Shown: positions 1-64,000 of the stretch, piece by piece
How positions within the stretch are numbered: position 1 is the first letter of the stretch
Layout: every line of letters begins with the position of its first letter
Source: an uncultured Candidatus Saccharibacteria bacterium
Lineage (GTDB): Bacteria; Patescibacteriota; UBA1384; DTJR01
Assembly: GCA_964487045.1 (NCBI GenBank)
Contig: CAZAOT010000001.1
Location: 151,863 to 215,862, forward strand
Direction of reading: 5' to 3'
Length of the DNA stretch: 64,000 nt
The notes under the pieces: model-generated
Database searches by the model: none
What the model saw: the letters and a program-made list of their open reading frames with translations, nothing else
What the model was told of the DNA's origin: nothing
Position numbers and translations under genes: made by a program

Positions 1-1
1 G

Positions 2-148
2 AAAAAGCCATTTGAGGAGCCATCGGAGGTTTTTAGTTTTTCCGCTCCAATTCCAAAATCAGATGTTCCAAGGCCATCAGCAGAGCCATTAGTTGCTCCT
101 GAACCTCCGAAGGCCGAGGATGACGACGATTCATTAACCAAGTGGTAA
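2..148 (+). CDS. 3' end of an unknown upstream gene (acidic tail ...EDDDDSLTKW*), partial
   Basis: Open frame 2 from the window edge to TAA at 146-148. No homology recognised. Confidence 0.3.
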   Translation, partial: KKPFEEPSEVFSFSAPIPKSDVPRPSAEPLVAPEPPKAEDDDDSLTKW

Positions 149-161
149 AAACACTTAGCGG

Positions 162-190
162 TTGAATTTTTTAGACCTTTCTGGTATAAA
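162..190 (+). promoter_or_regulatory. sigma70-like promoter for rpsO (TTGAAT-17-TATAAA)
   Basis: -35 TTGAAT at 162-167, 17-nt spacer, -10 TATAAA at 185-190, about 30 nt before the rpsO ATG. Confidence 0.4.
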
Positions 191-220
191 TATCTAAGAA
201 AAGTAAATCTTAAGGCAAAA

Positions 221-649
221 ATGGCAAAAGAAAAAGAAATCAAAAAAACAGCTAAGAAACCCGCTGCCACAAAAGCAGCCAAGGAAGCTAAGAAGGCTCC
301 TGTTAAAGTAGAAAAAAAACCAACTGCTAAAAAAGTAGTTGAAAAAGTTGCTCCTAAAAAAGAAAAAGTAGCCAAAGAAGCAAAAGTTGCAACTAAAGAA
401 GTTAAAAAAACAGCCAAGCCTAAGGCTGAATCTAAAGAAGATACCGGTTCAGTTGAATTTCAAATCAATAATTTTTCTGACAAAATAAAATCCCTTGCCA
501 AACATCTTAAGACTCATCCTCATGATTTTGATTCAAGACGTGGTCTTTTGATCATGGTTGGAAAGAGACGAAGACTTCTTAATTATTTGAAGAAGTCAGA
601 ACCTGCTAAGTATGAAGACGCTGTCAAAGCTTTGAAGCTAAAAGCGTAG
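221..649 (+). CDS. rpsO: 30S ribosomal protein S15 with a ~55-aa Lys/Ala-rich histone-H1-like N-terminal extension
   Basis: The C-terminal 85 aa (FQINNFSDKIKSLAKHLKTHPHDFDSRRGLLIMVGKRRRLLNYLKK...) is a typical S15. It sits immediately upstream of pnp, the classic rpsO-pnp arrangement. The N-terminus is a KKPAATKAAKEAKKAPVK low-complexity tail. Confidence 0.85.
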   Translation: MAKEKEIKKTAKKPAATKAAKEAKKAPVKVEKKPTAKKVVEKVAPKKEKVAKEAKVATKEVKKTAKPKAESKEDTGSVEFQINNFSDKIKSLAKHLKTHPHDFDSRRGLLIMVGKRRRLLNYLKKSEPAKYEDAVKALKLKA

Positions 650-656
650 GTTGTTT

Positions 657-754
657 GTTGTAAATGTTTTTCAGACACGCTTACGGGAACAGAGGGGAGT
701 TTTCGAGCTCCACTCTCGAAAATGCTCGGCAATGGTCTTCAAAACATTTACAAC
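657..754 (+). promoter_or_regulatory. Structured pnp leader: long hairpin closed by a 14-bp perfect inverted repeat
   Basis: GTTGTAAATGTTTT (657-670) pairs with AAAACATTTACAAC (741-754). There are internal sub-hairpins (GAGTTTTCGAG/CTCGAAAATGCTC). It lies between rpsO and pnp, where E. coli has the RNase III-processed autoregulatory hairpin. Confidence 0.5.
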
Positions 755-867
755 TTAGTTTAAAAAAAGAAAAGATTGAAAAAATAATTTGGAGTAGTTC
801 TTTGCGAGCAGAGAATTGGTGCACGAACTAACGTGCCTCAACCTCTGATCGTAAGAACTAAAATGTC

Positions 868-3099
868 ATGAAACAGATCCAGCATAAGTTCACTTTGGCG
901 GGACAAGAAATCTCGCTTTCTTCAGGATTGCTAGCATTTCAAGCTGACGGAGCGGTCGTCGCTCAAGCTGGCGGAACAATGGTGCTTGCTACCTGTGTGG
1001 TTGGCAAAGAGCCGACCGATATTGGATATATGCCCCTAACGATCGATTACGAGGAAAGGTTTTATGCTGCCGGAAAAATTTCTGGCTCGAGGTTTATCAA
1101 GAGAGAGGGCAGACCTTCTGAACAAGCAGTGCTAAATGGCCGAATGATCGACCGACCGATAAGACCGCTTTTTCCAAAGCACTTTAGGCACGAGACTCAA
1201 GTCGTTATCACCGTTTTATCTTTTGATAAAGAAAATGATCCAGATATTCTAGCACTTCTCGCTGCATCTAGCGCAATTAGCCAGTCGATGGCTCCTTTTG
1301 CTGGACCTGTTGGAGGAGTTAGAATTGGAATAGTAGGTGGTGAATTCAAGATCAACCCAACTCGAACAGAGATGCTGGAGAGCGATCTTGATTTAGTTAT
1401 TATTGGTACCAAAGAGCGAATTTTGATGATCGAGGCAGCTGCTAAGGAAGTTTCCGAAGAGAAAGTTATCGAAGCAATTGAGTTTGGCAAGCCGTTCATC
1501 GCTGAAATGATTGATGCTCAAGCGCCATTTCTCAATCCTGACAAACTAACTGCCGAAGACCACACAATAGAAATTCAAGCTCAAGTTAAAGAGCTGATTG
1601 GATCCAGACTTCATCAAACAATGCTTGATCGAGAAAATTCCGAAAAAGAAACATTAGTTGAAGCGCTCAAAGAAGAAGTTCTCACAACCTATGAAGGTAA
1701 GTACAAACAAGCTGATCTAGAAGAAGTTTTTGGAAAGTTTCTAGAAAAGGAAGTCAAAGAAACTATTCTTGCCGATGGAGTTAGGCCAGATGGAAGAAAA
1801 TTAGACGAAGTTAGACCAATTGATGTCAAGGTTGGCTTCTTGCCACAGACTCACGGATCGGGACTATTCACTCGCGGTCAGACTCAATCACTTACAACTG
1901 CTACCTTGGCTAGCCCTGGCATGGAACAATTCATCGACACGATGGAAAAAGAAACGACCAAGAGATATATGCATTTCTACAACTTCCCGCCATACTCAAC
2001 CGGCGAAGTTAAGAGAATGGGTTCAACTAGTCGCCGAGAAATCGGCCATGGCGCCTTGGCTGAAAAAGCCTTAGTGCCAGTACTACCAGACCGAGAATCA
2101 TTTCCTTATACAATAAGACTTGTTTCGGAAATTCTCGCTTCAAACGGATCTTCTTCAATGGCAGCAACTTGTGGTTCAACCCTCGCTCTTATGGATGCGG
2201 GCGTACCAATCAAAGACCCAGTTGCTGGAATTGCCATGGGTATGGTCTCGAGACCAAAATCAGGTGAAAAAGCTCGCCCCGTTAGAGATAACGAGGGTAA
2301 CGATGCGAGTCTTGATGACAATACGCCAACTGATGTTAGTTTAATCTCTAACGGGGTAAAAAATCTGGGATTTGAGCAGGATGATAAGTATGAATATGCT
2401 ATCCTGACTGATCTTCAGGGAGTAGAGGACTTCGGAGGAGATATGGACTTCAAGGTTGCTGGTACTAAAAACGGAATTACCGCTATTCAGCTTGACGTTA
2501 AGATTGACGGACTTTCGATGGAGATGATTAAGTCGACCTTCGAAAAAGCAAAAGTTGGCCGAATGTTTATCATGGGTAAGATGCTCGATGTAATAGCTAG
2601 CCCAAAGACTGAGCTTTCAGAGCTCGCTCCACGAATCATCACCGTTAAGATTAACCCAAGTAAGATTGGCGAACTTATCGGACCGGGAGGAAAGAATATC
2701 CAAAATATCATCCTGCAGGCCGGAGGCAAAGAAGTTGTCGCTGTTGACATTGAAGACGATGGAACGGTTATGATTTCTTCAGCTGATGCTAATGCTGCCG
2801 AAGTAGCTAAGAATTTAGTCGAAGGTCAGACTGTCGAAGCTGAAGTTGGCAAGATTTATGACGGAACAGTTTCCAATATCCAAACCGATCGAAATTCAGG
2901 CAAGGAAATCGGCGCGATTGTTGAGTTTATGCCAGGCAAGGATGGTATGGTTCATATTTCAGAAATCAAAAATGAAAGAATTGAAAAAGTTTCCGATTTT
3001 GTAAAAGTCGGCGACAAGGTCAAAGTCAAAGTTCTCGCTGTTGATCCAGAGCGCGGAAGAGTCTCGCTTTCGATCAAACAAGCACAAAAACCTGAATAA
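868..3099 (+). CDS. pnp: polynucleotide phosphorylase (PNPase): two RNase PH domains, KH and S1 domains
   Basis: 743 aa. It has conserved PH-domain motifs, a C-terminal KH (GPGGKNIQNI) and an S1 domain. Synteny with rpsO. Confidence 0.95.
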   Translation: MKQIQHKFTLAGQEISLSSGLLAFQADGAVVAQAGGTMVLATCVVGKEPTDIGYMPLTIDYEERFYAAGKISGSRFIKREGRPSEQAVLNGRMIDRPIRPLFPKHFRHETQVVITVLSFDKENDPDILALLAASSAISQSMAPFAGPVGGVRIGIVGGEFKINPTRTEMLESDLDLVIIGTKERILMIEAAAKEVSEEKVIEAIEFGKPFIAEMIDAQAPFLNPDKLTAEDHTIEIQAQVKELIGSRLHQTMLDRENSEKETLVEALKEEVLTTYEGKYKQADLEEVFGKFLEKEVKETILADGVRPDGRKLDEVRPIDVKVGFLPQTHGSGLFTRGQTQSLTTATLASPGMEQFIDTMEKETTKRYMHFYNFPPYSTGEVKRMGSTSRREIGHGALAEKALVPVLPDRESFPYTIRLVSEILASNGSSSMAATCGSTLALMDAGVPIKDPVAGIAMGMVSRPKSGEKARPVRDNEGNDASLDDNTPTDVSLISNGVKNLGFEQDDKYEYAILTDLQGVEDFGGDMDFKVAGTKNGITAIQLDVKIDGLSMEMIKSTFEKAKVGRMFIMGKMLDVIASPKTELSELAPRIITVKINPSKIGELIGPGGKNIQNIILQAGGKEVVAVDIEDDGTVMISSADANAAEVAKNLVEGQTVEAEVGKIYDGTVSNIQTDRNSGKEIGAIVEFMPGKDGMVHISEIKNERIEKVSDFVKVGDKVKVKVLAVDPERGRVSLSIKQAQKPE

Positions 3100-3120
3100 A
3101 AAACACTAGAAAAGAGAAAG

Positions 3121-3155
3121 AGCCGCTATGTCGAATGACGTAGCGGCTCTTGGTG
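3121..3155. terminator. Bidirectional hairpin terminator between pnp (+) and the convergent GC-rich gene (-)
   Basis: AGAGCCGCTA-n12-TAGCGGCTCTT stem-loop. Confidence 0.45.
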
Positions 3156-3167
3156 GTGAGGAGCGGA

Positions 3168-4235
3168 CTAGCCCCAACTGATCTTAAGAGCCAGGCGACT
3201 CCTGCGATGCGCAAATGCACTGAAAACCTTTGATAGAGCCTCTGGAACATTAAAGGTTGTTACAGTGCGTTCGCAGTAGAACGCCAGATTCTGACCGTAA
3301 TGGCTGCAGTCAGTATGTGCAGCTAACTCGATCATATCCGTCAGAGAGCGACTGACGCTCGTCCGACTTTCGACCGACGTATAGATTCCGTAGATTGTGT
3401 CTGGAACATCAAGCTCGCGCAGTGTCGCGAACAAGGTCCTAGCGTCGTAAGTAGCACAATTACCGAGCTCGCGTATCTCGTTGCAGAGCAGATCGAGTCG
3501 CTCGGCGGGATCCTCAGGGAGGGGTGCAGGTGTGTCAAAGCAAGGCTGATGCAGTTCGGACCATGCCGCTACTGCGAGGAAAGCAAGAGTCCACCTGGGC
3601 TTCTTGATCAGGGAGTCTTGGACGATGATATAGATAGAACCATCCTCCCTGAACTCGAGATCCTGCAGGCTCTTGTAGGCGTCCTGCAGGAGACCGATCG
3701 CATCCACGTATACGGGGCTGGGTCCAGTCCCACACTGGATGCTCTCGTACTTGGGCCAGCTCTCATCGATACAGAGCTGGTAGAGCTTGCGAATGGGGAT
3801 CTGCTCCAGGTACGGAATCTCAAGCAGGAGTTTATTAAGCTCCGTAGCCTGTTCCTGGGTCATGTGGTTCAAATACCACTGCTGGGCGGCCCAGATAACA
3901 TCGTTCCACTCGTAGCTCGGGTCCGAAAACGGGCCTTGGCAATGCCAGCCGTACTGCGAAGTAGCGAGCTTGATCGCTTGTTCGATCACCATAGAACTCC
4001 TGTGAATCGAATCCACGAGCACAACCACGGTCCGTCTATTGAGCTGTCTTCCGAACAAGATGAGCTGCTCGGCAGGAAACCGCTCCATTTCGGGAGCATT
4101 CGACAGCAGGATCTCGAGCTGCTGCTCGTAGTAGGTCTGGTCGCCGTCTTTGGGCTGATCGGTCATTTCATGTACCTGCTTTCTATCGGCGTTCTTGTTG
4201 AAGCCAGCTACTCGGGCATGTGCAGGTCGCGCCAT
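3168..4235 (-). CDS. hypothetical protein in a GC-rich island (start uncertain; the alternative Met gives ...4169)
   Basis: Long ORF in ~56% GC DNA flanked by ~40% GC genes. No recognisable domain. The antisense ORF 3549..4241 is taken as a GC artefact. Confidence 0.5.
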   Translation of the reverse strand: MARPAHARVAGFNKNADRKQVHEMTDQPKDGDQTYYEQQLEILLSNAPEMERFPAEQLILFGRQLNRRTVVVLVDSIHRSSMVIEQAIKLATSQYGWHCQGPFSDPSYEWNDVIWAAQQWYLNHMTQEQATELNKLLLEIPYLEQIPIRKLYQLCIDESWPKYESIQCGTGPSPVYVDAIGLLQDAYKSLQDLEFREDGSIYIIVQDSLIKKPRWTLAFLAVAAWSELHQPCFDTPAPLPEDPAERLDLLCNEIRELGNCATYDARTLFATLRELDVPDTIYGIYTSVESRTSVSRSLTDMIELAAHTDCSHYGQNLAFYCERTVTTFNVPEALSKVFSAFAHRRSRLALKISWG

Positions 4236-4879
4236 GCCTGAGCTGCGAGCATGATCGGAGGTAAGACATGGAGATAGTGAATCTCGTGCATAATGCCTTG
4301 ACTACGAAGATATAGAATTCCCTCCGCCCGATTCCATTCTCGCCTGAAAGCAGGAGAGAGAACAAGGTAGTACAGCTCAGGGAGTCTAAGAGAAAGAACG
4401 CTTCTATCACCATCGGTTGATGTGAAACCACTGAAGCTAGTCGTCCCAGTGCTCGAGGAGCACTTGAGAAGAGTCGTGAGCGGGAAGCGGTCAGTTGTCG
4501 GAGCGCCAAGAAGCAAGTTGCGTTCCTCTTCATCCAACTCCTGTACCGCTTCGTAGAGAAGCTTGAGCGTGGGGGCGATCACGGCCATCTTCGAGAAACG
4601 GATGGCGACGACTGCTTCCCACCACTTGTCGGCGTAGATGAAGTCATCTATGCCTTCGTGCCTGACTCGGTAGTAGAATGCTCCGCCGAACGGTTCAGGT
4701 ATGATAGTGGTGGTGGTATTCAGCAGCACCTGCAAGACCTCTTCGACAGGGTTTAGCGAGGTCCTGACCAGGATACAGCTGGACAAGCCAGCTTCAACGC
4801 CTGCTTCAGCGAGCTCGGTAGCGGTGATCTCTCGTCTGCCGAGCGCTAGATCAAGAAGCGTCTGTCGGAATTGTTCCAT
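4208..4879 (-). CDS. hypothetical protein in a GC-rich island (start set at MEQFRQ..., behind GGGAGGA RBS)
   Basis: The track ORF 4208..4984 was shortened to the Met preceded by GGGAGGACATTGACATG. The leader upstream is conserved with that of the next gene. Confidence 0.5.
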   Translation of the reverse strand: MEQFRQTLLDLALGRREITATELAEAGVEAGLSSCILVRTSLNPVEEVLQVLLNTTTTIIPEPFGGAFYYRVRHEGIDDFIYADKWWEAVVAIRFSKMAVIAPTLKLLYEAVQELDEEERNLLLGAPTTDRFPLTTLLKCSSSTGTTSFSGFTSTDGDRSVLSLRLPELYYLVLSPAFRREWNRAEGILYLRSQGIMHEIHYLHVLPPIMLAAQAWRDLHMPE

Positions 4880-4950
4880 GTCAATGTCCTCCCATTTTGG
4901 GTGGTTTCTAATGCAAGATTGCATAAGGGGAAATAATATCATTTTTGTAA
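4880..4950 (-). promoter_or_regulatory. Conserved leader copy A, including the palindrome ATGCAAGATTGCAT (4911-4924)
   Basis: About 70 nt aligns with 6104-6175 (copy B): ...CCATTTTGG..TTCTAATGCAAGATTGCATAAGGGGAAATAATATCATTTT.. It contains a 6-2-6 inverted repeat ATGCAA-GA-TTGCAT. Confidence 0.45.
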
Positions 4951-5026
4951 AAAAAAAGAAAGCCACCCAGAGTGCTTGGGGCACGGAGGGTGGCTTGAAA
5001 TCAGTCGCGCAAGTGGACTTGGCCAG

Positions 5027-6103
5027 CTAGTCGGGGTGCTTGGCGAGCCACTGGTTCAGGGCTTCGAACACCTGAATCCAGGGCGAGCCTGCGAGGATAT
5101 AGACCTCGCCGGGCGTGTCGTGGTACCAGATCTTCATGCTGCCGTCAGCTTGAAGATCGCACTTCACGACAGAAGGAGCGATTTCCTCCATGATCTGGAG
5201 GGTATTCAGCACAACCGTCTTGTCGTTCAGCTGGGCCTCGACGTGATCAGACAGACCAGCTATGCGAGCTAGACTACGGATCTCGTAGTAGTCCGGATCC
5301 TCCTGGTCCGGCACCTCATTGAGGTAGTCGAGAAGCGTCTGCATCGTAGGCGCTACCGGCAAGTCGCCTGGTGCGTGCTTAATCGCCCAAAGACGGGCGA
5401 CGAGCAGAACGATGTAGTAGCGCGCCATACTGAGATTGTCCTCACGGATCTCCCAGTGCCCGAGTGGCGTCTCCAGGGAAATGTGCCCTGTCGAGATCTC
5501 GCAAGGGAAAGCGAAGCCGAGGACAAGCTCGATGGCCTTCTCGGCGCTGATGGTCGTATAGCCTTGGCAGTCGCCGTGCACGAAGTGCAGCTTGAAGGTC
5601 CCGCTCTCACAGAGGCGCAGTGCCTCGTTGATGGGGAAATTCTGTAGATCTGCCCACTTCTTGATCTCATCTAGATCGCAGGTGCGGCCAGCTAACTCGA
5701 GCATGCGCTCGAGTTCGTCACGTGATTGCGGAGGTATTTCAGTACCTTTCTGCCCTGTAGGGGCGGGGAAGATTTCGGTCGGGACTGAAATGCCCCGCCT
5801 GATGCAGATGGCGACAAGTGCGTCGCGCCATCGTCCAACCTCGAGCAATGTGCTTTCAAGCAAAATCGCACTAGGCTCCGTTGCCGGAAAACCCATGCGG
5901 TTATTGTAGAGAGCGTCGGCAAAAAGCGTTCGAATCGACCAAGCCTTCTGTTTGGAATTGGGCAGTTTGATCTCCGGGGGAAAGCCAGCCGCGATGCCTA
6001 CTTCGATGATGCGCTCCAGTTGGAACGCTCCACTTTCGCAGGCCTCGCGGCAAAGCTCAGAATACTCCTGCTCGGCTCGCGATTGTTGTTCTCTAGCATC
6101 CAT
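5027..6103 (-). CDS. hypothetical protein in a GC-rich island
   Basis: 358-aa ORF in ~57% GC DNA. The start ATG is preceded by GGAGAAAGTTGACAT, the same RBS context as the neighbouring gene. No recognisable domain. Confidence 0.55.
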   Translation of the reverse strand: MDAREQQSRAEQEYSELCREACESGAFQLERIIEVGIAAGFPPEIKLPNSKQKAWSIRTLFADALYNNRMGFPATEPSAILLESTLLEVGRWRDALVAICIRRGISVPTEIFPAPTGQKGTEIPPQSRDELERMLELAGRTCDLDEIKKWADLQNFPINEALRLCESGTFKLHFVHGDCQGYTTISAEKAIELVLGFAFPCEISTGHISLETPLGHWEIREDNLSMARYYIVLLVARLWAIKHAPGDLPVAPTMQTLLDYLNEVPDQEDPDYYEIRSLARIAGLSDHVEAQLNDKTVVLNTLQIMEEIAPSVVKCDLQADGSMKIWYHDTPGEVYILAGSPWIQVFEALNQWLAKHPD

Positions 6104-6175
6104 ATGTCAACTTTCTCCATCTTTTGGTATCTCAACAAGATTGCATGAGGAGTAATGATACCTCTATTTTGGCCT
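6104..6175 (-). promoter_or_regulatory. Conserved leader copy B (CAAGATTGCATGAGG core at 6136-6150)
   Basis: See copy A. This half-palindrome is degenerate on the left arm. Confidence 0.4.
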
Positions 6176-6286
6176 GAGGTCAAGGCGAAGAGAGGATTAT
6201 TATTGACCCCAGTACAAATCTTTTCTGGCTTATTGATTTACATTCAATCACGCCAGAAGCAGATAGTACGGGGCAGGCAACTAAGG

Positions 6287-6315
6287 TTGACGAGTTTATA
6301 AATTTGTGCTATACT
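6287..6315 (+). promoter_or_regulatory. sigma70-like promoter (TTGACG-17-TATACT) for udg
   Basis: -35 at 6287-6292, 17-nt spacer, -10 at 6310-6315, 35 nt before the TTG start of udg. Confidence 0.45.
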
Positions 6316-6349
6316 AACCCTAAGAGTTTTAGTTCTCTAGGATTTTAAA

Positions 6350-6910
6350 TTGGATAAAGAAGCGCAAATTTCATTGCTTTGTGGACAAGTTAAGGAGTGC
6401 CGTAAGTGCCCCTTATATAAATTTGCCAAAAATCCAGTTCCTGGCGCAGGATCGGTTAATACCGAAGTGATGTTTATCGGGGAAGGACCTGGAGAGAAAG
6501 AAGATGAACTAGGACTGCCTTTTGTCGGGAGAGCAGGGAAATTGCTCGACGAAATGTTAGAATCGATTGGTTTAAAAAGAGAAGAAATTTATATTGCCAA
6601 CGTAGTTAAGCACCGACCGCCAGGTAATCGTGATCCCAAACCGGAAGAAGTAGAGGCTTGCTGGCCATATCTGGAAGAGCAGATCAAAATTATCAATCCA
6701 AAATTAATCGTTTGTCTTGGCCGCCATAGTTTAGGAAGATTTTTACCAAATGTAGGACCAATTTCCCAAGTGCATGGCCGATGTTTTAAAAAAGGTGACC
6801 AGGCTTATATGGCTTTATATCATCCGGCAGTCGGACTTTATAACGGCGGAATGCGCGAAACGTTATTTAACGATTTTAAAAAAATAAAAATTGCTATTAG
6901 CAAAATATAA
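6350..6910 (+). CDS. udg: uracil-DNA glycosylase, family 4 (Fe-S type); TTG start
   Basis: GEGPGEKEDELGLPFVGRAGKLLDEML matches the family-4 UDG motif GE(A/G)PG...G.PFVG.AG.LL. An N-terminal C..C..C cluster is present, and the characteristic HPS/HPA..GLY... end. Confidence 0.85.
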   Translation: MDKEAQISLLCGQVKECRKCPLYKFAKNPVPGAGSVNTEVMFIGEGPGEKEDELGLPFVGRAGKLLDEMLESIGLKREEIYIANVVKHRPPGNRDPKPEEVEACWPYLEEQIKIINPKLIVCLGRHSLGRFLPNVGPISQVHGRCFKKGDQAYMALYHPAVGLYNGGMRETLFNDFKKIKIAISKI

Positions 6911-6948
6911 AAATAATTGTACTCAAAAAGAAAGGTACTAATTAAGAA

Positions 6949-8856
6949 ATGAACAAACAGGAAGAAACTAAAAAACCGCAGGCTCCGCAAAGGATGACTG
7001 CGTATCACGCCTCGCTTGATGGATTTAATGCGCCAAATAGGCCGCAGCAAAATCAGAATCAAAGACCACAGCGTCGGGGGTCATTTTTCGCTAAGAAAGA
7101 AGGCTCTGATAATCGCCCGGCTCCTAGAAATGACAGACCGAGGCAGCAGCAAATGAAACATAGAGCTGACCAAGTGGTTAGCTTCAAGGCTTCTAAAAAC
7201 CTAAAACTTTGTCACCTTGGCGGACTCGAGACAGTCGGCAAGAACTGCTCATTTTTAGAGTATGGTAATGATATTCTCGTTCTCGATCTAGGTTTCAGCT
7301 TTCCCGATGCTGATATGCCAGGAGTTGATTATGTCGTCCCTGACGTCGGATATTTAGTAGAAAATAGATCTAGAATCAAAGGAATTTTACTTACCCATGG
7401 TCACATGGACCATATCGGGGCAATTCCTTATGTTATTGAAAAACTCGGCTCGCCAACAATCTACGGAACCAATCTTACAATTGGAATTCTCAAGGAAAAG
7501 TTGGAAGAGTTTGGCTTATCAAATCGAGTCAAAACAGTCGTGATCAATCCGGAGGAAGATGTGCTCAGACTTGGCATCTTCACGGTTAGCTTTTACAGAG
7601 TAAATCACAATATTCCGGATACGGTTGGACTTGTTATTGATACACCAGACGGAAAAGTTGTGCACACAGCTGACTTTAAGTTTGATTTGACTCCGATTAA
7701 CGAGCCGGTTATCGACCTTGGCAAGATTGCCGAGATTGGTAAGAGCGGTGTACTTGCACTTCTGATGGACTCTACCGGAGCCCGAAACTCCGGTTATGCT
7801 ATCTCAGAGAGTGAAATTAAAACAAACCTAACTGAGCTTTTCCAAAAAGCTCAAGGCAGAATTTTCATTGCTTCATTTTCAACTCTGATTTCTCGAATTC
7901 AACAAATTATTGATGTAACGGCTTCTGTTAATCGCAATTTGACTATTACCGGGCGATCGATGATTTCGACGATTGAAGTAGCTTCAAAGCTTGGATATTT
8001 GAAGGTTCCGGAGAATTTAATTATTTCTCCCCAAAAAGCTGCTAAATATCCAGATGACAAGATAGTCGTGCTTTCTACCGGAACTCAAGGGGAAGACGCT
8101 TCAGCATTAACCCGAATGAGTCGAGGGGAGCATAAATTCTTCAAGATAAGACGTGGCGATACCGTAGTTCTATCAAGCTCGATTATCCCTGGCAACGAAG
8201 GATCTGTTATCGAAGTATATGACAATCTGCTTCGCGCAGGGGCAAAAGTAATCGATTATAAACAAATGGACATTCACACTTCTGGACACGCTCATCAGGA
8301 AGAACTTAAGACCATGATCAGGTTGGTTAATCCTAAATACTTTATGCCGGTTCATGGTAATCGCTACATGAGAGAAGCTAACGCTGATCTTGCTAGGTCA
8401 CTAGGCTATGAAGAAGACAAATTGATTTTGGTAGATGACGGAGAGGTTGTTGAATTAAACAACGAAAGGGCATCAGTACTAAAACCGAGAATTCAAACTT
8501 CTCTCGTACTTGTCGATGGACTTGGTGTTGGCGATGTTGGAAACATTGTTATTCGCGATCGACAGGCGATGGCTGAAGGTGGAATTTTCGTGATAATTCT
8601 GACCGTCGATCATCGAACAGGTGAAATAATCACTAGCCCAGACATCATCTCGCGAGGTTTTGTCTATATGAGAGCGGCGGAAAACCTTATCCACCGAGCT
8701 CGCGCCGAGGTTAGATCTATCTTCAAGCATCATGTCTCGCACAAACCAGTTGACCTTCAATTCATCAAAACGGTCTTGAGGGAAGAAATCGGCGAATTCT
8801 TGTATGAAGAGACGAAGCGCCGACCTATGGTGATACCGGTAATCATAGAGGTCTAA
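6949..8856 (+). CDS. rnj: ribonuclease J (metallo-beta-lactamase/beta-CASP RNase) with an ~85-aa Q/R/P-rich N-terminal extension
   Basis: HGHMDHIGAIP MBL motif and the beta-CASP and C-terminal domain layout typical of RNase J. Confidence 0.9.
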   Translation: MNKQEETKKPQAPQRMTAYHASLDGFNAPNRPQQNQNQRPQRRGSFFAKKEGSDNRPAPRNDRPRQQQMKHRADQVVSFKASKNLKLCHLGGLETVGKNCSFLEYGNDILVLDLGFSFPDADMPGVDYVVPDVGYLVENRSRIKGILLTHGHMDHIGAIPYVIEKLGSPTIYGTNLTIGILKEKLEEFGLSNRVKTVVINPEEDVLRLGIFTVSFYRVNHNIPDTVGLVIDTPDGKVVHTADFKFDLTPINEPVIDLGKIAEIGKSGVLALLMDSTGARNSGYAISESEIKTNLTELFQKAQGRIFIASFSTLISRIQQIIDVTASVNRNLTITGRSMISTIEVASKLGYLKVPENLIISPQKAAKYPDDKIVVLSTGTQGEDASALTRMSRGEHKFFKIRRGDTVVLSSSIIPGNEGSVIEVYDNLLRAGAKVIDYKQMDIHTSGHAHQEELKTMIRLVNPKYFMPVHGNRYMREANADLARSLGYEEDKLILVDDGEVVELNNERASVLKPRIQTSLVLVDGLGVGDVGNIVIRDRQAMAEGGIFVIILTVDHRTGEIITSPDIISRGFVYMRAAENLIHRARAEVRSIFKHHVSHKPVDLQFIKTVLREEIGEFLYEETKRRPMVIPVIIEV

Positions 8857-8992
8857 CTAACCTAAGATGGCCTGCCCCGCAGTTAATGCTCCACGCGATA
8901 ACAGGAAGTAATCCGTTTCGCTGGAAATTATACTGCTGGGGTCATTCCGGTTATAATCGAAGTGTAGATAGTATATAGTTCTAAAACCGAGA

Positions 8993-9020
8993 AAGCTCCT
9001 TGATTAAAAGGAGCTTTTTT
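8993..9020 (+). terminator. rho-independent terminator after rnj
   Basis: AAGCTCCTT-gattaaa-AGGAGCTTTTTT. Confidence 0.6.
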
Positions 9021-9645
9021 GGTATATTGTCCGCTTACAGCGATACACTCTAGCGAGGAGCTGAGAACCTTGATTCTGAACACAGTAATCCCCACACTTC
9101 TTGTGGTTGTCGTGCTCCTCAATCAGTGGGCATACATCCGCAAGATCCGGCACCAGACTCTCCCGAGCGGAGTGACTTGGCTGGTGTGGTCCTTCGTGGC
9201 CTGGGTGATGTTTTACTCCCAGCTCAAAGAAAAGGGCTTTGCCAGTTCATGGATGTTTTTGGCCTATGCGATCGGAGCATTGATCGTTTTGCGTGCTACC
9301 ATCAAGGAAGGCAAGTTCGAGTGGTATCCTATCCACAGGATTTGTCTGACGCTTGCTGGAGTCGCGCTCGTCATCGCTATTTGCCTCAGCGGTAAGGCTG
9401 GGCTATGTGTCAACGTGACCGCCCATCTCATCGGTACTGCACCGCTGTGGAACAAGATCTGGAGCAGACAAAGTCGCGAGCCGCTTAGTTGTTGGTTTGT
9501 CTGGCTGTTTTGCTCTGGTTCCAATCTGCTCTTGGCGATATTCGCACACAACCTACTTATCGCCCCGATTTACTATGCAAGTCACAACGTTGTCATGGTC
9601 AGCTTGCTGCTCTGGAAGCAGCCGAAAGGACTGCCAAGTGGGTAA
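9019..9645 (+). CDS. hypothetical polytopic membrane protein (GC-rich segment)
   Basis: 208-aa ORF with about 6 hydrophobic helices. Local GC is ~52% against ~40% background. Confidence 0.4.
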   Translation: MVYCPLTAIHSSEELRTLILNTVIPTLLVVVVLLNQWAYIRKIRHQTLPSGVTWLVWSFVAWVMFYSQLKEKGFASSWMFLAYAIGALIVLRATIKEGKFEWYPIHRICLTLAGVALVIAICLSGKAGLCVNVTAHLIGTAPLWNKIWSRQSREPLSCWFVWLFCSGSNLLLAIFAHNLLIAPIYYASHNVVMVSLLLWKQPKGLPSG

Positions 9646-10009
9646 CTATCAGACAGCAATCGCAGCGGTAGCCGCAGGGTCTCTCATTCTAGTCGCATTT
9701 GGTCTTCTCTGGGTATTGAGAGGTCGACGTCATCAAGAAGAGCTGACCTTGGCCATCTATGGCATCGCTGCTGGAATTCCGATAACGTTTGCTCTCTTCC
9801 TCTACTGGAAGATCACTCCTGACAATCACACGGTTGTGAACGCAATATGTAACATCTCGAGCTTTGCGGTCATTCTTTTTTCTATTCGCTACATGAGGCC
9901 GAGACGATCCCCGTCAAAGTGGCTTCATATAGTTGTTTGGATAGTGTTGACCATTGTGGTTTCAGCAATGTCCATCAACTTCTCGCAGCTTAAAATGGGC
10001 ACCAGCTAG
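9638..10009 (+). CDS. hypothetical small membrane protein (possible GTG start overlapping the previous stop)
   Basis: The track ORF 9497..10009 overlaps the previous ORF out of frame. GTG at 9638 overlaps the stop of 9019..9645 (..AGTGGGTAA..). There are about 4 TM helices. Confidence 0.3.
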   Translation: MGNYQTAIAAVAAGSLILVAFGLLWVLRGRRHQEELTLAIYGIAAGIPITFALFLYWKITPDNHTVVNAICNISSFAVILFSIRYMRPRRSPSKWLHIVVWIVLTIVVSAMSINFSQLKMGTS

Positions 10010-10070
10010 AAATAGCGAGGTGCCCATTCTTTTTTTGAAGAATCTTCCTTATTCTGCTAAAATTTACTTA

Positions 10071-12191
10071 ATGGCAAAGCGTGGAAGGAAACCAAAAAAT
10101 CCTAATGTTTTGGAGTCGGTAGATCCCAAGGTTATTAAGGAAGTCCTGGGGCTTCTTTTCGGGGCATTGGCGGTAATTATAATCCTTGCTGAGTTTGGGG
10201 CTGCCGGGAGTTTTGGCAAATCAATTTTTGAAAGCATCAAAACTTTCTTTGGTGTAGTTGCTTATGTTTTTGCCTTCTGGCTCGCTTTCGCCTCAGTAAT
10301 GTTTTTTGAACCCAATATTGTGAAGCGCGGCCGGGTTATTTTATGGGGAACATTTTTCTTTTTAATTTTCTTCAGTAGTTTGATCGCTCCATTTGGCCAA
10401 AGTGGCGGAGTGTTTGGTTCTACTCTTTTTTATTCGCTACAGCCTGCAATTGGTGATGCTGGGACATTTATCATTATGTTAGTTGGGGCAATCGGAATGC
10501 TTCTTTTGATCTCAAATGCATCACTTTCGGAAATTTTGAAAAAAATTGGCGCGTCAACGAGAAACGCTTATCCAAATGTTAACGTCGATCTTGGCGCTCA
10601 AAGAGTTTCGGTCTTCAAGGCTGTCAGAAGGAGAATTGGAATGGGCGGTAAACCTGCCGTAGTTGAGGCTCAAAAGCCGATTGCTCCGATGGACGGCAAC
10701 TGGGTTTTTCCTGAAACTGATCTTTTGGAGGATCAAAAATCAACTGCTCAACCTGGAAATGTTACCAAAAATGTTGAGATACTACTTAAAACATTAAATG
10801 ATTTTGGTGTTGAAGTGACAGCAGGCAAAATTAATGTTGGTCCGACCGTTACTCAGTATGAACTCAAACCTTCAGAGGGTGTGAAGCTTAATACTATCAA
10901 GGCCAGGGCTGATGATTTGGCTTTGGCACTTGCAGTTCATCCAGTCAGAGTTGAAGCTCCAATTCCGGGTAAGGCTGCGGTTGGCGTAGAAGTTCCAAAT
11001 AAGGAGGCGGCGAGAGTGAGTCTTCGTTCAGTTTTGGAAAGCGATACCTTCAAAAAACGAAAATCAAATACTTCGCTTCCGCTAGGACTCGATGTTGCTG
11101 GAGATATAATACTAGCCGACCTCAAGAAGATGCCTCATATGTTAGTTGCCGGAGCGACCGGTTCTGGTAAGTCAGTCGGACTAAACTCGATGATCCTTTC
11201 TCTTTTGTATCAGAACTCGCCGCGCGACCTAAGACTCCTCTTAGTTGATCCAAAACGAGTTGAATTTACTGCTTACAATGGAATTCCGCATTTGCTTACC
11301 CCAGTTGTCGTTGATGTAGATAAGACCGTCAATTTACTTCGCTGGGCGGTGACGGAGATGGAGCGCCGATTTAAATTATTTCAGGAAGTAGGTTCTAGAG
11401 ATATCGAATCTTATAATGAAAAGGTGGGGAAGGGTCATAAATCAGAAAATGGTAATAATCATGAAAAAATCCCTTATATTGTGCTTGTGATTGATGAGTT
11501 AGCCGATCTGATGGCTCAGGCCTCTAATGAAGTTGAAGCGGCAATTGTCAGATTGGCTCAGCTGGCTAGGGCAACCGGCATGCATTTAATTGTTGCTACG
11601 CAGCGCCCGAGTGTTGATGTTATCACCGGATTGATTAAAGCTAACATTACCTCTAGGGTCGCTTTTGCGGTTGCATCACAAATCGACTCACGTACTATTA
11701 TCGACCAGTCTGGTGCAGAAAAGCTTATGGGAAATGGAGACATGTTGTTTCTCGGTGGGGAGTTTAGTAAGCCAAAGCGTCTTCAGGGTGCATTTATATC
11801 TGAAAAAGATGTTAAAAGTGTTTGTGACTTCTTGAGAAGCGAAGGCTCGGCTATTTATGACACTTCAATTACTGATTATCGTGAGGTTGCTGGAATCAAA
11901 AGTTCTAAGCGCGGTGGCTCAGGTGGTGGTATGGAAGGATCTGATGCAATTCTAAAAGAAGCTATCCAGCTAGTTGTGGAAAGTGGCACAGCTTCAGCTT
12001 CGTTCCTGCAAAGGCGACTTAGCGTCGGTTATGCCAGAGCGGCAAGACTTCTAGATTTGATGGAAGAACAAGGTGTAATTGGGCCGCCACAGGGCGCAAA
12101 ACCAAGAGATATACTTATAAGCTCATTGGACGAGATCTCTGAAGAGCCTCCTTCGTCAAAGGATAATGGTTTCGATGAGCGTGACTTTTAA
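10071..12191 (+). CDS. ftsK: DNA translocase FtsK/SpoIIIE (N-terminal TM domain, motor domain, gamma winged-helix)
   Basis: Walker A GATGSGKS, the motor domain, and a C-terminal gamma domain (ASFLQRRLSVGYARAARLLDLMEEQGVIGP). Start set at MAKRGRKPK, not the upstream out-of-context Met of the track ORF. Confidence 0.9.
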   Translation: MAKRGRKPKNPNVLESVDPKVIKEVLGLLFGALAVIIILAEFGAAGSFGKSIFESIKTFFGVVAYVFAFWLAFASVMFFEPNIVKRGRVILWGTFFFLIFFSSLIAPFGQSGGVFGSTLFYSLQPAIGDAGTFIIMLVGAIGMLLLISNASLSEILKKIGASTRNAYPNVNVDLGAQRVSVFKAVRRRIGMGGKPAVVEAQKPIAPMDGNWVFPETDLLEDQKSTAQPGNVTKNVEILLKTLNDFGVEVTAGKINVGPTVTQYELKPSEGVKLNTIKARADDLALALAVHPVRVEAPIPGKAAVGVEVPNKEAARVSLRSVLESDTFKKRKSNTSLPLGLDVAGDIILADLKKMPHMLVAGATGSGKSVGLNSMILSLLYQNSPRDLRLLLVDPKRVEFTAYNGIPHLLTPVVVDVDKTVNLLRWAVTEMERRFKLFQEVGSRDIESYNEKVGKGHKSENGNNHEKIPYIVLVIDELADLMAQASNEVEAAIVRLAQLARATGMHLIVATQRPSVDVITGLIKANITSRVAFAVASQIDSRTIIDQSGAEKLMGNGDMLFLGGEFSKPKRLQGAFISEKDVKSVCDFLRSEGSAIYDTSITDYREVAGIKSSKRGGSGGGMEGSDAILKEAIQLVVESGTASASFLQRRLSVGYARAARLLDLMEEQGVIGPPQGAKPRDILISSLDEISEEPPSSKDNGFDERDF

Positions 12192-12226
12192 TTTAAAATT
12201 TAAAAGCCAAAATTTAAAATTATGGT

Positions 12227-12251
12227 GTCCGCTTACACGGACGTTTTTATT
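12227..12251 (+). terminator. terminator after ftsK
   Basis: GTCCG-cttaca-CGGAC followed by GTTTTTATT. Confidence 0.45.
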
Positions 12252-12363
12252 GGTTGCATTTTTAACATAACCGGACTACATTAAGATTGTTTTGAAATTA
12301 AAAATTAAGATTTTTATTTTAAATTAGTAATTAGTAATTTAAAATTCCCACTGGAGGTGGGCA

Positions 12364-13020
12364 TTGGCTTTTAAGCGGAAGAAAATTCAGTCAGCCCAGA
12401 CGGTTGGAGCGAAGCTGCAAAGTGAGCGTCGCAAACGAGAGCTCGATATTGAAGATGTAGAAGAAGCTACAAAAGTCAGGGCTAAATACATCAAAGCTAT
12501 TGAAACTGGCTCTTGGAATGATTTGCCCAGCAAGATTTATGTTTATGGCTTCGTACGAAGATACGCCGAATTTTTAGATCTCGATAGCGATAAGACGGTT
12601 GAAGAATTTAAAAGCGAATTTGGGGTAAATAGGGTTAATTTTCTAGGCAAAAAGAACGGAAAATTATCAGATCGATTTGTAATAACTCCCAAGCTGATAA
12701 TTATAATTCTTGCGGTTATTCTTTTTATAAGTCTAATCGGGTATATTTTTATTTCAGCGGAAAAGGTATCTAAGGCTCCGGAGATCGAAATTATTGCGCC
12801 AAATGAGGAGTTAACTCAGAAGCAAGAATTGACGATTGAAGGTAAGACTTCAAATACCGCCATAGTTGATATCAATGGACAGCTAGTAAATGTAGACGAT
12901 AAAGGTTATTTCAAGCAAAAAACGACTTTAAATGAGGGTATGAATATATTCGAGATCAAAGCAAAAAGTCGAGTTGGAAAAGAAGCGACCAAAGAAATAA
13001 AAATTTTGAAGACAAAATAA
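12364..13020 (+). CDS. RodZ-like cytoskeletal protein (N-terminal XRE-type HTH + TM + C-terminal domain); TTG start
   Basis: The N-terminal KLQSERRKRELDIEDVEEATKVRAKYIKAIETGSWNDLPSKIYVYGFVRRYAEFL resembles the RodZ HTH. A single TM follows. RBS GGAGGTGGG. Confidence 0.55.
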   Translation: MAFKRKKIQSAQTVGAKLQSERRKRELDIEDVEEATKVRAKYIKAIETGSWNDLPSKIYVYGFVRRYAEFLDLDSDKTVEEFKSEFGVNRVNFLGKKNGKLSDRFVITPKLIIIILAVILFISLIGYIFISAEKVSKAPEIEIIAPNEELTQKQELTIEGKTSNTAIVDINGQLVNVDDKGYFKQKTTLNEGMNIFEIKAKSRVGKEATKEIKILKTK

Positions 13021-13029
13021 GGAGGCCAG

Positions 13030-14103
13030 GTGGCTAAAAAAATAAAAAGTGAAATTCCAAGTGAAGGAGCGCAGCTTACTGGTAAGCAACAAGCTCTCGA
13101 GGCAGCAATTTCAAGTATTGAGAAGCAATTTGGTACCGGCGCTATCATGCGAATGGGGGAGAGTAAAGGATTAAATGTAGAAACAATCCCTACTGGTTCA
13201 ATAAATCTAGACCTAGCGATGGGAATTGGTGGTGTACCTCGTGGAAGGATTGTGGAAATTTTTGGTCCGGAATCTTCAGGTAAAACTTCACTTTCACTTG
13301 CGATTGTTGCAGAGGCTCAGAAGGGCGGAGGGCTAGCTGCTTTTGTCGACGCTGAGCACGCTTTTGATCCCGAATATGCAAAGAAAATTGGCGTTGATGT
13401 CGATGCGCTTCTAATCTCTCAGCCAGACACTGGAGAGCAAGCGCTGGAAATTACCGAGACTTTGATCAGATCAAACGCGCTTGATGTAATCGTAATTGAC
13501 TCGGTTGCCGCGCTCGTTCCTCGCGCTGAAATCGAAGGTGAAATGGGAGACTCGGTTATGGGAGTTCACGCTAGATTGATGAGCCAAGCGCTTCGAAAAA
13601 TTACTGGCGCAGTCTCAAAGTCAAAAACGGTTGTAATCTTTATTAACCAGCTCAGGATGAAGATCGGGGTAATGTTTGGTAATCCAGAAACAACCACTGG
13701 CGGAATGGCCTTGAAGTTTTATTCTTCAGTCAGGCTTGATGTGCGAAGAATCGAACAGATTAAAAAAGGTGAAGAAATTGTAGGTAACAGAGTGAGAGTG
13801 AAGATCGTTAAAAACAAAGTTGCTCCGCCGTTTAGAATTGCTGAATTTGAAATGATGTTTGGTACGGGAATTTCTAAGGCTGGAGAGGCGATCGATCTTG
13901 GGGTCAAATACAATATAATCAATAAAGCTGGAGCTTGGCTTACATTGACCGACGCTAAAGCTCTCGGTGAGGACAACGACAAGCTCGGCCAAGGTAGGGA
14001 AGCAGCTAGGGCGTATATCGAAAACAATCCTAAATTATTAGAAAAACTTATCAAAGCCATAAGTGAGCGAGCAAAACAAGAAAGCGCTCCAGAAAGCGCT
14101 TGA
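13030..14103 (+). CDS. recA: recombinase RecA (GTG start)
   Basis: [10 protein letters not shown] Walker [21 protein letters not shown], and the L1/L2 loops. RBS GGAGG. Confidence 0.97.
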
Positions 14104-14530
14104 GTTACTATCAAAGAGAAGTTATTCAAAATCTATTTTAGCCGATAAGCTTCGCCTAAAGGATTTTGAGGAAAAGGAAATCGCACAAGCGATGAAGCGG
14201 TTAGAGTACTTAGGATTTATCGATGATAGAAAATACGCTGAAAATTTAGCAAGAGAATATTCGACTTATAAGAAATATGGTGCCCAGAGGATAAAATTCA
14301 AACTCAAAGAAAAAAAGATCTCTGATGATATTATTGTTGAGATTTTGGCGGGAATTGATGAACGGATTGAAAGTGAAAACCTAGATGAACTTACAAAGAG
14401 ATATCTAAGTAAAATTAGAAGTATTCCGAAGGAAAAACAATACAATAGAACGCTCGGCTATTTGATCAGGCGTGGTTACTCATTTGATGCGGCAAAAAAA
14501 GCCTTTTATAAAATTTCTCAAAATATTTAA
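14063..14530 (+). CDS. recX: RecX regulatory protein (overlaps the recA 3' end by 41 nt)
   Basis: 155-aa helical-repeat protein immediately after recA. The composition is RecX-like. Confidence 0.65.
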
Positions 14531-14557
14531 TTTAATTTCATTACTAGATAATCAGCC

Positions 14558-14586
14558 TTGACTAAAAATAACTTTTTGTGTATAAT
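14558..14586 (+). promoter_or_regulatory. strong sigma70 promoter TTGACT-17-TATAAT
   Basis: Both hexamers are near consensus and the spacer is exactly 17 nt. It drives the untranslated GC-rich segment below. Confidence 0.55.
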
Positions 14587-14592
14587 CCGATC

Positions 14593-14914
14593 TAAGCCTA
14601 CGGCTTCTGGATAATATCTTCTCCTGCAGGAGGGAGCTTAGCAGAGTTCTTGGATCTTTTGGGCATATAGCTCTGACCAAGATGCTTGGCACCTTCCCGA
14701 CCACTCGAGAGCCTCATGGCTCCGAAAGTTCAAACAGGCGGACGAGTGTGGCGCTAGGTTGAAGGGCTAGCAAGGCGACGGCTATCTAGCCTGAATCCCG
14801 ACAAGCGTCGACACCTGAGGAGTCGAAGGGCAATCAATTCTATCCTTTTGGGTTCAATCGATCTAGATGGGATAGGATTCGGGGCGCCAGCTTGCTGGCG
14901 CCCCCTTTACCTTC
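14593..14914 (+). ncRNA. candidate structured ncRNA (~320 nt), class undetermined
   Basis: No ORF. The sequence is GC-rich (~55%) between a consensus promoter and a strong hairpin (GGGGCGCCAGC-ttgc-GCTGGCGCCCC). No match to the tmRNA, RNase P or SRP signatures I checked by eye. Confidence 0.3.
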
Positions 14915-14952
14915 AGGTTGAGATTACTCCTTAAATATGGTATATTTCTCGT

Positions 14953-16005
14953 ATGATGAATATATTTTCTTTTTCCAAATCTGCCCAGCGACAGACCAAA
15001 ATTATCGCTACAATTGGACCGGCTACTTCAAGCGAGTCCGTTTTGAAAAAATTGATGTTAGAGGGCATGGATATTGCCAGATTTAATTTTTCGCATGGTA
15101 CTAAGGAAGAATTTGCGGCATGGGCCAAATTAATTAGAAAGCTAGCCAAAAGGCTTAAAAAAGAAGTTTTGATTTTGCAAGATCTCCAGGGCCCAAGAAT
15201 TAGAGTAGGTAAGCTCAATCATGAGGGACGCCACATTGATTCCGGCCAGGAAGTTAAGCTCAACTTTGGTGATGAATTTCACCGAAATGACATTCCAGTT
15301 CAGACAGACTTAGAAGTTGCACTCAAAAAGGATCATACGATTTTGATCGATTCTGGACTAATCGAATTAAAAGTTAAAAAAATTGAAGGCAAGAGAGTTG
15401 TCTGTAAAGTAATTGTTGGTGGGGCGCTTCACTCAGGCAAAGGATTGAATTTTCCTGACACTCCAACTCAAGAGGCTTTCACTCAAAAAGACGAAGAAGA
15501 CTTGGCTTTTGGTCAACAAATTGGAGTTGATATGGTTGGTCTTTCATTTGTGGAAAATGCCCAAGATATTATTTCCTTAAGAGAAAAAATCTCAGCAAAG
15601 ACAAAAATTGTATCAAAAATTGAAAGGCCTCAGGCAGTTCATAATTTCGCTGAAATTTTAGATGTATCTGATGCGATCATGGTTGCTCGTGGTGACCTTG
15701 GCGTTGAGATACCGATTGAGAAATTACCATTTTTACAAAAAAGAATTATTAGAAGGTGCCGAACTGCAAACAAGTTTGTGATTGTTGCTACCGACATGAT
15801 GGCTTCGATGGTTTCTTCACCGAGACCAACCAGGGCTGAAGTGCTGGATATCGCAAATGCAGTTCTCGACGGTGCCGATGCAGTTATGCTTTCAAACGAG
15901 ACTGCGGTAGGAAAATATCCTATCCAGACTATTTCGACAATGCGAAAGATCGTCGAAGAAACAGAAAATTTCAAAAAGTCTCAAGAACTATCGAGTTTGC
16001 TCTAA
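14953..16005 (+). CDS. pyk: pyruvate kinase, short form lacking the C-terminal allosteric domain
   Basis: KIIATIGPAT..., MVARGDLGVEIP, and MLSNETAVGKYP motifs. It is 350 aa versus ~470 typical. Confidence 0.9.
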   Translation: MMNIFSFSKSAQRQTKIIATIGPATSSESVLKKLMLEGMDIARFNFSHGTKEEFAAWAKLIRKLAKRLKKEVLILQDLQGPRIRVGKLNHEGRHIDSGQEVKLNFGDEFHRNDIPVQTDLEVALKKDHTILIDSGLIELKVKKIEGKRVVCKVIVGGALHSGKGLNFPDTPTQEAFTQKDEEDLAFGQQIGVDMVGLSFVENAQDIISLREKISAKTKIVSKIERPQAVHNFAEILDVSDAIMVARGDLGVEIPIEKLPFLQKRIIRRCRTANKFVIVATDMMASMVSSPRPTRAEVLDIANAVLDGADAVMLSNETAVGKYPIQTISTMRKIVEETENFKKSQELSSLL

Positions 16006-16164
16006 GCCATACGATTGACTTGGCAAGTACTTTGTGCTACGCTAGAATGCACTTAAGCACATTTATATGTGTGATCATGGTTTCAAGCTAAAGAGCTGGG
16101 AGGGCTCAGTTAGCTGAAGCTAGGCAGTGTACGAACAGCTTGTCCACCATTGGAGGGTGATTTG

Positions 16165-16404
16165 ATGTCAGATGCTTTCGCGATCGATGGAGTCGGTCCT
16201 GAGCTGGAGTTGAAGCTTGATCCTGACGAGGTATCGAGGGCATATCGCCTCGCGATCCGCCACGTCAAGAAGCAGGAGAGCAGGATCGCACGCCACGCGA
16301 AGAGATCGGCAGTGAAGAGTCGCAAGCTGCCACCCCGTACTCGGGGAGGCGAGGGAGTATTCCGGACGGCGCACGCTGTCCGGGCTGCAAGTCCGAGGCG
16401 GTAG
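16165..16404 (+). CDS. hypothetical small basic protein (GC-rich island)
   Basis: ATG 7 nt after GGAGGG. ~60% GC. Arg/Lys-rich C-terminus. Followed by a hairpin. Confidence 0.35.
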   Translation: MSDAFAIDGVGPELELKLDPDEVSRAYRLAIRHVKKQESRIARHAKRSAVKSRKLPPRTRGGEGVFRTAHAVRAASPRR

Positions 16405-16420
16405 AACCGCCTCTACATGA

Positions 16421-16452
16421 GAATCTGGCCGGTGGGGAGCTCACGCTCCGCA
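16421..16452 (+). terminator. hairpin terminator
   Basis: GGCCGGTG-n16-CACCGGCC followed by TTTTCT. Confidence 0.4.
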
Positions 16453-16545
16453 CCGGCCTTTTCTAAAGATCATTTATTAAAATTAAAGTAAAAGAAAGCC
16501 GCCTCAAAGAGGCGGCTTGGGGTGTCATTTAGTTCGTGCCGATTG

Positions 16546-17421
16546 CTACTCGAGCCAATCGCGCATCCGAGCCATCGTTTGATCGATGGCGTTGTTGGTG
16601 GGGATCTTGCCCTGTGGGTCGGGATACCCGAGGTACTGGCAAGTTTCCTCGTGCGACCAGCTGCATATTAGCTGTCGAAGCGCGACGTACAGTGCGCAAA
16701 AACGTCCCATCTGACTGATCCGCCAGACATGGTAGAATCCGATCGCATTTTCGGAACAATGAACGTACTCGGCCTCATTGTCAAAGCGTTCGTCTGGGTG
16801 AAACTGGCTCTCGCAGTAGTTCTGGGCGAGAGTTGTCAGTAAGCCATCTGCGATGACTTGCTTGCGACAATCGGGGCAGGAAGCGAGTGCTTGGTAGGCA
16901 CGTTCGCCTTGTCCCCGCCTAATCTGGCTCTGACATAAGATCCACAGCCAGTGCCAGCAGTCGCCACCTAACCATTCGGGTTCTTCGATGTCAACTCCTC
17001 CTGGGTATGGGTGGTCAAGGTTATAGTATCCAAATGAAAGATGGGGGCGGTCACAGAGATGCTGCGCTTCTTCTACAGTGAATTCAGCCGGGCCGTTGAA
17101 AGCGAAATGTACGTCATTCAGGTCGCCGATGAGATCGGCGAAAAGCTCCATGACAGGAGAAGCCAGAATTAGCCGCTCGGTCAGGCCACGCAAGCGCGCA
17201 CTGGCGCGAGCCATGGGCCAGAAAAAGCCAAGTCGTCTTGTCGCCGAGATAGTCGGCTTGTGGTGGCCGAGCCCCTGGTCACCGGTCTTAGCCCGAACGA
17301 ACGCTTCTCGGAATGCTTCCACTGGCGCCCCATTCATTGCTAAGTCATGGATGACATACCAGGCGAAGTGGATCGGAGTTGTAAACCCGTTTTCTAGATT
17401 CTCGCTTTGCACGTGCATCAC
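16546..17421 (-). CDS. hypothetical protein (GC-rich island)
   Basis: 291-aa ORF in ~57% GC DNA. No recognisable domain. The hairpin AAGCCGCCTC-aaa-GAGGCGGCTT lies just past its 3' end. Confidence 0.5.
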   Translation of the reverse strand: MMHVQSENLENGFTTPIHFAWYVIHDLAMNGAPVEAFREAFVRAKTGDQGLGHHKPTISATRRLGFFWPMARASARLRGLTERLILASPVMELFADLIGDLNDVHFAFNGPAEFTVEEAQHLCDRPHLSFGYYNLDHPYPGGVDIEEPEWLGGDCWHWLWILCQSQIRRGQGERAYQALASCPDCRKQVIADGLLTTLAQNYCESQFHPDERFDNEAEYVHCSENAIGFYHVWRISQMGRFCALYVALRQLICSWSHEETCQYLGYPDPQGKIPTNNAIDQTMARMRDWLE

Positions 17422-17558
17422 CTCAAGACATATTTGTGAGGATACTACGTTATGAAAATCTATACCACAATTCGGCTACTAAATCAATCGAGAAAGTTTC
17501 TACTGGCTTCTTGAGAAATTACTCCTGATCTGATAAACTTTTGTTCGTAATCGCAAAT

Positions 17559-17793
<235 letters not shown>

Positions 17794-17893
17794 AATAGCC
17801 ACTAAAGGCTATTTTTGTTATATTTAGGCGAGATAAAAAGGAGACAATATAGATCTTAATAATATTAAATTAAATCCACCCCTTGAGTTTATT

Positions 17894-18487
17894 GTGGATC
17901 CAGATAATAACAACAGAAGATTAGGAATTTGTATAAAAGAAATTTCTGCGGATGGAAAGAGGGATCGCTTGCATCAATTCGATATAGGTAGCGGAAGTTA
18001 TCTCGGCTATCGTGATCGCGAGCTGAATCCTGGAACTGGACTTATGCTTTCTTCTCGAGGGATGAGTTATTCATACAAGGGAACTCTTGCCAATGGAGAC
18101 AAACGTTTTTATAAACGGGAGCTTGGTCCTATTTATCAAGTCGGAAAAAAGAAGGTAGTTTCGGGAAAGTTTTTGCCTGCAATTAAACTTGAAGGTGATA
18201 CGGTGGATTTAGTTAGAATTGAAATGTTACCATCGTTGGTGAAAGAGGAAACATCTAGAGAGCGATTGGAAGCACGAGCTGAATCAGAGGGGCGAACGTT
18301 AGCTGAAGTTTATGGTGATCGGGACGGGAGTCTAAAGGACGACCCAAGCGAGCCAATTTCTCAAGATCAGAAGAAGCAAGAGCCTCTGCCTGAGGCTGAA
18401 TTTGATGCTGAGGGTAAGGCTAAATTTGATTTCGAAGAGGAACCGAAAAACCCCGATCCAGAAACTCCAGGTATGGGAACCTATTGA
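17894..18487 (+). CDS. hypothetical protein with an acidic C-terminus (GTG start)
   Basis: 197-aa ORF. Nothing recognisable. Confidence 0.35.
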   Translation: MDPDNNNRRLGICIKEISADGKRDRLHQFDIGSGSYLGYRDRELNPGTGLMLSSRGMSYSYKGTLANGDKRFYKRELGPIYQVGKKKVVSGKFLPAIKLEGDTVDLVRIEMLPSLVKEETSRERLEARAESEGRTLAEVYGDRDGSLKDDPSEPISQDQKKQEPLPEAEFDAEGKAKFDFEEEPKNPDPETPGMGTY

Positions 18488-18538
18488 CGCTTGGTCCGGG
18501 TGTGCTTTAATTAAATTAAAATTAATTGGGGAGGAACT

Positions 18539-18700
18539 ATGTCAAAGACAGTCCTAATGATCGTAGGAATTGTAGCGATCTTGATGGGAGTTGCAGCTTT
18601 GATCCCATCGTGGACCTTGGCTAGTGAGCCACAGTGGCATGCTATCGTTAAGATCGTCATCGGTCTTATCGGCGTGTACGTTTCAGCCACAGACAAATAA
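18539..18700 (+). CDS. small (53 aa) two-helix membrane protein
   Basis: ATG preceded by GGGGAGGAACT RBS. MSKTVLMIVGIVAILMGVAALIPSW... Preferred over the antisense track ORF 18511..18696. Confidence 0.45.
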   Translation: MSKTVLMIVGIVAILMGVAALIPSWTLASEPQWHAIVKIVIGLIGVYVSATDK

Positions 18701-18779
18701 GAGAGTTCTTCGTACCTTGATTAGCAATTGCCCCGTTGGGGCAATTGCTTTTTAAGTTCGCTTCAATTATCTTTGATTC

Positions 18780-20486
18780 ATGGATGAAGTCTCTGATATC
18801 AAATCAAGGATAGATATTGTTGAATTTCTCACTCAATATCTAACACTCAAAAAAGCTGGTGTAAATTATTCTGCCTGCTGTCCTTTCCACAATGAAAAAA
18901 CTCCATCATTTATGATCTCGCCCGAAAGGCAGACGTTCAAATGCTTTGGTTGTGGCGAAGGTGGGGATGTAATTACTTTTTTTCAAAAGATTGAGGGGCT
19001 GAGTTTTCCAGAAGCGCTTAAGATTCTGGGCGAGAGAGTGGGGGTTCAGGTAAAATTTGAGAAGAATCAGGATTATGCCAAGCAAAAAGCAACTAAAGAA
19101 AAAATTTATGATATAAATTTACTTTGCGCTAAATATTTTAAATTAATGCTCTCTAAGCCACAAGGTAAGATCGCTCTCGATTATTTGCTCAGTAGGGACT
19201 TAAGCCAACAGACAATTGACGAACTCAAGCTTGGTTTCGCTCCAGCGGACTCTGAATTGCAAAAATTGCTCGAAAAGAAATTTTCATTTAGCGATCTTTC
19301 GCTTGCTGGTCATCCCGAAAGATTTAGACATCGTCTGATGTTCCCAATTTTTGACAATTTTTCCTTGATTACTGGTTTTTCAGGAAGAATTATCGAACAG
19401 GGTCTGCCGTCTGGACTTTCGCCCCATCCTAAATATCTCAATACTCCTGAAACTGAAGTTTTTCATAAATCACAAGCGATTTATGGAATAAATTTTGCCA
19501 AGGACGCGATCAGGAAAAATGGCAGAGTTATCATAGTAGAGGGTCAGATGGATGTAGCGTTGGCTCATGATGCGGGCATTAAGGAAGTGGTTGCTAGCTC
19601 TGGAACAGCCTTGACCCAGGAGCATATTAAAATTTTATCGAGATTAACGCATAATATTATTTTTTGCTTTGATGAAGACGAGGCTGGCCAGAAAGCGGCC
19701 AATTCCGCTGTCGAGCTCGCGCTTGAAATGGGCTTAGATCCAAAGCTTACTATTATTGAAGGATACAAAGATGTCGGTGAGCTAGTTAAAGATGACCGAG
19801 CTAAGCTTAAAGATATTTTTGACAAGGCCTTGCCTCCAGTTGAGTGGATATTTGCCAAAAGAGACAAAAATAAAGAATTTAATGTGCAAGAGAAGAAAGA
19901 TTTTGGTAAAAGGGCTCTAAATTTTGTCTCTAGAATGAAGGATGAGATAGAAAAGGCTCACTATGTTTCATTTGTTTCAAAACAACTGGGAATTCCCGAA
20001 ATATCAATTGAAAAAGTTCTTAACAACCAAAGGATGATTAAGCGCGCCAAAGATGAGTCAAGTGATCAGAAAAAAGATAGCATCGAGGAGTTATTTTTGA
20101 GCTTCCTGCTGAATTATCCAGAAAAGCTCAAGGGCATAGCGCTATATGACTTAGAGTTTAAAAATCTAGACAATGCTACAATTTACAATAAGCTTAGAGT
20201 TTGCTATAATTCCAAAGAGGTAAAGACAGAAGAGATCAAGAAAGAATTAAGCCGCGAACAAGGTGAGCGGCTTGATGCTGTTAGCGTGGTTTGGGATGAA
20301 AAAATTAATAAAGATGAGACGATCGCAATTGAAGAATTTTTTTCACTCAAATCCCGGCTTGACGGCCAAGCAAAAGAAAAGATAAAGGATGGGTTTGCAA
20401 AGGACATCGCTGAAGCTGAAAGAAGCGGAGATATCGGTAAGGTCAGAGCGATTATGGAGAAGCTTCAGGAAGAATTAAAAAAATAA
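18780..20486 (+). CDS. dnaG: DNA primase DnaG
   Basis: Zinc ribbon CPFHNEKTPSF..CFGCGEGGD, TOPRIM domain (EGQMDVALAHDAG), dnaG-rpoD synteny. Confidence 0.95.
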   Translation: MDEVSDIKSRIDIVEFLTQYLTLKKAGVNYSACCPFHNEKTPSFMISPERQTFKCFGCGEGGDVITFFQKIEGLSFPEALKILGERVGVQVKFEKNQDYAKQKATKEKIYDINLLCAKYFKLMLSKPQGKIALDYLLSRDLSQQTIDELKLGFAPADSELQKLLEKKFSFSDLSLAGHPERFRHRLMFPIFDNFSLITGFSGRIIEQGLPSGLSPHPKYLNTPETEVFHKSQAIYGINFAKDAIRKNGRVIIVEGQMDVALAHDAGIKEVVASSGTALTQEHIKILSRLTHNIIFCFDEDEAGQKAANSAVELALEMGLDPKLTIIEGYKDVGELVKDDRAKLKDIFDKALPPVEWIFAKRDKNKEFNVQEKKDFGKRALNFVSRMKDEIEKAHYVSFVSKQLGIPEISIEKVLNNQRMIKRAKDESSDQKKDSIEELFLSFLLNYPEKLKGIALYDLEFKNLDNATIYNKLRVCYNSKEVKTEEIKKELSREQGERLDAVSVVWDEKINKDETIAIEEFFSLKSRLDGQAKEKIKDGFAKDIAEAERSGDIGKVRAIMEKLQEELKK

Positions 20487-20521
20487 ATCCTTGCGAGAAG
20501 TGCAGGGGTGGAAGGTGATAT

Positions 20522-21628
20522 ATGGCTAAAAGGGCAATAAAGATGCCGGTCGACACCCGGATCAAGATGGTACCGGAGATCGAAGCGCTTATTTCAAAAG
20601 GTGAACTCCACGGATTTGTAACAGAGCAAGAGATTTTACAGATCGTTACTGCTCCAGAAGAAGATATCCAGATTCTGGATCAGATTTATAGTGTCTTATT
20701 TGAAAAGGGAATCCAGATTTTAGAAAAAAAGAGGCTTCTTGATACTGAAGCACTTCTTAGCGACAGCAAGGAAACTGAGAAGCAACCAGATTTGCCAGAA
20801 ATATCCGATGACTCAGTCAGGATGTATCTAAGAGAAATCGGAAAAGTGCCACTTTTGTCTGCAGATGAGGAGATGAGACTTGCCAAGAGAATTGTTTCTG
20901 GTGATAAGGTTGCCAAAAAGAAATTAGCTGAAGCAAACCTTAGACTGGTTGTTTCGATTGCTAAAAAATATATTGGCCGAGGTTTGTCACTACTTGATCT
21001 AATCCAGGAGGGGAATACTGGGCTACTTCGAGCTGTAGAAAAATTTGATTTTAGAAAAGGTTATAAATTTTCAACTTATGCAACTTGGTGGATTCGCCAG
21101 GCGATCACCAGGGCTATTGCCGATCACGCTAGAACTATCAGAATTCCAGTACATATGGTTGAGACTATTAACAAAATGATTCGTGTTCAGCGCCAATTAG
21201 TTCAGGAACTTGGCCGTGAGCCTTCTGTGGATGAAGTTGCCAAAGAGATGGGTGTACCAAGAAACAAAGTTGAACACATTATGAAAATTTCTCAGGAAAC
21301 CGTTTCGCTAGAGTCTCCTGTAGGAGAGGAAGAAGATTCAAAACTTGGAGATTTCATCGAAGATAAAGAATCTCTTTCACCTGAAGAAGTTACAATTCGC
21401 TCGATGATGAAGCTTGATCTTGATGAATTCTTGCAATTCCTTACCGCTAGAGAGCAGAAAATCTTAAAAATGAGATTTGGCTTGGAGGATGGGCGCACTC
21501 ACACACTTGAAGAGGTTGGTAAAGAATTTGGTGTTACTCGTGAGAGAATTAGACAAATTGAAGCAAAGGCCCTGCAAAAACTCAAAAAGCACGAAAGATC
21601 TCAAAGGCTAAAAGATTATTTAGGGTAA
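20522..21628 (+). CDS. rpoD: RNA polymerase sigma factor RpoD (sigma70, regions 1.2-4)
   Basis: Region 2 [16 protein letters not shown], and region 4 [25 protein letters not shown]. Confidence 0.95.
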
Positions 21629-21640
21629 GGTTCCGAAGAG

Positions 21641-23377
21641 TTATTTAGCTGTAGTCTTGGCGGCAAACTGCCTAACTAATTGATCCGATTCTCCGCTTGC
21701 TATTGATTCGAGTTCTTTAGCTTTTAATTGTTCTAAAGTTATTTCTTTTTTAGTGATTCTGCCCAGCAGATAGGCGAGATAATCTCCGGAGATAAGCGAT
21801 GGGACTATGACAAGATCTGCGCCTAGTTGATAGAGCTCTTCCGCTTCCTCAACATTCTGTGCAGTCAAGATGACTTTGAGATTTTTATTAACTAAGCGAT
21901 ATGTTTCCATCAAAAGCTGATTCTCTTCGATTTTCTCGATCGTAGAGATAACCATTTTTGCTTTTTTGAGATTTAATTCCTCAATAATATCGTGATCGAC
22001 TGCATCTGCATATGTGCAAATTTCATTTCGATCAATCAGCTCCTGAATTCTCTTTGGGTCATAATCGATTACCGCAACTGTTTCGCCCTTAGTTTTCAAA
22101 GCTTCAAACAGGATTGTACCCATACGATGGTAGCCAATCAAAACTATGTGGTCTTTGAGTTCATCTTTGAGGTTATAAAGATCTTCAGTTCTGTGAATTC
22201 CTTTGATTCTATTCAATAATGGTCTGATCCACGAATAAATCTTATTACTTGCGAAATATAGGTATGTAGAGACAAAGACCGTTATCACTGCAACCATTGA
22301 AACGAGCGTAAGTGCTTCTTTGGGTAGGATGTTTGCTTTTGTTCCTAGAGCAACTACGATAAAAGCGAATTCGCTGACTTGAGTTAATGAAATTCCTGTT
22401 AGAAATGCTGTTCTTCGTCTATAGCCCATGAATGATAACACTAGCGTTACGACAATTGGGTTAATAATCAGAATCAAAAGAGAAATTACTATAGCTGGAG
22501 TGATTGTCGCTCCGATGTTGTCAAAAACCAAATTTGTTCCGAGATAGATAAAAAAGATCATAATAAAGAAATCTCGAAGTGGTCTTGTTTTTGAGGCGAC
22601 ATGATGCGAGTAAGGAAGCGTAGCTAAGGAGACACCGGCGAGGAAGGCGCCAATCTCAGCCGAGAAACCAAGTGACAAAGCGACGATTGATAAAAAGAAG
22701 CACCAAGCCAGCGAGGTTATAAATAGAAGCTCTTGCGATCTTGCGATTCGGCGGAAGATTGGAGGAAAGACATATTTTGAAATTAAAAATATTGAAACGA
22801 AGAGAATAATTGCTCTAAAGATGATTTGAGTAGAAAGTTGAAGTATTGCTGGATTATCTCCGGATGAGTTGATTCCGGACATAATTGTGAGCAAAAAAAT
22901 GGCGACAAAATCCTGAACTAGTAAAATTCCGACAAGTAATTTGCCATGTAGAGTGTCGAGATCATTTTTATTAGATAAAAGTGTGATGATGATTGCGGTC
23001 GAAGAAAAAGCTAGTGCGACAGCCATATAAGCAGAGGCGGTCGAAGAATAGCCAATTAATTTGACGGCTATAAAGTAGAATATTCCCGAGAAAACTATTT
23101 GGAAAAATCCAGCAATTAAAGCGGTGTTTCCGATCTCAAGCAGTTTTCTTGGGTTTAGTTCTAAGCCAATCAAAAATAGTAAGAAGATAATACCGATCGA
23201 AGCAAATGTTTCGATTATTTTTGGCTCATTGATGACTCCGAGAGCAAAAGGACCAATTAGAATTCCCGCGACCAAATAGGCGAGGATAAGGGGTTGTTTG
23301 AATAACCTAGCGAAGACCCCGAGTACTGCTGCAACAATTAAAACTGCCCCAAATTCAAGTAAGTAGGTTTGATCCAT
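21641..23377 (-). CDS. monovalent cation:proton antiporter (CPA2, KefB/KefC-like) with a C-terminal RCK/TrkA-N domain
   Basis: About 12 TM helices, then the Rossmann segment HIVLIGYHRMGTILFEAL. Confidence 0.85.
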   Translation of the reverse strand: MDQTYLLEFGAVLIVAAVLGVFARLFKQPLILAYLVAGILIGPFALGVINEPKIIETFASIGIIFLLFLIGLELNPRKLLEIGNTALIAGFFQIVFSGIFYFIAVKLIGYSSTASAYMAVALAFSSTAIIITLLSNKNDLDTLHGKLLVGILLVQDFVAIFLLTIMSGINSSGDNPAILQLSTQIIFRAIILFVSIFLISKYVFPPIFRRIARSQELLFITSLAWCFFLSIVALSLGFSAEIGAFLAGVSLATLPYSHHVASKTRPLRDFFIMIFFIYLGTNLVFDNIGATITPAIVISLLILIINPIVVTLVLSFMGYRRRTAFLTGISLTQVSEFAFIVVALGTKANILPKEALTLVSMVAVITVFVSTYLYFASNKIYSWIRPLLNRIKGIHRTEDLYNLKDELKDHIVLIGYHRMGTILFEALKTKGETVAVIDYDPKRIQELIDRNEICTYADAVDHDIIEELNLKKAKMVISTIEKIEENQLLMETYRLVNKNLKVILTAQNVEEAEELYQLGADLVIVPSLISGDYLAYLLGRITKKEITLEQLKAKELESIASGESDQLVRQFAAKTTAK

Positions 23378-23485
23378 TGATATAATTATATCATGCTGAT
23401 GTCTTTAAACGAACTTGAGTGGCGGGAGTAAGTAGGGCATTGTAACTGATCGTATTATAGTAGGTTTATTGATAGAATATATTAG

Positions 23486-26368
23486 ATGAGAAGAAGGGGA
23501 GTTATTTCGTCAATAAACAGGTTGGAGCTGAAGGCAAAGAGACCACTGCTGGTGATTTGTTGTGTTATTGTTTTGTGTTTTTCTGCCTTTGCGATAAAGA
23601 TTTTGGCTTCAGACCCACCGGTTTTTTCAAATGTATCATTCGATCCCACCCTGGATGTTTCAAGATTTTCTACTTATCAAGTTACTGCAGATATCGCAAA
23701 TTTGCCCACGGACCAGTCGGCCAGCGTTGATGTCTCTGGAATCAATGGTGACGGGGGCAACTACTGGAACTATTATGCCAATGGAACTCCTGTGTCAGAC
23801 ACAGTTACCAAAACAATGACTTATGATGCTGGAAGCTCAAAGTGGCGAAGTGGAAATATTTATCCGGATAGTATCTATCCTGAAATTTTCTTTGCCCCCT
23901 CTTCAGTAACTTGGAATAACAATCCTGATAATATGGTTGTTAGAAGAAATAATTATCAATTATTGCACTACGCTAATAATTTTTCCTCGACAGGCAATAT
24001 GTCTTTTTGGATAGAGGTCAATGCGTATAGGCGTTCAGCTGTAAATTCTTCTGATCTTGAAGTCTATCTAGTTGAGAAAGGCCATAATATTGATTTCTTT
24101 CAGTCTGATTGGCGTAATTCGGCTGATGTAGAGCTGGCTGGAACTATCAATAGAAATGCTGCGTTCAATCATTCTCATTCTGTTAATTCCTCCCATCACT
24201 TAGTCGCTTTGTCGGCTAATAATGATGGTACATTCGGGACAAAAAATCTTGATATTTCAGGAGATTTTTGGGTAATTATATATTCTCAGTCTCCCAACGA
24301 TGACCGAGGTTTTGATCTTAGATATCAGGGTTCTGGTTTGTGCAATAACAATGGACGATGGTACTCGGGCAGTCAGGCGGGTTGGACAACCACAGCACGC
24401 TCAGGTTGTCCTGATGCTCATATTCACTTAGCCAGAAGATCATCCACAGGAGGGGTTCGGGATGGTGTGAAATTAGTGACTTCGGCCACATATGATGGTG
24501 AAACAGGCAATAAAACTACTAATCTCTATTACAATGATCTTCCGAATTTGCCACCTAATTCGACCTCATTCTCATCTCCTTCATCCGGAGGAACATATTC
24601 AGGGGATATTGCAGTTGCCTGGGATCCTGCATCCGATCCAAACAACGATACTTTGAATTACGATCTCTATCTAATGGATGAAAATAATGTTCAAGTTGGA
24701 AATGCTCTTCTTACAGATAGCGCATTAACAACTTATAATCTTCAAACCACAATTGAGGGTCAAGAGATCCCAAACGGTAATTATAGCCTCAAGGGAACGG
24801 TATGTGATCAGGGAGCGCCAGCCAATGTTCCGCCTGATCCGCCGCTTTGTACTGATTTTAATTTGCCCGGAACTTTCACTATCGACAATACTGATCCGAT
24901 CAGGACAATTAGCACTATTTCTATAACTTCAAATAATTCAAATACCTCCTACGCGAAAGCTGGCGATACGGTCACGCTGACTTTCACTACGTCAGCATCT
25001 ATTCCGACACCCACGGTTAATTTTTATTCTAATGGAAATATTCCGATTAACGATATTAGTTTAACTTCTCCCGACAACATCCACTGGACAGCGAGCTACC
25101 TTGTTAGTCCTCTTGGACAGTCCGGAGAGGTGTCGTTTGAAATATCATCTCCAAATTTAAATCAAACCTATTTGGATACTACTGATAATTCTGTAATGAC
25201 CGTGGATAACAATAATCCTATCATAAGCACATACTCTCCCGCAGATGATTCTGATAAGATAGCAACCACTGCTAATTTAGTTTTAACTTTTGCGGAGAAT
25301 GTTAGTGCTGTTGTCGGTAAGAATATAGTTATAAAAAAATCTTCGGACGATAGCACCATTGAAACAATCTCTCTAACTGGACCGCAGGTTGTGATCAGTG
25401 GAAATGGAACTATTGTAACGATTGATCCCTCGAATGATTTCGTGGACAAAACATCCTATTATATTTTAATTGATTCTGGATCATTTTCAGATGTTGCTGG
25501 AAATTTATACGCAGGTATCAACACAAGTACGGTCTGGAACTTTACAGTTGGTGACATTACACCCCCAGAGATCAGCTCTGTGGCAATATCATCAAATAAT
25601 TCAAATAGCTCTCTTGCAACCTCTGGGGAAATTGTAACCCTTTTGTTCGAGGTAAATGAAGAGATAATAACGCCATCGGTTAATTTTAGTTCTACGAATC
25701 CTCTTATCAACTCAGCAGTTGTTACAAACACCTCTGGAAATATTTGGACTGCCGTATCTACCATTTCCGCTTCTGATTTAGCTGGCTTGATCTCATTTAC
25801 TATAAATTTTGAAGATACTTCTGGTAATCAAGGAGCTGAAGTAACGGCAACATCCGACAACTCATCAGTTACTATATATTTCGATCAGACGCCGACTGTC
25901 ACTGCAACTGACACTCTCTCGGCTACTGCGACTGCAATAACTACCGCAACTGCGACTAACTCTCCTGCTTCTATCTCGCCAACTGCAGTTGTTGGAGCTT
26001 CTCCGTCATCGTCAGTCAGCTCTACGCTAGAATCCTCGTCTTTAGCGAGCGACTCTATCTCGCAAACAGCTGTTAGATCTACATCACCTTTATCTACGCC
26101 AACCTCAAGAGTGAATTTATCTTCTACTGCTACCGCAACTTATGGGCCAGTCGAGGATCTTTATAATCTGAAACTTAAAATCTTAGAAGACGGTCGCCCT
26201 CTAGCTGGTGCAAAGGTGGAGCTATATTCTATAGTTAGAGAGGGCACGACTGATGTACATGGTGTAGTTGAGTTTGCAAACGTTGAATCAGGTCTACACA
26301 AGCTCAAAATCTTCTCAGGAGACGAAGTATACGAAAATGATATAAAAGTAAACGGAGAAGAGAAGTAA
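23486..26368 (+). CDS. large surface protein: N-terminal TM/signal anchor, Ig-like repeats, Thr/Ser-rich linker, C-terminal carboxypeptidase-regulatory-like beta-sandwich
   Basis: 960 aa. Repeated TISxxSNNSN..AGxTVTLTF modules, a TATxT low-complexity stretch, and the end ...DGRPLAGAKVELYS..TDVHGVVEF. Confidence 0.55.
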   Translation: MRRRGVISSINRLELKAKRPLLVICCVIVLCFSAFAIKILASDPPVFSNVSFDPTLDVSRFSTYQVTADIANLPTDQSASVDVSGINGDGGNYWNYYANGTPVSDTVTKTMTYDAGSSKWRSGNIYPDSIYPEIFFAPSSVTWNNNPDNMVVRRNNYQLLHYANNFSSTGNMSFWIEVNAYRRSAVNSSDLEVYLVEKGHNIDFFQSDWRNSADVELAGTINRNAAFNHSHSVNSSHHLVALSANNDGTFGTKNLDISGDFWVIIYSQSPNDDRGFDLRYQGSGLCNNNGRWYSGSQAGWTTTARSGCPDAHIHLARRSSTGGVRDGVKLVTSATYDGETGNKTTNLYYNDLPNLPPNSTSFSSPSSGGTYSGDIAVAWDPASDPNNDTLNYDLYLMDENNVQVGNALLTDSALTTYNLQTTIEGQEIPNGNYSLKGTVCDQGAPANVPPDPPLCTDFNLPGTFTIDNTDPIRTISTISITSNNSNTSYAKAGDTVTLTFTTSASIPTPTVNFYSNGNIPINDISLTSPDNIHWTASYLVSPLGQSGEVSFEISSPNLNQTYLDTTDNSVMTVDNNNPIISTYSPADDSDKIATTANLVLTFAENVSAVVGKNIVIKKSSDDSTIETISLTGPQVVISGNGTIVTIDPSNDFVDKTSYYILIDSGSFSDVAGNLYAGINTSTVWNFTVGDITPPEISSVAISSNNSNSSLATSGEIVTLLFEVNEEIITPSVNFSSTNPLINSAVVTNTSGNIWTAVSTISASDLAGLISFTINFEDTSGNQGAEVTATSDNSSVTIYFDQTPTVTATDTLSATATAITTATATNSPASISPTAVVGASPSSSVSSTLESSSLASDSISQTAVRSTSPLSTPTSRVNLSSTATATYGPVEDLYNLKLKILEDGRPLAGAKVELYSIVREGTTDVHGVVEFANVESGLHKLKIFSGDEVYENDIKVNGEEK

Positions 26369-26512
26369 ATCAATTTAGATATTAACGTAAGCAATAAGAA
26401 TTGTGGTTGGATCTGGTATCTGATCGCACTATTTATTTTATTACTCGCCGGCTATTTTACGATGAGAAGAGCTAATAAAACACCGCCAGTAAATAAGGTT
26501 TTGGGCAAGTAA
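26369..26512 (+). other. in-frame continuation of the 960-aa ORF beyond its TAA: encodes a TM helix plus basic tail (C-terminal anchor-like)
   Basis: The same frame stays open for 47 more codons: INLDINVSNKNCGWIWYLIALFILLLAGYFTMRRANKTPPVNKVLGK*. Other big surface proteins in this window end with such anchors. Confidence 0.35.
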
Positions 26513-26536
26513 TTACATCAAAAAATATGAAACGAA

Positions 26537-26566
26537 AAAGCCGCCTGAGTTCAGGCGGCTTTTAAT
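26537..26566. terminator. bidirectional rho-independent terminator
   Basis: AAAAAGCCGCCTGA-gtt-CAGGCGGCTTTTAA. Confidence 0.6.
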
Positions 26567-26571
26567 CTGAT

Positions 26572-26775
26572 CTAGATTAGACCAGCCAGGCGAAGTAGGT
26601 AAAGTGCGCCAGCACAAGACACTACAAATATCGCCCATCCAAGCGATAACCCAACCGGCGAACCCCATTCATCCCATTTAGCCCTTTTCCTAGCCCAATA
26701 TCTTGGATCACTCATGCTTTCATATACTGCTCGCTCAACATTTTCAGTGAGCTTTTTTTCTTCGTTTCGATCCAT
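26572..26775 (-). CDS. hypothetical small protein with a C-terminal TM
   Basis: 67-aa ORF. Weak support. Confidence 0.25.
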   Translation of the reverse strand: MDRNEEKKLTENVERAVYESMSDPRYWARKRAKWDEWGSPVGLSLGWAIFVVSCAGALYLLRLAGLI

Positions 26776-26971
26776 TTTTTCTCCAAAAAAATTAGTTCAT
26801 AATTTACTATCTTTTCGACCCAGAGATAGTTTGGGGTACCCTTGAGTTTTGCCGGTTGGGCTCGTTTAGTTGTTCCAAAGGGTAGAACACGAGAACTTAT
26901 TCCAACGCCAAAAATATAACTTAATTAAAGTTATGTGTAAATATTACAAAATTTATTACCAAGAGATAATC

Positions 26972-28189
26972 TCATGCGGCTGACTTACCAGCTAAATATC
27001 CGCTTGACCAGGCCCATTGCAAGTTGAATCCGCCGGAATCGCCGTCAACATCCATGATTTCACCGGCAAAATATAGACTCTTAATTTTCTTTGATTCCAG
27101 AGTCTCGGGATTTATCTCATCGGTAGTAATTCCACCACGTGTCACCTGGGCTTCTTTGAATGGCCTGAGCTTAAGAATATGAAGTGTTAACGCTTTAAGA
27201 TTTTTAACTATTAATTGACGCTCTGATTTAGATATTTCGGCGACTTTTTTCGATTCATTAATATTAGATTCCGCGAGAATTATAGAAATTAAATTGGCTG
27301 GCACCATGCCGACAAGGGCGCTTTTTACACTTTTATGCCCGGCAGAGTTAAATATTTTTGAAATTATTTCATCTAGTTCTTTAGCCGAGTTATCCTTTAC
27401 AAAATCAAGCTCAACCTTGATATTTGCTTTATCAATAAATGGTGCGATAAATCTAGCCTGCGACATAATCGCCGGACCAGAAACCCCATAATGAGTAAAA
27501 ATTAAATCTCCAGATCTTTGAGAAATTATTTTGTTATCGACGAAAAAACTCGCTTGAGCTTCAGCCTTTAGCCCTTGCACATTTTTGACCCAAGACTCTT
27601 TGGTTTCCATTGGGACAAGCGCTGCAAAAGTTGGCTCAATTTGTACGCCTAAATTTTTACTCCAAAATAGTCCATCGCCAGATGAGCCAAATTGATGGGC
27701 GGCTTTGCCACCAGTCGTTAAAATCAATTTTTTGCAGATTATTTCAGATCCATCAGTGAGTCTAATTTTCCAGCCATCGTTTGTTTCAATTTTTTTAACT
27801 TCACTATTGAGTTTGATCTCAACTTCTAACCGGCTAAGTTCGTGAGAAAGAATATCAACTACACTCGTAGCTTGGTTTGTTCGTGGGAACATTCTGCCGC
27901 GGTCTTCTTCTTTTAATATAAGCCCAAGATTTTCGAAAAACTTAATTGTTTCGTGCTGATCAAAAGATTTCAATACTGAACCGATAAATTCTGGATTTGA
28001 ACCATGATAATTTTCAACTTTAGCTAAGCGATTAGTTATATTGCAGCGACCATTTCCAGTAGCAAGAATTTTTCTGCCTATGGCCGGATTTTTTTCAATT
28101 AAAATCACACTAGCGCCGTTTTGTTTCGCAGTAATTGCGGCCATGATTCCAGCCGGTCCTGCCCCAATAATTACTATGTCGTATTTCAT
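26972..28189 (-). CDS. HI0933/BaiN-family FAD-dependent flavoprotein (NAD(FAD)-utilising dehydrogenase)
   Basis: N-terminal MKYDIVIIGAGPAGIMAAI dinucleotide fold. Length and C-terminal GG..DxDGxxGGFNLQWAWSSG are typical of this family. Confidence 0.8.
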   Translation of the reverse strand: MKYDIVIIGAGPAGIMAAITAKQNGASVILIEKNPAIGRKILATGNGRCNITNRLAKVENYHGSNPEFIGSVLKSFDQHETIKFFENLGLILKEEDRGRMFPRTNQATSVVDILSHELSRLEVEIKLNSEVKKIETNDGWKIRLTDGSEIICKKLILTTGGKAAHQFGSSGDGLFWSKNLGVQIEPTFAALVPMETKESWVKNVQGLKAEAQASFFVDNKIISQRSGDLIFTHYGVSGPAIMSQARFIAPFIDKANIKVELDFVKDNSAKELDEIISKIFNSAGHKSVKSALVGMVPANLISIILAESNINESKKVAEISKSERQLIVKNLKALTLHILKLRPFKEAQVTRGGITTDEINPETLESKKIKSLYFAGEIMDVDGDSGGFNLQWAWSSGYLAGKSAA

Positions 28190-28299
28190 CCTGGCAATTA
28201 TAACCTATTTTATGTGAATAATAAACTATCTCACACTTGGAACTGAGACCTTGAAAATAATGAGTATTTAAGATAGAATCTTTACAGCTCATTTAAATA

Positions 28300-28357
28300 T
28301 ATTCCTCGGTACCTGCCCGCCAGAGCCTACGGCTCAGCCGTTGGCAGGCGGGGCTCA
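28300..28357 (+). repeat. tRNA-derived fragment: 12-nt copy of the intron-tRNA 5' end (TATTCCTCGGTA) fused to CCTGCCCG from its 3' region, plus a GC hairpin
   Basis: 28300-28311 is identical to 28636-28647. 28312-28319 is identical to tRNA positions 28893-28900. The fragment abuts the ATG of the GIY-YIG gene directly. Confidence 0.45.
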
Positions 28358-28627
28358 ATGATTTATGATGAAATTGTGAGTAAATTTTGGTTCACTTATG
28401 TTTTGAGAAGCAGGGCCGACAACAAACTTTACTTCGGTTTTACAGAAAATTTGAAAGTTCGCATACGGTTACACAACACAGGCAACGTCCCTGCAACAAA
28501 GAATAGATTGCCTCTTGAATTGATATATTTTGAAGCTTGTCTGAATAAAGATCAAGCGATTAAAAGAGAAAAGTATTTTAAAACTGGGTTCGGGAGAAAT
28601 TTTCTTAATAACAGGATTCAGAGTTGA
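28358..28627 (+). CDS. GIY-YIG nuclease family protein (small YhbQ/UPF0213-like)
   Basis: FWFTYVLRSRADNKLYFGFTENLKVRIRLHN carries the GIY...YIG spacing and a conserved Arg/His. 89 aa. Confidence 0.8.
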   Translation: MIYDEIVSKFWFTYVLRSRADNKLYFGFTENLKVRIRLHNTGNVPATKNRLPLELIYFEACLNKDQAIKREKYFKTGFGRNFLNNRIQS

Positions 28628-28638
28628 CAAATTAGTAT

Positions 28639-28908
28639 TCCTCGGTAGCTCAATGGCAGAGCGGGTGCCTGTGAACCTTAAACGCAGCTTTCCGTCAAAA
28701 GGCGGATTGAAACTTCTTGGGATAACGGTGAAGGCTAAGTCGAAAGATATGCTAATACCGTGGGAACTCCAATTTGGAGAGCGCCGTAGAGACTAGATAC
28801 CAAGATGCCTAAATCGAAAGATATGGCAAAGATATAGTCCACGCCACTAGAAATAGTGGATTAAGTGTAAGCACTAGGTTGCAGGTTCGAGTCCTGCCCG
28901 AGGAGCCA
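28639..28908 (+). tRNA. tRNA gene split in the anticodon loop by a ~195-nt group I intron; isotype unresolved (anticodon region reads CT..TGTAA/GTTAA, so Thr or Asn are candidates)
   Basis: Acceptor TCCTCGG pairs with CCGAGGA, followed by G and CCA. D-arm GCTC-AATGGCA-GAGC. T-arm GCAGG-TTCGAGT-CCTGC. Anticodon stem halves GGTGC (28665-69) and GCACT (28871-75) are separated by the intron. Confidence 0.75.
28674..28868 (+). ncRNA. group I intron (approximate boundaries) inside the tRNA anticodon loop
   Basis: It contains the S element AAGATATAGTCC (exact consensus) and the R/P7 element AGAGACTAGATAC, which gives the P7 pair GACTA/TAGTC. There is P4-like pairing AAAGGCGG / GAGCGCCG. No ORF inside. 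Confidence 0.65.
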
Positions 28909-29160
28909 TGAAAATACTCAAGCAAATTGCTTGAGTTTTTTCATAACTTGGGAAAAGGACTCGATACCTGAGTGCGCAATGCGACGTTCATATAAAAAAC
29001 TATTGTCGCATAGGTTTCCTGCCCGAGGAGCCAAAAGAAAACAGATCACGTAAGTGGTCTTTTTTCTTTTGATTTTTGGGAAAAGGACTCGAACCAGATG
29101 CGAAGTCCTGCTTGCCACTCCGTAGCTTAATAGCGAAGGGTGGCCCGAGGAGCCATGAAA
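28909..29160 (+). repeat. two further tandem copies of the tRNA 3' end (CCTGCCCGAGGAGCCA at 29018 and 29143), each preceded by an inverted T-arm copy and hairpins
   Basis: The unit is TGGGAAAAGGACTCGA(T/A)..., where GGACTCGAACC is the reverse complement of the T-arm GGTTCGAGTCC. GAGCCATGAAAATA is repeated after two copies. Hairpin terminators at 28917-28945. Confidence 0.55.
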
Positions 29161-29241
29161 ATAATTACTATTCTAACCAGTCAGTTGATTGTTTATATGG
29201 CTGGAAAATGGTATTTTATAAGTAATAAATAGATTGAATAA

Positions 29242-31485
29242 ATGGTAGATAACCTCGAGAGCAAAGAGTTCGTTATTAAGTTGCCCCAGCATACTAATTT
29301 TGAGATTAGAGTTTTTGCAGAATTTCTCAAAACTCTTTCTAAAATTTTCAAAAATATTCCTTTTGCAGTATCGCTTAACATGATTAATAAAAGGATATTT
29401 TTTACAGTTAAGGTTCCAGCCAGATATCAATCGGTTATGGAGAACCAGCTTTACGCGGTTTTTCCCAAGATCGAACTCGAAGAGATATCAAGAACTTTTG
29501 ATCCTCAGAACGCTGAAGTTGCGGCTCAGGCTGATCTACGACTGCGATATGGCGACCATTATCCTTTTCAGACGTTTGAGAGCTTGGAGGGGTCGTTTCT
29601 ATCTGACATCTACAACCAGTTTAACAGGCTTACTGCTCAGGAAAAATTCTTTATGCAGCTTAAGATCAAGCCTCTAGATCAAGACAAGGCAATTTTTACG
29701 CTGAAACGTTCAGTTGACTTAAATGTTAAAAACTTCAGGCAGAGGCTAAATGTCGTCGAAGGAATATTTTCCAAAAAGGCTTCTCCAGAGATTCGGGCGA
29801 GGGGAATGTCGGCTGCACAGGAGAAAAATCGCCAGCCACTTTATTTGACCGAGATTGATATCTTATTGTTTTCAGAAAGTTATGAACTAGCTGCAGCAAA
29901 GTTGGAGCCTATTGCTCAAGTTTTCCAGAAACTAGAGAGTGAGTACAACGAATTTAAATACAAAATTAGGACTGTTTCAGTTGCCGATTTTGATCGAATT
30001 ACCTCACTGGAAATTCCAGCAACTGCTTTTCATATGAGCTCAGACGAAGTATCTACGATTTATCATTTTCCACCAGACTCTGACTCGGTTCCAAACCTTT
30101 ATAAAATTCTTTCCCCTAAAGCTGAGCCACCGCTTGGACTTCCGACTGTGGATAACACATCGGCTGATGAGCTTTGTCCCTTTGCTCAAACCAACTATCG
30201 TAACATCAAGGAAAGTTTTGGTATCAAGCGCCGGGATCGACAAAGACATATGTATATCATTGGTAAGTCTGGAGTTGGTAAGTCTAAACTTCAAGAATTA
30301 ATTATCAAAAATGATATCGAAAAAGGTCATGGTATTTGCGTAATTGACCCTCACGGAGACCTGATCGAAAACATTATTCCATTTATTCCGGAAAACAGAA
30401 TTAAAGACGTAATTTTCTTTAATCCAGTTGACGAAGCTTTTCCAATTTCTTTCAACCCGATTGAAAAAGTAAACCCACTTCTTCGTCAGCAGGTTGCCAC
30501 TGGGCTTATAGAAATTTTTAAGAAAGTCTTCGGAGCGAACTGGACACCAAGGCTTGAGCACGTTCTTCGTATGACCCTGCTTGCCCTTCTCGATGCCCCA
30601 AAGGCTTCGATTATGAGCGTTCTTCTTCTTCTAACCGATAGAGAATATAGGCAGGAAGTTATTAAAAGTATTGAGGACCAAGTGGTTAAGAACTTCTGGA
30701 CAAATGAATTTGCTGGTTGGAGCGAGAAGTTCGACTCGGAAGCAATCATGCCTATCCTAAACAAAATCGGTCAATTTGTTTCAAACACTATTATTCGTAA
30801 CATTGTCGGTCAGGAAGATAATAAGATTGTAATGCCTGACATTATGGATAATCGCAAAATTTTACTTGTTAAGCTGCCAAAAGGTATTCTGGGCGAAGAG
30901 AACACTTCACTGCTTGGATCTATGATTATTACTAAGATTTATCAGGCGGCCTTGGCCAGAGCTGATGTGCCTGAGAATCAGCGTGTACCTTTCTACCTAT
31001 ATGTGGACGAGTTCCAAAATTTCGCAACTGATTCTTTTGCCAACATCCTCTCTGAAGCCCGAAAATATAAATTATCGCTTACTATGGCGCATCAATATGT
31101 CTCGCAGCTAAACGATGTAGTTAAGAAAACGGTTTTTGGTAATGTCGGATCGATTTTGTCGTTTAGAATTGGTCCGGAAGATGCACTTTTGATGGAGAAA
31201 GAATTTGAGCCGAACTTTACTGCTCAAGATATTGTAAACCTTGGTGTCCGTGAAATTTATTTGAAACTTTCCATCGACGATGAAGTAAAAGAATCATTCT
31301 CGGCAAAAACCTTGGCAGTTCCAGAGCCTACTTTCAATTTCAGGGAACAAATAGTACAATTCTCGCGTGAAAACTATTGTCGAAATAAGGAAGTAGCGGA
31401 GAAAGAATTGAAGCAAGAGAAATCAAAAGAAATGGAAGTTCTCGAAAAGCTCAAGGAAGAAAATTTCTCTGCACCGATTTTGTAA
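29242..31485 (+). CDS. soluble P-loop ATPase of the TrwB/TraD/VirD4 (type IV coupling protein, AAA10/TraG-D_C-like) superfamily; no TM segments
   Basis: MYIIGKSGVGKSKLQELI...GHGICVIDPHGDLIEN...DVIFFNPVD parallels the T4CP Walker A / 'VIDPxGD' / 'NPxD' block. Later YLYVDEFQNF is a Walker B-like motif, then LTMAHQ. The N-terminal ~330 aa is of unknown fold. Confidence 0.5.
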   Translation: MVDNLESKEFVIKLPQHTNFEIRVFAEFLKTLSKIFKNIPFAVSLNMINKRIFFTVKVPARYQSVMENQLYAVFPKIELEEISRTFDPQNAEVAAQADLRLRYGDHYPFQTFESLEGSFLSDIYNQFNRLTAQEKFFMQLKIKPLDQDKAIFTLKRSVDLNVKNFRQRLNVVEGIFSKKASPEIRARGMSAAQEKNRQPLYLTEIDILLFSESYELAAAKLEPIAQVFQKLESEYNEFKYKIRTVSVADFDRITSLEIPATAFHMSSDEVSTIYHFPPDSDSVPNLYKILSPKAEPPLGLPTVDNTSADELCPFAQTNYRNIKESFGIKRRDRQRHMYIIGKSGVGKSKLQELIIKNDIEKGHGICVIDPHGDLIENIIPFIPENRIKDVIFFNPVDEAFPISFNPIEKVNPLLRQQVATGLIEIFKKVFGANWTPRLEHVLRMTLLALLDAPKASIMSVLLLLTDREYRQEVIKSIEDQVVKNFWTNEFAGWSEKFDSEAIMPILNKIGQFVSNTIIRNIVGQEDNKIVMPDIMDNRKILLVKLPKGILGEENTSLLGSMIITKIYQAALARADVPENQRVPFYLYVDEFQNFATDSFANILSEARKYKLSLTMAHQYVSQLNDVVKKTVFGNVGSILSFRIGPEDALLMEKEFEPNFTAQDIVNLGVREIYLKLSIDDEVKESFSAKTLAVPEPTFNFREQIVQFSRENYCRNKEVAEKELKQEKSKEMEVLEKLKEENFSAPIL

Positions 31486-31502
31486 TAATATATGGAGTAT
31501 AA

Positions 31503-33224
31503 ATGGCACAAGATATAACTTGCAAACAATGTCAGGCTAGATTTGAAGCTACCGACGATGATATCGCGTTTTTGGATAAAATTTCCCCCGTGCTTGATGG
31601 AAAAAAGTATCTGATTTCTACGCCAAAACTTTGTCATGAGTGTAGGCAAATTCGCCGCTATTCATGGAGAAATGAAAGACACCTTTATAAAAGAACTTGT
31701 GATCTTACCGGCGAGCCTATTATTTCGATCTTCTCACCGGATAAGCCATTCAAGGTTTATTCAAACAAAGCTTTTCAGTCAGATGGATGGGATCCACTCG
31801 AATATGGTCGCGAATTTGATTTTAATAGGCCATTTTTTGAGCAATTTAGAGAGCTTCTGGAAGCTGTTCCACGCCAAGCCAATAGCTCAATTTTTAATGA
31901 GAATTGTGATTATTGTAATCAGGCATGGCACTCAAAAGATTCGTACATGTCCTTCAATCTAGGATATGGAGAAAGATGTTTTTACTCAAATGAATCTTTC
32001 TATGTGAAAGATTGTGTCGATACCTTTGATATCAGGCATTGTGAATTTTCTTACTCACTATACGATTGTGATAATTGCAATTCGTGTTCATTTCTTGAAA
32101 ACTGCAAAGATTGCTCAGAGAGTCATTTTTCTTATGACTCGGCTGGTTGTCAAAACATAATTCTGTCGAATGGTCTAAAAAATAAGCAATATTACATTCG
32201 AAACGAAAGTTTTTCCAAGGAAGATTACTTTGAGAAGCTGAAAGAATTAAAAATGTACACCCACTCTGGTCAAGCCGAACTTAAAAAAGAATATGAAGAG
32301 TTAAAGAAAAATGCGATTCACCGGGCAAATCATAATTTGAAGAGTGAAAATTGTACCGGTGACTACATAATCGAATCAAAAAATTGCAGGCAGTGTTTTA
32401 ATATCTTTAAGAGCGAAAACTGTGTGAGAATAGGAAATATCGATGATGCTGGTAGAGACTCAAGAGATATGAATTACACTGCCGAGATGGAACTATGCTA
32501 TGAAGGAGCTTCAATCGCTGGTTACAAAAATATCTTCGGTGTGTTTATGGCATATGGAGAAAATAATTATTACTGCAACTTCTGCGAATACTGCAAAAAT
32601 TGTTTCGGATGTGTCGGTTTGAGGCGAAAAGAGTACTGCATTTTTAATAAGCAATATACCAAAGAAGAATACGAGCAATTATTCGCTAAAATAATTGAAA
32701 AAATGCAAGAAACGGGTGAGTGGGGCGAATTTTTTCCTATCTCAATATCCCAAGTAGCTTACAACGAATCAGTCGCTCAAGATTATGCTCCAAAAACCAA
32801 AGAGGAGGTAGAAGCTATAGGCGGTTATTGGCAAGACAACTTCTACGAGAGTGAATTTACTGGGGAAACTTACGAGCCCAAGGACGATATACATGAATAC
32901 ACAAACAATGAGGAAGAGACCAAGAAGCTACTTGCTGGGGTAATTAAATGTGAGAAGTCTGGCAAACCATTTAAAATTTTGCCACAAGAATTTTTATTTT
33001 ATATCAAGAACAACATTCCAATTCCAACGGTTCATTATAGTGAAAGATTCAAGGAATTATTCAGACTGAGAAACCCACGAAAACTTTTCGAGCGACAATG
33101 CGATTGCGATCGTAATGGACATGGTCATGAAAGCCGCTGTCCGAACAAATTCGAAACGACCTATTCTCCAGATAGGGAGGAACAGGTATACTGTGAGCAG
33201 TGTTACCAAGCGAGCATTTTATAA
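31503..33224 (+). CDS. Cys-rich protein, paralog A (573 aa; N- and C-terminal zinc-ribbon-like modules, two internal C-x2-C repeat halves)
   Basis: 17 nt after the ATPase stop. About 40 Cys. N-terminal CKQC..(27)..CHEC. The motif YCNFCEYCKNCFGCVGLRRKEYCIFNKQYTKEEY. C-terminal C..C/H..C..C cluster. Confidence 0.7.
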   Translation: MAQDITCKQCQARFEATDDDIAFLDKISPVLDGKKYLISTPKLCHECRQIRRYSWRNERHLYKRTCDLTGEPIISIFSPDKPFKVYSNKAFQSDGWDPLEYGREFDFNRPFFEQFRELLEAVPRQANSSIFNENCDYCNQAWHSKDSYMSFNLGYGERCFYSNESFYVKDCVDTFDIRHCEFSYSLYDCDNCNSCSFLENCKDCSESHFSYDSAGCQNIILSNGLKNKQYYIRNESFSKEDYFEKLKELKMYTHSGQAELKKEYEELKKNAIHRANHNLKSENCTGDYIIESKNCRQCFNIFKSENCVRIGNIDDAGRDSRDMNYTAEMELCYEGASIAGYKNIFGVFMAYGENNYYCNFCEYCKNCFGCVGLRRKEYCIFNKQYTKEEYEQLFAKIIEKMQETGEWGEFFPISISQVAYNESVAQDYAPKTKEEVEAIGGYWQDNFYESEFTGETYEPKDDIHEYTNNEEETKKLLAGVIKCEKSGKPFKILPQEFLFYIKNNIPIPTVHYSERFKELFRLRNPRKLFERQCDCDRNGHGHESRCPNKFETTYSPDREEQVYCEQCYQASIL

Positions 33225-33241
33225 TATAGCTAGGAGTTGAG

Positions 33242-34960
33242 GTGGAAAACAAAACGTGTAAGCAATGCAGCGCTGATTTCGTGGTAGTGGATGAGGATCT
33301 TGAATTCTACAAAAAAATGTCCCCGACATTTAATGGAAAAGTCTATGATTTACCGGCTCCCGATTTTTGTCCTGATTGCCGAGATAGTCGAAGGTTGTCA
33401 TTTAGAAACGAGAGATCGCTTTATAACCGCAAATGTGACAAGACAGGAAAGCAAATAGTATCTATCTATTCTCCTGATAAAACCGATTATAAAGTTTTTG
33501 AAATTGCCGAGTGGTATAAGGATGACTGGGACGCCATGGAGTACGGTCGCGACTTTGACTTTAATAAACCATTTTTTGAACAATTCGATCAGTTGATGAA
33601 AGATGTCCCTAGACTTTCTTTATTCAATACAAATACCGAAAATTGCGAATATGCGAATTTTGTTGAGGGTGTTAAGAATTGCTATATGACAATGGTGACA
33701 TACTATGGCACAGAAAATTCACATTTTTGCTACAGAACCTACCGCTCAAAAGATAATTTAGACATCAATTTTGCCGAAGAACTGCAGAAGTGTTATGAGT
33801 GTGTGTTTACTACAAAGTCGTATAATTGCCGATACGGAATTAGATTAAATAATTGCCGGGATTGTGCTTTTTCAGTTGATCTAACAGGATGCAATGACTG
33901 CTTCATGTGTTCCAATCTAAGCAGGAAACAATACTGCATTAGGAATAATCAACTGACAAGAGAAGAGTATGATCGACAAATGGCCGAATACGATCTAGGA
34001 TCATTTGAAACTGTTGAAAAATTAAAAAATGAATTTGAACAATTGAGAATTGATTCGCCGGTTAAGTTTGCAAACCTGACAAACTGTGAAGACTGTATCG
34101 GTGACGATATGCATGACTGTAAAAATGTGAAGTATGGCTTTAATACTTTCGAGTCTGAGAACTGCAAATATATTATGGGCGAGAAGGCAAAGAATGTGAT
34201 GGATAGCCGAGGAGGAGGGTATGAATGGTGCTATGAATGCAACCATACTGGACTAGGGGCAAATCATATTATGTTCGCAAGCGGAGTAATCGGCGGCTAC
34301 AACATGACCTATTGCGAGACCTGCCATGGTTGCCATGATTGCTTTGGCTGTGTGGGACTTAGAAAGAAAGAATACTGCATTTTTAACAAGCAATATACTA
34401 AAGAGGAATACGAAAAAAAGGTTGCTGAAATTATTGAAAAAATGCAAGCAGATGGCGAGTGGGGACAGTTTTTCCCAAATGGTACCAGCCCCTTCGGCTA
34501 CAACGAAACAATCGGAAACAGACTTTTACCGCTAACTCGCGAAGAAGCCATTAAGCGTGGTTTTAAGTGGCAAGAAAAAGAATTTGATATTGAATTCAGT
34601 GGGGAATTTTATACTCCAGCGGATAATATAGCCGATTATGCTGATGAATCAAAACAAAAAGAACTTCTTACTGCCGTGTTAAAATGTTCAGATTCAGGCA
34701 AGCCATACAGGATAATGCCGCAAGAACTAGCTTTTTATCTAGACAATAAAATTCCTGTTCCGAGAAAGCATTTTGAAACGAGATATGGCGATCGTCTAAA
34801 ATTAGAGTTTGTTCGAAAAATTCATGATAGGCAGTGTATGTGCGAGGAGCCGGGGCATGGTCATGAGGGCAGATGTCAGGAAAAATTTGGAACAACTTAT
34901 GGACCTGATAGACCGGATAAGGTGTACTGCGAGAAGTGTTATCAAAGTATTGTTAAATAA
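33242..34960 (+). CDS. Cys-rich protein, paralog B (572 aa)
   Basis: Collinear with A and C: CKQC..CPDC, RNERSLYNRKCDKTG, YCETCHGCHDCFGCVGLRKKEYCIFNKQYTKEEY, C-terminal HGHEGRC..YCEKCYQ. Confidence 0.7.
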   Translation: MENKTCKQCSADFVVVDEDLEFYKKMSPTFNGKVYDLPAPDFCPDCRDSRRLSFRNERSLYNRKCDKTGKQIVSIYSPDKTDYKVFEIAEWYKDDWDAMEYGRDFDFNKPFFEQFDQLMKDVPRLSLFNTNTENCEYANFVEGVKNCYMTMVTYYGTENSHFCYRTYRSKDNLDINFAEELQKCYECVFTTKSYNCRYGIRLNNCRDCAFSVDLTGCNDCFMCSNLSRKQYCIRNNQLTREEYDRQMAEYDLGSFETVEKLKNEFEQLRIDSPVKFANLTNCEDCIGDDMHDCKNVKYGFNTFESENCKYIMGEKAKNVMDSRGGGYEWCYECNHTGLGANHIMFASGVIGGYNMTYCETCHGCHDCFGCVGLRKKEYCIFNKQYTKEEYEKKVAEIIEKMQADGEWGQFFPNGTSPFGYNETIGNRLLPLTREEAIKRGFKWQEKEFDIEFSGEFYTPADNIADYADESKQKELLTAVLKCSDSGKPYRIMPQELAFYLDNKIPVPRKHFETRYGDRLKLEFVRKIHDRQCMCEEPGHGHEGRCQEKFGTTYGPDRPDKVYCEKCYQSIVK

Positions 34961-34972
34961 GGGAGTTGAAAA

Positions 34973-36673
34973 ATGTCAGAGCAGAAACATTGTAAAGTAT
35001 GTGCTAAACAATTTACAGTTGAAGATGAGGACCTAGAGTTCTACAAAAAAATGTCACCGACTTTCGCGGGCGAGACCTTTGAATGGCCAGCGCCGACTCA
35101 TTGTCCCGATTGTCGAGCGGCAAGACGCCAAGTCTGGAGGAACGAAAGACATTTATATAAAAGAAAATCCGATAAATCAGGCCGAGATATCGTATCAATT
35201 TACCCACCAGAAAGAGCTGATTACAAAGTATTTGCTATCGATGAGTGGTGGGCGGATGACTGGGATGGCACGCAATATGGAATCGACTGGGATCCAAGCA
35301 AACCCTTTTTCGAGCAATTTGAGCAGCTTCTAAAGACCGTTCCTCGCCAAGCACTCTATAACACGAAGACTGAGGCTTGTGAATTCTCAAATTACATTGC
35401 CGAATGCAAGAACTGTTATATGACGACAGTCACTTTCTATAAAACAGAGAATACACATTATTCATATTTCGCCTATCAGTCAAAAGACAATGTGGACATA
35501 AGCTTCTGTAATGAATCAGAACTGGGTTATGAGCTTGTCGATGGAAATAAATGTTTTAACTGCCGATATTCCAATCGTCTAGAGAACTGTCGAAATTGCT
35601 ACTTCTCCCAAGACCTAATTGGCTGTAGCGACTGTATCTTATGTGACAATTTGCGAAACAAGCAATACTGCATTGAGAACGAGCAGTTAACTCAAGAAGA
35701 ATATCAGAAGAGATTAAGCAAAATGAACTTCGGTTCTAAGAAATTTGTTGATGAATGCCTCGCAAAGTACGAAGCGATGCGCTCAAACAGCATTGTAAAA
35801 TTTGTAAACACAGTAAAATGCGAGAACTGCCAAGGCGACAACCTGAGAGAGTGCAAGAATGTTAAGAAAAGCTTTTCTTCGCTTAGAGTTGAAAACTCGC
35901 GTTACTGCCTTGATCAGGAAGACGGCAAGAATATCTGGGATTCGGAGGGGGGCACTTATGAGTGGGCTATTGAAGTTAACCATACTGGGTTTGGACAGAC
36001 TTTCGTAGTCAACTCGAGCGTATTTTACTGTAACTTCATGTATTACTGTGAGAGCTGTTATAGCTGTCGGGACTGCTTTGGTTGTGTGGGGCTAAGGAAT
36101 AAGCAATATCATATATTTAACAAAGAGTATTCCAAAGAGGAATATGAAAAAAAGGTTGCTGAGATAATTGCCAAAATGCAAGAAACAGGTGAGTGGGGAG
36201 AGTATTTTCCATTTTCACTTTCGCCCTTTGGCTATAACGAAACCTTGGCTTATGATCATTTCCCGAAAACCAAAGAGGAAGTATTGGCGATGGGGTGTAA
36301 ATGGCAAGAGGATGATCATTCGCTTCAATATAGTGGTCCGTTTTATGAACCAGATGATGACATAAAGGTTTATCAATCAGATGAGAATAAAGCCAATGAA
36401 CTTTTGCAGGGAATCCTGAAGTGTGAAAAAAGCGGTAAGCCGTTTAAGATTATGCCTCAAGAACTGGCATTCTATCTGAAAAGCGGAATTCCAATTCCTC
36501 GCAAGCATTATGATGTCCGGTTCTATGAGAGGTTTAATGTCAGAAACCCCAAGCACTTTTATCATAGAAAATGTATGAACGAGGGATGCGGCAATGAGTT
36601 TGAAACAACTTATGCACCGGAAAGAAGCGAAAAGGTCTATTGCGAGGAGTGTTATCAGAAGAATGTTGGCTAG
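34973..36673 (+). CDS. Cys-rich protein, paralog C (566 aa)
   Basis: Collinear with A and B: CKVC..CPDC, RNERHLYKRKSDKSG, YCESCYSCRDCFGCVGLRNKQYHIFNKEYSKEEY. Confidence 0.7.
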   Translation: MSEQKHCKVCAKQFTVEDEDLEFYKKMSPTFAGETFEWPAPTHCPDCRAARRQVWRNERHLYKRKSDKSGRDIVSIYPPERADYKVFAIDEWWADDWDGTQYGIDWDPSKPFFEQFEQLLKTVPRQALYNTKTEACEFSNYIAECKNCYMTTVTFYKTENTHYSYFAYQSKDNVDISFCNESELGYELVDGNKCFNCRYSNRLENCRNCYFSQDLIGCSDCILCDNLRNKQYCIENEQLTQEEYQKRLSKMNFGSKKFVDECLAKYEAMRSNSIVKFVNTVKCENCQGDNLRECKNVKKSFSSLRVENSRYCLDQEDGKNIWDSEGGTYEWAIEVNHTGFGQTFVVNSSVFYCNFMYYCESCYSCRDCFGCVGLRNKQYHIFNKEYSKEEYEKKVAEIIAKMQETGEWGEYFPFSLSPFGYNETLAYDHFPKTKEEVLAMGCKWQEDDHSLQYSGPFYEPDDDIKVYQSDENKANELLQGILKCEKSGKPFKIMPQELAFYLKSGIPIPRKHYDVRFYERFNVRNPKHFYHRKCMNEGCGNEFETTYAPERSEKVYCEECYQKNVG

Positions 36674-36692
36674 AAAGTTCTAAAGGCTGAAA

Positions 36693-36728
36693 AACAAACG
36701 GCTCATGAGTGAGCCGTTTGTTTTTTTT
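36693..36728 (+). terminator. strong rho-independent terminator closing the ATPase/Cys-rich operon
   Basis: AAACAAACGGCTCA-tgag-TGAGCCGTTTGTTTTTTTT. Confidence 0.7.
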
Positions 36729-36808
36729 AACTTAAACTATTTATATTTAGGCAGATTTCTGCTATTCTTTTGTGATCTTTGAAATCCAGGGAAGGGACTG
36801 AGGTAACT

Positions 36809-37270
36809 ATGCCCAAGAGGAAGCAACCGAACTTTCGCAAGGCGCTTCAGCTGATGCTTAGCTACATCTTTGAGCACCAGTTGGTGGTCAATGATGTGGT
36901 GTTTATGCTCTCGACCGATGTAATGCTCAAGAATCCTCTGATCGTGCAGACGCTTGAAGAAGCAGGGTGCATTGAGCGTCTTGGTAGGCTGTCTCTCACA
37001 ACCCAGGCCAAGTTCAACAGAGCTTACCCTGGCTGCATGAGAGCAGTTCACGACAAGGCGCTCCAGAAGTTCCCGAAGATGAAGTGCCCATGGGGACATT
37101 GGATTTGGGTCGTTAATACGACCCGTTATGACCAGATGAATCCACATCTTCTGCTGTCTCGTCCGCTCCTTGAGCAAGTCGAAAGGCTCTATGGTAAGGA
37201 CACGCAGGTTAGAGCTGTTGACGAAGAAGATCGTCCGACGGACGAGAAGCCATGGCGGGCTGAGCCGTAG
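36809..37270 (+). CDS. hypothetical protein (GC-rich island)
   Basis: 153-aa ORF, ~55% GC. The RBS-like GGGAAGGGACTGAGG precedes its ATG. The antisense ORF 36737..37177 is judged spurious. Confidence 0.4.
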   Translation: MPKRKQPNFRKALQLMLSYIFEHQLVVNDVVFMLSTDVMLKNPLIVQTLEEAGCIERLGRLSLTTQAKFNRAYPGCMRAVHDKALQKFPKMKCPWGHWIWVVNTTRYDQMNPHLLLSRPLLEQVERLYGKDTQVRAVDEEDRPTDEKPWRAEP

Positions 37271-37400
37271 AAGCTAAGAGAAGATCGCACAGGCGCCCGA
37301 AGCAAGATGCGTTGCATCATGCGCAGGGCGCCTTTCCTGTTGCAAAAATCTTAAAATAGTTTAACAATACATCTACTACGCGGGCAAAGGAGGCTCAGGC

Positions 37401-37493
37401 ATGTATTACAAGCCAGTCGTTAGCCGGACTCTCGTGCACCATGAGTGGACGGCTGCGATCCTGGACAATTTGGTCCCACCTCTGCCACCGTAG
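37401..37493 (+). CDS. possible 30-aa peptide ORF (GC-rich, strong RBS AAAGGAGG)
   Basis: ATG 8 nt after AAAGGAGG. Very weak otherwise. Confidence 0.15.
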   Translation: MYYKPVVSRTLVHHEWTAAILDNLVPPLPP

Positions 37494-37533
37494 ATGGGCC
37501 ATAGGCCCACCGGGGAGCCTTGCTCCTCAAAAA

Positions 37534-37560
37534 GGCGCCCCGTCACTGCGGCGGGGCGCC
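37534..37560. terminator. GC hairpin terminator (bidirectional)
   Basis: GGCGCCCCG-n9-CGGGGCGCC followed by TTCTCTCTTT. Confidence 0.45.
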
Positions 37561-37585
37561 TTCTCTCTTTAATCTTATCTAGTTT

Positions 37586-38194
37586 CTATTTGGCTACTTC
37601 ACTAATAGTGATCGATGCTGTCTTTGCTGTTGAGTCGGTTGAGAACAATACTTCCCAATCAACATGTGCCATTTCTGTAGTTCTGACGTTGTCAGTGTTT
37701 AGCTGCTCCTTGGTCACAAAGCCGGCTCTTTGAAGATCCTTCTGATATTTTTCATAAGCATCAGAATCAACCTGTTCAAATGTGATTGTCCAGCCCGCAG
37801 GCTCTGTGGTTGCAAGTGATCCCGTGACATTACCATAGGTAAATTTTGGTACTACACTCGGTGTGCTATCTGGCCATTTTGATGATCCAAGCTCCACACT
37901 TCCGTCCTCTCCGGTCACTTTGACAGAGTTGTCACTCGAATTTATATCAACTTTTCCGCCTGTTGCGGCTCCGATAAGACTTTCTGCACCCTTTTCAGCA
38001 ATCTTGCCAGCGAAGTATTTTGTTGCGATATAACTACCAATTCCTAGTACCGCTAAAATTATAACTATTATAATAATTGCAGTGGTGCAGCCCTTATTTC
38101 CACCACCTGAACTTTGCGATGAACTAGTGCTAGATGACGCAGCTGGTTTAGCAGGTTCTGCTTTTGGTTGCTCGGTCTTAATTTCTTCAGCCAT
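37586..38194 (-). CDS. membrane-anchored extracytoplasmic protein of unknown function
   Basis: N-terminal Ser/Ala-rich linker, a single TM (IIIIVIILAVLGIGSYIA), and a ~130-aa domain. Confidence 0.55.
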   Translation of the reverse strand: MAEEIKTEQPKAEPAKPAASSSTSSSQSSGGGNKGCTTAIIIIVIILAVLGIGSYIATKYFAGKIAEKGAESLIGAATGGKVDINSSDNSVKVTGEDGSVELGSSKWPDSTPSVVPKFTYGNVTGSLATTEPAGWTITFEQVDSDAYEKYQKDLQRAGFVTKEQLNTDNVRTTEMAHVDWEVLFSTDSTAKTASITISEVAK

Positions 38195-38316
38195 TAGGTT
38201 CCTCCTTAGACAATAATGCCTTAACTCATCTTATGAGTATTATTTTACTTTCTTATTATACCAAAAATACCATCTATTTTATTGTGCTTTGCAGGTTGAG
38301 TTAAACAGCGCAAGGC

Positions 38317-38436
38317 TTATCCACAACTTCTCAAAGTTATCCACCCCAGTATCAGTTCCTTTCTGTCATCAGAATTCACTTCTGATTGACAGAAGCAGAA
38401 TGATACGGGGCAAGCAATAAATCTTACTTATCCACA
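38317..38436 (+). promoter_or_regulatory. cluster of three DnaA boxes (TTATCCACA 38317-25, TTATCCACC 38337-45, TTATCCACA 38428-36) plus palindrome CTGTCATCAGAA-n6-TCTGATTGACAG (38364-38393)
   Basis: Two perfect and one 8/9 match to the DnaA-box consensus, all in the same orientation. An AT-rich tract with TATATAACAT x2 follows at 38500-38560. Confidence 0.4.
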
Positions 38437-38757
38437 AAGAGTGACTAGTTTTCCACAGGCAAGCGTGACCAACCCGAACAAACTTACATAACTTAACTTC
38501 GATATAGAGTAAGTTATATAACATTTTGATAATCTATATAACATATTTGACAAGTCGCACGCTTGATGGTTCTATGGATTTACATTAAATAAGTGTGAGA
38601 TGGGTAAGCGCGGTTAAATACCGTCACAGTCCCGCTACCGTAAAGTCGGAAAACCACTCATACATTCATCCCGAGGAGGAATTATGCAGCATACTTAGGT
38701 GTTTTTTAACTAGCTCAAAAGAGCTTTTTTTAGTCTCTTAAAAATATAAGGAGTAAA

Positions 38758-39111
38758 ATGAAGAAAATTAGAATTATACTTATCGCGTTATCTATCTTGG
38801 TCTTTCCAGTATTTCTAGCAGGCTGTCAGAATACAGCTAATCCTACGCTGCAAACGAGTGTTGCGCCTAGCACAGAAGTAACTTATTCTGGCGTAGAGGG
38901 TAAAACGGTTTACGAATTGCTTAAGGATTCACATCAAGTCGAGGCTGATGAGTCTTCTATGGGAGTTTTGGTCAAATCAATTGATGGCGTAAGCCAAACT
39001 GACAAGGAGTTTTGGCTATACGATATCAACGGTCAGCAGTCTAATCTTGGAGCGGACAAGCAGGCGACGAAAGATGGCGATGTTGTTCACTGGCAATTAA
39101 AAGGCTTCTAA
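38758..39111 (+). CDS. lipoprotein (signal peptide + lipobox LAGC), unknown function
   Basis: MKKIRIILIALSILVFPVFLAGCQN. Confidence 0.55.
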   Translation: MKKIRIILIALSILVFPVFLAGCQNTANPTLQTSVAPSTEVTYSGVEGKTVYELLKDSHQVEADESSMGVLVKSIDGVSQTDKEFWLYDINGQQSNLGADKQATKDGDVVHWQLKGF

Positions 39112-39113
39112 TG

Positions 39114-39141
39114 AAACAGGCCCACCCGGGCCTGTTTTTTT
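39114..39141 (+). terminator. rho-independent terminator
   Basis: AAACAGGCCC-accc-GGGCCTGTTTTTTT. Confidence 0.6.
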
Positions 39142-39180
39142 AACTTAGCAAGATCTGGTAAAATCATATGAGGAGGCCAA

Positions 39181-39744
39181 GTGAAAAAATTCAAGATTGG
39201 TTTGGTAGTTATTATAGTTTTCGCAATTTTAGCTGTAGTTACTCTAGTTTTGGTCAAAAAATATCGAGTTGAGCCCAAAAAGACCGAGCAATGCGAGACC
39301 GGGGAGGCGACTACTTGCAAGATCGATCTCAAGGACGCTGCGACTATTGAAGCTACCAAAACGACTGTTGGTAGTTTTGGCGATAAGGAAAAAATAAAAA
39401 ATAATATTTATTCAAACGAAAAGTTAAAATTTAAAATTTCTTTTCCTCAGAATTGGAGCAGTGCTCTCGTTAAGGAAACAATTCCATCAGGCAATTCCGA
39501 AGGGATGATCGAGTTTCAATTACCTACAAGTGATACGGTTTACAATGGTTATATATCGGCATTGGTGATTACGTTCTACAAGAAAGCATCGTATAACCCC
39601 ACTAATTCACTAGAAATGAAATTAGCAGAAAATACTGAGTATGTAGTTTCTTATCGTGCTTGGGAGCAGCCGCCAAGCGATAGTCCTATCACCGAGAAAG
39701 AAATTGCGACCATTGCCTCAAGCTTTGAGTTCATGAATAAGTAG
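39181..39744 (+). CDS. membrane-anchored hypothetical protein (GTG start)
   Basis: N-terminal TM, then a ~160-aa soluble domain. Confidence 0.45.
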   Translation: MKKFKIGLVVIIVFAILAVVTLVLVKKYRVEPKKTEQCETGEATTCKIDLKDAATIEATKTTVGSFGDKEKIKNNIYSNEKLKFKISFPQNWSSALVKETIPSGNSEGMIEFQLPTSDTVYNGYISALVITFYKKASYNPTNSLEMKLAENTEYVVSYRAWEQPPSDSPITEKEIATIASSFEFMNK

Positions 39745-39767
39745 CAAATTTTGGTAAAATAGAGAAA

Positions 39768-41135
39768 ATGGGGAAAGATTTTTTTGAAGATATTGTTGAG
39801 GCACCTGCTAAAGTTTTAGATAGATCAATTACTTCTTCGTCTGATTTTAAAGACAAAGTGATGGAGCAAAGGCCAATTAAGAGTGCCAAGAAGTATTGGG
39901 ATTTACTCGGCCCTGGGCTGATCACGGGGGCATCTGACGATGATCCCTCTGGAATCGCGACTTATTCTCAAACTGGCGCAAGATATGGTTTTTCTCTTCT
40001 TTGGTTGTCTATTTTTACATTTCCCTTAATGGCTATTGTTCAGGAAATGTGTGCCAGGATTGGTCTTGTGACAGGTCGGGGACTTGCTGCAAACGTAAGA
40101 AAGTATTTTCCAAAATATGTAATTTATATAGCTGCTTTATTGTTATTTGGAGCAAATACTTTCAACTTAGGAGCGGACCTTGGAATGATGGCCAGGGCTG
40201 TGCAGCTTCTATATCCCGGAATAAATTTTGTTTATTTAATTATTGGATTTACTCTACTTACCTTGTTTCTTCAAATTTTTGCGCCATACGAAAAATACGC
40301 AAAATATTTAAAATGGATGGCCTTGGTTCTACTTTCTTATATTTTCTCAGTTTTGATCATGAAGGGCGTGGACTGGGGTGAAATATTCAGTCATGCCATC
40401 CGTCCAACGATTGATTTCTCCAAGGACCAATTCATACTGATCTGCGCAATCCTCGGAACTACGATTTCACCTTATTTATTCTTCTGGCAAACTTCGCAGG
40501 AAGTTGAAGAATTAACCGAAAAGAAGGTTTCTGTCAGAAATGCTTCTGCGCCCATTACAAGAGGCCTTCTAAAGGATATGAGAGTTGATGTTTGGTCTGG
40601 CATGTTTTTATCAAACTTAGTGATGTTTTTCATAATTGTTGCTTGCGCGATCACCTTAAATAAATCAGGTTTGACTAATGTTCAGACTGCTGAAGATGCC
40701 GCTAGAGCCCTACGGCCACTTGCAGGCGATATGTCATACCTTCTTTTTGCAGTTGGCATCATTGGAACAGGCTTACTAGCTGTCCCGGTACTTTCAGGTT
40801 CAGCGGCTTATGCGATTTCTGAAAGCCTGAGCTGGAAAGAAGGACTACACAAGAAATTAAGCCACGCCTATTCATTTTATGGAGTAATGATTATCTCAAT
40901 GCTTATTGGGCTTGGATTAAACTTTGTTGGTCTTGATTCTATCAAGGCCTTAATTTATTCGGCCGTTCTTAATGGTTGCGTCGCTCCGGTCGTTTTAATT
41001 CTAATAGTGCTTCTCAGTTCCAACAAGAAAATTATGGGGGAGTATTCTAACTCTATTGTCATTAGAATAATCGGTTGGATCACAATAGCAATAATGCTAA
41101 TTGCCGCTGGAGCAACGATTTACTCTATTATTTAG
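39768..41135 (+). CDS. mntH: NRAMP-family divalent metal (Mn2+/Fe2+) transporter
   Basis: GPGLITGASDDDPSGIATYSQTGARYGFSLLW and MPH-like motifs. About 11 TM helices. Confidence 0.85.
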   Translation: MGKDFFEDIVEAPAKVLDRSITSSSDFKDKVMEQRPIKSAKKYWDLLGPGLITGASDDDPSGIATYSQTGARYGFSLLWLSIFTFPLMAIVQEMCARIGLVTGRGLAANVRKYFPKYVIYIAALLLFGANTFNLGADLGMMARAVQLLYPGINFVYLIIGFTLLTLFLQIFAPYEKYAKYLKWMALVLLSYIFSVLIMKGVDWGEIFSHAIRPTIDFSKDQFILICAILGTTISPYLFFWQTSQEVEELTEKKVSVRNASAPITRGLLKDMRVDVWSGMFLSNLVMFFIIVACAITLNKSGLTNVQTAEDAARALRPLAGDMSYLLFAVGIIGTGLLAVPVLSGSAAYAISESLSWKEGLHKKLSHAYSFYGVMIISMLIGLGLNFVGLDSIKALIYSAVLNGCVAPVVLILIVLLSSNKKIMGEYSNSIVIRIIGWITIAIMLIAAGATIYSII

Positions 41136-42372
41136 AGGCCTTAGCAATTCTCGAGATCGCTAGCAGATAAGCAGCCTCACGCAGGCTGACTTTTCGTTTT
41201 TGCGCTTCAAGCTGTATTTGTCTTAGTGCTTTTCTCATTTTAGCAATTAATGCTTTTTGAGCTTCTTCGTATTCCATTTTAACGCCTTCGACGTTTTCTT
41301 GCCATTCATAATAACTCGCCAGGACGCCACCGGCATTTGCCAGAATATCTGGGACAATTGCAACACCTTTTTTGACAAGTATCCCTTCGGCGTCTTCCAT
41401 GATCGGGTGATTGGCTAGTTCAACGATTATTTTTGCTTTAATCTTATTGGCATTTTTAGTTGTGATTTGCTCGCCAACTGCTGCTGGGATCAGAATATCA
41501 CAAGGCGTTTCAAGTACTGATTCTGCGCTTGTAAATTTACAATCGTTAGAATCTCCATGCACGCTGCAAACACAAGTTTCGCAAACTTTCTTACCACTCT
41601 TAACGTGCTTCATTGTGTTGTGATAGTCTAATCCATCTTCATGCACTACTCCGCCATCGACATCAGCAATTGCAACTATTTTAAATCCCATATGAGTTAG
41701 ATGGTGGACCAAGTGGGAGCCAACATTGCCGAATCCTTGTACGGCAACGGTTATGTCTTGAGGCTTCTTGTTAAGTAATTTGGCTACCTCAGCAGTAACG
41801 GCTGCTCCGCCAAGACCAGTTGCTTCATCTCTGACTTTTATTCCGCCGTCTGAGACTGCCTTGCCGGTGATAACTCCAGGAGCAGAGGAATCAGTAACTC
41901 TTTCATATTCTTTTCTAAACCATCTCATGATAAGCGGATTTGTATTCATATCTGGGGCAGGAACATCCTTTGTTTCCCCAATATCATCTGCAATTGCTCG
42001 AGCAAATGCCTCGGTTATTTTTTTCAATTCTTTCTTGCTGAGTGTTCTTGGGTCGACAGTAATTCCACCCTTGCCGCCACCAAAGGGGATATCGATGACT
42101 GCAGTTTTCAAACTCATAAGTGCAGCGAGAATCTTAACCTCATCATTATTAACTCCTTGGTGATATCTAATCCCACCCTTATAGGCCCCTCGGGCATTAT
42201 TGTGTTGCACTCTTATTCCATCAAAAACCTTGGTTTCTCCATTATCAAGTTTAACTGGAAGTTTTACCTCAATAATTTTTTGTGGTTGTTTAAGGGCATC
42301 AATTAAACCTTTCTCTAGGCCTAGTTTTTTACCGCTTTTCTCGATTAGACTCTCGATTGCTTCATAATTCAT
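41128..42372 (-). CDS. gdhA: NAD(P)-dependent glutamate dehydrogenase
   Basis: KGGIRYHQGVNNDEVKILAALMSLKTAVIDIPFGGGKGG, and the dinucleotide motif GFGNVGSH. Confidence 0.95.
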   Translation of the reverse strand: MNYEAIESLIEKSGKKLGLEKGLIDALKQPQKIIEVKLPVKLDNGETKVFDGIRVQHNNARGAYKGGIRYHQGVNNDEVKILAALMSLKTAVIDIPFGGGKGGITVDPRTLSKKELKKITEAFARAIADDIGETKDVPAPDMNTNPLIMRWFRKEYERVTDSSAPGVITGKAVSDGGIKVRDEATGLGGAAVTAEVAKLLNKKPQDITVAVQGFGNVGSHLVHHLTHMGFKIVAIADVDGGVVHEDGLDYHNTMKHVKSGKKVCETCVCSVHGDSNDCKFTSAESVLETPCDILIPAAVGEQITTKNANKIKAKIIVELANHPIMEDAEGILVKKGVAIVPDILANAGGVLASYYEWQENVEGVKMEYEEAQKALIAKMRKALRQIQLEAQKRKVSLREAAYLLAISRIAKASK

Positions 42373-42460
42373 GAGAAGTTTTCCTCCTTAGTTAAAAGAT
42401 ATCTATATAATAATTACCAAATTATATTTTTCAAGTGCAAAATTTGCTATTATTATATCA

Positions 42461-44884
42461 ATGAGGAATTTTTGGTTGTCCCCAAGGAGGAACAAGCTTG
42501 GCTTTAGGTTTTTTATTGTACTCCTTTTAGTTCTCGTAATATCGGTTTTTAGGATTAGCGATTTTGCTCGTGGAGCTGCAGGAGATGTTACTCTCACTGG
42601 TTCAGCTTTTTCTGATACCGATGCTGAAGATACCATGAATGCCAGTCAGTGGGTGGTAAGGGATGCAAGTGTCACCGTCTATGACCAGGTAGCTGGCGCT
42701 GTAACTACTATTACGGTACCTGCTGCAACATTTGTAAATGGTACGACTTATTTCTGGAAAGTACGCTATCAGGACCAGCATCTTGTTTGGAGTGATTATT
42801 CCGCTGAGTCATCTTTCGTATATGGTAGTGGTGCGACTCCAACGCCTGCTGCGTCGACGGCTGCTCCTAGTTCTACCGCTACTCCCTCTAGCATAGTCTC
42901 TGGAACTGCGACAGTGACACCAAATCCTTCTCCATCTCCTGCTCCTACTTGGAGCTGTATGTTTGGATGGACGTTTATAAATGGAGGATGGTTTTGTGGT
43001 GATCCCCAGGCTTATAGCACCAGTATTCTAGTTCCAGAAGATCAGAACGATTTTTGCCCACAAGACATGGTAAAAATTACCTATTATTATCATTATGGCC
43101 AACAGGTAAGTGGGGGCTGGGGGCTGAAAACTCTTGAAGAGTATCAAGATTTGGCAGCAAAGAAGGATAGCTCCGGAGAACTAGATTCACCGGTCCATGA
43201 TATTTATTTATCGACAGACGGGGGGAGCGTTTACAATCGTATAGAACATGATTTTGACCCGATGCCAGGAGCGGTTATGGAAAAAGTGCCATCTCCGAGC
43301 AAAGGGCGAACGTATCCTTATGCTGAGAGTGTTAATTATCTGAAGGTAACTCACTATGTAAAAATTCCACAAGGCACAATTTCGGACCCATCGAAGGCTA
43401 AATTATTAGTTTATGTAGCAGCAAATCGTCATCCAATTAATTATTCAGGCTTACCAGAAGGAACGGCTTATATCCCTATTGGCGGAGATGACTTAGGGGA
43501 TAGTTTCTTATTTTCCTCTGAGGGTAACAATTATTGGAAGTCGGCCGATGGTGATGTAATGGACTACTCTAACGGCGTTCAAGCCAAGCAGTGTACTGGA
43601 ATGAGTATTACGCCCACTACTAGCGGTTTGTGTAAATCAACTATTACAAGTCCAAAAAACTGGGTAAAGGGTTCAACTAATAGAATCGCCTGGGCGAGTG
43701 GGTTTGCGTCAAATCCCAATGATCAAAAAACAGTTAATATTTTAGCTGAAAAAAGTAGTAGTACTGAGCCAATTGCAATGACGCAGCCAGATGTTGGAAG
43801 TTATGTAGCTAATTATGATCCAGGAAACGTAAGAAGTTTTAATTTGAAATTAGAACAATATGTCTCAGGCAAGCTTGCTTCAAGCTGCTCAGTCAATTTA
43901 AAAGTTTCGAGTGGCGATGGTAGCTGCAGTGGGGTAGGATGTCTTCCGCAGAAGGTAGATAAGATCCTCGTCCTAGGTTCTTTGATTGCTACCTTACTTG
44001 GCGCTCTTCTTAGTCTTTTAGCAGCATTCCCGGCGTTCTCAAGAGTCCTAAGTGGTCTATTTAATCTCATGTCTGCTCCTGTCTGGGGAATGGGTGGTCC
44101 TTCAGGAAAACATGCTTGGGGAATTGTATATGACACTTCCACAAAAACTCCAATTGAAAAAGCCGTTATCAGAGTCTTCTCAGCTCCCTCTGATCGTCTT
44201 CGCGCTACAATTAGAACCAATAAAAACGGACAATTTGGTTTTATATTGCCACCAGGTAACTACTCTTTGACGGGTTCAGCAAGTGGATTTGATTTTCCAA
44301 CTAGATTGATCACTGCTTCAACCGATGGCCCTTACGCTAACTTATATCGTGGTGGTGCCTTCCAGGTTGATGGTGACGGTACTGAAAAAGCTCAAATTAA
44401 TTTCAATGTTCCTCTCGATCGAGTTAAAGTTACTACATTCGATCTGGTTGAACTTAAGACTTTGACTGCAGTATCAAGATTCTTCCAAGCTATCAGAATT
44501 CCGCTGATGATTCTTGGTACTTTATCGACTGGGTATTTGGTGTTTACTCAGGGGCGAACCTTCGACTATGTTCTGGCGGTTGTTTACGCATTGATGTGGG
44601 GTTGGGAGATAAAGAACATGCTGAAAAAGAAAGCATTCGGAGTAGTCAAAGATCAAAGGGGGAACCCAATTTCACTAGTCGTTATTAGGGTTCTTGATAA
44701 ATATAATCGTCTTAAAACTACCATTGTTACAGGAGATGATGGTAAGTTTCAGGCTAATCTTGATCCAGGCGAATACAGGCTTGATATTTCAAGGCCTGGC
44801 TATAAAAGCGTAAGAACTCAACTCATAAAAATATCTAATGTTCAAGATATTGGTAAGCTAGATATCAACCTTACGAAACTCTAG
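42461..44884 (+). CDS. large surface protein: N-terminal TM, Pro/Thr/Ser-rich linker, internal TM and two carboxypeptidase-regulatory-like domains
   Basis: 807 aa. GIVYDTSTKTPIEKAVIRVF...NKNGQFGF and VVKDQRGNPISLVVIRVL..GDDGKFQANLDPGEYRLDI. Confidence 0.55.
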   Translation: MRNFWLSPRRNKLGFRFFIVLLLVLVISVFRISDFARGAAGDVTLTGSAFSDTDAEDTMNASQWVVRDASVTVYDQVAGAVTTITVPAATFVNGTTYFWKVRYQDQHLVWSDYSAESSFVYGSGATPTPAASTAAPSSTATPSSIVSGTATVTPNPSPSPAPTWSCMFGWTFINGGWFCGDPQAYSTSILVPEDQNDFCPQDMVKITYYYHYGQQVSGGWGLKTLEEYQDLAAKKDSSGELDSPVHDIYLSTDGGSVYNRIEHDFDPMPGAVMEKVPSPSKGRTYPYAESVNYLKVTHYVKIPQGTISDPSKAKLLVYVAANRHPINYSGLPEGTAYIPIGGDDLGDSFLFSSEGNNYWKSADGDVMDYSNGVQAKQCTGMSITPTTSGLCKSTITSPKNWVKGSTNRIAWASGFASNPNDQKTVNILAEKSSSTEPIAMTQPDVGSYVANYDPGNVRSFNLKLEQYVSGKLASSCSVNLKVSSGDGSCSGVGCLPQKVDKILVLGSLIATLLGALLSLLAAFPAFSRVLSGLFNLMSAPVWGMGGPSGKHAWGIVYDTSTKTPIEKAVIRVFSAPSDRLRATIRTNKNGQFGFILPPGNYSLTGSASGFDFPTRLITASTDGPYANLYRGGAFQVDGDGTEKAQINFNVPLDRVKVTTFDLVELKTLTAVSRFFQAIRIPLMILGTLSTGYLVFTQGRTFDYVLAVVYALMWGWEIKNMLKKKAFGVVKDQRGNPISLVVIRVLDKYNRLKTTIVTGDDGKFQANLDPGEYRLDISRPGYKSVRTQLIKISNVQDIGKLDINLTKL

Positions 44885-44896
44885 TGCAAAAAGGGA

Positions 44897-44925
44897 TTGA
44901 CAACTTGTAAAGTCTACTTTACAAT
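44897..44925 (+). promoter_or_regulatory. consensus sigma70 promoter TTGACA-17-TACAAT with an embedded perfect palindrome TTGTAAAG-TCTA-CTTTACAA (44905-44924)
   Basis: -35 at 44897-902, -10 at 44920-925, ATG at 44932. The inverted repeat spans the spacer and the -10. Confidence 0.55.
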
Positions 44926-44931
44926 TAGGGC

Positions 44932-45639
44932 ATGAGTAGACGAGAAATTGCAAGTTATCTAAGAAAGTTCAGAGAGAGGTCAGAAATCACACAAGGTGAT
45001 CTGGCTGATATGCTTGGTATTTCACGCCAATCAGTTATCTCTCTTGAGAGTGGGCGTTGTGTGCCCTCAGTTGCCTTAGCTATTAAGGTATCAAGACTAT
45101 TTGAAATGCCTGTTGAGTTTATCTTTAGAGAATCAAGCGAGATTGAAGAAAATGAAAATAAAGAAACTAAAACGCCGGAAGGCAACGGAGGTATTATGAA
45201 TAGAGATTTAATGCCTTGGTCTCCTCTTCGAGAGATTATGTCGATGAGAGAGACAATGGACAGGTTCTTTGACGAACCAAGCAGTAGATCGACAGCTTTG
45301 TTTCATCCTGCGGTGGGTATCAGAGAATCAGAAAAAGAGTTGGTAATTGAAGCAGATATTCCTGGAGTTAAGGAAGATGATCTCGATGTAGAAATTGAAA
45401 ACGATAAAGTTGTTATCAAGGGTGAGAGAAGGCACCGTGAAGAAACTAAGAAGGAAGATTATTATCATCTAGAGAGTTCATATGGATCATTCTCAAGAAT
45501 GGTATCGCTTCCAAGCTATGTTGACTCTTCCAAGGCTGAAGCAGAATTCAAGGATGGTGTCTTAGAGATCAAAATTCCTAAGGTTACTGAGAAGCAGTCC
45601 AAGAAACTAACAATTAAGAAAAAGGCAGAAGCAAAGTAA
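44932..45639 (+). CDS. fusion protein: N-terminal XRE-family HTH DNA-binding domain + C-terminal Hsp20/alpha-crystallin small heat-shock domain
   Basis: N: ITQGDLADMLGISRQSVISLESGRCVPSVALAIKVSRLF. C: DIPGVKEDDLDVEIENDKVVIKGERRH...FSRMVSLPSYVDSSKAEAEFKDGVLEIKIPK. Confidence 0.75.
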   Translation: MSRREIASYLRKFRERSEITQGDLADMLGISRQSVISLESGRCVPSVALAIKVSRLFEMPVEFIFRESSEIEENENKETKTPEGNGGIMNRDLMPWSPLREIMSMRETMDRFFDEPSSRSTALFHPAVGIRESEKELVIEADIPGVKEDDLDVEIENDKVVIKGERRHREETKKEDYYHLESSYGSFSRMVSLPSYVDSSKAEAEFKDGVLEIKIPKVTEKQSKKLTIKKKAEAK

Positions 45640-45660
45640 TTTTTGCGAAAGTACTGAATG

Positions 45661-45686
45661 AAAAAGCTCCATTACTGGAGCTTTTT
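45661..45686. terminator. bidirectional terminator
   Basis: AAAAAGCTCCA-ttact-GGAGCTTTTT. Confidence 0.6.
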
Positions 45687-45707
45687 CTATATAACTTGTT
45701 ATATATA

Positions 45708-47150
45708 TTATCGGTGTATAAAGACAATAGTTCCTATTTCTGCCCAACTGTAAACTTCCTGGGCGCTACCTCGACCAAGTCTGACGCAGCCATGTGAAAC
45801 GGGAGTGCCTAGATGAGCTTCTCCTTCCTTGGTCCCATTGGCCCATTCTGGCAATTCATGAATTCCATATTCACTTCCGATAAAAGCCATCCAATATGGC
45901 ATGTAGAGATCGTATTTACTTGAATAAGCCCTTGGATCTTTATTGTTTATTGAATATTCACCTTCGGGAGTAGGCATAGACCATTTACCAGTAGATACGC
46001 GATATGAGCCAAGTAGCTGACTACCCTCGAATGTGTATAGCATCTGCTGGGAAAGATTTACTTCTATGAACTTACCAGGAAATTTACCCGGGTTGTAACC
46101 AGGTGATATAACTTCTTCTTCTATTGGAGAAGAAGTAACTTCTAATGCAGCTATCCTTTGATCTTTCTCTAGGGCTTCTCTGATATTTCTTGTACTAGCT
46201 TTGACATCTAGCATTCTTCCTTCTGCGCCTTCATCTATCACAGCATTATCTATACTTGAAACTTTCTTAGTTCTTCCTTTTACATTGAAGTATTTAGACA
46301 CTGAATTAAGATAATCTTCGATTGGCTTATCCGAGAGAGTAAGTTTTTGATTGAGAACAGTCATCTCGAGATCAACAAAATTAATTATATCTTCTTTCTT
46401 CAAGAGCAATTTTTTATAATCAGACTGCAGATATACGGTTTTGTCAATTAGTTGTTCTATGTCAGATCTGAATTGCTCTATGTCCTGCGAAGTATAATTA
46501 GCTTTAGTATCAATTTTGTTTAGAGTGATCACTGAGTCAATTTTAGAATTAAGAGTTCTTTCTATTTGTCGTTCAAAGTCATAAACATCAATTTTATAAC
46601 CAGCTTCCTCTTTCTTTATTGCTAAAGCGTTGTTTTCGATGGCAATAGAAGCATTTACTGAATCTTTTTTAGAGTTTTCAAATAATTCTCCAATTTTCTT
46701 CTCGGTTTCGGAGCTTTTTTTGATATCAATTGGTGCGTTCGCCTTACCGGTTATTATATCTTTAAAATATGAAAGAGTAGGTAGGGAGAAGAATAGTGAT
46801 TTCTTGCCGTAATTAAAAATAGAATCAGTCGTCTTGCTTGATTGGATTGATATTCCTAGTTCATCGAGGGTTTTAGTCTGTCTTTTGCCCTCAAAGTTCA
46901 ATGCAACTGATTGCTTTTTTAGTTCTTTTTCTGACTGCAGGACTAGTTTAGTTATTTCTGGGAACGTTTTAAGCCCAACATCTTGTCCTTGGTATCTGAC
47001 GAAGGGGAGTGAGTAGTCTTGAGCGGCGTAGGTTATTAGCGCATACCCAATTACCAAAAAAATTATCGGGCTTGCGATAATCAAAAAGAGCCACTTCCTT
47101 CTATGTGGTGATGGCTCGTTCAATAACTTATTTTCTTGTTCTTTTTCCAT
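45708..47150 (-). CDS. L,D-transpeptidase (YkuD domain) with an N-terminal TM and a long extracytoplasmic region
   Basis: The C-terminal catalytic domain carries His/Cys: ...GIHELPEW...GTPVSHGCVRL. Confidence 0.8.
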   Translation of the reverse strand: MEKEQENKLLNEPSPHRRKWLFLIIASPIIFLVIGYALITYAAQDYSLPFVRYQGQDVGLKTFPEITKLVLQSEKELKKQSVALNFEGKRQTKTLDELGISIQSSKTTDSIFNYGKKSLFFSLPTLSYFKDIITGKANAPIDIKKSSETEKKIGELFENSKKDSVNASIAIENNALAIKKEEAGYKIDVYDFERQIERTLNSKIDSVITLNKIDTKANYTSQDIEQFRSDIEQLIDKTVYLQSDYKKLLLKKEDIINFVDLEMTVLNQKLTLSDKPIEDYLNSVSKYFNVKGRTKKVSSIDNAVIDEGAEGRMLDVKASTRNIREALEKDQRIAALEVTSSPIEEEVISPGYNPGKFPGKFIEVNLSQQMLYTFEGSQLLGSYRVSTGKWSMPTPEGEYSINNKDPRAYSSKYDLYMPYWMAFIGSEYGIHELPEWANGTKEGEAHLGTPVSHGCVRLGRGSAQEVYSWAEIGTIVFIHR

Positions 47151-47177
47151 CCCTTATATATGATAATTATTTTTGTA

Positions 47178-47206
47178 TTGAAAAACAAGCCTTATCGGGT
47201 TATAAT
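47178..47206 (+). promoter_or_regulatory. sigma70 promoter TTGAAA-17-TATAAT for the tRNA
   Basis: -10 ends 11 nt before the tRNA 5' end. Confidence 0.5.
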
Positions 47207-47217
47207 CATTTTGTTTT

Positions 47218-47292
47218 CGGCCTGTAGCTCATTGGTAGAGCGACGCTCTTATAAGGCGTATGTAGATGGTTCGATCCCATCCAGGCCGACCA
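47218..47292 (+). tRNA. tRNA-Ile (anticodon UAU as encoded), CCA encoded
   Basis: CGGCCTG / CAGGCCG acceptor, anticodon stem ACGCT/GGCGT (one G.U), loop CTTATAA, T-arm GATGG-TTCGATC-CCATC. Confidence 0.75.
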
Positions 47293-47508
47293 AACTTCGC
47301 TTCTCCGAAGCTTCGCTTGGCAAGCCACGTATGTAGCCTTGAATGGGCTATTTTATTTATATTTGGATCGCCTTGGCGGGATCGAAGGGCGGAGCTCGAC
47401 GGAGCGAGCCCAGGCCTGGAGGCGAATTCAGCAGAATTCGACCGGAAGGCGATCCCATCTGTAATCGATTTTTCAGTAGAAATTTACTGAATTGCGATCC
47501 CATCCAGG
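47293..47508 (+). repeat. tRNA-trailer element: conserved hairpin motif (47293-47327), then a GC-rich segment ending in a 13-nt direct repeat of the tRNA 3' region (GATCCCATCCAGG, 47496-47508)
   Basis: GATCCCATCCAGG at 47273-85 and 47496-508. GGATCGCC...GGCGATCC long-range pairing (47378.. / 47449..). Confidence 0.45.
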
Positions 47509-47633
47509 ATCTTGTCCAATATCTACATTTAGGATTAATGGTTCATTTAGTAGATATACGCTCGTGACTTGACAAATGGAAAATAATGTTATATAATAGT
47601 TATAGTAACATTACGAACGTGAGGGAGGGGAAA

Positions 47634-48134
47634 ATGAACGATAAGACAAAAATTGCACTAATTTCAGCTTCAGCTCTAACCATTGCTTTAATTTCTTCTC
47701 TAATTGTTTATAAAAACACTCATCTTTTTGCTAAGGAACAGGATTACTCAAATGAATATTCGCTTTCCCTAGTTAATAACGAAAGAACTGCTCATAATTT
47801 AAAAACTCTTTCTTGGAATGATCAGCTTGAAAAAGCTGCCGAGGATAAGATAAATGATATTTTCGCTAAGAACTATTTTGATCATACTGCCCCCGACGGC
47901 ACTAAGGCTTGGAATTTTATTTTAAGCGAAGGTTACGATTATAAGGTTGCTGGTGAAAACCTAGCTGTTGATTTTACCAATATTTCAGATGCTTTTAACG
48001 CTTGGAAGAATAGTCAGTCTCACTATAAAAATATCGTTTCTAGTGAATATACTGATTACGCTATAGCTGAAAAGGAGGGAATACTTAATGGACAAGAAAC
48101 TAAGGTTTATGTTCAGATTTTTGCCACAAAATAA
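47634..48134 (+). CDS. CAP/SCP (cysteine-rich secretory protein, YkwD-like) domain protein, membrane-anchored
   Basis: Start at MNDKTKIAL, after GAGGGAGGGG. N-terminal TM, then the SCP region ...FDHTAPDG...GENLA...AWKNSQSHYKNI. Confidence 0.75.
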   Translation: MNDKTKIALISASALTIALISSLIVYKNTHLFAKEQDYSNEYSLSLVNNERTAHNLKTLSWNDQLEKAAEDKINDIFAKNYFDHTAPDGTKAWNFILSEGYDYKVAGENLAVDFTNISDAFNAWKNSQSHYKNIVSSEYTDYAIAEKEGILNGQETKVYVQIFATK

Positions 48135-48312
48135 ATGGTTCCTAGGAGGGAATTATGAGAAGTTTAATATATAAGAAAAGTTACAAAAGAATCCGGGATC
48201 CTGATTGACCCGGATTCTTTTATTGACAGTAATAATTAAAGTGTTACATTAATCCAAGCTATGGCAACGGCTATGGCCCCTATACGACAAGGGGCCAATT
48301 TTATTAAAAACT

Positions 48313-49950
48313 ATGAAAATTAAACTCTTATCACCGGTTTTTGTACTAATATATCTTTTATTTTCATTGCCAATTTCGGTTAAGGCGGAATCATATGTCG
48401 ATTGGTCCAAAGTCGAGATACTGCCAAGCTCCAGTTCTGCTACGCTAGGGTTTATAAATTCTACCAGTACGGGCTTTCGAGTTAACCTGGGTCTTTCTGA
48501 TTCGTATAAACCAGATAGTTTGCATTTATTTATCGGCTCCTGCGTTAATCCAGTAGACTCAGAATCGTTCGATAACGGTTCGGAATATTATCTTTCGACT
48601 AACACTGCTTCTTTGAGCGAGCTTAAAGCGTTGCTTCTTAATTGTTCTGGCAAACAAGAGGGCGAGAACATTGTCGAAGTAAAAGGTTTTACTGGTGGGC
48701 TATATCAAACTATCTATTCAGATATAATCACTTCTGATTTTACTGCTCCAGTAGGAATTTTCTCTATAGAGGCAATGAATGGGTATATCTATAAGGTAGG
48801 CGAGAAGATTGATATTGTTTTTGACCCGAATGTTAATGCTGATGTTGATGTAATTACTGGATACGTTAACGATCGTGAATTGACTTTTAACAAATCGGGA
48901 AATAAGTTTATTGCGAGCTATGTTATTTCTGAAGGCGGAGCGGATATTACTGACGAATTGATTTTAGAAAACATATCAATTATCGATCTAGCAGGTAATT
49001 TACAAAGCATCGCCCAGGAATCAATCCCGATTAATTTTTCAATTGATGCCAACTCTCCAGTTGTGAATATAACTTATCCATATGAAAACGAAGTAATAAG
49101 CAAATCACAATTCGAGTTCATTTATCTTGCAAGTGGCTATGAAACAATTAGTTTTTATCTAAATGACAAACTGATAGCTAGCCCAATGCTTAGTAATTTA
49201 ACGACCGGAGATTATATACTGAGGATCGTTGCTCTTGATAAGGCGGGCAATCTTACTGTTGCGCAGAGGAGCTTCAGGGTTGATATTATTGGTCCAGCCT
49301 TATCGATTATTTCTAACCAGGGCGAAGTAGCTGAGGGGGATGAGTATTCTTTGTCCGGAGAAAGCGAACCATTTTCGGAAGTAGAACTAACGATTGGAAG
49401 CAAAGTTTATAGCACAATATCTGATGATTTGGGTAAATTTAATTTTAAAATAAATGACTTGAAGCAGGGGAGTTATGATTATTATCTTTGTGCATACGAC
49501 CAATATGGTAATATTTCTCTATTAAATTTAGGTGTACTGACCATAAAGGCTAAACCCGTTACTGACTCTCAAAGTGCAGTGATTGCTAGGGCAGGTGTTA
49601 TAGGAGATTATGAATATGATAAAGTCTCGGTTGTTTCTGTTTCACTTGAGCCTCCTGAAGACCAAAAAGTGGCCAAACAAGGTAAGATTATCTCTTCTTC
49701 GGATGAGCGCACGATGACAGGCGCGAATTATAATAGCTGGTTGATATTGATCGGTCTTGTAATAGTCTCGGTAGCTATCTCATCAGCAGGATATTATGGC
49801 TATTCATTGATTGGCAACAACGGCAAAGCGACTGAACTGGAAACTGAGATTGCGGCGTCAGACGAGATCCCTGACGCTGAGCATGAAGATATTCAGACTA
49901 ACTCCAATTCTGAATCGATCGAAGAAGAAAAAACTGATCTTAGATGGTAA
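48313..49950 (+). CDS. secreted Ig-like repeat protein with a C-terminal TM anchor and acidic tail
   Basis: Signal peptide, repeated beta-rich modules, and ...SWLILIGLVIVSVAISSAGYYG near the C-terminus. Confidence 0.5.
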   Translation: MKIKLLSPVFVLIYLLFSLPISVKAESYVDWSKVEILPSSSSATLGFINSTSTGFRVNLGLSDSYKPDSLHLFIGSCVNPVDSESFDNGSEYYLSTNTASLSELKALLLNCSGKQEGENIVEVKGFTGGLYQTIYSDIITSDFTAPVGIFSIEAMNGYIYKVGEKIDIVFDPNVNADVDVITGYVNDRELTFNKSGNKFIASYVISEGGADITDELILENISIIDLAGNLQSIAQESIPINFSIDANSPVVNITYPYENEVISKSQFEFIYLASGYETISFYLNDKLIASPMLSNLTTGDYILRIVALDKAGNLTVAQRSFRVDIIGPALSIISNQGEVAEGDEYSLSGESEPFSEVELTIGSKVYSTISDDLGKFNFKINDLKQGSYDYYLCAYDQYGNISLLNLGVLTIKAKPVTDSQSAVIARAGVIGDYEYDKVSVVSVSLEPPEDQKVAKQGKIISSSDERTMTGANYNSWLILIGLVIVSVAISSAGYYGYSLIGNNGKATELETEIAASDEIPDAEHEDIQTNSNSESIEEEKTDLRW

Positions 49951-49981
49951 ACATTTGCTCAGCTTTGGTATAATTCAAGTT

Positions 49982-50380
49982 ATGGAAGGCGAACAATCAA
50001 ATTTAAAGCCGAAGCGTTTTTTTGTTGCTCCGCTTTTAATACTTCTAGCTTTGACTTATATTGGATTTTTACTTTATCAGTCGGTCTATGTTAATTACCA
50101 AACTAACAAAAAAATTTCTGCCTTAGAGGATGCGCTTCGTGATAATAAAATCCGAAAACAAAATCTAGAAGTTCTGATAGCTTATTATAAAACTTTTGCT
50201 TTTCAAGAACTTGAAGCACGCAAAAAACTCGGCCTTAAACTACCCGGTGAAAAGGTTGTAAAAGTAGATATCCCTGAGGAAACTAAGTTAAAACTTACTG
50301 AAAGTGAACCCATTGTAACTACTAAGACGAAGTCGAATTTAGAATACTGGATCGACTATCTTTTCTATCCCGATGTTTAA
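49982..50380 (+). CDS. FtsB/DivIC-like septum formation initiator (TM + coiled coil)
   Basis: Start moved to MEGEQSN. TM FVAPLLILLALTYIGFLLY, then a heptad-rich segment ending KKLGLKLPGEKVVKV. Confidence 0.5.
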   Translation: MEGEQSNLKPKRFFVAPLLILLALTYIGFLLYQSVYVNYQTNKKISALEDALRDNKIRKQNLEVLIAYYKTFAFQELEARKKLGLKLPGEKVVKVDIPEETKLKLTESEPIVTTKTKSNLEYWIDYLFYPDV

Positions 50381-50385
50381 AACAC

Positions 50386-50414
50386 TTGACAGTAGGAGTG
50401 CAACTGGTATACAT
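50386..50414 (+). promoter_or_regulatory. sigma70-like promoter TTGACA-17-ATACAT upstream of the TasA-like gene; the 5' UTR carries the palindrome AACCAAT-cat-ATTGGTT (50436-50452)
   Basis: Hexamers and spacing as stated. There is a 125-nt leader. Confidence 0.4.
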
Positions 50415-50538
50415 TCAGCTCAATGGAAAAAAACCAATCATATTGGTTAAAAAATAAGTAAACGCACCCTTTTGGGTTGCGCTTGTTTTGTCTAATGGGG
50501 GTCGACTTTAGGCAAATAAATAAAGAAGTGGAGAAAAA

Positions 50539-51156
50539 ATGTTAAAAATATTAAAGAGTTTAATGGTTATTGTGGCTGTTGCAGCTGTTGCAACTAGTGC
50601 TACTGGTGCTTACTTTAGTGATACTGAAACTTCAACTGGCAATAGTTTTACCGCTGGAACATTAGATCTTAATGTCGACGGTGGTGATACTAATGTGGTG
50701 AAGTTTAATGTCTCAAATATGAGCCCAGGTGACCAAAGAGTTGGAACATGGCGACTTGCTAATGTAGGATCAATAAATGGATATATTGATCTTCATAATA
50801 TCTTGGTTTCTAGCCAAGAAAATGGATGCAATAACGCTGAGACCGACGCTGGTGATGTGACCTGTGATAATCCTGGAGCGGGACAGGGAGAGTTACAAAA
50901 TGTCTTGAGTCTTTCCAAGTTATTCTGGGATACAGATTGTAATGGTTGGGTTGGAGCTGGTGAAACTACGATCTTCGATGGTAAGCTCGGCACTATTGCA
51001 ACTGACTATGACTCTAACGTAGCCCTTAACGCTGGACAGGAAAAGTGTATCACTGGTCAATTCAACTGGTGGAGCACTGCTGATGACAACAAGGCGCAAG
51101 GTGATTCGGCAAACTTGGATATGACCTTCGAGATTGCTGAAACTACTGGCCAATAA
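50539..51156 (+). CDS. TasA/camelysin-family secreted protein (SipW-cognate class signal peptide)
   Basis: After the signal: GAYFSDTETSTGNSFTAGTLDL, the hallmark N-terminus of the TasA/CalY family. Confidence 0.7.
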   Translation: MLKILKSLMVIVAVAAVATSATGAYFSDTETSTGNSFTAGTLDLNVDGGDTNVVKFNVSNMSPGDQRVGTWRLANVGSINGYIDLHNILVSSQENGCNNAETDAGDVTCDNPGAGQGELQNVLSLSKLFWDTDCNGWVGAGETTIFDGKLGTIATDYDSNVALNAGQEKCITGQFNWWSTADDNKAQGDSANLDMTFEIAETTGQ

Positions 51157-51208
51157 TTCAGTTTCACGATCCAGCCCTCATTGGGGGCTGGAGAAGAGGC
51201 ATTGAATT

Positions 51209-51760
51209 ATGAAAAAGTTTTGGACAATTTTCTTAAATACGATCTTAGTCATTTTTCTTTTAGTTGGAGCTTTGCTGATTATCTCTCTTCTACCAATAAA
51301 AAATAACTATCGCATCTTTTCGGTTATGTCTGGTTCGATGGAACCTTCAATTCCAATTGGGAGCTTAATTATTGTTAAGCCAGTAGGTGAATATAAAACA
51401 AGTGACATAATTACTTTCAAATCAACGCAGAAAGAGAATGACTATACCACGCACAGAATAAATGAAATTAAGGAAAAAGACGGATTAAAGTCATACGTCA
51501 CCAAGGGAGATGCCAACGAATCTCCGGATTTTGAGAATGTTAGTACCGACAGGATTGTAGGCAAGCAGATTATTACCATTGCTCTTGTCGGCTATATTTT
51601 ATGGTTTGTTAAAACGTTACCCGGTCTTATAGTTATTATTATTGTTCCAGCATTGATAATTATTTACGATGAAGTAGATAAGATAAAGAAAGAAGTAAAG
51701 ATCTTTAAAAAAAATGGAAGAAAAAAGAAAGGTAAAAATGTTAAAAATTCAAAGTCTTAA
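51209..51760 (+). CDS. sipW: signal peptidase I, SipW (archaeal/ER) type
   Basis: N-terminal TM, MSGSMEPSIPIGSLIIV (catalytic Ser box), TKGDANESPD, C-terminal TM and a Lys-rich tail. Confidence 0.8.
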   Translation: MKKFWTIFLNTILVIFLLVGALLIISLLPIKNNYRIFSVMSGSMEPSIPIGSLIIVKPVGEYKTSDIITFKSTQKENDYTTHRINEIKEKDGLKSYVTKGDANESPDFENVSTDRIVGKQIITIALVGYILWFVKTLPGLIVIIIVPALIIIYDEVDKIKKEVKIFKKNGRKKKGKNVKNSKS

Positions 51761-52298
51761 GGGGTTATTTTTCCCAATAGCATTTCTTTTCATTGCCGTC
51801 TCGTTTACTGGGGCTCACTTCTCTGACAATGTTTCTACTTCTAGTAACACTATTACTGCAGCTACTTGGTCGGTCTCCCCGGCAAATATTGTTATTAATG
51901 AATTTATGGCCAACCCAGCCGAATCTGACGAAAGCTATTATGAATGGGTTGAGCTATTAAATACTGGCGGAAGTAGCATCAATATTGATGGATGGGTTCT
52001 TTATGATTCATTTGACGCTCACGCTCTTCCGATATCATCATCAAATGTTGCTGGAGGCTCAACGATTGTTAGTCCCGGTGGTTACGCAGTAGTAGGTAGG
52101 AATGGAGACATCGATTTTTCTCTAAATAATTCTAACGATACTGTTAGATTGTATAATGGCCCGATCGGCATTGGATCCTTGATTGAGACCAATTCATATC
52201 TTAATACTATTGAAGGTAAGACTTGGGCTAGAGTGCCAAACGGAACGGGAGCGTTTACCGATGGCCACGATCAAACACCAGGAGGTCCAAATGTTTAA
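51738..52298 (+). CDS. SipW-cognate signal peptide protein with a lamin-tail (LTD) domain
   Basis: Signal ...SFTGAHFSDNVSTSSNTITAATW. Then VINEFMANP...EWVELLNTGGSSINIDGWVL (LTD signature). Confidence 0.6.
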   Translation: MLKIQSLKGLFFPIAFLFIAVSFTGAHFSDNVSTSSNTITAATWSVSPANIVINEFMANPAESDESYYEWVELLNTGGSSINIDGWVLYDSFDAHALPISSSNVAGGSTIVSPGGYAVVGRNGDIDFSLNNSNDTVRLYNGPIGIGSLIETNSYLNTIEGKTWARVPNGTGAFTDGHDQTPGGPNV

Positions 52299-53181
52299 AA
52301 AAATTGCCATAATATCAGCCTTGATTGTCTCGTCGTGCTTAATTTCAGCCAGAGCTCAAGCTGCGACAATTACGCCAGGACCACTTACGATTACATATGA
52401 TGGTGATGGTGCTATATTCTCAGAATCAAATCTATCGCCAGGAAACATAGTTAAAAGAACTTTATCAGTTACTAATAACGGAAGAATTGCCCATAATTTT
52501 GCCATGTCTACAAACAATGTTAGCGGCGATCTTGGTTCTGTGATTACACTATCTGCCATAGAAAATGGAAACATCATCTGGACAAATACACTTTTAGAGC
52601 TACAGAATCTTTCAACTCAGAGTAAATTTGTAACGAACTTGAATCCCGGGGAAACTAAAACGATTGCCCTCGAAGCTAACTTTCCTAGTTCTTCCGGATC
52701 TAGTTTAGCCGGCAAGAATGTAACATTTGACATAGTATATGGCACAGAAGAAGCGGAGCCTGCCGCTAGAGTATTCGGTATTTTCTCTACAAATCCTATC
52801 TCCAGTGCGACTCCAGCAGCTTCGCCGAGTGCTTCTGTGGCTGCATCCTCTACACCCTCGGGAGAGGTAAAAGGAGAGTCAACTGGCGAACAAGAATCTG
52901 GGCTTAACCCATGGTATCTCGTAATTGCTCCAGCAGCAGTTCTGTTCTCGGTGGTTTTTCTGCCGGAATTCGCCTTAGCAGGAGGGCTGGCCGCAGCAAC
53001 AGGAGGAATCGCGTATGTTCTTGGTTATTCCTCGCGCGGAGACATGGATCCGCTAACCTTCTATGTTATTCTTGCTCTCGAGATAATTACGCTAATTGTG
53101 CTTGCTTATTATCTACTTCATCATGATAATAGGGCATCACGAAAAATCCGTGGGCACTATCACAGACTCAGACTCCGCTAA
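52291..53181 (+). CDS. secreted protein with a C-terminal double-TM anchor
   Basis: Start at MFKKIAII (RBS GGAGG). Signal peptide, beta-rich domain, Ser/Ala linker, C-terminal hydrophobic segments. Confidence 0.5.
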   Translation: MFKKIAIISALIVSSCLISARAQAATITPGPLTITYDGDGAIFSESNLSPGNIVKRTLSVTNNGRIAHNFAMSTNNVSGDLGSVITLSAIENGNIIWTNTLLELQNLSTQSKFVTNLNPGETKTIALEANFPSSSGSSLAGKNVTFDIVYGTEEAEPAARVFGIFSTNPISSATPAASPSASVAASSTPSGEVKGESTGEQESGLNPWYLVIAPAAVLFSVVFLPEFALAGGLAAATGGIAYVLGYSSRGDMDPLTFYVILALEIITLIVLAYYLLHHDNRASRKIRGHYHRLRLR

Positions 53182-53265
53182 GATCTAAATTAGTAATTTT
53201 TAAGTAACTTGATTTATTGTCAAAGATCTCTTTTAAATGATAAAATAGATAGGTGAAGGAGGGGA

Positions 53266-53841
53266 TTGTACGTAGACGATAGAGATCGAGTTTTGGCTAG
53301 TGTAAAAAAAAGCGTTGAAGAAGCCGGCAATAAGTCGGAGTATTCTGCTTATTATTTTATAATTGGCCTCAGTATCGCGGTTTTTGTCGGACTTGTTCTT
53401 CTCATGGCAAATATTAAGACCAAGGAAAATCAGCTTGAAGCTTATAAACAGAAAACCAGAGAAGATGTCACTAATCAGCTAAATAAAATTTCATCTAGTC
53501 AGGGACAATCCAAATATCTTGACTCTCAAATCTCGGCTCTTCAGATCGCGCTTTCCAAGAGGATTGATTTTGCCTCATTGCTCTCGGAGCTAAGCAGTAA
53601 GCAATACAAAAACGCTCGCTGGAGCGCATTTAACCTCAGCTCTAAGGCAGTTAGTATCAAGATGGAGGCGAGTAGCTTTGATGATGCGGCTAAGGCAGTT
53701 ACATCATTTAAGGAAGCGAAGGGAGTTAAAGACGCTAAATTATCTAAGGTTAGCGTTAATCCTGATAATAATTCTGTTAGTTTTACGATTGATTTAACGG
53801 TTGATTTTAATACATATAAAGTTGTAACTGGGGCCAAATGA
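53266..53841 (+). CDS. PilN-like type IV pilus assembly protein (TTG start)
   Basis: Bitopic: short N-terminus, TM, coiled coil. It sits at the head of the pilus gene cluster. Confidence 0.45.
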   Translation: MYVDDRDRVLASVKKSVEEAGNKSEYSAYYFIIGLSIAVFVGLVLLMANIKTKENQLEAYKQKTREDVTNQLNKISSSQGQSKYLDSQISALQIALSKRIDFASLLSELSSKQYKNARWSAFNLSSKAVSIKMEASSFDDAAKAVTSFKEAKGVKDAKLSKVSVNPDNNSVSFTIDLTVDFNTYKVVTGAK

Positions 53842-54398
53842 AAGTAGAAGATAAAGGAAAAATAGTAATTATCTTTTCGTCAGCAATGCTACTTATTGCT
53901 TTATTTGTACTAATTCTATTTTTAATCCCTAGGATCAACCAAATTAAAACTCTTGCTACGGAAATAGCAAACAAACAGGCGGAGTATGAAGTGGGGCTTT
54001 TGCGGGTGTCGCTTGCTCAGAAGGCGGTTGATACGATAACTCAAGCAAAAAAAGAAAGTGATCTACTTGGAGTAGCAATTCCGGAGAGTCCGCGAGCAGA
54101 GGAAGCAATTCTGCAAGTTTCTACTTCAGCTTCTTCGTCAGGTTTGCAAGTTACCTCAGCGGAAGTTATTAAGGCGAGCGAAGGAATTTTAAGCATTACC
54201 GTTTCAACCAGAGGCAGTTACGATAATACAATCTCGTTTGTTTCAAAACTTAAGAATAATCTAAGACCGGTGAAGTTAGTTGATCTCACTATGACCAAAG
54301 ACGGCGATGATGTGATAAATGCTAACTTTAACTTAGAGCTGCCGTATCTTTATCAAGTAACTAAATCTCCGGTATCAAGTCAGGTGGTAGTAGAATGA
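53838..54398 (+). CDS. PilO-like type IV pilus assembly protein
   Basis: Bitopic, with a coiled coil and a ferredoxin-like C-terminal region. Translationally coupled. Confidence 0.4.
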   Translation: MKVEDKGKIVIIFSSAMLLIALFVLILFLIPRINQIKTLATEIANKQAEYEVGLLRVSLAQKAVDTITQAKKESDLLGVAIPESPRAEEAILQVSTSASSSGLQVTSAEVIKASEGILSITVSTRGSYDNTISFVSKLKNNLRPVKLVDLTMTKDGDDVINANFNLELPYLYQVTKSPVSSQVVVE

Positions 54399-54628
54399 AA
54401 GAAAAATTTTTACCTTTTATTTTAGGATTTATTTCTACCCTAATTATTATCTTGCTAGCTGGTTGGTATTTTGGTCGACCGGGCCAGATTGAAAGACCAA
54501 GTTTTGACATAGTAGATGAGAATAGTCTGGAGCAACTTAAACAAGCAATTTCACAATTAAATAATTATGGTGATCTTCCTAAAAATGTCGATTCTGGATC
54601 CATGGGAAAGGCTAATCCATTTGAATAA
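54395..54628 (+). CDS. small membrane protein (PilP-like position)
   Basis: 77 aa, N-terminal TM. Confidence 0.3.
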   Translation: MKEKFLPFILGFISTLIIILLAGWYFGRPGQIERPSFDIVDENSLEQLKQAISQLNNYGDLPKNVDSGSMGKANPFE

Positions 54629-56334
54629 TGAAAAATTTTGAACAAACAAATATATTTTTGAATCAACTTGAAATGATGGAAATCATTCAAAAAGAGGATA
54701 TGGTTTTACTAGAGAACCAGCCTAGTCCTGAAGATGTTTTTGATACTCTTCTGCTACAGGGTAAATCTGACGTAAAACTTAGTGAAGCATATGCAAGATT
54801 TCGCTCTATTGCATTTGTGCATGTTCATGAAATAGCTCCTGAGGCAAGAGAAATTATCGATGAAGGTTTGGCGAGAAAGTTTGGATTTGTACCTTTCTAT
54901 GTCGATCATAAGAATAAAATTTTACAAATTGCAGTAAGTGACCCTCGAAGATTGATGCATCTAAATGATCATCAGCTTAGCAAATTATCTAAAAAAATTG
55001 GCTTTAGAATTGAAGTGATGATGGCGGCCAAGAGCCAGGTTGATAAGGCGCTTACAGAAAAACCTAAGCATATTGATCAGACTATAAAGGAGCAAGGGCC
55101 AGCAGAGTTGCCGAGTATGAGAACCTTTAACAATCCAGTGAATATTGATCTGATTAAGACATTTGCCAGTCAGGGTGACCATGTTTCGCTAACACTCGCT
55201 ATATTGAAGTATGCTTTTGATCGCAAAGCCGAAGAAGTTTTGATAGAACCTTTTGAAAAAAAACTATCTATAAAACTCAAGATAGATGGAGCTAACCATA
55301 ATATGTTAGTTATTCCTAGTATTTTACTTGAGGGTATTGTTTCGCAAGTTAAATCAATTGCAACTCTCGAAAACGAAGAAGCGCATAGCTCAAAAGGGCT
55401 GATCGCTTTAAACCTAGGATCGGGTAGTGCTACTGAAATATCCGTGAGAATTCTCCCCACAATTTTTGGCCCCAGAATTAATTTTAAATTTTTGCTTGAT
55501 GGTCGAGAAATTCCGACTCTTGAAAAATTAGGCATGTTTGAGAAAAATCGCGAGGTAGTTGAAGAGGCTCTTTCGGGTGGGTATGGACTAGTGTTAGTGG
55601 GAGGAGTTGGATCTTCTGGTAAGACTACAACGCTTTATTCGATGGCGAATTTTCTAAGTTCGAAAGAGCTTGATGTGATTGCTTTAGAAGGCGAAGTATC
55701 GTATCGACTCCAAGAGGTAAGTCAGGTTGAGATAAAGCCAGAGTTAGGATTTGGTTATAGCGATGCGATAAGATCTTCACTTAGCCAATCTCCTGACGCG
55801 CTTATGATTGATTCTTTGTCAGATAGTGAGAGCGCGAAATTAGCTCTAGAGGGATCTTTGACCGGAAAATTAATTTTAGCTGGTCTTTACGCGAGAACTG
55901 CCTCCCAGACACTCGGGCAATTTGCTGGATTAAGTGAAGAGAGGTTTTTATTATCATCAGCGATTAAGCTTATAATTTCTCAATGCTTAGTCAGACGAAT
56001 TTGCCCACATTGCCGAGTGCAGATAAGGATTTCTCAGTCTGCTGAAGAGAAGGTTAAGAGAGAGCTTAATACCAGCCATGATCTGAAGTTTTATAAGGGA
56101 GCGGGATGCGATAAGTGTAAGAACGGTTTCAGGGGAAGAATAGCGATTTTTGAGATAATTTCTCCCACTCCAGAGCTAATTGAAATTGTAGCTCGCGGCG
56201 GATCTGCAGAAGAAATTTCCCAAGCATCACGAAGATCGGGTATGATTAGTATGCGACAGGACGGACTGCTAAAGGTCGTTTCGGGTTTAACGACTATTGA
56301 TGAAGTTATAAAAGCAACCAAATCGGAGGAATAG
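54628..56334 (+). CDS. pilB: type IV pilus assembly ATPase PilB/GspE family (diverged Walker A)
   Basis: GGVGSSGKTTT Walker A, Asp/His boxes, and the tetracysteine CPHC..(n)..CDKC characteristic of GspE/PilB. Confidence 0.8.
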   Translation: MKNFEQTNIFLNQLEMMEIIQKEDMVLLENQPSPEDVFDTLLLQGKSDVKLSEAYARFRSIAFVHVHEIAPEAREIIDEGLARKFGFVPFYVDHKNKILQIAVSDPRRLMHLNDHQLSKLSKKIGFRIEVMMAAKSQVDKALTEKPKHIDQTIKEQGPAELPSMRTFNNPVNIDLIKTFASQGDHVSLTLAILKYAFDRKAEEVLIEPFEKKLSIKLKIDGANHNMLVIPSILLEGIVSQVKSIATLENEEAHSSKGLIALNLGSGSATEISVRILPTIFGPRINFKFLLDGREIPTLEKLGMFEKNREVVEEALSGGYGLVLVGGVGSSGKTTTLYSMANFLSSKELDVIALEGEVSYRLQEVSQVEIKPELGFGYSDAIRSSLSQSPDALMIDSLSDSESAKLALEGSLTGKLILAGLYARTASQTLGQFAGLSEERFLLSSAIKLIISQCLVRRICPHCRVQIRISQSAEEKVKRELNTSHDLKFYKGAGCDKCKNGFRGRIAIFEIISPTPELIEIVARGGSAEEISQASRRSGMISMRQDGLLKVVSGLTTIDEVIKATKSEE

Positions 56335-57398
56335 TGGAGACGATAAAAGTTTTAAAAGATATATTCTCTAAATCGATCGAATCTCGAGCGAGCGACCTTC
56401 ACTTGATCGCCGGCGAAATGCCGATAATTAGGGTGGATGGCAAGTTAATGTCACTCTCAAACGAGAAGCCACTAGATCCGGCCGCCTGTGAAAAATTAAT
56501 TCTTCTTACTCTGAAACCAGAGCAAGTCTCTTTACTGAAGGAGAAGAAAGAGATAGATTTTTCATTTAACTTCGATGGTTCTAGAGTCAGGGCTAATATT
56601 TATTTTGAAAAAGGACGAGTAGCAGGATCATTTAGGTTTATCCCCGCTAAAGTAAAAACATTCGACCAACTTGGCTTGCCACCGATTATTCAGTCATTTG
56701 CTAATCTTGAAAAAGGACTTCTGATTATTACTGGACCAACCGGACAGGGCAAATCGACTACAATTGCCTCACTTATTGAATATATTAACCATAATTTTGC
56801 GAGGCACATTGTAACGATTGAGGATCCTGTGGAGTATTTGTTTAAAAATGGTAAGAGCATTGTCTCTCAAAGAGAATTCGGCACTGACACAATGAGTTTT
56901 GATCGCGCGCTAAAGAGCGCGCTCAGAGAGGACGCCGATGTAGTTTTTGTCGGTGAGATGCGAGACTTAGCTACTTTTGATGCGGTTTTAACCTTAGCGG
57001 AGGCAGGCCATCTTGTGTTTACTACTTTGCATACCAATGAAGCTTCTCAAACTCCTTCAAGAATTGTTGACGCCTTTCCTAAAAATCAGCAGGTCCAGGT
57101 TCGCCAGCAGCTTGCGAATGTTCTATCGGGTATTGTTTCACAAAGGTTGATTCAACGAGCCAGTGGAGAGGGAAGGATGCCAGCATGTGAAATTATGGTA
57201 GCCAATCCAGCGATCAGAAATCTTATCAGAGAGGCTAAGGATCACCAGATACAATCAGTTATCCAAACTAGTGCGAATGAGGGTATGATTTCACTCGACC
57301 AAGTTTTGGCTGACTATGTTGCCAGGGGCGAAATTACATTAGAAGAGGCTCTTCTTTGGGCAAGTGATCCAAGGCAATTCAAACAAATGGTCTTTTAG
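56334..57398 (+). CDS. pilT: twitching motility ATPase PilT (GTG start)
   Basis: ITGPTGQGKSTT, VEDPVEY, GHLVFTTLHTN. Confidence 0.9.
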   Translation: METIKVLKDIFSKSIESRASDLHLIAGEMPIIRVDGKLMSLSNEKPLDPAACEKLILLTLKPEQVSLLKEKKEIDFSFNFDGSRVRANIYFEKGRVAGSFRFIPAKVKTFDQLGLPPIIQSFANLEKGLLIITGPTGQGKSTTIASLIEYINHNFARHIVTIEDPVEYLFKNGKSIVSQREFGTDTMSFDRALKSALREDADVVFVGEMRDLATFDAVLTLAEAGHLVFTTLHTNEASQTPSRIVDAFPKNQQVQVRQQLANVLSGIVSQRLIQRASGEGRMPACEIMVANPAIRNLIREAKDHQIQSVIQTSANEGMISLDQVLADYVARGEITLEEALLWASDPRQFKQMVF

Positions 57399-57400
57399 TA

Positions 57401-58459
57401 ATGATTGCATCAATTTTTAATTTTCGCCGAGTTTCTTCAAGGGACAAAACTTTGTTTACGAGATCCTTGTCGGCTACGATTGAAGCCGGGTTGCCAATTT
57501 TGAAAGCGGTAACGATTGTCACCCAGGAAACAACCAACAATTATTTAAAAGAAATCGGCAAATCTGTTCAGGAAAGTTTGGAGCGTGGCCAGAAATTATC
57601 TACAGCCCTTTCTTCTTTCCCTGACGTTTTTGACGAAGTGTATATTTCATCTATATCTGCTGCTGAAGCGAGTGGAAGGATGGAGGAGATTCTTAAAGAT
57701 CTGGCTGAGCGCCAGGAGAACGAGTTTAGGATCGAGACCGCTTTAAAAGGTGCAGTAGCCTACCCACTGTTTGTGCTTGGCTCAATGGTTATTGTTACAC
57801 TTTTTTTAATGGCGACCGTAATTCCAAAAGTGAAAGAAATAATTGTGCAGTCTAATCTTCAGGTTCCAGCCTCAACTGGTTTACTACTTAATTCTTCGGT
57901 TTTTATCGCAAAATATTGGTATATAATTTTGCTTGCCATTCTGGGCCTAGTTTTCTGGTTTAGGATGTTTGCCAAAACTGATATTGGCAAAATGTTTGTT
58001 AGTCGCCTGACGTTATCACTTCCAATTATAAGGACAATGTATATCAATGTTTATATGGCGCGTTTTGCCAAAACATCATTAACTCTTTCAACCGCAGGTG
58101 TACCACTGCTTAGAAGTATCAACCTAATTAGCAAGGTCATTAATAACCAAGTCATAGCTAGGGTTTTACAAAAGGCTCATCAAGATGTCGAACGAGGACT
58201 ACCGATGTCCGAGCCTTTATCTAAAAGTTATGCATTTCCCCAGCTAGTCTCTCAGATGATTGCCGTTGGCGAGCAGACAGGTAAGCTTGATGAGGTTTAT
58301 TTGTCGCTTTCCGAACTTTACGAATCAGAATCTGAACGCAATATCCAAATGATCACGTCACTTTTAGAGCCTATGTTGCTTCTTCTTATAGGGCTGGGGG
58401 TTGCCTTAATTGTATTTTCGATCGTTATTCCAATTTATCAAGCTACAAACTTAATCTAA
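57401..58459 (+). CDS. pilC: type IV pilus inner-membrane platform protein PilC/GspF
   Basis: Two GspF repeats, each with 3 TM helices. The position is conserved. Confidence 0.85.
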   Translation: MIASIFNFRRVSSRDKTLFTRSLSATIEAGLPILKAVTIVTQETTNNYLKEIGKSVQESLERGQKLSTALSSFPDVFDEVYISSISAAEASGRMEEILKDLAERQENEFRIETALKGAVAYPLFVLGSMVIVTLFLMATVIPKVKEIIVQSNLQVPASTGLLLNSSVFIAKYWYIILLAILGLVFWFRMFAKTDIGKMFVSRLTLSLPIIRTMYINVYMARFAKTSLTLSTAGVPLLRSINLISKVINNQVIARVLQKAHQDVERGLPMSEPLSKSYAFPQLVSQMIAVGEQTGKLDEVYLSLSELYESESERNIQMITSLLEPMLLLLIGLGVALIVFSIVIPIYQATNLI

Positions 58460-58468
58460 TAATAAAAT

Positions 58469-58927
58469 ATGAGAGCATATACTAGACTTGAAATATCCTT
58501 GGGCTTTTTGATTCTGATTATCTTAGTTTATTATGGCGCCTCTTTAACCAAACATTCTTTTACGCAAGCAAAAGAGAGTTTTAATAAGACGCAAATTTTT
58601 AATTTAGAGCAAGGCTTGAGAACAATGATTAAAAATGAAAATGATCTAACAAAATCATTTCCGTCATGCTTCGAAAGTTGGTGCAATGTAGATGAGAGGA
58701 TGCGCGCTAAAGTCACTAATGATCAGACGGACCCACCTACTGAAATTTTGCCCAAATTACCAAAAACAAGTTCAAATAAATATTTTCGACTTAAGGTGAG
58801 TGGTCCGGCTGATTTCATAATTGAAGGACCATCGGCCTCGAGCGCTCAAAAATGTTGGATAATTGATTCTAACGCCCAGAAGAGCAACACGTCTAAAGAT
58901 CTGCCAACCGAATGTTCAAGCTTCTAA
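58469..58927 (+). CDS. pilin-like protein with a degenerate prepilin leader (..RA|YTRLE..)
   Basis: Glu at +5 of the putative cleavage site, followed by a hydrophobic helix. Confidence 0.35.
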   Translation: MRAYTRLEISLGFLILIILVYYGASLTKHSFTQAKESFNKTQIFNLEQGLRTMIKNENDLTKSFPSCFESWCNVDERMRAKVTNDQTDPPTEILPKLPKTSSNKYFRLKVSGPADFIIEGPSASSAQKCWIIDSNAQKSNTSKDLPTECSSF

Positions 58928-59466
58928 AAATCAAAAAAATAAATCTACTCTATTTCATCTTAGCTGTGATATTTGGTGCAGTTTGTTCTTTTTATAGATT
59001 TGGTCTAAGTCTAGCTGGAGTAATGCTCTTTTTAAGCTTGGGCTTATTTGCGTATGTGTCAGTTCTTGACCTAAGGGATATGGAAATTGATTGGAGAATT
59101 TTAATAATCGGCTTAATTAGCGGACTAATTATCTTGTTATTTACGAGCACTATAACCATTTATTCAATAGCTGGACCGATTCTCTGCGCGTTGATTCCAT
59201 TTATACTAGTTTCAGCTAGTCGTGAAAAATGGATGGGCTGGGGCGATGTTCTGATTGCTCTGTGGGCAGGGGCTTTGGTGGGGTATCCAGCCTCACTAAT
59301 CGCAATATTTTTTGCGTTCTTGCTCGGCTCGCTTTCTGGTATAATTTTACTTAAGTCCGAGCGAAGTCAGTCATCGGCTTTTGCATTTGGTCCATATCTT
59401 TTATTGGGATGTTTATACTCAATTATTCTCTCGGATAGGATTATTTTATTGCTAGGAGGGTTGTGA
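58912..59466 (+). CDS. pilD: prepilin peptidase (A24 family), peptidase domain only
   Basis: About 6 TM helices with the two conserved Asp contexts (VLDLRDMEID... and GWGDVLIAL). It lacks the N-terminal Zn/methyltransferase region. Confidence 0.7.
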   Translation: MFKLLKIKKINLLYFILAVIFGAVCSFYRFGLSLAGVMLFLSLGLFAYVSVLDLRDMEIDWRILIIGLISGLIILLFTSTITIYSIAGPILCALIPFILVSASREKWMGWGDVLIALWAGALVGYPASLIAIFFAFLLGSLSGIILLKSERSQSSAFAFGPYLLLGCLYSIILSDRIILLLGGL

Positions 59467-59963
59467 GAAAGTTAAAAGCTTTTACAAAAGTTGATTTAAT
59501 CGTAGTAGTGGGGTTAATTCTTGTTCTTTTTGGGGCATCACTAACCATGATCGGCAAGACGTTAAATAAGTCGAAGGATGAGGAAACGTTAAAGTCGGCG
59601 GCAACTTTTTATTCATATATTCAGTCATATCATAATAGCAATTTCAATCTTTACCCAGTTTATTCCGAAGAAGATTTGTCAGCTGTTTCATACAGGCATG
59701 TTACTCTTAGCAGAATGGGGGCAGATGCGAATTTCTTGAAGATAAATCTCGGTCCAAAATATACTTCTTTTATCGAGAAATTAAATAATCCTGAGAATTT
59801 AGTATATGTTTACAAGACTGATGGCAGTGAGGCTGCAGTTGTAATTAGAAAACTTACTAGGCTTACCGATAGATGTAATGTCAGCTCTCCCGATGCTCCT
59901 GAAATTATTAAAGAATATCTAATTATCGATCCTACCGCTTGTTATTATATCTCTAAGAGCTAG
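59463..59963 (+). CDS. pilin-like protein (leader ..KA|FTKVD.., Asp at +5)
   Basis: N-terminal hydrophobic helix after a prepilin-like motif. Confidence 0.4.
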   Translation: MRKLKAFTKVDLIVVVGLILVLFGASLTMIGKTLNKSKDEETLKSAATFYSYIQSYHNSNFNLYPVYSEEDLSAVSYRHVTLSRMGADANFLKINLGPKYTSFIEKLNNPENLVYVYKTDGSEAAVVIRKLTRLTDRCNVSSPDAPEIIKEYLIIDPTACYYISKS

Positions 59964-59964
59964 C

Positions 59965-60474
59965 ATGAAATTAAAATCATTCGGACTAGTGGAAGCGGTT
60001 ATCGCAACAGCAATATTGCTCTTATTTGTAACTGGAATATTTTATCTCTCTGCCAAGAGTACGCTTAGGCTTGGGCATTATGAGAGAACCAATGTTGCAA
60101 GCGTTTTTGCAGAAGATTTTTTTTCCAGAATCGATGTGTTAAAGAGTTCTGAAAGAATGACTTTCAAAAAACAGGACTCTTCCGGACAAATCTCGATTGA
60201 GTGTTTTGATAGTTCAAAAGCAAATGATTGCCTTAGCCAGATAGCTTTAGGGTTTCCACTAGATTTATATCCCTTTAGAGATTTAGTTGAACCATCGAAA
60301 GATGAGTTTCTGCGTCTTAAAAATATCGATCCTAAGTCGGGCGGTGTGGATTATAAAATGAAAAGTGTAGTTGCTAAGTCATCTAAAAATCAGTGGAGAA
60401 TAGATTTAGAAATTATCTGGCAACATAATGGCAAAAAAGAAAATTTAACTTTATCTAAAATAATCAATGAATAG
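59965..60474 (+). CDS. pilin-like protein (..KS|FGLVE..)
   Basis: Glu at +5, with a hydrophobic helix. Confidence 0.4.
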   Translation: MKLKSFGLVEAVIATAILLLFVTGIFYLSAKSTLRLGHYERTNVASVFAEDFFSRIDVLKSSERMTFKKQDSSGQISIECFDSSKANDCLSQIALGFPLDLYPFRDLVEPSKDEFLRLKNIDPKSGGVDYKMKSVVAKSSKNQWRIDLEIIWQHNGKKENLTLSKIINE

Positions 60475-61069
60475 GCAATTTTCATTTTGGGAAGTGATGA
60501 TTTCAGGAGTAATTATTTTAGTTCTCGCCTTCGTCCTTATAGGATCGCTTGCTATCTTGTATCAATCCAACCTAAAACTTAGCTTGGCAGAGCAAAAAGT
60601 AAGCTGTCAGAGTATCTTGGAGAGAACGATCTCGAGCGAGTTCGAGAAAGCTTCCAAAGTATATGGAATACAACTCGAGCAGTCGCAGTTATATTTAAAA
60701 AAAATAAATTCTGATCAAAAAGATTTTTCTGGCGCTGCATTTTTAAGCGGAAATGAGCTTAGAATTTTTGTAAAACAACCAGACAATGGAAAAAACTCGT
60801 ATTTTTATTCGATCTATAAGCTAGATAGTAATTTAGAATTTAGTGATACAAAATTAGTCAAAGATATTGGTGATCCAGTAAGCACTGAAGATCTTTTTGC
60901 AGGAAAATGCCACGCAAATCAATCCGCATCACCATTTTATTTAAGAACAATAAAACAATTCAAGAGCAATAAGCAAGCCATTATTCTGCTGATGCAGGAC
61001 GAAATATTTAATCAAAAAAATGATATTAGCTCAAAACTTTATATGAGAAGAATCAATGAATTCAACTAA
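60467..61069 (+). CDS. pilin-like protein (..RQ|FSFWE..)
   Basis: Glu at +5, with a hydrophobic helix. Confidence 0.4.
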   Translation: MNRQFSFWEVMISGVIILVLAFVLIGSLAILYQSNLKLSLAEQKVSCQSILERTISSEFEKASKVYGIQLEQSQLYLKKINSDQKDFSGAAFLSGNELRIFVKQPDNGKNSYFYSIYKLDSNLEFSDTKLVKDIGDPVSTEDLFAGKCHANQSASPFYLRTIKQFKSNKQAIILLMQDEIFNQKNDISSKLYMRRINEFN

Positions 61070-61943
61070 ATTAAAAGCTTCTGCTGTTTTAGTATCCTTT
61101 TTTATTGGAGCTGTCCTAAGCATAATTTTAGTGACAGCGCTTGTTACGATCACCAAATCAACTACATCACTTGGTGCAAAGGAGAACTACAGGATTGCCC
61201 GAGTTGAGGCGCAAAATGGAATTGAGGAAGGCTTGGCAAAGTACAAGGAAAATAATGATGTGGTAAATATTACTGAGACGATAAGGGGGTTTAGTAACCA
61301 AAACAATCGAAAAGCATATCATGATCTTACTATTAAAAGCTCGGGAATTTCCGTTGGGTCTAATTTAGACTCTACCAATTGGTACTCGGACTCTGATTTA
61401 GCGCGCGAGCAAGATGCTTTTGAGCTAGATAGTGACAGAGAATTTAATATCAATATATCACCTTGGTTTAGTCTTGATATCACAAAGCGTCCTCAGGAAT
61501 TGATTATTTTTTCATCTAATTCATTTGAAGAGAAAAATGGCAAGATTAGCAGAGAATCTATTGCAGGAAAAGATATTAGTTTCAAATATGAATTAGACAA
61601 AGACGGAAAAGAAATAAGCTCAGGGAGTGCAAAAACAGACTCTAATCATCAGCTTAAAGTAGATTCTATCGGACAATGCAATAAAGGCTCTGAATGCATT
61701 TTAAAACTTAGCTTCGATTTGCCTCAAGGAGTTCATTCATATTTCAAGATTAAAGCTAGCTCAGCTGAAGGTTTGATGGCTAGCTCCAATGACGAACCGG
61801 GTACTACTTTAATCAAATCAATTGGTTATTATTCTGGGGCAAAGGCGACTTTGGTCTATAAGATTTCGCATCTTGGCAAAAATTTGGGATTATCGGAAGA
61901 AGGTGTATACTGCGAAAGTAAATGTAAAGTAACGGGTGACTAA
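61056..61943 (+). CDS. PilX-like/minor pilin-like membrane-anchored protein
   Basis: N-terminal TM plus RIARVEAQNGIEEG (PilX_N-like). Confidence 0.35.
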   Translation: MNSTKLKASAVLVSFFIGAVLSIILVTALVTITKSTTSLGAKENYRIARVEAQNGIEEGLAKYKENNDVVNITETIRGFSNQNNRKAYHDLTIKSSGISVGSNLDSTNWYSDSDLAREQDAFELDSDREFNINISPWFSLDITKRPQELIIFSSNSFEEKNGKISRESIAGKDISFKYELDKDGKEISSGSAKTDSNHQLKVDSIGQCNKGSECILKLSFDLPQGVHSYFKIKASSAEGLMASSNDEPGTTLIKSIGYYSGAKATLVYKISHLGKNLGLSEEGVYCESKCKVTGD

Positions 61944-61947
61944 GTAG

Positions 61948-62364
61948 ATGAGATTAAAGATTTTTACTGATGGCGGATCCAGGGGAAATCCAGGGGAGGC
62001 GGCAATTGGAGCGGTTATTTTAAATGATGAAAATGGCGTTCGTTTGCAGGAAATTTCTCAGTGCATAGGAGTTGCAACTAATAATATTGCTGAATATCGG
62101 GCGGTACTTGAGGCGTTAGAGTGGGTAAGGGATAATCAGAAAGCTGATGAAATTGAGTTTTTGGTTGATTCTGAATTGATAGGCAAGCAACTAAGTGGTC
62201 AGTATAAGGTTAAAGATCAAAATTTAAAAATTATATATTTAAAAATTAAACAGATCATATTTGAGCTTGATATCAAAGCGTCGTACACAATTGTAAGAAG
62301 AGAGAAAAATGCTGAGGCAGACGCCTTAGTTAATAAAGCTTTGGATGAGAGACTAAATAAGTAA
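61948..62364 (+). CDS. rnhA: ribonuclease HI
   Basis: IFTDGGSRGNPG, EYRAVLEALE, D..E..D catalytic residues. Confidence 0.9.
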   Translation: MRLKIFTDGGSRGNPGEAAIGAVILNDENGVRLQEISQCIGVATNNIAEYRAVLEALEWVRDNQKADEIEFLVDSELIGKQLSGQYKVKDQNLKIIYLKIKQIIFELDIKASYTIVRREKNAEADALVNKALDERLNK

Positions 62365-62369
62365 CAAGA

Positions 62370-62398
62370 TTGACCGAACTTGTTTTTTATGATATAAA
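62370..62398 (+). promoter_or_regulatory. sigma70-like promoter TTGACC-17-TATAAA for tRNA-fMet
   Basis: -10 ends 14 nt before the tRNA. Confidence 0.4.
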
Positions 62399-62412
62399 AG
62401 TAATTAAAGTAA

Positions 62413-62489
<77 letters not shown>

Positions 62490-62777
62490 GATTTATTAAT
62501 TGGCGCCATGGGCGCCATTTAATAAAGACTTGGGAGCGTGAGGATTCGAAAGCCGGAGCGCGACGGCGCCGCGTTTCGGGGGTGGAACCCGAAACTATAC
62601 CAAAAGAATAATCACGGGGTCGAGCGCGATTTCAGCATTTTCGAGGGTGGAACTCGAAAATCACAATAATCGAATGAATATCATCGACGCGTGACCGAAT
62701 CCGGTTCGTTTACAGCGGGTCGAGGATTCGAAATAGTAAATAGTTTTTTGCTCCACTCAAAAAACGCCCCGCTACCA
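62490..62777 (+). repeat. GC-rich ~275-nt insert after tRNA-fMet ending in a direct repeat of the tRNA 3' end (CCCCGCTACCA at 62767-62777)
   Basis: Begins with the palindromic GGCGCCATGGGCGCC. Two hairpins share the loop GGTGGAAC (TTTCGGG..CCCGAAA and TTTTCGAG..CTCGAAAA). GGATTCGAAAG appears at both ends (62530, 62729). The head is about 85% identical to the 17648 insert. Confidence 0.5.
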
Positions 62778-63019
62778 AACTTCGTTTCTTCGAAACTACG
62801 CTTGGCAAGCCAGATTTTATGGAGAAAGAGGATTTGAGTCTAAAAGCGGCTTAGAGCGCTTTTTTTGTTAGGAGCGGGGTTTACCCCGTAAAGTATTTTA
62901 AGCATCAAGGGGGTTGTACGGTCTAATAAATCATGTTTGTTGGTAAGGCAAGTTTTATATTAAAATATACTAACGGGGTTTACTTTATAGGTTCAAAATA
63001 GTAGAATAATTTGGAAAAA

Positions 63020-63060
63020 GGTAGTGTAGCTCAGTTGGTTAGAGCGAAGGAATCACCCCG
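63020..63060 (+). pseudogene. tRNA 5'-half fragment (duplicate of the first ~36 nt of the downstream CAU tRNA)
   Basis: GGTAGTGTAGCTCAGTTGGTTAGAGCGAAGGAATCA matches the downstream GGTAGCATAGCTCAGTGGTAGAGCGAAGGAATCA. There is no T-arm or acceptor 3' strand. Confidence 0.45.
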
Positions 63061-63071
63061 TTAATTAATAT

Positions 63072-63146
63072 GGTAGCATAGCTCAGTGGTAGAGCGAAGG
63101 AATCATAACCCTTAGGTCGGAGGTTCGAGCCCTCCTGCTACCACCA
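63072..63146 (+). tRNA. tRNA with CAU anticodon (elongator Met or lysidine-Ile2), CCA encoded
   Basis: GGTAGCA/TGCTACC acceptor, loop ATCATAA, T-arm GGAGG-TTCGAGC-CCTCC. Flanked by the inverted repeats CCCCGTTAATTA (63057-68) and TAATTAACGGGG (63152-63). Confidence 0.85.
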
Positions 63147-63321
63147 TAATATAATTAACGGGGCAAGTAACCCTTGGTCACAGGCATGTCCCGTAGAAAC
63201 CGCTTCTGTAATAACACTATGTAATAGGTTTTACAGAAAGGAGTTCTACTGGGATTCGAATCATATGGAACTAGTTCGTTAATCGAACTATAAATTAATA
63301 TTTAAGGTTAATTCTTACATC

Positions 63322-64000
63322 ATGAATCAAAATACTCTCAGAACAGTCGGAACCATCGTAATTACGCTGCTACTTGCGACAGCCCTTTTTAACTATTTCG
63401 GGCCAGTCTTCAATAAAAAACCCGAGCAGGTAAGTTTGTCTGAAATCCAAACTCAGTACAAAGACAGCAATATTGAAAAAATTCAGGTAAATCAGAACAA
63501 AATTACTGCCAATTTAAAAGATGGCAGGAAAATGGAAACCTACAAGGAGACAGATGCAAACTTAGGTGATTACGGAATCACTCCTGACAAAGTTACAATC
63601 GACGTCAAAAACCCTGATTCAGGGAGTATTTGGCCGACCTTACTTGGTGTGGTTTTACCATTTTTACTTCTTGGAGCATTTATCTATTTTATGCTAAGAC
63701 AAGCTCAAGGAGCAAACGCCAAGGCGATGAGCTTCGGTAAATCAACTGCTAGACTAGCTAATCAAAAAATTAAAACTACTTTTGCTAATGTCGCTGGACT
63801 GAAAGAGGCGAAAGAGGAATTACAAGAAATAGTAGAATTCTTGAGAAACCCGCTCAAATTCAAATCACTAGGCGCTGAAATTCCTAAAGGATTTTTGCTG
63901 ATCGGTTCTCCTGGAGTCGGTAAAACTTTGCTTGCTAAGGCTGTCGCTGGTGAAGCTGGAGTTCCGTTCTTCTCAATCTCCGCTTCTGAATTTGTCGAGA
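63322..64000 (+). CDS. ftsH: ATP-dependent zinc metalloprotease FtsH, N-terminal part (runs off the window)
   Basis: N-terminal TM, periplasmic domain, second TM, then the AAA Walker [23 protein letters not shown]. Confidence 0.9.

What the first reader, a model, noticed from the sequence alone, without database searches (positions are those of the whole stretch)
29242..36728. Tight operon: soluble TrwB/VirD4-like coupling-type ATPase followed by three tandem paralogous ~570-aa cysteine-rich proteins
Four same-strand genes are separated by only 12-17 nt and closed by a strong terminator at 36693. A tRNA-centred repeat region lies directly upstream. The first product has the T4CP-type P-loop block (GKSGVGKS ... 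VIDPHGD ... NPVD ... VDEFQNF ... HQ) but no membrane anchor. It is followed by three paralogs (573, 572 and 566 aa; collinear end to end) that have no signal peptide or TM and about 40 Cys each. I do not recognise this protein family or this gene combination. The location (tRNA with repeat-flanked insertions, GIY-YIG gene, intron) suggests cargo of a decayed integrative or conjugative element, or a defence or toxin module. The four proteins are clearly meant to be co-expressed.
Basis: partly seen in the sequence, partly recalled or inferred. Interest (0 to 1): 0.85.

Follow-up and report, generated by a model that had tools for sequence, protein, structure and literature searches.

The report
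Soluble coupling ATPase plus cysteine-ladder proteins
In an ultra-small (CPR/Patescibacteria) bacterium, a four-gene operon pairs an anchor-less relative of the conjugation 'coupling' motor with three old copies of an undescribed protein (a cysteine-packed beta-solenoid capped by zinc fingers); the same pairing recurs across many related genomes, which gives these bacteria's unexplained orphan coupling ATPases their first concrete candidate partner.

Summary
Four same-strand genes are separated by 17, 17 and 12 nt, each has a Shine-Dalgarno site, and a strong terminator closes the block. Gene 1 is a soluble VirD4/TrwB-type ATPase with a 310-aa N-terminal alpha/beta domain (DUF8128) in place of a membrane anchor. 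Genes 2-4 are 41-54% identical paralogs of a large family with no Pfam model (5,516 clusters at 50% identity). Their predicted architecture is an invariant Cys4 zinc ribbon at each end and two 12-residue-period beta-solenoid blocks whose cores are cysteine ladders.

The island/cargo interpretation fails. GC content is native. The tRNA-derived repeats lie only upstream. A relative with 73% ATPase identity keeps the same DnaG-RpoD-antiporter-GIY-YIG-tRNA-ATPase-3xCys order.

The pairing is conserved. 40 of 51 informative ATPase loci from Berkelbacteria, Peregrinibacteria and Gracilibacteria carry 1-11 solenoid genes within 10 kb, and 31 are directly adjacent. It also appears in rearranged, split and two-ATPase versions. 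The family also forms ATPase-free arrays, often next to a TrmB regulator.

Best reading: a vertically inherited CPR module in which the ATPase acts on the solenoid proteins as dedicated clients. Export is favoured but not shown. Function is untested, and I found no description in the searchable literature.

The parts
29242..30171 (+). ATPase gene, N-terminal soluble alpha/beta domain (aa 1 to about 310). It corresponds to Pfam DUF8128 in homologues and replaces the membrane anchor of classical coupling proteins.
   Evidence: AF2 model, pLDDT about 90, mixed beta-alpha elements. Homologues carry PF26449 (DUF8128) in precomputed Pfam. No hydrophobic segment. The domain is shared with Bacillus phage G gp156 and phrog_5156.
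30172..31485 (+). ATPase gene, VirD4/TrwB-type nucleotide-binding domain. Walker A is GKSGVGKS and Walker B is YVDEFQ. A helical (all-alpha) insertion spans about aa 412-535.
31503..33224 (+). Cys-ladder solenoid paralog 1 (573 aa, 33 Cys).
   Evidence: profile score 835 bits, positions 1-572.
33242..34960 (+). Cys-ladder solenoid paralog 2 (572 aa, 35 Cys, GTG start preceded by AGGAG).
34973..36673 (+). Cys-ladder solenoid paralog 3 (566 aa, 33 Cys). This is the copy that was modelled. N-terminal Cys4 zinc ribbon aa 1-60 (34973-35152). Solenoid block 1 about aa 126-240 (35348-35692). Solenoid block 2 about aa 273-385 (35789-36127). C-terminal domain with Cys4 zinc ribbon aa 530-566 (36560-36670).
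   Evidence: AF2 pLDDT 87.9, pTM 0.88. Invariant C7/C10/C44/C47 and C484/C534/C539/C557/C560. 12-residue Cys periodicity.
36689..36730 (+). Intrinsic terminator closing the operon.
   Evidence: 17-bp stem, 4-nt loop, U-tail; -26.6 kcal/mol, z = -6.5.
28639..28908 (+). Context, not part of the module: a tRNA (anticodon GUG or UGU, depending on the splice junction) interrupted by a group I intron.

Best explanation
This is a vertically inherited, CPR-specific two-family module, not island cargo. Gene 1 encodes a soluble, catalytically intact ATPase of the VirD4/TrwB (type IV coupling protein) branch of the FtsK-HerA superfamily, presumably hexameric. It corresponds to the 'orphan T4CP' that is common in Patescibacteria and usually not linked to virB4. 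Genes 2-4 encode old, diverged paralogs of a novel protein. Each has an invariant Cys4 zinc ribbon at each end, with basic flanks, and two narrow beta-solenoid blocks with 12 residues per coil. The many cysteines in those blocks are core-packing ladder residues, not metal clusters or obligatory disulfides.

Shown here: the anatomy, co-transcription, conservation of the pairing in four different gene arrangements, and native chromosomal status.

Inferred: the solenoid proteins are the ATPase's dedicated clients. The ATPase's highly conserved all-alpha insertion, which is the substrate-recognition module in classical coupling proteins, would bind a conserved part of the solenoid proteins. ATP hydrolysis would then load, remodel or thread them.

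The most likely outcome, and the least certain step, is hand-over to an envelope translocon for display or delivery to the host cell, by analogy with coupling-protein genes that sit next to the gene of their substrate. The multi-copy arrays would then be a repertoire of cargo variants expressed under their own (often TrmB-type) regulators.
For: Operon structure.

ATPase identity and intact catalytic motifs.

Pairing from the ATPase side. The scan found 455 relatives in GTDB species genomes, and the best 80 loci were kept. 53 of 80 loci hold the Cys-rich family within 10 kb. Among 51 loci with at least 2.5 kb on both sides, 40 hold it and 31 have it directly adjacent on the same strand. A 20-kb span is about 2% of a roughly 1-Mb CPR genome, so chance predicts only a few per cent (my estimate).

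Pairing from the solenoid side. 12 of 45 loci of at least 12 kb hold the ATPase, against roughly 1 expected.

The pairing survives rearrangement. ATPase then array in Berkelbacteria-like genomes; array then ATPase in Peregrinibacteria and Gracilibacteria. Two divergent ATPase paralogs interleaved with solenoid genes occur in L130, L150, L162, L164 and L165. A split form has solenoid-only and zinc-ribbon-only genes abutting or overlapping the ATPase stop codon in L023, L030, L034, L044, L047, L052 and L086.

No other family is conserved around the ATPase.

Native status.

The paralogs are old. Median identity within a locus is 43%, and 88 of 97 copies have their nearest relative in another genome.

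Only the terminal Cys are invariant. Solenoid Cys swap with Ser or Leu/Ile/Val and co-vary only at +12.

Literature. 5,713 VirD4-like T4CPs were found in 2,918 Patescibacteria genomes, only 148 near virB4, and the authors say exaptation 'cannot be ruled out'. The same paper notes that coupling-protein genes often sit next to the relaxase (substrate) gene (PMC12102498).
Against: No direct evidence of a physical interaction; a multimer prediction could not be run.

Most solenoid loci have no ATPase nearby (33 of 45). 11 of 51 informative ATPase loci have no solenoid gene within 10 kb. Adjacency is therefore frequent but not obligatory.

Against export specifically. The ATPase has no membrane anchor. 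No channel, VirB4 or relaxase family turned up in the window ORFs that were scanned, and no third family is conserved around the ATPase in the 80 loci. The solenoid proteins have no signal peptide. They carry invariant zinc ribbons next to Arg/Lys-rich stretches, which is more typical of intracellular nucleic-acid binders. They are well conserved along their whole length (mean column identity 54%), unlike fast-evolving effectors. According to PMC12102498, the t4cp of Ca. Southlakia epibionticum was not essential for epibiotic growth whereas other T4SS genes were.
Confidence: 0.45

Rival explanations
1. An intracellular nucleic-acid-handling machine. The ATPase works as a DNA (or RNA) translocase, as TrwB, FtsK and HerA do. 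The solenoid proteins are rigid adaptors whose two terminal zinc ribbons with basic flanks bind nucleic acid, for example for processing imported DNA or organising the chromosome. Nothing is exported.
Against: Overall pI is acidic (5.3-5.5). No nuclease, helicase or known DNA-binding fold was found beyond small zinc ribbons. It does not explain why tiny genomes keep up to 11 or more diverged copies in one array.
Confidence: 0.22
2. The linkage is regulatory or historical only. The solenoid family has its own function (structural or cytoskeletal polymer, storage or another role) that does not depend on the ATPase.
Against: Adjacency to a single gene family at 60-78% of informative loci, preserved through four different arrangements and with a second, divergent ATPase subfamily, is hard to explain without a functional tie. 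Start and stop codons overlap or abut in the split variant.
Confidence: 0.18
3. An anti-phage or conflict module of the HerA/DptH-type 'ATPase plus effector' kind.
Against: The PADLOC hits cover only the generic P-loop core, and the paralogs hit nothing. No effector fold was found. Gene order is shared with relative L009, and the pairing recurs across several CPR lineages, instead of the patchy, island-like spread typical of defence genes. The solenoid family is absent from the phage and viral collections.
Confidence: 0.08
4. One reading: cargo of a decayed integrative or conjugative element inserted at the tRNA.
For: An intron-bearing tRNA with triplicated 3' ends, inverted T-arm fragments and a GIY-YIG ORF lies directly upstream. 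The ATPase belongs to a conjugation-associated family.
Against: The repeats do not bracket the block. GC content is native. The Pfam scans of the flanking ORFs and of larger ORFs elsewhere in the window returned no integrase or relaxase family. Gene order is conserved in L009 at 73% ATPase identity, and a tRNA also lies upstream in L008, L001/L020 and L018.
Confidence: 0.03

Closest known systems
Type IV coupling proteins (VirD4 / TrwB / TraD; Pfam T4SS-DNA_transf, TrwB_AAD_bind)
   Different: No N-terminal membrane anchor; it has a 310-aa soluble DUF8128 domain instead. No relaxase, VirB4 or channel family was found in the scanned window ORFs, and no third family is conserved around the ATPase. 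NCBIfam T4CP models score far below their cut-offs (54 against 250 bits). From my own knowledge, not tested here: the pIP501 coupling protein TraJ also lacks a TM domain and is thought to be membrane-recruited by a partner, so solubility alone does not exclude T4CP function.
Orphan VirD4-like T4CPs of Patescibacteria (PMC12102498)
   Same: Probably the same population of genes: VirD4-like, abundant in Patescibacteria, and usually not near virB4. Sources name the homologues 'type IV secretion system DNA-binding domain-containing protein'.
   Different: That study reports no partner or function. The conserved linkage to the solenoid family is not mentioned in the passages I read there or in any paper my searches retrieved.
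Bacillus phage G gp156 / 0305phi8-36 ORF201 / SPO1 gp27.4 (phrog_5156)
   Same: Near full-length homology including part of the N-terminal domain: phrog_5156 7.7e-69; gp156 is 26% identical over 84% of the query.
   Different: The phage copies are of unknown function. gp156 follows a VirB4-like gene. No solenoid-family gene was found in any phage or viral collection.
HerA-family ATPase plus partner systems (HerA-NurA, HerA-Sir2, HerA-DUF4297, DptH of DndFGH)
   Different: The partner here has no nuclease or NADase fold. Sequence-level affinity is to VirD4/TraD, not HerA. The module is chromosomal and syntenic, not island-like.
Narrow Cys-ladder beta-solenoids such as Tenebrio molitor antifreeze protein (1ezg)
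Type VII secretion EssC/EccC ATPase with downstream arrays of substrate genes
   Different: There are no WXG/LXG-type small helical substrates, and no membrane components are adjacent. The clients here are large (about 570 aa) and well conserved.

Membership tests
Type IV coupling protein (VirD4/TrwB/TraD) | FtsK-HerA-type P-loop NBD with Walker A/B, recognisable by the family profiles | tested here: met
Type IV coupling protein (VirD4/TrwB/TraD) | All-alpha domain inserted in the NBD | tested here: met
   Seven helices at aa 412-522 between core strands in the AF2 model. The TrwB_AAD_bind hit spans aa 329-626. This region holds the most conserved motif of the family, VKNFWTNEFAGWSEKFDSEAIMPILNK.
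Type IV coupling protein (VirD4/TrwB/TraD) | N-terminal transmembrane anchor | tested here: not met
   There is no hydrophobic N-terminal segment. aa 1-310 form a confidently modelled soluble alpha/beta domain.
Type IV coupling protein (VirD4/TrwB/TraD) | Genetic linkage to a T4SS (virB4, channel) and/or a relaxase | tested here: not met
   The Pfam scans of 24 of the window's ORFs returned no VirB4, relaxase or channel family. No third conserved family is found around 80 homologous loci. A T4SS elsewhere in the genome could not be checked.
Type IV coupling protein (VirD4/TrwB/TraD) | NCBIfam equivalog-level score for a named T4CP family | tested here: not met
   The best hit, CD1115-family VirD4-like, scores 54 bits against a cut-off of 250. 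TraD models score 38-49 bits against 366-648.
HerA-type ATPase plus effector (HerA-NurA or defence systems) | Partner protein with a nuclease, Sir2 or other effector fold | tested here: not met
HerA-type ATPase plus effector (HerA-NurA or defence systems) | Recognition by curated defence-system profiles | tested here: inconclusive
   PADLOC mad8 2.5e-12 over the NBD. The HerA models reach only about 1e-6 with no stretch that passes on its own.
Integrative/conjugative element or tRNA-linked genomic island | Direct repeats (att) bracketing the cargo, plus an integrase | tested here: not met
   The three copies of the tRNA 3' end all lie at 28897-29155, upstream of the block; there is none downstream. 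The Pfam scans of the ORFs flanking the block returned no integrase family.
Integrative/conjugative element or tRNA-linked genomic island | Atypical composition and absence from the same site in relatives | tested here: not met
   GC is 0.37-0.41 inside the block and 0.37-0.42 in most of the window. Gene order is the same in L009.
Treble-clef zinc fingers zf_Tbcl (PF13451) / zf_Tbcl_2 (PF23477) / CxxC-x17-CxxC (TIGR04272) | Profile match above cut-off with two CxxC knuckles | tested here: inconclusive
   The hits are sub-threshold: 16-20 bits against cut-offs of 24-36. However, the four N-terminal and four C-terminal cysteines are invariant in 104 sequences and are lost together when lost (r = 0.85).
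TmAFP-like disulfide-laddered beta-solenoid | 12-residue coils | tested here: met
   Cys spacings are multiples of 3 with a 12-residue ladder: profile columns 135, 147 ... 231. Covariation peaks at +12. DSSP shows a 6-residue strand period.
TmAFP-like disulfide-laddered beta-solenoid | Paired cross-core cysteines (i, i+6) and secretion signal | tested here: not met
   i/i+6 Cys presence is anti-correlated (r -0.38 to -0.58). No signal peptide.

The most novel reading that the evidence does not exclude
The DUF8128-type soluble coupling ATPase and the zinc-ribbon-capped Cys-ladder solenoid family together make up a previously unrecognised, CPR-specific protein translocation or assembly system. 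A T4CP-derived motor, detached from the classical T4SS gene cluster, would be dedicated to exporting or assembling a multi-paralog set of solenoid proteins, which take several per cent of some roughly 1-Mb genomes. These would build or arm the contact structure that episymbiotic cells use on their hosts.
Probability: 0.2. Interest if true: 0.85.

Novelty: new variant of a known kind. Interest (0 to 1): 0.68.

Why it matters
Patescibacteria/CPR make up a large share of bacterial diversity and live mostly as episymbionts, yet most of their lineage-specific genes have no known function. A 2025 survey counted thousands of VirD4-like coupling proteins that are not linked to any T4SS and could only suggest that they may have been exapted (PMC12102498).

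This finding gives that orphan ATPase a specific, testable partner. The partner is a family of about 570-aa proteins with more than 5,500 clusters at 50% identity and no Pfam model. It has a confident but unprecedented predicted architecture, and one array alone can hold 11 or more copies. In genomes of about 1,000 genes, that is a large investment in a protein nobody has studied.

If the ATPase-client relation holds, it would define a new use of the conjugation coupling motor. It would also point to a major, unstudied component of CPR cell biology or host interaction. If it does not hold, the solenoid family still deserves a family definition and structural work.

Tried and rejected

2. Metal-cluster or nanowire idea (CxxC every 12 residues forming Cys4 sites). 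Rejected: solenoid cysteines are only 35-99% conserved, are replaced by Ser or Leu/Ile/Val, and CxxC partners do not co-vary (r about 0).

3. Disulfide-ladder idea, as in TmAFP. Rejected as an obligatory feature: i/i+6 positions are anti-correlated.

4. Phage or viral origin of the paralogs. No hit in 50,697 phage records or in IMG/VR.

5. Identity with the published 'cysteine-rich proteins' of Peribacteria. Those are a different set: 580-3,860 aa, mostly with signal peptides, with pappalysin- or Myxococcus-repeat-like similarity.

6. A search for a third conserved component around the ATPase found none. Around the arrays, only a TrmB regulator recurs.

7. The single long family member, P0367 (808 aa), was checked for an informative fusion. 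Its extra C-terminal 250 aa look like read-through and are uninformative.

8. Literature searches for DUF8128, and for CPR combined with cysteine-rich, VirD4, treble clef or beta-helix, found no description of the family or the pairing.

9. ARAGORN and Rfam-tRNA miss the upstream tRNA because of its intron. This was resolved with Rfam at an E-value threshold and by in-silico splicing.

10. The consensus terminator scan did not list the operon terminator. Folding confirmed it.

Full report
**1. The observation**

The gaps are 17, 17 and 12 nt, and each downstream gene has a GGAG-type ribosome-binding site 6-9 nt before its start. A 17-bp hairpin with a U-tail at 36689-36730 folds at -26.6 kcal/mol with z = -6.5 against shuffles. 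The consensus terminator scan did not list it.

All the quoted ATPase motifs are present. None of the four proteins has a signal peptide or a credible membrane segment. The paralogs are acidic (pI 5.3-5.5) and hold 33, 35 and 33 cysteines, somewhat fewer than the 'about 40' reported.

The upstream 'tRNA-centred repeat region' is real, although ARAGORN and Rfam's tRNA model do not call it.
- A tRNA at 28639-28908 is split by a roughly 190-nt group I intron (RF00028, 47.3 bits, just under the gathering score of 50, E = 1e-10).
- Removing the intron in silico makes ARAGORN call a tRNA: His-GUG or Thr-UGU, depending on the junction.
- The tRNA 3' end CCCGAGGAGCCA occurs three times, against 0.14 expected.
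- The tRNA 5' end is duplicated on either side of an 89-aa GIY-YIG ORF.

**2. The ATPase**

Pfam places aa 325-636 in T4SS-DNA_transf, TrwB_AAD_bind, DUF87 and TraG-D_C, all above their gathering scores. NCBIfam's best models are VirD4-like and TraD families, but far below their equivalog cut-offs.

An AlphaFold2 model built on 44 homologues is confident (pLDDT 88). Its C-terminal half superposes about equally well on several relatives:

Walker A, Walker B and many other positions are invariant in the family. A seven-helix insertion (aa 412-522) corresponds to the all-alpha domain of coupling proteins and carries the family's most conserved motif.

The first 310 residues are a soluble alpha/beta domain, which homologues' precomputed Pfam annotation calls DUF8128. 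There is no membrane anchor. The housekeeping FtsK is a separate gene at 9954-12191.

Full-length relatives exist in large Bacillus phages. These are phrog_5156 (7.7e-69), phage G gp156 (26% identity over 84% of the query, next to a VirB4-like gene), 0305phi8-36 ORF201 and SPO1 gp27.4. All are of unknown function.

A 2025 survey of Patescibacteria found 5,713 VirD4-like T4CPs in 2,918 genomes, with only 148 near virB4. It noted that the t4cp of Ca. Southlakia epibionticum was not essential and that exaptation 'cannot be ruled out' (PMC12102498). The gene here very probably belongs to that orphan population.

**3. The paralogs**

The three proteins are collinear with one another over profile positions 1-572 and are 41, 42 and 54% identical.

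The family is large and uniform.
- The word-indexed search gave more than 6,600 hits. None of the 120 best hits listed carries a functional name, and only one of them has a Pfam annotation, PF13451.
- An exhaustive profile search of 1.84 billion representatives gave 5,516 clusters at E <= 1e-3 and 2,310 at E <= 1e-30.
- Nearly all of the best 150 are 540-600 aa long.

An AlphaFold2 model of paralog 3 built on 104 sequences is confident (pLDDT 87.9, pTM 0.88). It shows, in order:
- an N-terminal zinc ribbon (C7, C10, C44, C47);
- a small domain;
- two beta-solenoid blocks, each followed by the same LRxKxYCIxNKxYxxEEYE helix, which indicates an internal duplication;
- an alpha/beta C-terminal domain that ends in a second zinc ribbon (C534, C539, C557, C560, plus C484).

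Only these terminal cysteines are invariant across 104 sequences. In a 369-sequence alignment, C10 and C47 are lost together (r = 0.85), as expected for one metal site.

The solenoid cysteines behave differently. They are 35-99% conserved and are replaced by Ser or by Leu/Ile/Val. They form ladders with an exact 12-residue period (profile columns 135, 147 ... 231). They co-vary weakly, and only at +12. CxxC partners do not co-vary, and positions i and i+6 are anti-correlated. I conclude that they are core-packing ladder residues. They are neither a chain of metal sites nor obligatory disulfides.

**4. Is it island cargo?**

No.
- GC content of the block (0.37-0.41) is that of the window.
- The tRNA-derived repeats are all upstream and do not bracket the block.
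- The genes scanned on both sides are ordinary chromosomal genes: PNPase, RNase J, FtsK, pyruvate kinase, DnaG, RpoD, a Na/H antiporter, an HI0933-like flavoprotein and type IV pilus PilB/T/C. The Pfam scans of these ORFs returned no integrase or relaxase family. Nramp and glutamate dehydrogenase lie further downstream, as annotated in L003, a 100%-identical contig from the same organism.
- In L009, whose ATPase is 73% identical, the order is tRNA-Ser(GGA), DnaG, RpoD, antiporter, GIY-YIG, tRNA, ATPase, three solenoid genes. This is the same order as in the window.
- A tRNA also lies just upstream of the ATPase in L008, L001/L020 and L018.

**5. Is the pairing conserved?**

Yes, well above chance, but it is not obligatory.

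From the ATPase side. A scan of one genome per GTDB species with the ATPase alignment found 455 relatives. The best 80 loci were kept; their record titles name them Berkelbacteria, Peregrinibacteria/Peribacteria, Gracilibacteria, Abawacabacteria and unclassified Patescibacteria, plus a few labelled Saccharibacteria, WS2 or Oceanicoccus. Profile searches of their six-frame translations show the solenoid family within 10 kb in 53 of 80 loci. Among the 51 loci with at least 2.5 kb on both sides, 40 have it and 31 have it directly adjacent on the same strand. Arrays hold from 1 to about 11 copies. No other family is conserved around the ATPase.

From the solenoid side. 12 of 45 metagenomic loci of at least 12 kb contain the ATPase. 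With a 20-kb span in a roughly 1-Mb genome, chance would give about 2% (my estimate).

The pairing survives four different layouts:
- ATPase then array, in Berkelbacteria-like genomes, including this window and L001;
- array then ATPase, in Peregrinibacteria and Gracilibacteria;
- two divergent ATPase paralogs interleaved with solenoid genes, in L130, L150, L162, L164 and L165;
- a split form in which a solenoid-only gene (about 310 aa) and a zinc-ribbon-only gene (about 95 aa) abut or overlap the ATPase stop codon, in L023, L030, L034, L044, L047, L052 and L086.

The family also forms ATPase-free arrays.
- L089 holds 11 or more tandem copies.
- Six copies lie between an ABC transporter and GatCAB.
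- Three more lie in the same Berkelbacteria genome that has ATPase + 2.
- A solo copy sits between two TrmB genes.

A TrmB-family regulator (Pfam 2.8e-15) is the only other recurrent neighbour. There are 33 such genes in 29 of 160 loci. 27 lie within 300 nt of a solenoid gene and 31 are on the opposite strand. There is none in this window.

Copies within an array are old. Median identity within a locus is 43%, and 88 of 97 copies have their nearest relative in another genome. Some copies evolve faster than the ATPase: between the window and L009, paralogs 1 and 2 are 53% identical to their best matches, against 73% for the ATPase.

**6. Mechanism**

What is shown: a co-transcribed, native, conserved pairing of an intact VirD4/TrwB-type motor with a novel zinc-ribbon-capped Cys-ladder solenoid family.

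What I infer: the solenoid proteins are the ATPase's dedicated clients.

In conjugative systems the coupling-protein gene typically sits by the gene of its substrate, the relaxase (PMC12102498). There the all-alpha domain is the substrate-recognition module (established knowledge of TrwB/TraD). Here the gene next to the ATPase is the solenoid family, and the all-alpha insertion is the most conserved part of the ATPase.

I therefore favour a model in which the ATPase binds a conserved part of the solenoid proteins and uses ATP to load, remodel or thread them. Hand-over to an envelope translocon is the most likely outcome, but this step is unproven. Overall confidence in the client model is 0.45; the export step alone is lower.

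Points against export:
- the ATPase has no membrane anchor, and no channel genes lie nearby;
- the solenoid proteins carry invariant zinc ribbons with basic flanks;
- there is no signal peptide;
- conservation is good along the whole length.

From my own knowledge, not tested here: the pIP501 coupling protein TraJ is also soluble, so the lack of an anchor is not decisive.

The rivals are:
- an intracellular nucleic-acid-handling complex (0.22);
- a functionally independent solenoid family whose linkage to the ATPase is only regulatory or historical (0.18);
- a defence module (0.08);

**7. Novelty and verdict**

The ATPase is a soluble variant of a known family whose orphan status in Patescibacteria is already published. 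The solenoid family and its conserved linkage to that ATPase appear in no paper that my searches retrieved. The published 'cysteine-rich proteins' of Peribacteria are a different, larger set, most of them with predicted signal peptides.

I rate this a new variant of a known kind: a coupling-type ATPase with a new class of partner. There is a real chance, about 0.2, that it is a categorically new translocation or assembly system. Interest is 0.68. It makes the open question of what the orphan T4CPs of CPR bacteria do directly testable, and it flags a very large unstudied protein family. The function itself remains inferred.

Noticed in passing
window 28639-28908 (+): A tRNA gene is interrupted in or next to the anticodon loop by a roughly 190-nt group I intron (RF00028, 47.3 bits against a gathering score of 50, E = 1e-10). 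ARAGORN and Rfam-tRNA miss it. After in-silico splicing it reads as tRNA-His(GUG) or tRNA-Thr(UGU), depending on the exact junction.
   Followed up: partly
window 28300-28326 and 28636-28662, flanking ORF 28358-28627: The 5' end of the tRNA (TATTCCTCGGTA...) is duplicated on either side of an 89-aa GIY-YIG ORF, as if the nuclease gene had inserted beside the tRNA. A GIY-YIG gene also sits next to the tRNA upstream of the ATPase in relative L009.
   Followed up: partly
window 28892-29164: There are three copies of the tRNA 3' end (CCCGAGGAGCCA, spaced 125 and 122 nt). The first two are each followed by a hairpin or terminator. Two inverted T-arm fragments (TTGGGAAAAGGACTCGA at 28948 and 29076) lie between them. 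These look like scars of repeated events at the tRNA. None recurs downstream of the operon.
   Followed up: partly
window 36850-37750, ORF 36779-37270 (+): A GC-rich patch (0.50-0.54 against about 0.39) lies directly after the operon terminator. It holds a 153/163-aa ORF with no family hit. A 45%-identical homologue sits at the same position after the solenoid array in L008. It may be a foreign insert or an unrecognised fifth gene.
   Followed up: partly
window 38592-38664 (+): An AdoCbl-II (cobalamin) riboswitch (40.7 bits, above its gathering score) lies upstream of a DUF4430 gene (38758-39111). This suggests a B12-regulated uptake function for that gene.
   Followed up: no
loci L006, L024, L029, L043, L054, L055, L059, L065, L067, L073, L079, L083, L085, L102-L159: A TrmB-family transcription regulator of about 260 aa is a recurrent neighbour of solenoid arrays. 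There are 33 such genes in 29 of 160 loci. 31 are on the opposite strand, and 27 lie within 300 nt of a solenoid gene. There is none in this window.
   Followed up: partly
L130, L150, L162, L164, L165 (metagenome contigs): These variant clusters hold two divergent ATPase paralogs. They match only the NBD half of the profile, so their N-terminal regions differ. The ATPase genes are interleaved with pairs or quartets of solenoid genes.
   Followed up: partly
L089 (ENA ERZ27250635 k141_658356, 324,955-bp contig): At least 11 tandem solenoid-family genes lie in one 19-kb run, followed by two DUF2079 membrane-protein genes. No ATPase lies within 10 kb.
   Followed up: no
L088 (Bacillus phage G, JN638751.1 89194-93336): The phage homologue of the ATPase (gp156) directly follows a gene annotated as VirB-like type IV secretory pathway protein (gp155). 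This VirB4-like/VirD4-like pair in a jumbo phage has no known role.
   Followed up: no
L097 (Ga0074195_1000011): Under the standard genetic code, the ATPase and about nine solenoid genes appear only as many short fragments. This suggests a genome that reads UGA as a sense codon (code 25), so the module also exists in recoded Gracilibacteria or Absconditabacteria.
   Followed up: no

What the first reader, a model, noticed from the sequence alone, without database searches (positions are those of the whole stretch)
31503..36673. Cys-rich paralogs: zinc-ribbon-like ends, an internal duplication and an invariant C-x2-C-x2-C-x2-C-x2-C-V-G-L-R motif
Each paralog starts with C-K-Q/V-C..(25-27)..C-P/H-D/E-C followed by RNER.LY.R.(C/S)DK(T/S)G..I.SIY(S/P)P..(-/A)D(F/Y)KV(F/Y). 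Each ends with KC(E/S)(K/D)SGKP(F/Y)(K/R)I(L/M)PQE(F/L)(L/A)FY(I/L)..(N/G)IP(I/V)P..H plus a final C/H cluster and YCE.CYQ. The middle has two homologous halves, each ending ...YCI.N.QLT.EEY and ...CFGCVGLR.K.YCIFNKQYTKEEYE. The second half contains five Cys at exact 3-residue spacing (CETCHGCHDCFGC, CNFCEYCKNCFGC, CESCYSCRDCFGC). Regular C-x2-C arrays like this indicate multiple metal (Zn or Fe-S) sites or a disulfide-knotted repeat fold. The three copies have diverged substantially by eye, so the triplication is old and maintained.
Basis: seen in the sequence. Interest (0 to 1): 0.7.

Follow-up and report, generated by a model that had tools for sequence, protein, structure and literature searches.

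The report
Cys-ladder solenoid proteins beside an ATPase
Three neighbouring genes encode old copies of an uncharacterised protein family, seen here almost only in the tiny "candidate phyla radiation" bacteria, whose striking Cys-x-x-Cys runs most likely form the core of a narrow beta-coil rather than metal clusters, and which is repeatedly encoded next to a ring-ATPase of the DNA/protein-translocase type whose role in these bacteria is still open.

Summary
Three tandem + strand genes (31503-33224, 33242-34960, 34973-36673) encode 566-573 aa paralogs that are 42-54% identical. All the described motifs, the internal duplication (hhalign E 5e-33) and the five-Cys array are present.

The family is large: at least 4,426 clusters at 50% identity. 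It is uncharacterised, has no Pfam or NCBIfam match above cutoff, and has no solved relative by sequence or fold. The 77 best species-representative loci are nearly all labelled Patescibacteria lineages.

The AlphaFold2 model (pLDDT 89) shows a terminal Zn treble-clef module, two narrow beta-solenoids with roughly 12-residue coils, a helical region, and a second terminal Zn module homologous to the first.

Across 216 members the eight Zn-site Cys are 92-99% conserved. Two further sites are all-or-none (phi up to 1.0). The Cys of the C-x2-C arrays are only 25-80% conserved, swap with Ser/Leu/Val and vary independently of each other. They therefore behave as inward-facing ladder residues, not metal ligands.

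The genes form an operon with a soluble HerA/VirD4-type ATPase, and this linkage holds in both directions across lineages. In some lineages a divergent TrmB regulator is also present.

The most likely role is as diversified protein partners (adaptors or cargo) of that ATPase. This role is inferred, not shown.

The parts
29242..31485 (+). Soluble HerA/VirD4-type P-loop ATPase (747 aa). It has an N-terminal alpha/beta domain of about 300 aa (recorded as PF26449 DUF8128 on homologues), Walker A GKSGVGKS at residue 341 and Walker B YLYVDE at 585. It is the first gene of the operon.
31503..33224 (+). Paralog 1 (573 aa). It belongs to the lineage that sits directly next to the ATPase gene in related genomes.
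   Evidence: A GGAG Shine-Dalgarno lies about 10 nt upstream. Orthologues at the same position in L006, L090, L098, L100 and L105 are 63-81% identical.
33242..34960 (+). Paralog 2 (572 aa, GTG start). This is the protein that was modelled.
   Evidence: An AGGAG Shine-Dalgarno is present. The AF2 model has pLDDT 89.1 and pTM 0.88.
34973..36673 (+). Paralog 3 (566 aa), 54% identical to paralog 2.
   Evidence: A GGGAG Shine-Dalgarno is present.
33242..33541 (+). Paralog 2, N-terminal Zn module (aa 1-100). It holds a treble-clef site (C6, C9, C43, C46) followed by an Arg-rich helix (CRxxRRxxxRNER) and a degenerate second ribbon (C65 only).
   Evidence: Conservation is 92-97%. zf_Tbcl matches at 0.0039 here and in 22 of 80 members, best 1e-5. 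In 31% of members C68/C87/C90 are all present together, phi 1.0.
33626..33955 (+). Paralog 2, beta-solenoid 1 (aa 129-238). It has about 8 coils of roughly 12 residues, with a Cys/Ser/aliphatic residue at every third position.
34058..34396 (+). Paralog 2, beta-solenoid 2 (aa 273-385), the internal duplicate of solenoid 1.
   Evidence: hhalign E 5.4e-33. phrog_15341 matches this domain in 58 of 80 members, best 2.3e-11.
34313..34363 (+). The five-Cys array C358-x2-C361-x2-C364-x2-C367-x2-C370-VGLR of paralog 2, which forms the last coils and cap of solenoid 2.
   Evidence: It is invariant in the three window copies. Family-wide the positions are Cys in 56/79/38/50/99%.
34676..34957 (+). Paralog 2, C-terminal Zn module (aa 479-572). 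It has a degenerate first ribbon (C482, H510) and an intact site (C532, C545, C563, C566), and it is basic (pI 8.6-9.0).
   Evidence: It is homologous to the N-terminal module. Conservation is 96-99%. pI values are. zf_Tbcl_2, LIM and TIGR04272 give sub-threshold hits.
36692..36728 (+). Intrinsic terminator closing the operon: a perfect 14-bp stem AAACAAACGGCTCA/TGAGCCGTTTGTTT, a loop TGAG and a run of T.
   Evidence: Read directly from the sequence. The automatic scan did not list it.

Best explanation
SHOWN. The three genes encode ancient paralogs of a large, uncharacterised family of soluble proteins of about 65 kDa; the 77 best species-representative loci are nearly all labelled Patescibacteria. 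Each protein has five parts in order: a terminal Zn module (treble-clef finger plus Arg-rich helix), two narrow beta-solenoids with roughly 12-residue coils, a conserved helical region, and a second terminal Zn module homologous to the first. The conspicuous C-x2-C-x2-C runs mark every third residue of the solenoid coils. These Cys are individually replaceable by Ser or small aliphatic residues. They are therefore best read as inward-pointing core (ladder) residues rather than metal ligands; the inward orientation itself could not be checked because model coordinates are not returned. Only the terminal modules behave as metal sites: two intact sites in these copies and four in about a third of the family. 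The genes are co-oriented and spaced 12-17 nt apart behind a soluble HerA/VirD4-type hexameric ATPase gene. All three have Shine-Dalgarno sequences and a single terminator follows the last. This gene pair recurs across distant lineages.

INFERRED. The proteins are non-catalytic partners of that ATPase. I commit to the following reading. They are interchangeable adaptor or specificity subunits, or clients. They dock on the ATPase ring through their conserved parts: the Zn modules, residues 370-430 and the basic C-terminal module. They present different solenoid surfaces from the most variable segments (about 160-200, 305-360 and 445-470). A genome can then couple one motor to several targets, either nucleic acid or protein. 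Whether the final act is export to a host cell or an intracellular transaction is not resolved.
For: Family size and taxonomy: 5,575 hits and 4,426 clusters at 50% identity, all about 560 aa. The genome scan found at least 584 relatives, and the 77 distinct best loci carry CPR labels apart from a few records labelled only 'bacterium' and one labelled candidate division WS2.

Duplications: hhalign E 5e-33 for the two halves and 1.5e-15 for the two end modules.

Cys behaviour: the conservation table, period-3 autocorrelation, and independence of ladder Cys versus all-or-none Zn sites.

Soluble protein: no TM segment or signal peptide, maximum KD19 0.79, pI 5.3-5.5, C-terminal module pI 8.6-9.0.

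Operon: gene spacing, Shine-Dalgarno sequences and the terminator.

Linkage: 270 copies in 80 loci, with up to 9 copies per locus. The ATPase is present in 32 loci. Of 35 fully contained arrays, 13 have the ATPase within 1.5 kb, 12 of them on the same strand. Reciprocally, 17 of 28 ATPase-homologue loci with both flanks present carry a family gene within 1.5 kb.

Literature: 5,713 VirD4-like homologues were found in Patescibacteria, and only 148 lie near virB4; their role is left open (PMC12102498).

Variable versus conserved segments.
Against: No physical interaction was tested; the link to the ATPase is genomic only. About two thirds of arrays have no ATPase gene beside them. More distant ATPase homologues often lack the family as a neighbour.

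Several non-Cys residues are invariant in 80 members (Q114, Y148, N235, N382, W443, E495, R514), so an unrecognised catalytic or ligand site is not excluded.

Four near-invariant Cys outside the end modules (C217, C220, C370, C379; 91-99%) could form one further metal site. I could not inspect this because model coordinates are not returned.
Confidence: 0.4

Rival explanations
1. Exported cargo. The paralogs are effector-like substrates recruited by a type IV coupling protein and delivered through the patescibacterial T4SS into or onto host bacteria. The arrays reflect host-range diversification, in the way the tandem VirB2 pilin arrays of these bacteria may do.
For: The neighbouring ATPase hits T4CP families in Pfam and NCBIfam, and TrwB, Cag-beta and DotL are among its top fold matches. 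The C-terminal module is basic (pI 8.6-9.0) on an otherwise acidic protein, which loosely resembles positively charged T4SS signals. Tandem divergent VirB2 arrays are described in Patescibacteria, and the T4SS substrates there are unknown (PMC12102498; PMC12857230). A Cys-rich solenoid like the insect antifreeze protein TmAFP would be well suited to an oxidising exterior.
Against: The ATPase lacks the N-terminal membrane anchor typical of coupling proteins. It matches HerA and DptH as well as it matches TrwB. No VirB4 or VirB6 genes were seen among the window ORFs scanned. Only 148 of 5,713 such homologues lie near virB4, and the one in S. epibionticum is dispensable while the T4SS is essential. 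The C-terminus is a folded Zn finger, not a disordered tail. Ladder Cys at spacing 6 show no pairing signal (phi -0.13).
Confidence: 0.2
2. The C-x2-C arrays bind several metal ions or Fe-S clusters, or form an obligate disulfide knot, making the protein a metal store, a redox protein or an electron carrier.
For: The proteins contain 33-35 Cys (6%). Within this genome all five array Cys are conserved. Four Cys outside the Zn modules are 91-99% conserved family-wide. An Nramp transporter gene lies 3 kb downstream.
Against: Array positions are Cys in only 25-80% of 216 members. They are replaced by Ser, and also by Leu/Ile/Val/Thr, which cannot ligate metal. There is no co-variation of Cys presence at spacings 3, 6, 9 or 12, whereas genuine Zn sites in the same proteins give phi 0.6-1.0. 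There is no ferredoxin, radical-SAM or metallothionein profile hit. Neighbours other than the ATPase and TrmB are not conserved.
Confidence: 0.08
3. Nucleic-acid-handling or defence module. The Zn fingers with Arg-rich helices bind DNA or RNA and hand it to the HerA/FtsK-like translocase. The paralogs act as sensors of different invaders, as in HerA-based anti-phage systems.
For: HerA, DptH (Dnd restriction), HerA-DUF, TdpA and HerA-Sir2 are among the best fold matches of the ATPase. The ATPase gives a PADLOC mad8 hit at 2.5e-12. Conserved Arg-rich helices sit directly after the Zn sites. A phage family, phrog_15341, shares the solenoid domain.
Against: No PADLOC hit for the paralogs and no nuclease, NADase or other effector domain. 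The cluster sits among housekeeping genes with ordinary GC content. The family is broadly conserved and multi-copy across lineages, not patchy. The whole protein is acidic.
Confidence: 0.15
4. Self-assembling structural element. The homologous N- and C-terminal modules pair head to tail so that the paralogs co-polymerise into rigid rods (cytoskeletal or envelope-associated). The ATPase would act in assembly.
For: The end modules are homologous. The body is a rigid double solenoid with pTM 0.88. Curli CsgA and adhesin solenoids appear among the fold matches. Many paralogs are co-expressed.
Confidence: 0.07

Closest known systems
Tenebrio molitor antifreeze protein (TmAFP, PDB 1ezg; Pfam insect AFP repeat)
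   Different: There is no significant sequence similarity, and the rmsd is 8.4 A. TmAFP is secreted, carries a TxT ice-binding face and has strictly conserved i/i+6 disulfides (my own knowledge). Here there is no signal peptide, and Cys at spacing 6 are uncorrelated (phi -0.13) and often replaced. Here two solenoids are embedded between Zn modules.
Pfam zf_Tbcl (PF13451) and zf_Tbcl_2 (PF23477) 'probable treble clef' domains; TIGR04272 CxxC-x17-CxxC
   Same: The N-terminal module has CxxC...F...FY...P..CxxCR with the second Cys pair at a helix start. 22 of 80 members match zf_Tbcl (best 1e-5) and 7 of 80 match zf_Tbcl_2.
   Different: The window copies score below the curated cutoffs (17.6 and 16.3 bits against 24; 19.6 against 27). 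Those Pfam entries describe an isolated small domain of unknown function, not this 570-aa architecture.
HerA-partner assemblies (HerA-NurA, HerA-Sir2 'Nezha', HerA-DUF4297) and DptH/TdpAB
   Different: Partners in those systems are single-copy enzymes (my own knowledge of those systems). Here the partners are 2-9 tandem paralogs without any recognisable catalytic domain. There is no PADLOC match for them.
Type IV coupling proteins (TrwB/VirD4/DotL) with their substrates and adaptors
   Different: There is no membrane anchor. No T4SS genes were found among the window ORFs scanned. NCBIfam scores are far below cutoffs. No known T4CP substrate or adaptor resembles the Cys-rich family.
phrog_15341 (phage protein family, function unknown)
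   Same: It shares the solenoid domain: 58 of 80 members match, best E 2.3e-11.
   Different: The profile is 276 positions, which suggests a single solenoid and no Zn end modules. No member could be located in GenBank phage records or in IMG/VR beyond one fragment.

Membership tests
zf_Tbcl / zf_Tbcl_2 treble-clef Zn fingers (PF13451, PF23477) | Score at or above Pfam's gathering cutoff (24 and 27 bits) | tested here: not met
   The window paralogs score 17.6 and 16.3 bits (zf_Tbcl) and 19.6 bits (zf_Tbcl_2). Family-wide, 22 of 80 and 7 of 80 members reach E<=0.01.
zf_Tbcl / zf_Tbcl_2 treble-clef Zn fingers (PF13451, PF23477) | Four conserved Zn ligands, with the second pair at the N-terminus of a helix | tested here: met
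   C6/C9/C43/C46 are 92-97% conserved and C532/C545/C563/C566 are 96-99% conserved. Helices start at residues 44 and 564 in the model.
TmAFP-type 12-residue Cys beta-solenoid (insect antifreeze repeat) | 12-residue coils with small residues at every third position | tested here: met
TmAFP-type 12-residue Cys beta-solenoid (insect antifreeze repeat) | Conserved intra-coil disulfide pairs (Cys i / i+6) | tested here: not met
   Mean phi of Cys co-occurrence at spacing 6 is -0.13. Ladder Cys are 25-80% conserved.
TmAFP-type 12-residue Cys beta-solenoid (insect antifreeze repeat) | Significant sequence similarity; secreted protein | tested here: not met
   The profile against PDB gives E 2.7. There is no Pfam hit. 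There is no signal peptide or hydrophobic segment.
Fe-S / poly-metal Cys-cluster proteins (ferredoxin-like, metallothionein-like) | Invariant ligand Cys that are kept or lost as sets | tested here: not met
   Array Cys are replaced by Ser/Leu/Ile/Val/Thr. There is no co-variation, while the real Zn sites give phi 0.6-1.0. There is no profile hit.
Fe-S / poly-metal Cys-cluster proteins (ferredoxin-like, metallothionein-like) | Measured metal content or spectra | not testable with these tools
   This needs purified protein (ICP-MS, UV-visible, EPR).
T4SS substrate or adaptor of a type IV coupling protein | Encoded with, and dependent on, a T4CP that works with a VirB4-type channel | tested here: inconclusive
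   Adjacency to a T4CP-like ATPase holds. However, the ATPase has no membrane anchor, matches HerA equally well, and no VirB4 or VirB6 gene was found among the window ORFs scanned.
T4SS substrate or adaptor of a type IV coupling protein | Demonstrated translocation, or binding to the T4CP | not testable with these tools
   This requires experiments or multimer modelling.
HerA-partner defence or repair systems | HerA-superfamily ATPase in the same operon | tested here: met
HerA-partner defence or repair systems | Partner carries a nuclease, NADase or other effector domain and is recognised by defence-system models | tested here: not met
   There are no Pfam, NCBIfam or PADLOC hits for the paralogs.

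The most novel reading that the evidence does not exclude
The tandem Cys-ladder solenoid proteins are the missing working partners of the thousands of 'orphan' VirD4-like ATPases of Patescibacteria. Together they would form a CPR-specific, ATP-driven recognition or delivery system. In it, anciently diversified solenoid surfaces select different targets (host-cell molecules, nucleic acids or cargo). That would give a handle on how these epibionts interact with their hosts.
Probability: 0.17. Interest if true: 0.8.

Novelty: new variant of a known kind. Interest (0 to 1): 0.6.

Why it matters
Patescibacteria make up a large share of bacterial diversity, have genomes of about 1 Mb, and yet some carry arrays of up to 9 copies of this 1.7-kb gene within about 20 kb. 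No name, no Pfam family and no solved structure covers it.

A 2025 survey counted 5,713 VirD4-like ATPases in these bacteria. Almost none lie near a secretion system, and their function was left open (PMC12102498). The two-way gene linkage found here offers concrete candidate partners for those ATPases, and so a testable entry point.

Structurally, the family appears to be a cytoplasmically made relative of the disulfide-laddered insect antifreeze solenoid. It also provides a clean internal example of how to tell ligand Cys (kept or lost as sets) from core Cys (lost one at a time).

Tried and rejected
1. Known family. Pfam, NCBIfam, PADLOC and PHROGs scans of the three paralogs gave nothing above cutoff, apart from the uncharacterised phrog_15341.

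3. AFDB fold search. The library was not available.

4. Phage origin. tblastn of paralog 2 and of a solenoid domain against 50,697 phage records found no match. IMG/VR yielded one fragment at a contig end.

5. Phage G lead. gp156 is a 26%-identical homologue of the ATPase. Its neighbours, including the VirB4-like gp155, show no similarity to the Cys family, so this was a dead end.

6. More copies in the window. There are none; the other ORFs of about 570 aa are DnaG, a Na+/H+ exchanger and a PilB-type ATPase.

7. Literature. Searches for the family, for DUF8128 and for zf_Tbcl found nothing relevant. The cysteine-rich proteins reported in Peribacteria are large (average 1,655 aa), and most are predicted to carry signal peptides, so they do not look like this 560-aa family without a signal peptide.

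8. Inspecting Cys-Cys distances in the model was not possible, because coordinates are not returned.


Full report
OBSERVATION

All are on the + strand and are separated by 17 and 12 nt. They align end to end at 42-54% identity.

Two details need correction. The two N-terminal Cys pairs are 33 residues apart, not 25-27. "Invariant" holds only within this genome.

No further copy lies in the window. The other ORFs of similar length are DnaG, a Na+/H+ exchanger and a PilB-type ATPase.

A LARGE, UNNAMED FAMILY

A search of 5.8 billion proteins returned at least 5,575 relatives. All are about 560-600 aa and carry names such as "hypothetical protein". An exhaustive HMMER scan of 1.84 billion cluster representatives found 4,426 clusters at E<=1e-3 and 1,959 at E<=1e-30.

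In one-genome-per-species contigs, at least 584 stretches encode a relative. The 77 best distinct loci carry patescibacterial labels: Berkelbacteria, Peri-/Peregrinibacteria, Gracilibacteria, Nomurabacteria, Paceibacterota, Abawacabacteria and Minisyncoccia. The exceptions are a few records labelled only "bacterium" and one labelled candidate division WS2.

No Pfam, NCBIfam or PADLOC model reaches its cutoff. The only recurrent weak hits are the "probable treble clef" domains zf_Tbcl (22 of 80 members, best 1e-5) and zf_Tbcl_2 (7 of 80). There is also an uncharacterised phage family, phrog_15341, which shares the solenoid domain (58 of 80 members, best 2.3e-11).

ARCHITECTURE

With an 80-sequence alignment, AlphaFold2 gives a confident single-body model (pLDDT 89.1, pTM 0.88).

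It also adds a second duplication, since the N-terminal module (5-93) is homologous to the C-terminal module (481-569), E 1.5e-15.

The order of parts is therefore: Zn module, solenoid 1, short helix, solenoid 2, helical region, Zn module'.

In the model the first Cys pair lies in a knuckle between two strands, and the second pair lies at the start of a helix (residues 44 and 564). This is treble-clef geometry.

WHAT THE CYS ARE DOING

I aligned 216 distinct members taken from the fetched loci.

- The two end sites are near-invariant: C6/C9/C43/C46 at 92-97% and C532/C545/C563/C566 at 96-99%.
- Two more four-Cys sites exist in about a third of the family, at positions 65/68/87/90 and 482/485/510/513. 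The window copies keep only C65, and C482 plus H510. P0248 is an example with all four sites.
- These optional sites are kept or lost as sets. Phi for Cys co-occurrence is 1.0 among 68/87/90 and 0.61-0.87 among 485/510/513. That is the signature of real metal sites.
- The array positions behave in the opposite way. Cys frequency is 25-80%. The alternatives are Ser and also Leu, Ile, Val and Thr. Cys presence at one position says almost nothing about its neighbours: mean phi is 0.06 at spacing 3, -0.13 at spacing 6, 0.08 at spacing 9 and 0.14 at spacing 12.
- Shared ancestry would inflate these correlations, not hide them, so the lack of correlation is robust.
- The Cys frequency has a strict period of three over both solenoids: autocorrelation is 0.70 at lag 3 and 0.56 at lag 12 in solenoid 1.

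My reading is that these are the inward-facing ladder residues of a very narrow solenoid. Cys serves there as a small, apolar core residue, not as a chain of metal or Fe-S sites and not as obligate disulfide pairs of the TmAFP type.

One point is left open. C217, C220, C370 and C379 are 91-99% conserved and could form one extra site. I could not check this because model coordinates are not returned.

CONTEXT

Immediately upstream (29242-31485) lies a 747-aa P-loop ATPase, 17 nt from paralog 1.

- Pfam hits are T4SS-DNA_transf, TrwB_AAD_bind, DUF87 and TraG-D_C at 1e-5 to 1e-8. Homologues carry PF26449 (DUF8128) at the N-terminus.
- It has Walker A and Walker B motifs but no N-terminal hydrophobic anchor.
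- Each paralog has a Shine-Dalgarno sequence. A perfect 14-bp hairpin with a T-run follows paralog 3 at 36692-36728. This supports a four-gene operon.
- The surrounding window holds housekeeping genes (PNPase, RNase J, FtsK, RecA, DnaG, RpoD and type IV pilus genes) at ordinary GC content. No VirB4 or VirB6 gene was found among the ORFs scanned.

THE LINKAGE IS GENERAL

- In 80 loci I counted 270 family genes, with up to 9 copies in one 19.5-kb locus, almost always head to tail.
- The only other recurrent neighbours are the ATPase (32 loci) and a divergently transcribed TrmB-family regulator (26 loci, in Peri- and Gracilibacteria; Pfam TrmB 1e-12 to 1e-14).
- Of 35 arrays with at least 3 kb on both sides, 13 have the ATPase within 1.5 kb, 12 of them on the same strand.
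- Starting instead from the ATPase, 17 of 28 homologue loci with both flanks present carry a family gene within 1.5 kb. Among the evaluable relatives at 60% identity or more, all but one (L095) do.
- The gene beside the ATPase in related genomes is the orthologue of paralog 1 (63-81% identity, against 40-43% to paralogs 2 and 3). Paralog 2 has 64-79% orthologues elsewhere.

LITERATURE

A 2025 survey found 5,713 VirD4-like genes in 2,918 patescibacterial genomes. Only 148 lie near virB4. The homologue in S. epibionticum is not essential, although the T4SS is. The authors suggested exaptation to another function (PMC12102498). A 2025 review gives the same picture of these T4SSs (PMC12857230); in the passages I read it names no transported substrate. 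I found no paper that describes the Cys-rich family or its link to these ATPases. The Cys-rich proteins noted in Peribacteria are much larger (average 1,655 aa) and mostly predicted to be exported, so they appear to be a different set.

HOW IT MOST LIKELY WORKS

The following are shown: the fold class, the Zn modules, the ladder behaviour of the array Cys, the operon, and the two-way gene linkage.

The following is inferred. The proteins are non-catalytic partners of the ring ATPase. The conserved parts would serve docking: the Zn modules with their Arg-rich helices, residues 370-430 and the basic C-terminal module (pI 8.6-9.0). The most variable stretches (about 160-200, 250-275, 305-360 and 445-470) would give each paralog its own surface.

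I put about 0.4 on this partner/adaptor reading in general. Within or beside it, export as T4SS-type cargo is at about 0.2. A nucleic-acid or defence role is at about 0.15. A poly-metal protein is at about 0.08. A self-assembling structural rod is at about 0.07.

Weak points are these. About two thirds of arrays have no ATPase beside them. Known HerA partners are single-copy enzymes. Invariant non-Cys residues leave room for an unrecognised active site.

VERDICT

This is a real, well-defined feature. The repeat-fold and Zn-end parts of the interpretation hold. The "multiple metal sites in the arrays" part is not supported.

The family is uncharacterised, very abundant in Patescibacteria, and newly tied here to the unexplained VirD4-like ATPases of that group. 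I rate it a new variant of known kinds (a Zn-finger-capped Cys-ladder beta-solenoid, and a HerA/VirD4 partner protein), with interest 0.6.

Noticed in passing
window 28300-28940 (+): A probable tRNA gene split by a group I intron of about 190 nt in the anticodon loop. It was missed by ARAGORN and by Rfam at gathering score. Rfam Intron_gpI matches 28597-28860 at 47.3 bits (cutoff 50), E 1e-10. Read by eye, the tRNA 5' half lies at about 28637-28673 and the 3' half, with T-arm, acceptor and CCA, at about 28866-28909, followed by a hairpin terminator at 28916-28936. The anticodon is ambiguous (UGU, GUU or GUG).
   Followed up: partly
window 28358-28627 (+): An 89-aa GIY-YIG nuclease ORF (Pfam 5.4e-15) lies directly upstream of the intron-containing tRNA. 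It is bracketed by a 12-nt direct repeat, TATTCCTCGGTA, at 28300 and 28633. It may be a mobile homing-endonuclease insertion.
   Followed up: partly
window 38592-38664 (+) and 38758-39111 (+): An AdoCbl-II (cobalamin) riboswitch (40.7 bits, cutoff 36.5) lies upstream of a 117-aa DUF4430 protein with a lipoprotein-like N-terminus, followed by an Nramp transporter at 39768-41135. A DUF4430 gene also lies near the arrays in L006.
   Followed up: no
window 47218-47292 (+): ARAGORN calls a tRNA-Ile with anticodon UAU. Two tRNA(CAU) genes lie at 62413 and 63072.
   Followed up: no
window 4001-6000 and 16001-18000: GC rises to 0.55 and 0.51 against a background of about 0.40. The cause was not examined.
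   Followed up: no
loci L014-L084 (for example L018 5732-6493, L073 9044-9817): A TrmB-family regulator of about 253 aa is transcribed divergently from the head of many arrays in Peri-, Peregrini- and Gracilibacteria (26 of 80 loci). It is absent from the window.
   Followed up: partly
Bacillus phage G (L086 11812-14289) and PHROG phrog_5156: The ATPase, including its N-terminal domain, has full-length relatives in phages. phrog_5156 matches at E 7.7e-69 over residues 41-740. Phage G gp156 is 26% identical over 84% of the query and lies next to a VirB4-like gp155.
   Followed up: partly
window 36779-37270 (+): A 163-aa ORF (called as 153 aa in L001) downstream of the operon terminator has no match in Pfam, PADLOC or PHROGs. 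Local GC is higher, at 0.46.
   Followed up: no

What the first reader, a model, noticed from the sequence alone, without database searches (positions are those of the whole stretch)
38300..38560. Three same-orientation DnaA boxes plus a perfect palindrome and an AT-rich repeat tract in a 560-nt intergenic region where gene orientation diverges
TTATCCACA (38317), TTATCCACC (38337) and TTATCCACA (38428) match the DnaA-box consensus TTATNCACA 9/9, 8/9, 9/9. Between them lies CTGTCATCAGAA-ttcact-TCTGATTGACAG. Downstream (38500-38560) is AT-rich with a TATATAACAT direct repeat. The flanking genes diverge (minus-strand gene ending at 38194, plus-strand genes from 38758). This is the signature of either a replication origin (DnaA-box cluster + DNA-unwinding element) or a DnaA-titrated promoter. 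No dnaA/dnaN is in the window, so oriC assignment is tentative.
Basis: partly seen in the sequence, partly recalled or inferred. Interest (0 to 1): 0.55.

Follow-up and report, generated by a model that had tools for sequence, protein, structure and literature searches.

The report
DnaA-box promoter module split by hairpin
This is not a replication origin but the control region of a vitamin-B12-riboswitch uptake operon in a Saccharibacteria chromosome, where a conserved pair of DnaA-type binding sites has been split and duplicated by a copy of a widespread, apparently undescribed hairpin repeat.

Summary
The boxes are real. There are four, not three (38317, 38337, 38428, 38449), all on the + strand within 141 bp; 0 of 300 simulated windows reached four. 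The origin reading fails. GC skew is +0.081 left and +0.086 right of the site, cumulative skew rises across all 64 kb, 78% and 88% of coding bases lie on + on the two sides, and there are no DnaA-trios and no dnaA or dnaN.

The intergenic region holds an AdoCbl riboswitch (38592-38664) with its own promoter and terminator, in front of DUF4430, a 187-aa gene and NRAMP.

Eight related species share a rigid module upstream: a TTATCCNCA / TTATCCACA pair with 20-bp spacing (or one perfect box), then CCCGAACAAA, then three or four TTAYATAAC palindromes. So the 'AT-rich repeat' is a set of operator-like palindromes.

The 'perfect palindrome' is the imperfect apex of a 67-nt hairpin. That hairpin family has four copies in the window and at least 120 metagenome contigs, with strong covariation and no Rfam match. 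Five related species lack it at this locus. Here it is flanked by a TTATCCAC direct repeat, which explains the extra boxes.

DnaA binding, acting as transcription control or titration, is the most likely function but is untested.

The parts
37586..38194 (-). Divergent 202-aa gene. The product has an N-terminal low-complexity region and one hydrophobic segment, and no Pfam family. It is absent from the locus in L007 and L211.
38255..38263 (-). Extended -10 promoter element TGGTATAAT of the 202-aa gene. L207 and L210 have the same sequence; L214 and L219 have TGATATAAT.
   Evidence: read from the sequence; inferred, no transcript data
38317..38325 (+). Box 1, TTATCCACA (9/9). With box 2 it forms an extra pair that has no counterpart in the five hairpin-less species.
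38337..38345 (+). Box 2, TTATCCACC (8/9). Its last two bases are the first bases of the hairpin stem. TTATCCAC here is the 5' copy of the direct repeat that flanks the hairpin element.
38344..38427 (+). Copy of hairpin repeat family 'E'. It consists of a 67-nt imperfect hairpin (38344-38410: CCCCAGTA ... TACGGGG), the conserved 3' extension CAAGCAA, and an A/T-rich tail that runs up to the second TTATCCAC.
   Evidence: (covariance model, 94.4 bits)
38428..38436 (+). Box 3, TTATCCACA (9/9). It is the ortholog of the distal box of the conserved pair (TTATCCCCA, ATATCCACA or TTATCCACA elsewhere) and the 3' copy of the flanking direct repeat.
38449..38457 (+). Box 4, TTTTCCACA (8/9). It is the ortholog of the proximal box, which is AGTTATCCACA in the seven other species.
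38473..38482 (+). Conserved block CCCGAACAAA, 15-16 nt after the proximal box in all eight species. Function unknown.
38483..38544 (+). Three operator-like palindromes: TTACATAAC at 38484, TTATATAAC at 38514 (core of AAGTTATATAAC) and CTATATAAC at 38534. The middle copy, GTTATATAAC, is invariant in eight species.
38547..38575 (+). Sigma-70-type promoter of the riboswitch operon: TTGACA, 17 nt with TG at the extended -10 position, then TTCTAT. TTTGACA and TG are invariant in eight species.
   Evidence: read; inferred, not found by the strict scan
38592..38664 (+). AdoCbl-II (cobalamin) riboswitch aptamer.
   Evidence: (40.7 bits, gathering score 36.5); L007 has a Cobalamin riboswitch at the same place
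38712..38732 (+). Intrinsic terminator-like stem-loop with a T run, placed between the aptamer and the ribosome-binding site. It is the likely expression platform.
38758..41135 (+). Riboswitch-controlled operon: DUF4430 protein (38758-39111), 187-aa protein (39181-39744) and NRAMP-family transporter (39768-41135).
6199..6287 (+). Second copy of hairpin family E (92.2 bits), also in a divergent intergenic region, just before a TTGACG-17-TATACT promoter.
8862..8948 (-). Third copy of hairpin family E (36.5 bits), 5 nt after the RNase J stop codon.
63176..63262 (-). Fourth copy of hairpin family E (36.8 bits), 30 nt after tRNA-Met.

Best explanation
The region is the shared control region of two divergent transcription units in a Saccharibacteria (Patescibacteria) chromosome. 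It is not an origin. Its ancestral core is a rigid module of about 110 bp that sits upstream of the promoter of a cobalamin-riboswitch operon (DUF4430, a 187-aa protein and NRAMP). The module holds two same-orientation DnaA-type boxes 20 bp apart, a strong proximal TTATCCACA and a weaker distal TTATCCNCA. These are followed by CCCGAACAAA and by three or four copies of the palindrome TTAYATAAC. In this genome a copy of a dispersed hairpin repeat (family E: CCCCAGTA, a variable stem-loop, then TACGGGGCARGCA and an A/T-rich tail) lies directly after a TTATCCAC. It is flanked by a TTATCCAC direct repeat, so the locus now shows four boxes and a 'palindrome'. What is shown: the anatomy, the conservation across species, the family membership of the hairpin, and the absence of origin signatures. 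What is inferred: the replication initiator DnaA binds the boxes, strongly at the proximal site and cooperatively at the distal one, and acts as a transcription factor and/or is titrated there, as at DnaA-box promoters and clusters in Bacillus subtilis and E. coli; and an unidentified dimeric regulator binds the palindromes.
For: Four boxes within 141 bp on the same strand; 0 of 300 simulations reached four. The source is a chromosome of a Saccharibacteria relative (housekeeping genes; NRAMP relatives). Riboswitch, promoter and terminator. In an eight-species alignment, AGTT.TCCACA, CCG.ACA, GTTATATAAC, TTTGACA and TG are invariant, although neighbouring proteins are only 45-72% identical. The proximal box lies 15-16 nt from CCCGAACAAA in all eight species. 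In a 53-sequence alignment, 91.4% of cells are paired against 64% in shuffles and about 40% in slid controls, with 305 cells changed on both sides. The hairpin is absent from the orthologous site in L207, L210, L214, L217 and L219 and present in L211/L212 and L007. Flanking direct repeats of 7 nt or more occur in 13 of 59 solo copies, against 3 and 0 in position-shifted controls. Against an origin: skew and strand bias, no DnaA-trios, no dnaA.
Against: No binding or expression data exist, and no DnaA sequence or authentic oriC of this lineage could be examined, so the assignment to DnaA rests on identity to the universal consensus. The module lies at a variable distance from both promoters: 98-148 bp from the proximal box to the -35, and 11 to about 98 nt from the distal box to the divergent -10. 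That is unusual for a classical operator. By the B. subtilis criterion for stable DnaA binding (A above 0.3; PMC2533591) the four boxes give A of about 0.23, and the ancestral one- or two-box state would score lower. Whether box 1 arose by duplication or is an older third box is unresolved. The direct-repeat evidence for insertion is statistical, seen in only about a fifth of copies.
Confidence: 0.5

Rival explanations
1. The TTATCCNCA-N11-TTATCCACA direct repeats are bound by a dedicated regulator of the B12/metal uptake operon, not by DnaA. A response-regulator-type protein that recognises direct repeats is one possibility. The match to the DnaA consensus would then be coincidental.
For: The boxes keep fixed spacing to the other conserved blocks of one module tied to this operon. 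The distal box is TTATCCCCA in three species, a poor DnaA box. The module was found in only eight close relatives, and one more distant locus with a similar riboswitch core has none of it. The boxes fail the B. subtilis cluster criterion (formula; A about 0.23).
Against: The proximal site is exactly the 9-mer of highest DnaA affinity in seven of eight species, which is unlikely by coincidence for an unrelated factor. These reduced genomes encode few regulators (own knowledge). No candidate regulator was identified next to the locus.
Confidence: 0.3
2. The site is a DnaA-regulatory or titration locus of the datA, DARS or B. subtilis DBC type. It would tune initiator availability and have little role in transcription of the neighbouring genes.
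For: The module is a rigid unit whose distance to both promoters varies by tens of bp. That fits an autonomous nucleoprotein site better than an operator. It combines same-orientation boxes with an A/T-rich, protein-binding-like tract, as datA and DARS2 combine boxes with IHF or Fis sites (PMC4585315, listed; own knowledge).
Against: There are only one or two boxes in most species. A is about 0.23 even with four boxes (formula). The module is always linked to the same operon promoter.
Confidence: 0.12
3. The site is a chromosomal replication origin (oriC), or a secondary or plasmid-derived origin: a DnaA-box cluster plus an A/T-rich unwinding element with iteron-like repeats.
For: Four boxes lie next to a 68-bp tract of 81% A+T with repeats at 20-30-bp spacing. 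A VirD4/TraD-like ATPase gene lies 7 kb upstream.
Against: GC skew is +0.081 and +0.086 on the two sides, and cumulative skew is monotonic across 64 kb. There is no switch in gene orientation. There are no DnaA-trios and no dnaA, dnaN or rep gene. The repeats are palindromes conserved next to a promoter. Most related species have only one or two boxes. Gene order with housekeeping neighbours is conserved.
Confidence: 0.04

Closest known systems
DnaA-box promoters and non-origin DnaA-box clusters (B. subtilis DBCs, PMC2533591 and PMC3245932; DnaA as a transcription factor, PMC4447404)
   Same: Consensus and near-consensus DnaA boxes lie in an intergenic region between divergent genes, away from oriC. 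A strong box is paired with a weaker neighbour.
   Different: There are fewer boxes: one or two ancestrally, four here. The score is below the B. subtilis threshold for stable binding. The organism is a Patescibacterium in which DnaA regulation has not been studied. The boxes are embedded in a larger module with palindromes and a B12 riboswitch.
E. coli datA, DARS1 and DARS2 (PMC4585315)
   Same: A small cluster of same-locus DnaA boxes is combined with an adjacent A/T-rich tract that looks like a protein-binding site. It is non-coding and conserved in position.
   Different: There is no evidence for IHF or Fis sites or for an effect on the nucleotide state of DnaA. The box arrangement differs. 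The module is tied to one operon promoter.
Bacterial oriC
   Same: A DnaA-box cluster lies next to an A/T-rich tract.
   Different: There is no skew or gene-orientation switch, no DnaA-trios and no dnaA or dnaN linkage. The A/T-rich tract consists of conserved palindromes at a promoter.
REP/REPIN elements mobilised by RAYT (PMC3116915, PMC3337134) and bacterial MITEs
   Same: Hairpin family E consists of short, non-coding, intergenic, multi-copy imperfect palindromes. The bases of the stem are conserved and the interiors vary. Copies occur singly and in tandem, in either orientation.
   Different: The base sequence CCCCAGTA/TACGGGGCARGC is conserved across contigs of 30-65% GC rather than within one genus. 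There is an asymmetric conserved 3' extension and a variable tail. Flanking direct repeats of 7-13 nt occur in about a fifth of copies, whereas REP and IS200-type elements make none. There is no terminal inverted repeat at the 3' end and no consistently linked transposase.
Cobalamin riboswitch-controlled B12 uptake operons
   Same: An AdoCbl-II aptamer and a terminator lie upstream of a DUF4430 gene.
   Different: The operon also contains an NRAMP-family transporter, and it carries the upstream module of boxes and palindromes.

Membership tests
Chromosomal replication origin (oriC) | Cluster of DnaA boxes | tested here: met
   Four boxes with at most one mismatch within 141 bp, all on the + strand; 0 of 300 simulations reached four.
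Chromosomal replication origin (oriC) | GC-skew sign change or cumulative skew minimum at the site | tested here: not met
   Skew is +0.081 on the left and +0.086 on the right. The cumulative minimum is at position 100 and the maximum at 63100.
Chromosomal replication origin (oriC) | Gene orientation diverges from the origin on a replichore scale | tested here: not met
   78% of coding bases on the left and 88% on the right are on the + strand. Only the single 202-aa gene diverges.
Chromosomal replication origin (oriC) | DNA unwinding element with DnaA-trios next to a box | tested here: not met
   No run of three or more [T/A]A[G/A] trios on either strand near the boxes. The A/T-rich tract is made of conserved palindromes.
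Chromosomal replication origin (oriC) | Linkage to dnaA/dnaN (usual, not universal) | tested here: not met
   No such domains in the ORFs scanned against Pfam. tblastn with a DnaA consensus found nothing.
Chromosomal replication origin (oriC) | Supports initiation (autonomous replication, marker-frequency peak) | not testable with these tools
   Needs read coverage or an experiment.
Non-origin DnaA-box cluster (B. subtilis DBC type) | Box density and affinity score A above 0.3 over four successive boxes (PMC2533591) | tested here: not met
   Affinities 4+1+4+1 = 10 and mean spacing 44 bp give A of about 0.23 (positions, formula).
Non-origin DnaA-box cluster (B. subtilis DBC type) | DnaA occupancy in vivo or in vitro | not testable with these tools
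   No ChIP or binding data.
DnaA-regulated promoter | Consensus box conserved in the promoter region across species | tested here: met
   The proximal box is TTATCCACA in seven of eight species, and AGTT.TCCACA is invariant.
DnaA-regulated promoter | Fixed position of the box relative to promoter elements | tested here: inconclusive
   The proximal box lies 98-148 bp from the -35, and the distance to the divergent -10 varies from 11 to about 98 nt. The position is fixed only relative to the palindrome module.
DnaA-regulated promoter | Transcription responds to DnaA | not testable with these tools
   Needs an experiment.
Cobalamin riboswitch | Match to the Rfam covariance model above the gathering score, upstream of a B12-related gene | tested here: met
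   RF01689 at 40.7 bits against 36.5. RF00174 at 49.9 bits in L007. A DUF4430 gene lies downstream.
REP/REPIN-RAYT system (for the hairpin) | Multi-copy intergenic imperfect palindromes | tested here: met
   Four copies in 64 kb. Tandem copies in metagenome contigs. Placement relative to genes is independent of orientation.
REP/REPIN-RAYT system (for the hairpin) | Linked RAYT (Y1 transposase) gene flanked by the same repeats | tested here: inconclusive
   A Y1_Tnp gene lies 18 nt from a hairpin in L107, L087 and L144. Homologs elsewhere are bracketed by different hairpins. None is in the window.
REP/REPIN-RAYT system (for the hairpin) | Insertion without target-site duplication | tested here: not met
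   13 of 59 solo copies have flanking direct repeats of 7 nt or more, against 3 and 0 in the controls.
MITE (for the hairpin) | Terminal inverted repeats at both ends, flanked by a target-site duplication | tested here: inconclusive
   Direct repeats are present in about 22% of copies. However, they enclose the hairpin plus a non-conserved 13-52-nt tail, so the 3' terminus has no inverted repeat.
Known structured RNA (Rfam 15) | Match to any family model | tested here: not met
   No match at gathering score in the window or in 20 carrier loci. Only chance-level matches at an E-value cut-off of 10.
TIGR array (TIGR-Tas) | Alternating 8-12-nt edge and loop repeats with 9-nt spacers next to a Nop-domain gene | tested here: not met
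   The architecture described in PMC12045711 does not fit solitary 50-110-nt hairpins.

The most novel reading that the evidence does not exclude
Hairpin family E is a previously undescribed kind of mobile element of Patescibacteria. It is a 50-110-nt stem-loop with an almost invariant base (CCCCAGTA / TACGGGGCARGC) across contigs of 30-65% GC. It has an asymmetric 3' extension and a variable A/T-rich tail. It inserts after T-Y-C-A-C-like targets and leaves direct repeats of variable length (7-13 nt). These features fit neither REP/RAYT nor classical MITEs. At this locus it has landed in DnaA boxes, possibly in two lineages independently, and has remodelled a DnaA-controlled promoter.
Probability: 0.25. 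Interest if true: 0.65.

Novelty: new variant of a known kind. Interest (0 to 1): 0.42.

Why it matters
For the finding as posed, the result is a correction. A cluster of DnaA boxes next to an A/T-rich tract is not enough to call an origin. Here the cluster is partly the by-product of a repeat insertion, and the 'unwinding element' is a set of operator-like palindromes in front of a riboswitch promoter.

Two things remain of interest. First, a consensus DnaA box is conserved in eight Saccharibacteria-related species in front of a B12/metal uptake operon. This is a concrete, testable case of the initiator acting, or being titrated, outside the origin in a phylum where nothing is known about replication control. 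Second, the hairpin is a well-supported, widespread structured repeat with no Rfam family, and none of my searches of the paper library found it described. It would affect the annotation of Patescibacteria genomes (promoters, terminators, origin predictions), and its mode of spread is open.

Tried and rejected
- **oriC:** rejected on skew, strand bias, absence of DnaA-trios and absence of dnaA.
- **Known RNA family for the hairpin or the region:** none in Rfam.
- **TIGR array:** the architecture does not fit.
- **Integron attC, LexA (Cheo) box and NrdR box:** compared from memory with the hairpin and the palindromes. The motifs and spacing do not match. These were not formally tested.
- **Hairpin as terminator or 5'-UTR element:** placement relative to gene starts and stops shows no orientation preference, and canonical terminators exist in this genome.
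- **General link between the hairpin and DnaA boxes:** none. Boxes occur at 0.21 per kb near hairpins against 0.35 per kb overall, and the 5' flank shows only a weak T-Y-C-A preference.
- **A protein consistently linked to the hairpin:** none. The largest neighbouring cluster is LepA in 7 of 121 loci. Y1 transposase homologs are mostly flanked by other hairpins.
- **The module in more distant relatives:** no DnaA-box cluster in 79 NRAMP loci of other Patescibacteria, and none of the module at the one locus among them with a similar riboswitch core.
- **dnaA in any fetched locus,** to inspect an authentic origin of this lineage: none found.
- **Identity of the 153-aa and 202-aa neighbours:** no NCBIfam or PDB relatives.
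- **Literature searches** for the motif sequence and for REP or MITE elements in Patescibacteria or Saccharibacteria: nothing relevant.

Full report
**What is in the sequence**

A fourth one-mismatch box, TTTTCCACA, lies at 38449. All four are on the + strand. In the whole window there are 25 boxes with at most one mismatch, against 14.6 expected. Four same-strand boxes within 150 bp never occurred in 300 first-order Markov simulations; the largest simulated cluster was three, seen once.

The flanking genes do diverge (minus start at 38194, plus start at 38758). The tract 38480-38547 is 81% A+T against 59% for the window. The 'perfect palindrome' is not perfect. Its arms pair with one bulged T, and they are the tip of a 67-nt imperfect hairpin at 38344-38410.

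It is followed by a terminator-like stem with a T run at 38712-38732 and then by the ribosome-binding site of a DUF4430 gene.

**Genomic setting**

The window is chromosomal. It carries S15, PNPase, RNase J, FtsK, RecA, RecX, pyruvate kinase, DnaG, RpoD and a type IV pilus cluster. The closest relatives of its NRAMP gene in species-representative genomes are almost all Saccharibacteria or other Patescibacteria MAGs. Neither Pfam scans of the ORFs submitted nor a tblastn search with a DnaA consensus found dnaA or dnaN.

**Why it is not an origin**

- GC skew is +0.081 for positions 1-38299 and +0.086 for 38561-64000.
- The cumulative G-C count has its minimum at position 100 and its maximum at 63100, so nothing turns at 38.3 kb.
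- 78% of coding bases to the left and 88% to the right are on the + strand. The local divergence is due to a single 202-aa gene.
- No run of three or more DnaA-trio triplets lies near the boxes on either strand.

**The conserved module**

I recovered the orthologous locus from seven other species, using homologs of the DUF4430 and 202-aa proteins and the NRAMP scan: L007, L207, L210, L211/L212, L214, L217 and L219. The neighbouring proteins are only 45-72% identical to those of the window. Even so, the alignment of the region upstream of the riboswitch shows sharp conserved blocks:

- AGTT.TCCACA (the proximal box);
- CCG.ACA, 15-16 nt downstream of it;
- TTA..TA;
- GTTATATAAC.TT;
- TA.AT.AC;
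- TTTGACA (the -35 element);
- TG at the extended -10 position.

The proximal box is a perfect TTATCCACA in seven species and TTTTCCACA in the window. In six species a distal box lies 20-21 bp upstream: TTATCCCCA in three, TTATCCACA in two and ATATCCACA in one.

The module is rigid inside but sits at a variable distance from the promoters. The proximal box lies 98-148 bp from the -35, because of insertions between the last palindrome and the -35. The distal box lies 11 to about 98 nt from the conserved extended -10 of the divergent gene (TGGTATAAT or TGATATAAT).

**The palindrome is a copy of a dispersed hairpin family**

The motif TACGGGGCA recurs at 6267. The sequence 6199-6287 folds into the same kind of hairpin (z-score -4.9). 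It has the same base (ACCCCAGTA ... TACGGGGCARGCAA) and compensatory changes in the apex.

A covariance model built from three copies found four copies in the window: 6199-6287 (+), 8862-8948 (-), 38336-38423 (+) and 63176-63262 (-). It also found copies in L007 and L053.

Only one viral contig matched. In an alignment of 53 model matches:

- 91.4% of pair cells are standard pairs, against 64% in column shuffles and about 40% when partners are slid.
- 305 cells are changed on both sides.
- All 14 pairs of the upper helix covary. The alignment is fitted to the model, so it leans towards the structure.
- G-U pairs outnumber A-C by 45 to 15 on the strand as defined.

No Rfam family matches, and the architecture is not that of TIGR arrays. 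Copies lie in intergenic DNA in either orientation relative to gene starts and stops. Some are in tandem, with a TACGGGGCAGGCCCCAGTA junction. No protein family is consistently adjacent. An IS200-like Y1 transposase lies 18 nt from one hairpin, but its homologs elsewhere are bracketed by different short hairpins.

Of 59 solitary, non-redundant copies, 13 have a direct repeat of 7-13 nt between the 5' junction and a point 13-52 nt after the hairpin. The position-shifted controls gave 3 and 0. That pattern suggests insertion with a target duplication.

**How the two parts fit at this locus**

With filters off, the model finds no hairpin at the orthologous site in L207, L210, L214, L217 or L219. 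It does find one in L211/L212 (E = 1.7e-11), and L007 has one as well.

In the window the element begins inside box 2 (TTATCCAC|CCCAGTA). It ends, after a 17-nt tail, at box 3. It is therefore flanked by the direct repeat TTATCCAC (38337-38344 and 38428-38435). In L211 and L007 the hairpin lies after AGTTATYCAC and is followed, after a tail, by AGTTATCCAC.

Boxes 3 and 4 are the orthologs of the conserved pair. Box 2 is most simply the duplicated copy of box 3. Box 1 is either an older third box or part of a longer duplication; I could not resolve this. DnaA boxes are not generally enriched near hairpins (0.21 against 0.35 per kb). The 5' flank of the family shows only a weak T-Y-C-A preference, which TTATCCA happens to satisfy.

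**Most likely function**

The steps shown are the anatomy, the conservation and the absence of origin signatures.

The inferred step is that DnaA binds the boxes. This rests on exact identity to the highest-affinity DnaA box in seven of eight species, on the paired arrangement of a strong and a weaker box, and on precedent. DnaA forms stable complexes at intergenic box clusters in B. subtilis and acts there as a transcription factor and as a titrated species (PMC2533591, PMC3245932, PMC4447404). By the B. subtilis affinity-over-spacing score the four boxes give about 0.23, below the 0.3 threshold (formula read). A stable multi-DnaA complex is therefore not assured.

The palindromes probably bind a separate dimeric regulator, and I found no candidate for it. 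One speculative rationale is that the module couples initiator status to cobalamin supply for a B12-dependent ribonucleotide reductase. I found no data on this.

**Rival explanations**

- A non-DnaA regulator recognises the direct repeats (0.30).
- The site is a datA/DARS/DBC-like titration site with little transcriptional role (0.12).
- The site is an origin (0.04).

**Verdict**

The origin interpretation is not supported, and the alternative of a promoter with DnaA boxes is supported by comparison across species. The cluster is inflated by an inserted repeat.

The finding as posed is a new member of a known kind. The hairpin family is the more unusual item: it is well supported as a structure, widespread, and unassigned to any known family.

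Noticed in passing
window 6199-6287 (+), 8862-8948 (-), 63176-63262 (-); orphan ACGGGGCAAG at 63158-63167: Three further copies of the hairpin family with the base CCCCAGTA / TACGGGGCARGC. One lies 5 nt after the RNase J stop codon and one lies 30 nt after a tRNA-Met. The family has at least 120 metagenome contigs and no Rfam match.
   Followed up: partly
metagenome loci L120, L121, L125, L151/L177, L158, L174 and others: Direct repeats of 7-13 nt flank the hairpin plus a non-conserved 13-52-nt tail (13 of 59 solo copies, against 3 and 0 in controls). This resembles a target-site duplication and fits neither REP/RAYT nor classical MITE ends.
   Followed up: partly
window 29242-37270: A VirD4/TraD-like coupling ATPase (747 aa) is followed by three paralogous proteins of about 570 aa with no Pfam family and by a 153-aa ORF. 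The same gene order is seen in L007, L207 and L211. The function of this conserved cluster is unknown.
   Followed up: no
window 47218-47292: tRNA-Ile with anticodon UAU, which is unusual for bacteria; they normally decode AUA with a lysidine-modified CAU tRNA.
   Followed up: no
window 3168-6103: A block of 49-55% GC in a roughly 40% GC window. It carries three minus-strand ORFs (355, 258 and 358 aa) with no Pfam match and may have been acquired horizontally.
   Followed up: no
window 63026-63160: A truncated copy of the 5' part of tRNA-Met lies just upstream of the intact tRNA-Met (63072-63146). The intact gene is bracketed by the inverted repeat CCCCGTTAATTAA / TTAATTAACGGGG.
   Followed up: no
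window 44932-45639: A single ORF that fuses an HTH_3 DNA-binding domain to an HSP20 (alpha-crystallin) domain.
   Followed up: no
L087 545-1222, L103 6331-7113, L134 2476-3264, L051 3183-3686: IS200-like Y1 transposase genes, each bracketed on both sides by its own short GC-rich hairpin. The hairpin differs from locus to locus, as in RAYT/REP arrangements.
   Followed up: partly
L211 3645-3700: A tandem 24-nt direct repeat, CCTTCGACTCCGCTCAGGACAAGT, is inserted between the last palindrome and the -35 of the riboswitch promoter. It moves the conserved module about 50 bp further from the promoter.
   Followed up: no
window 38473-38482 and orthologs: CCCGAACAAA is conserved in eight species at 15-16 nt from the proximal box. 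No factor or function could be assigned to it.
   Followed up: partly
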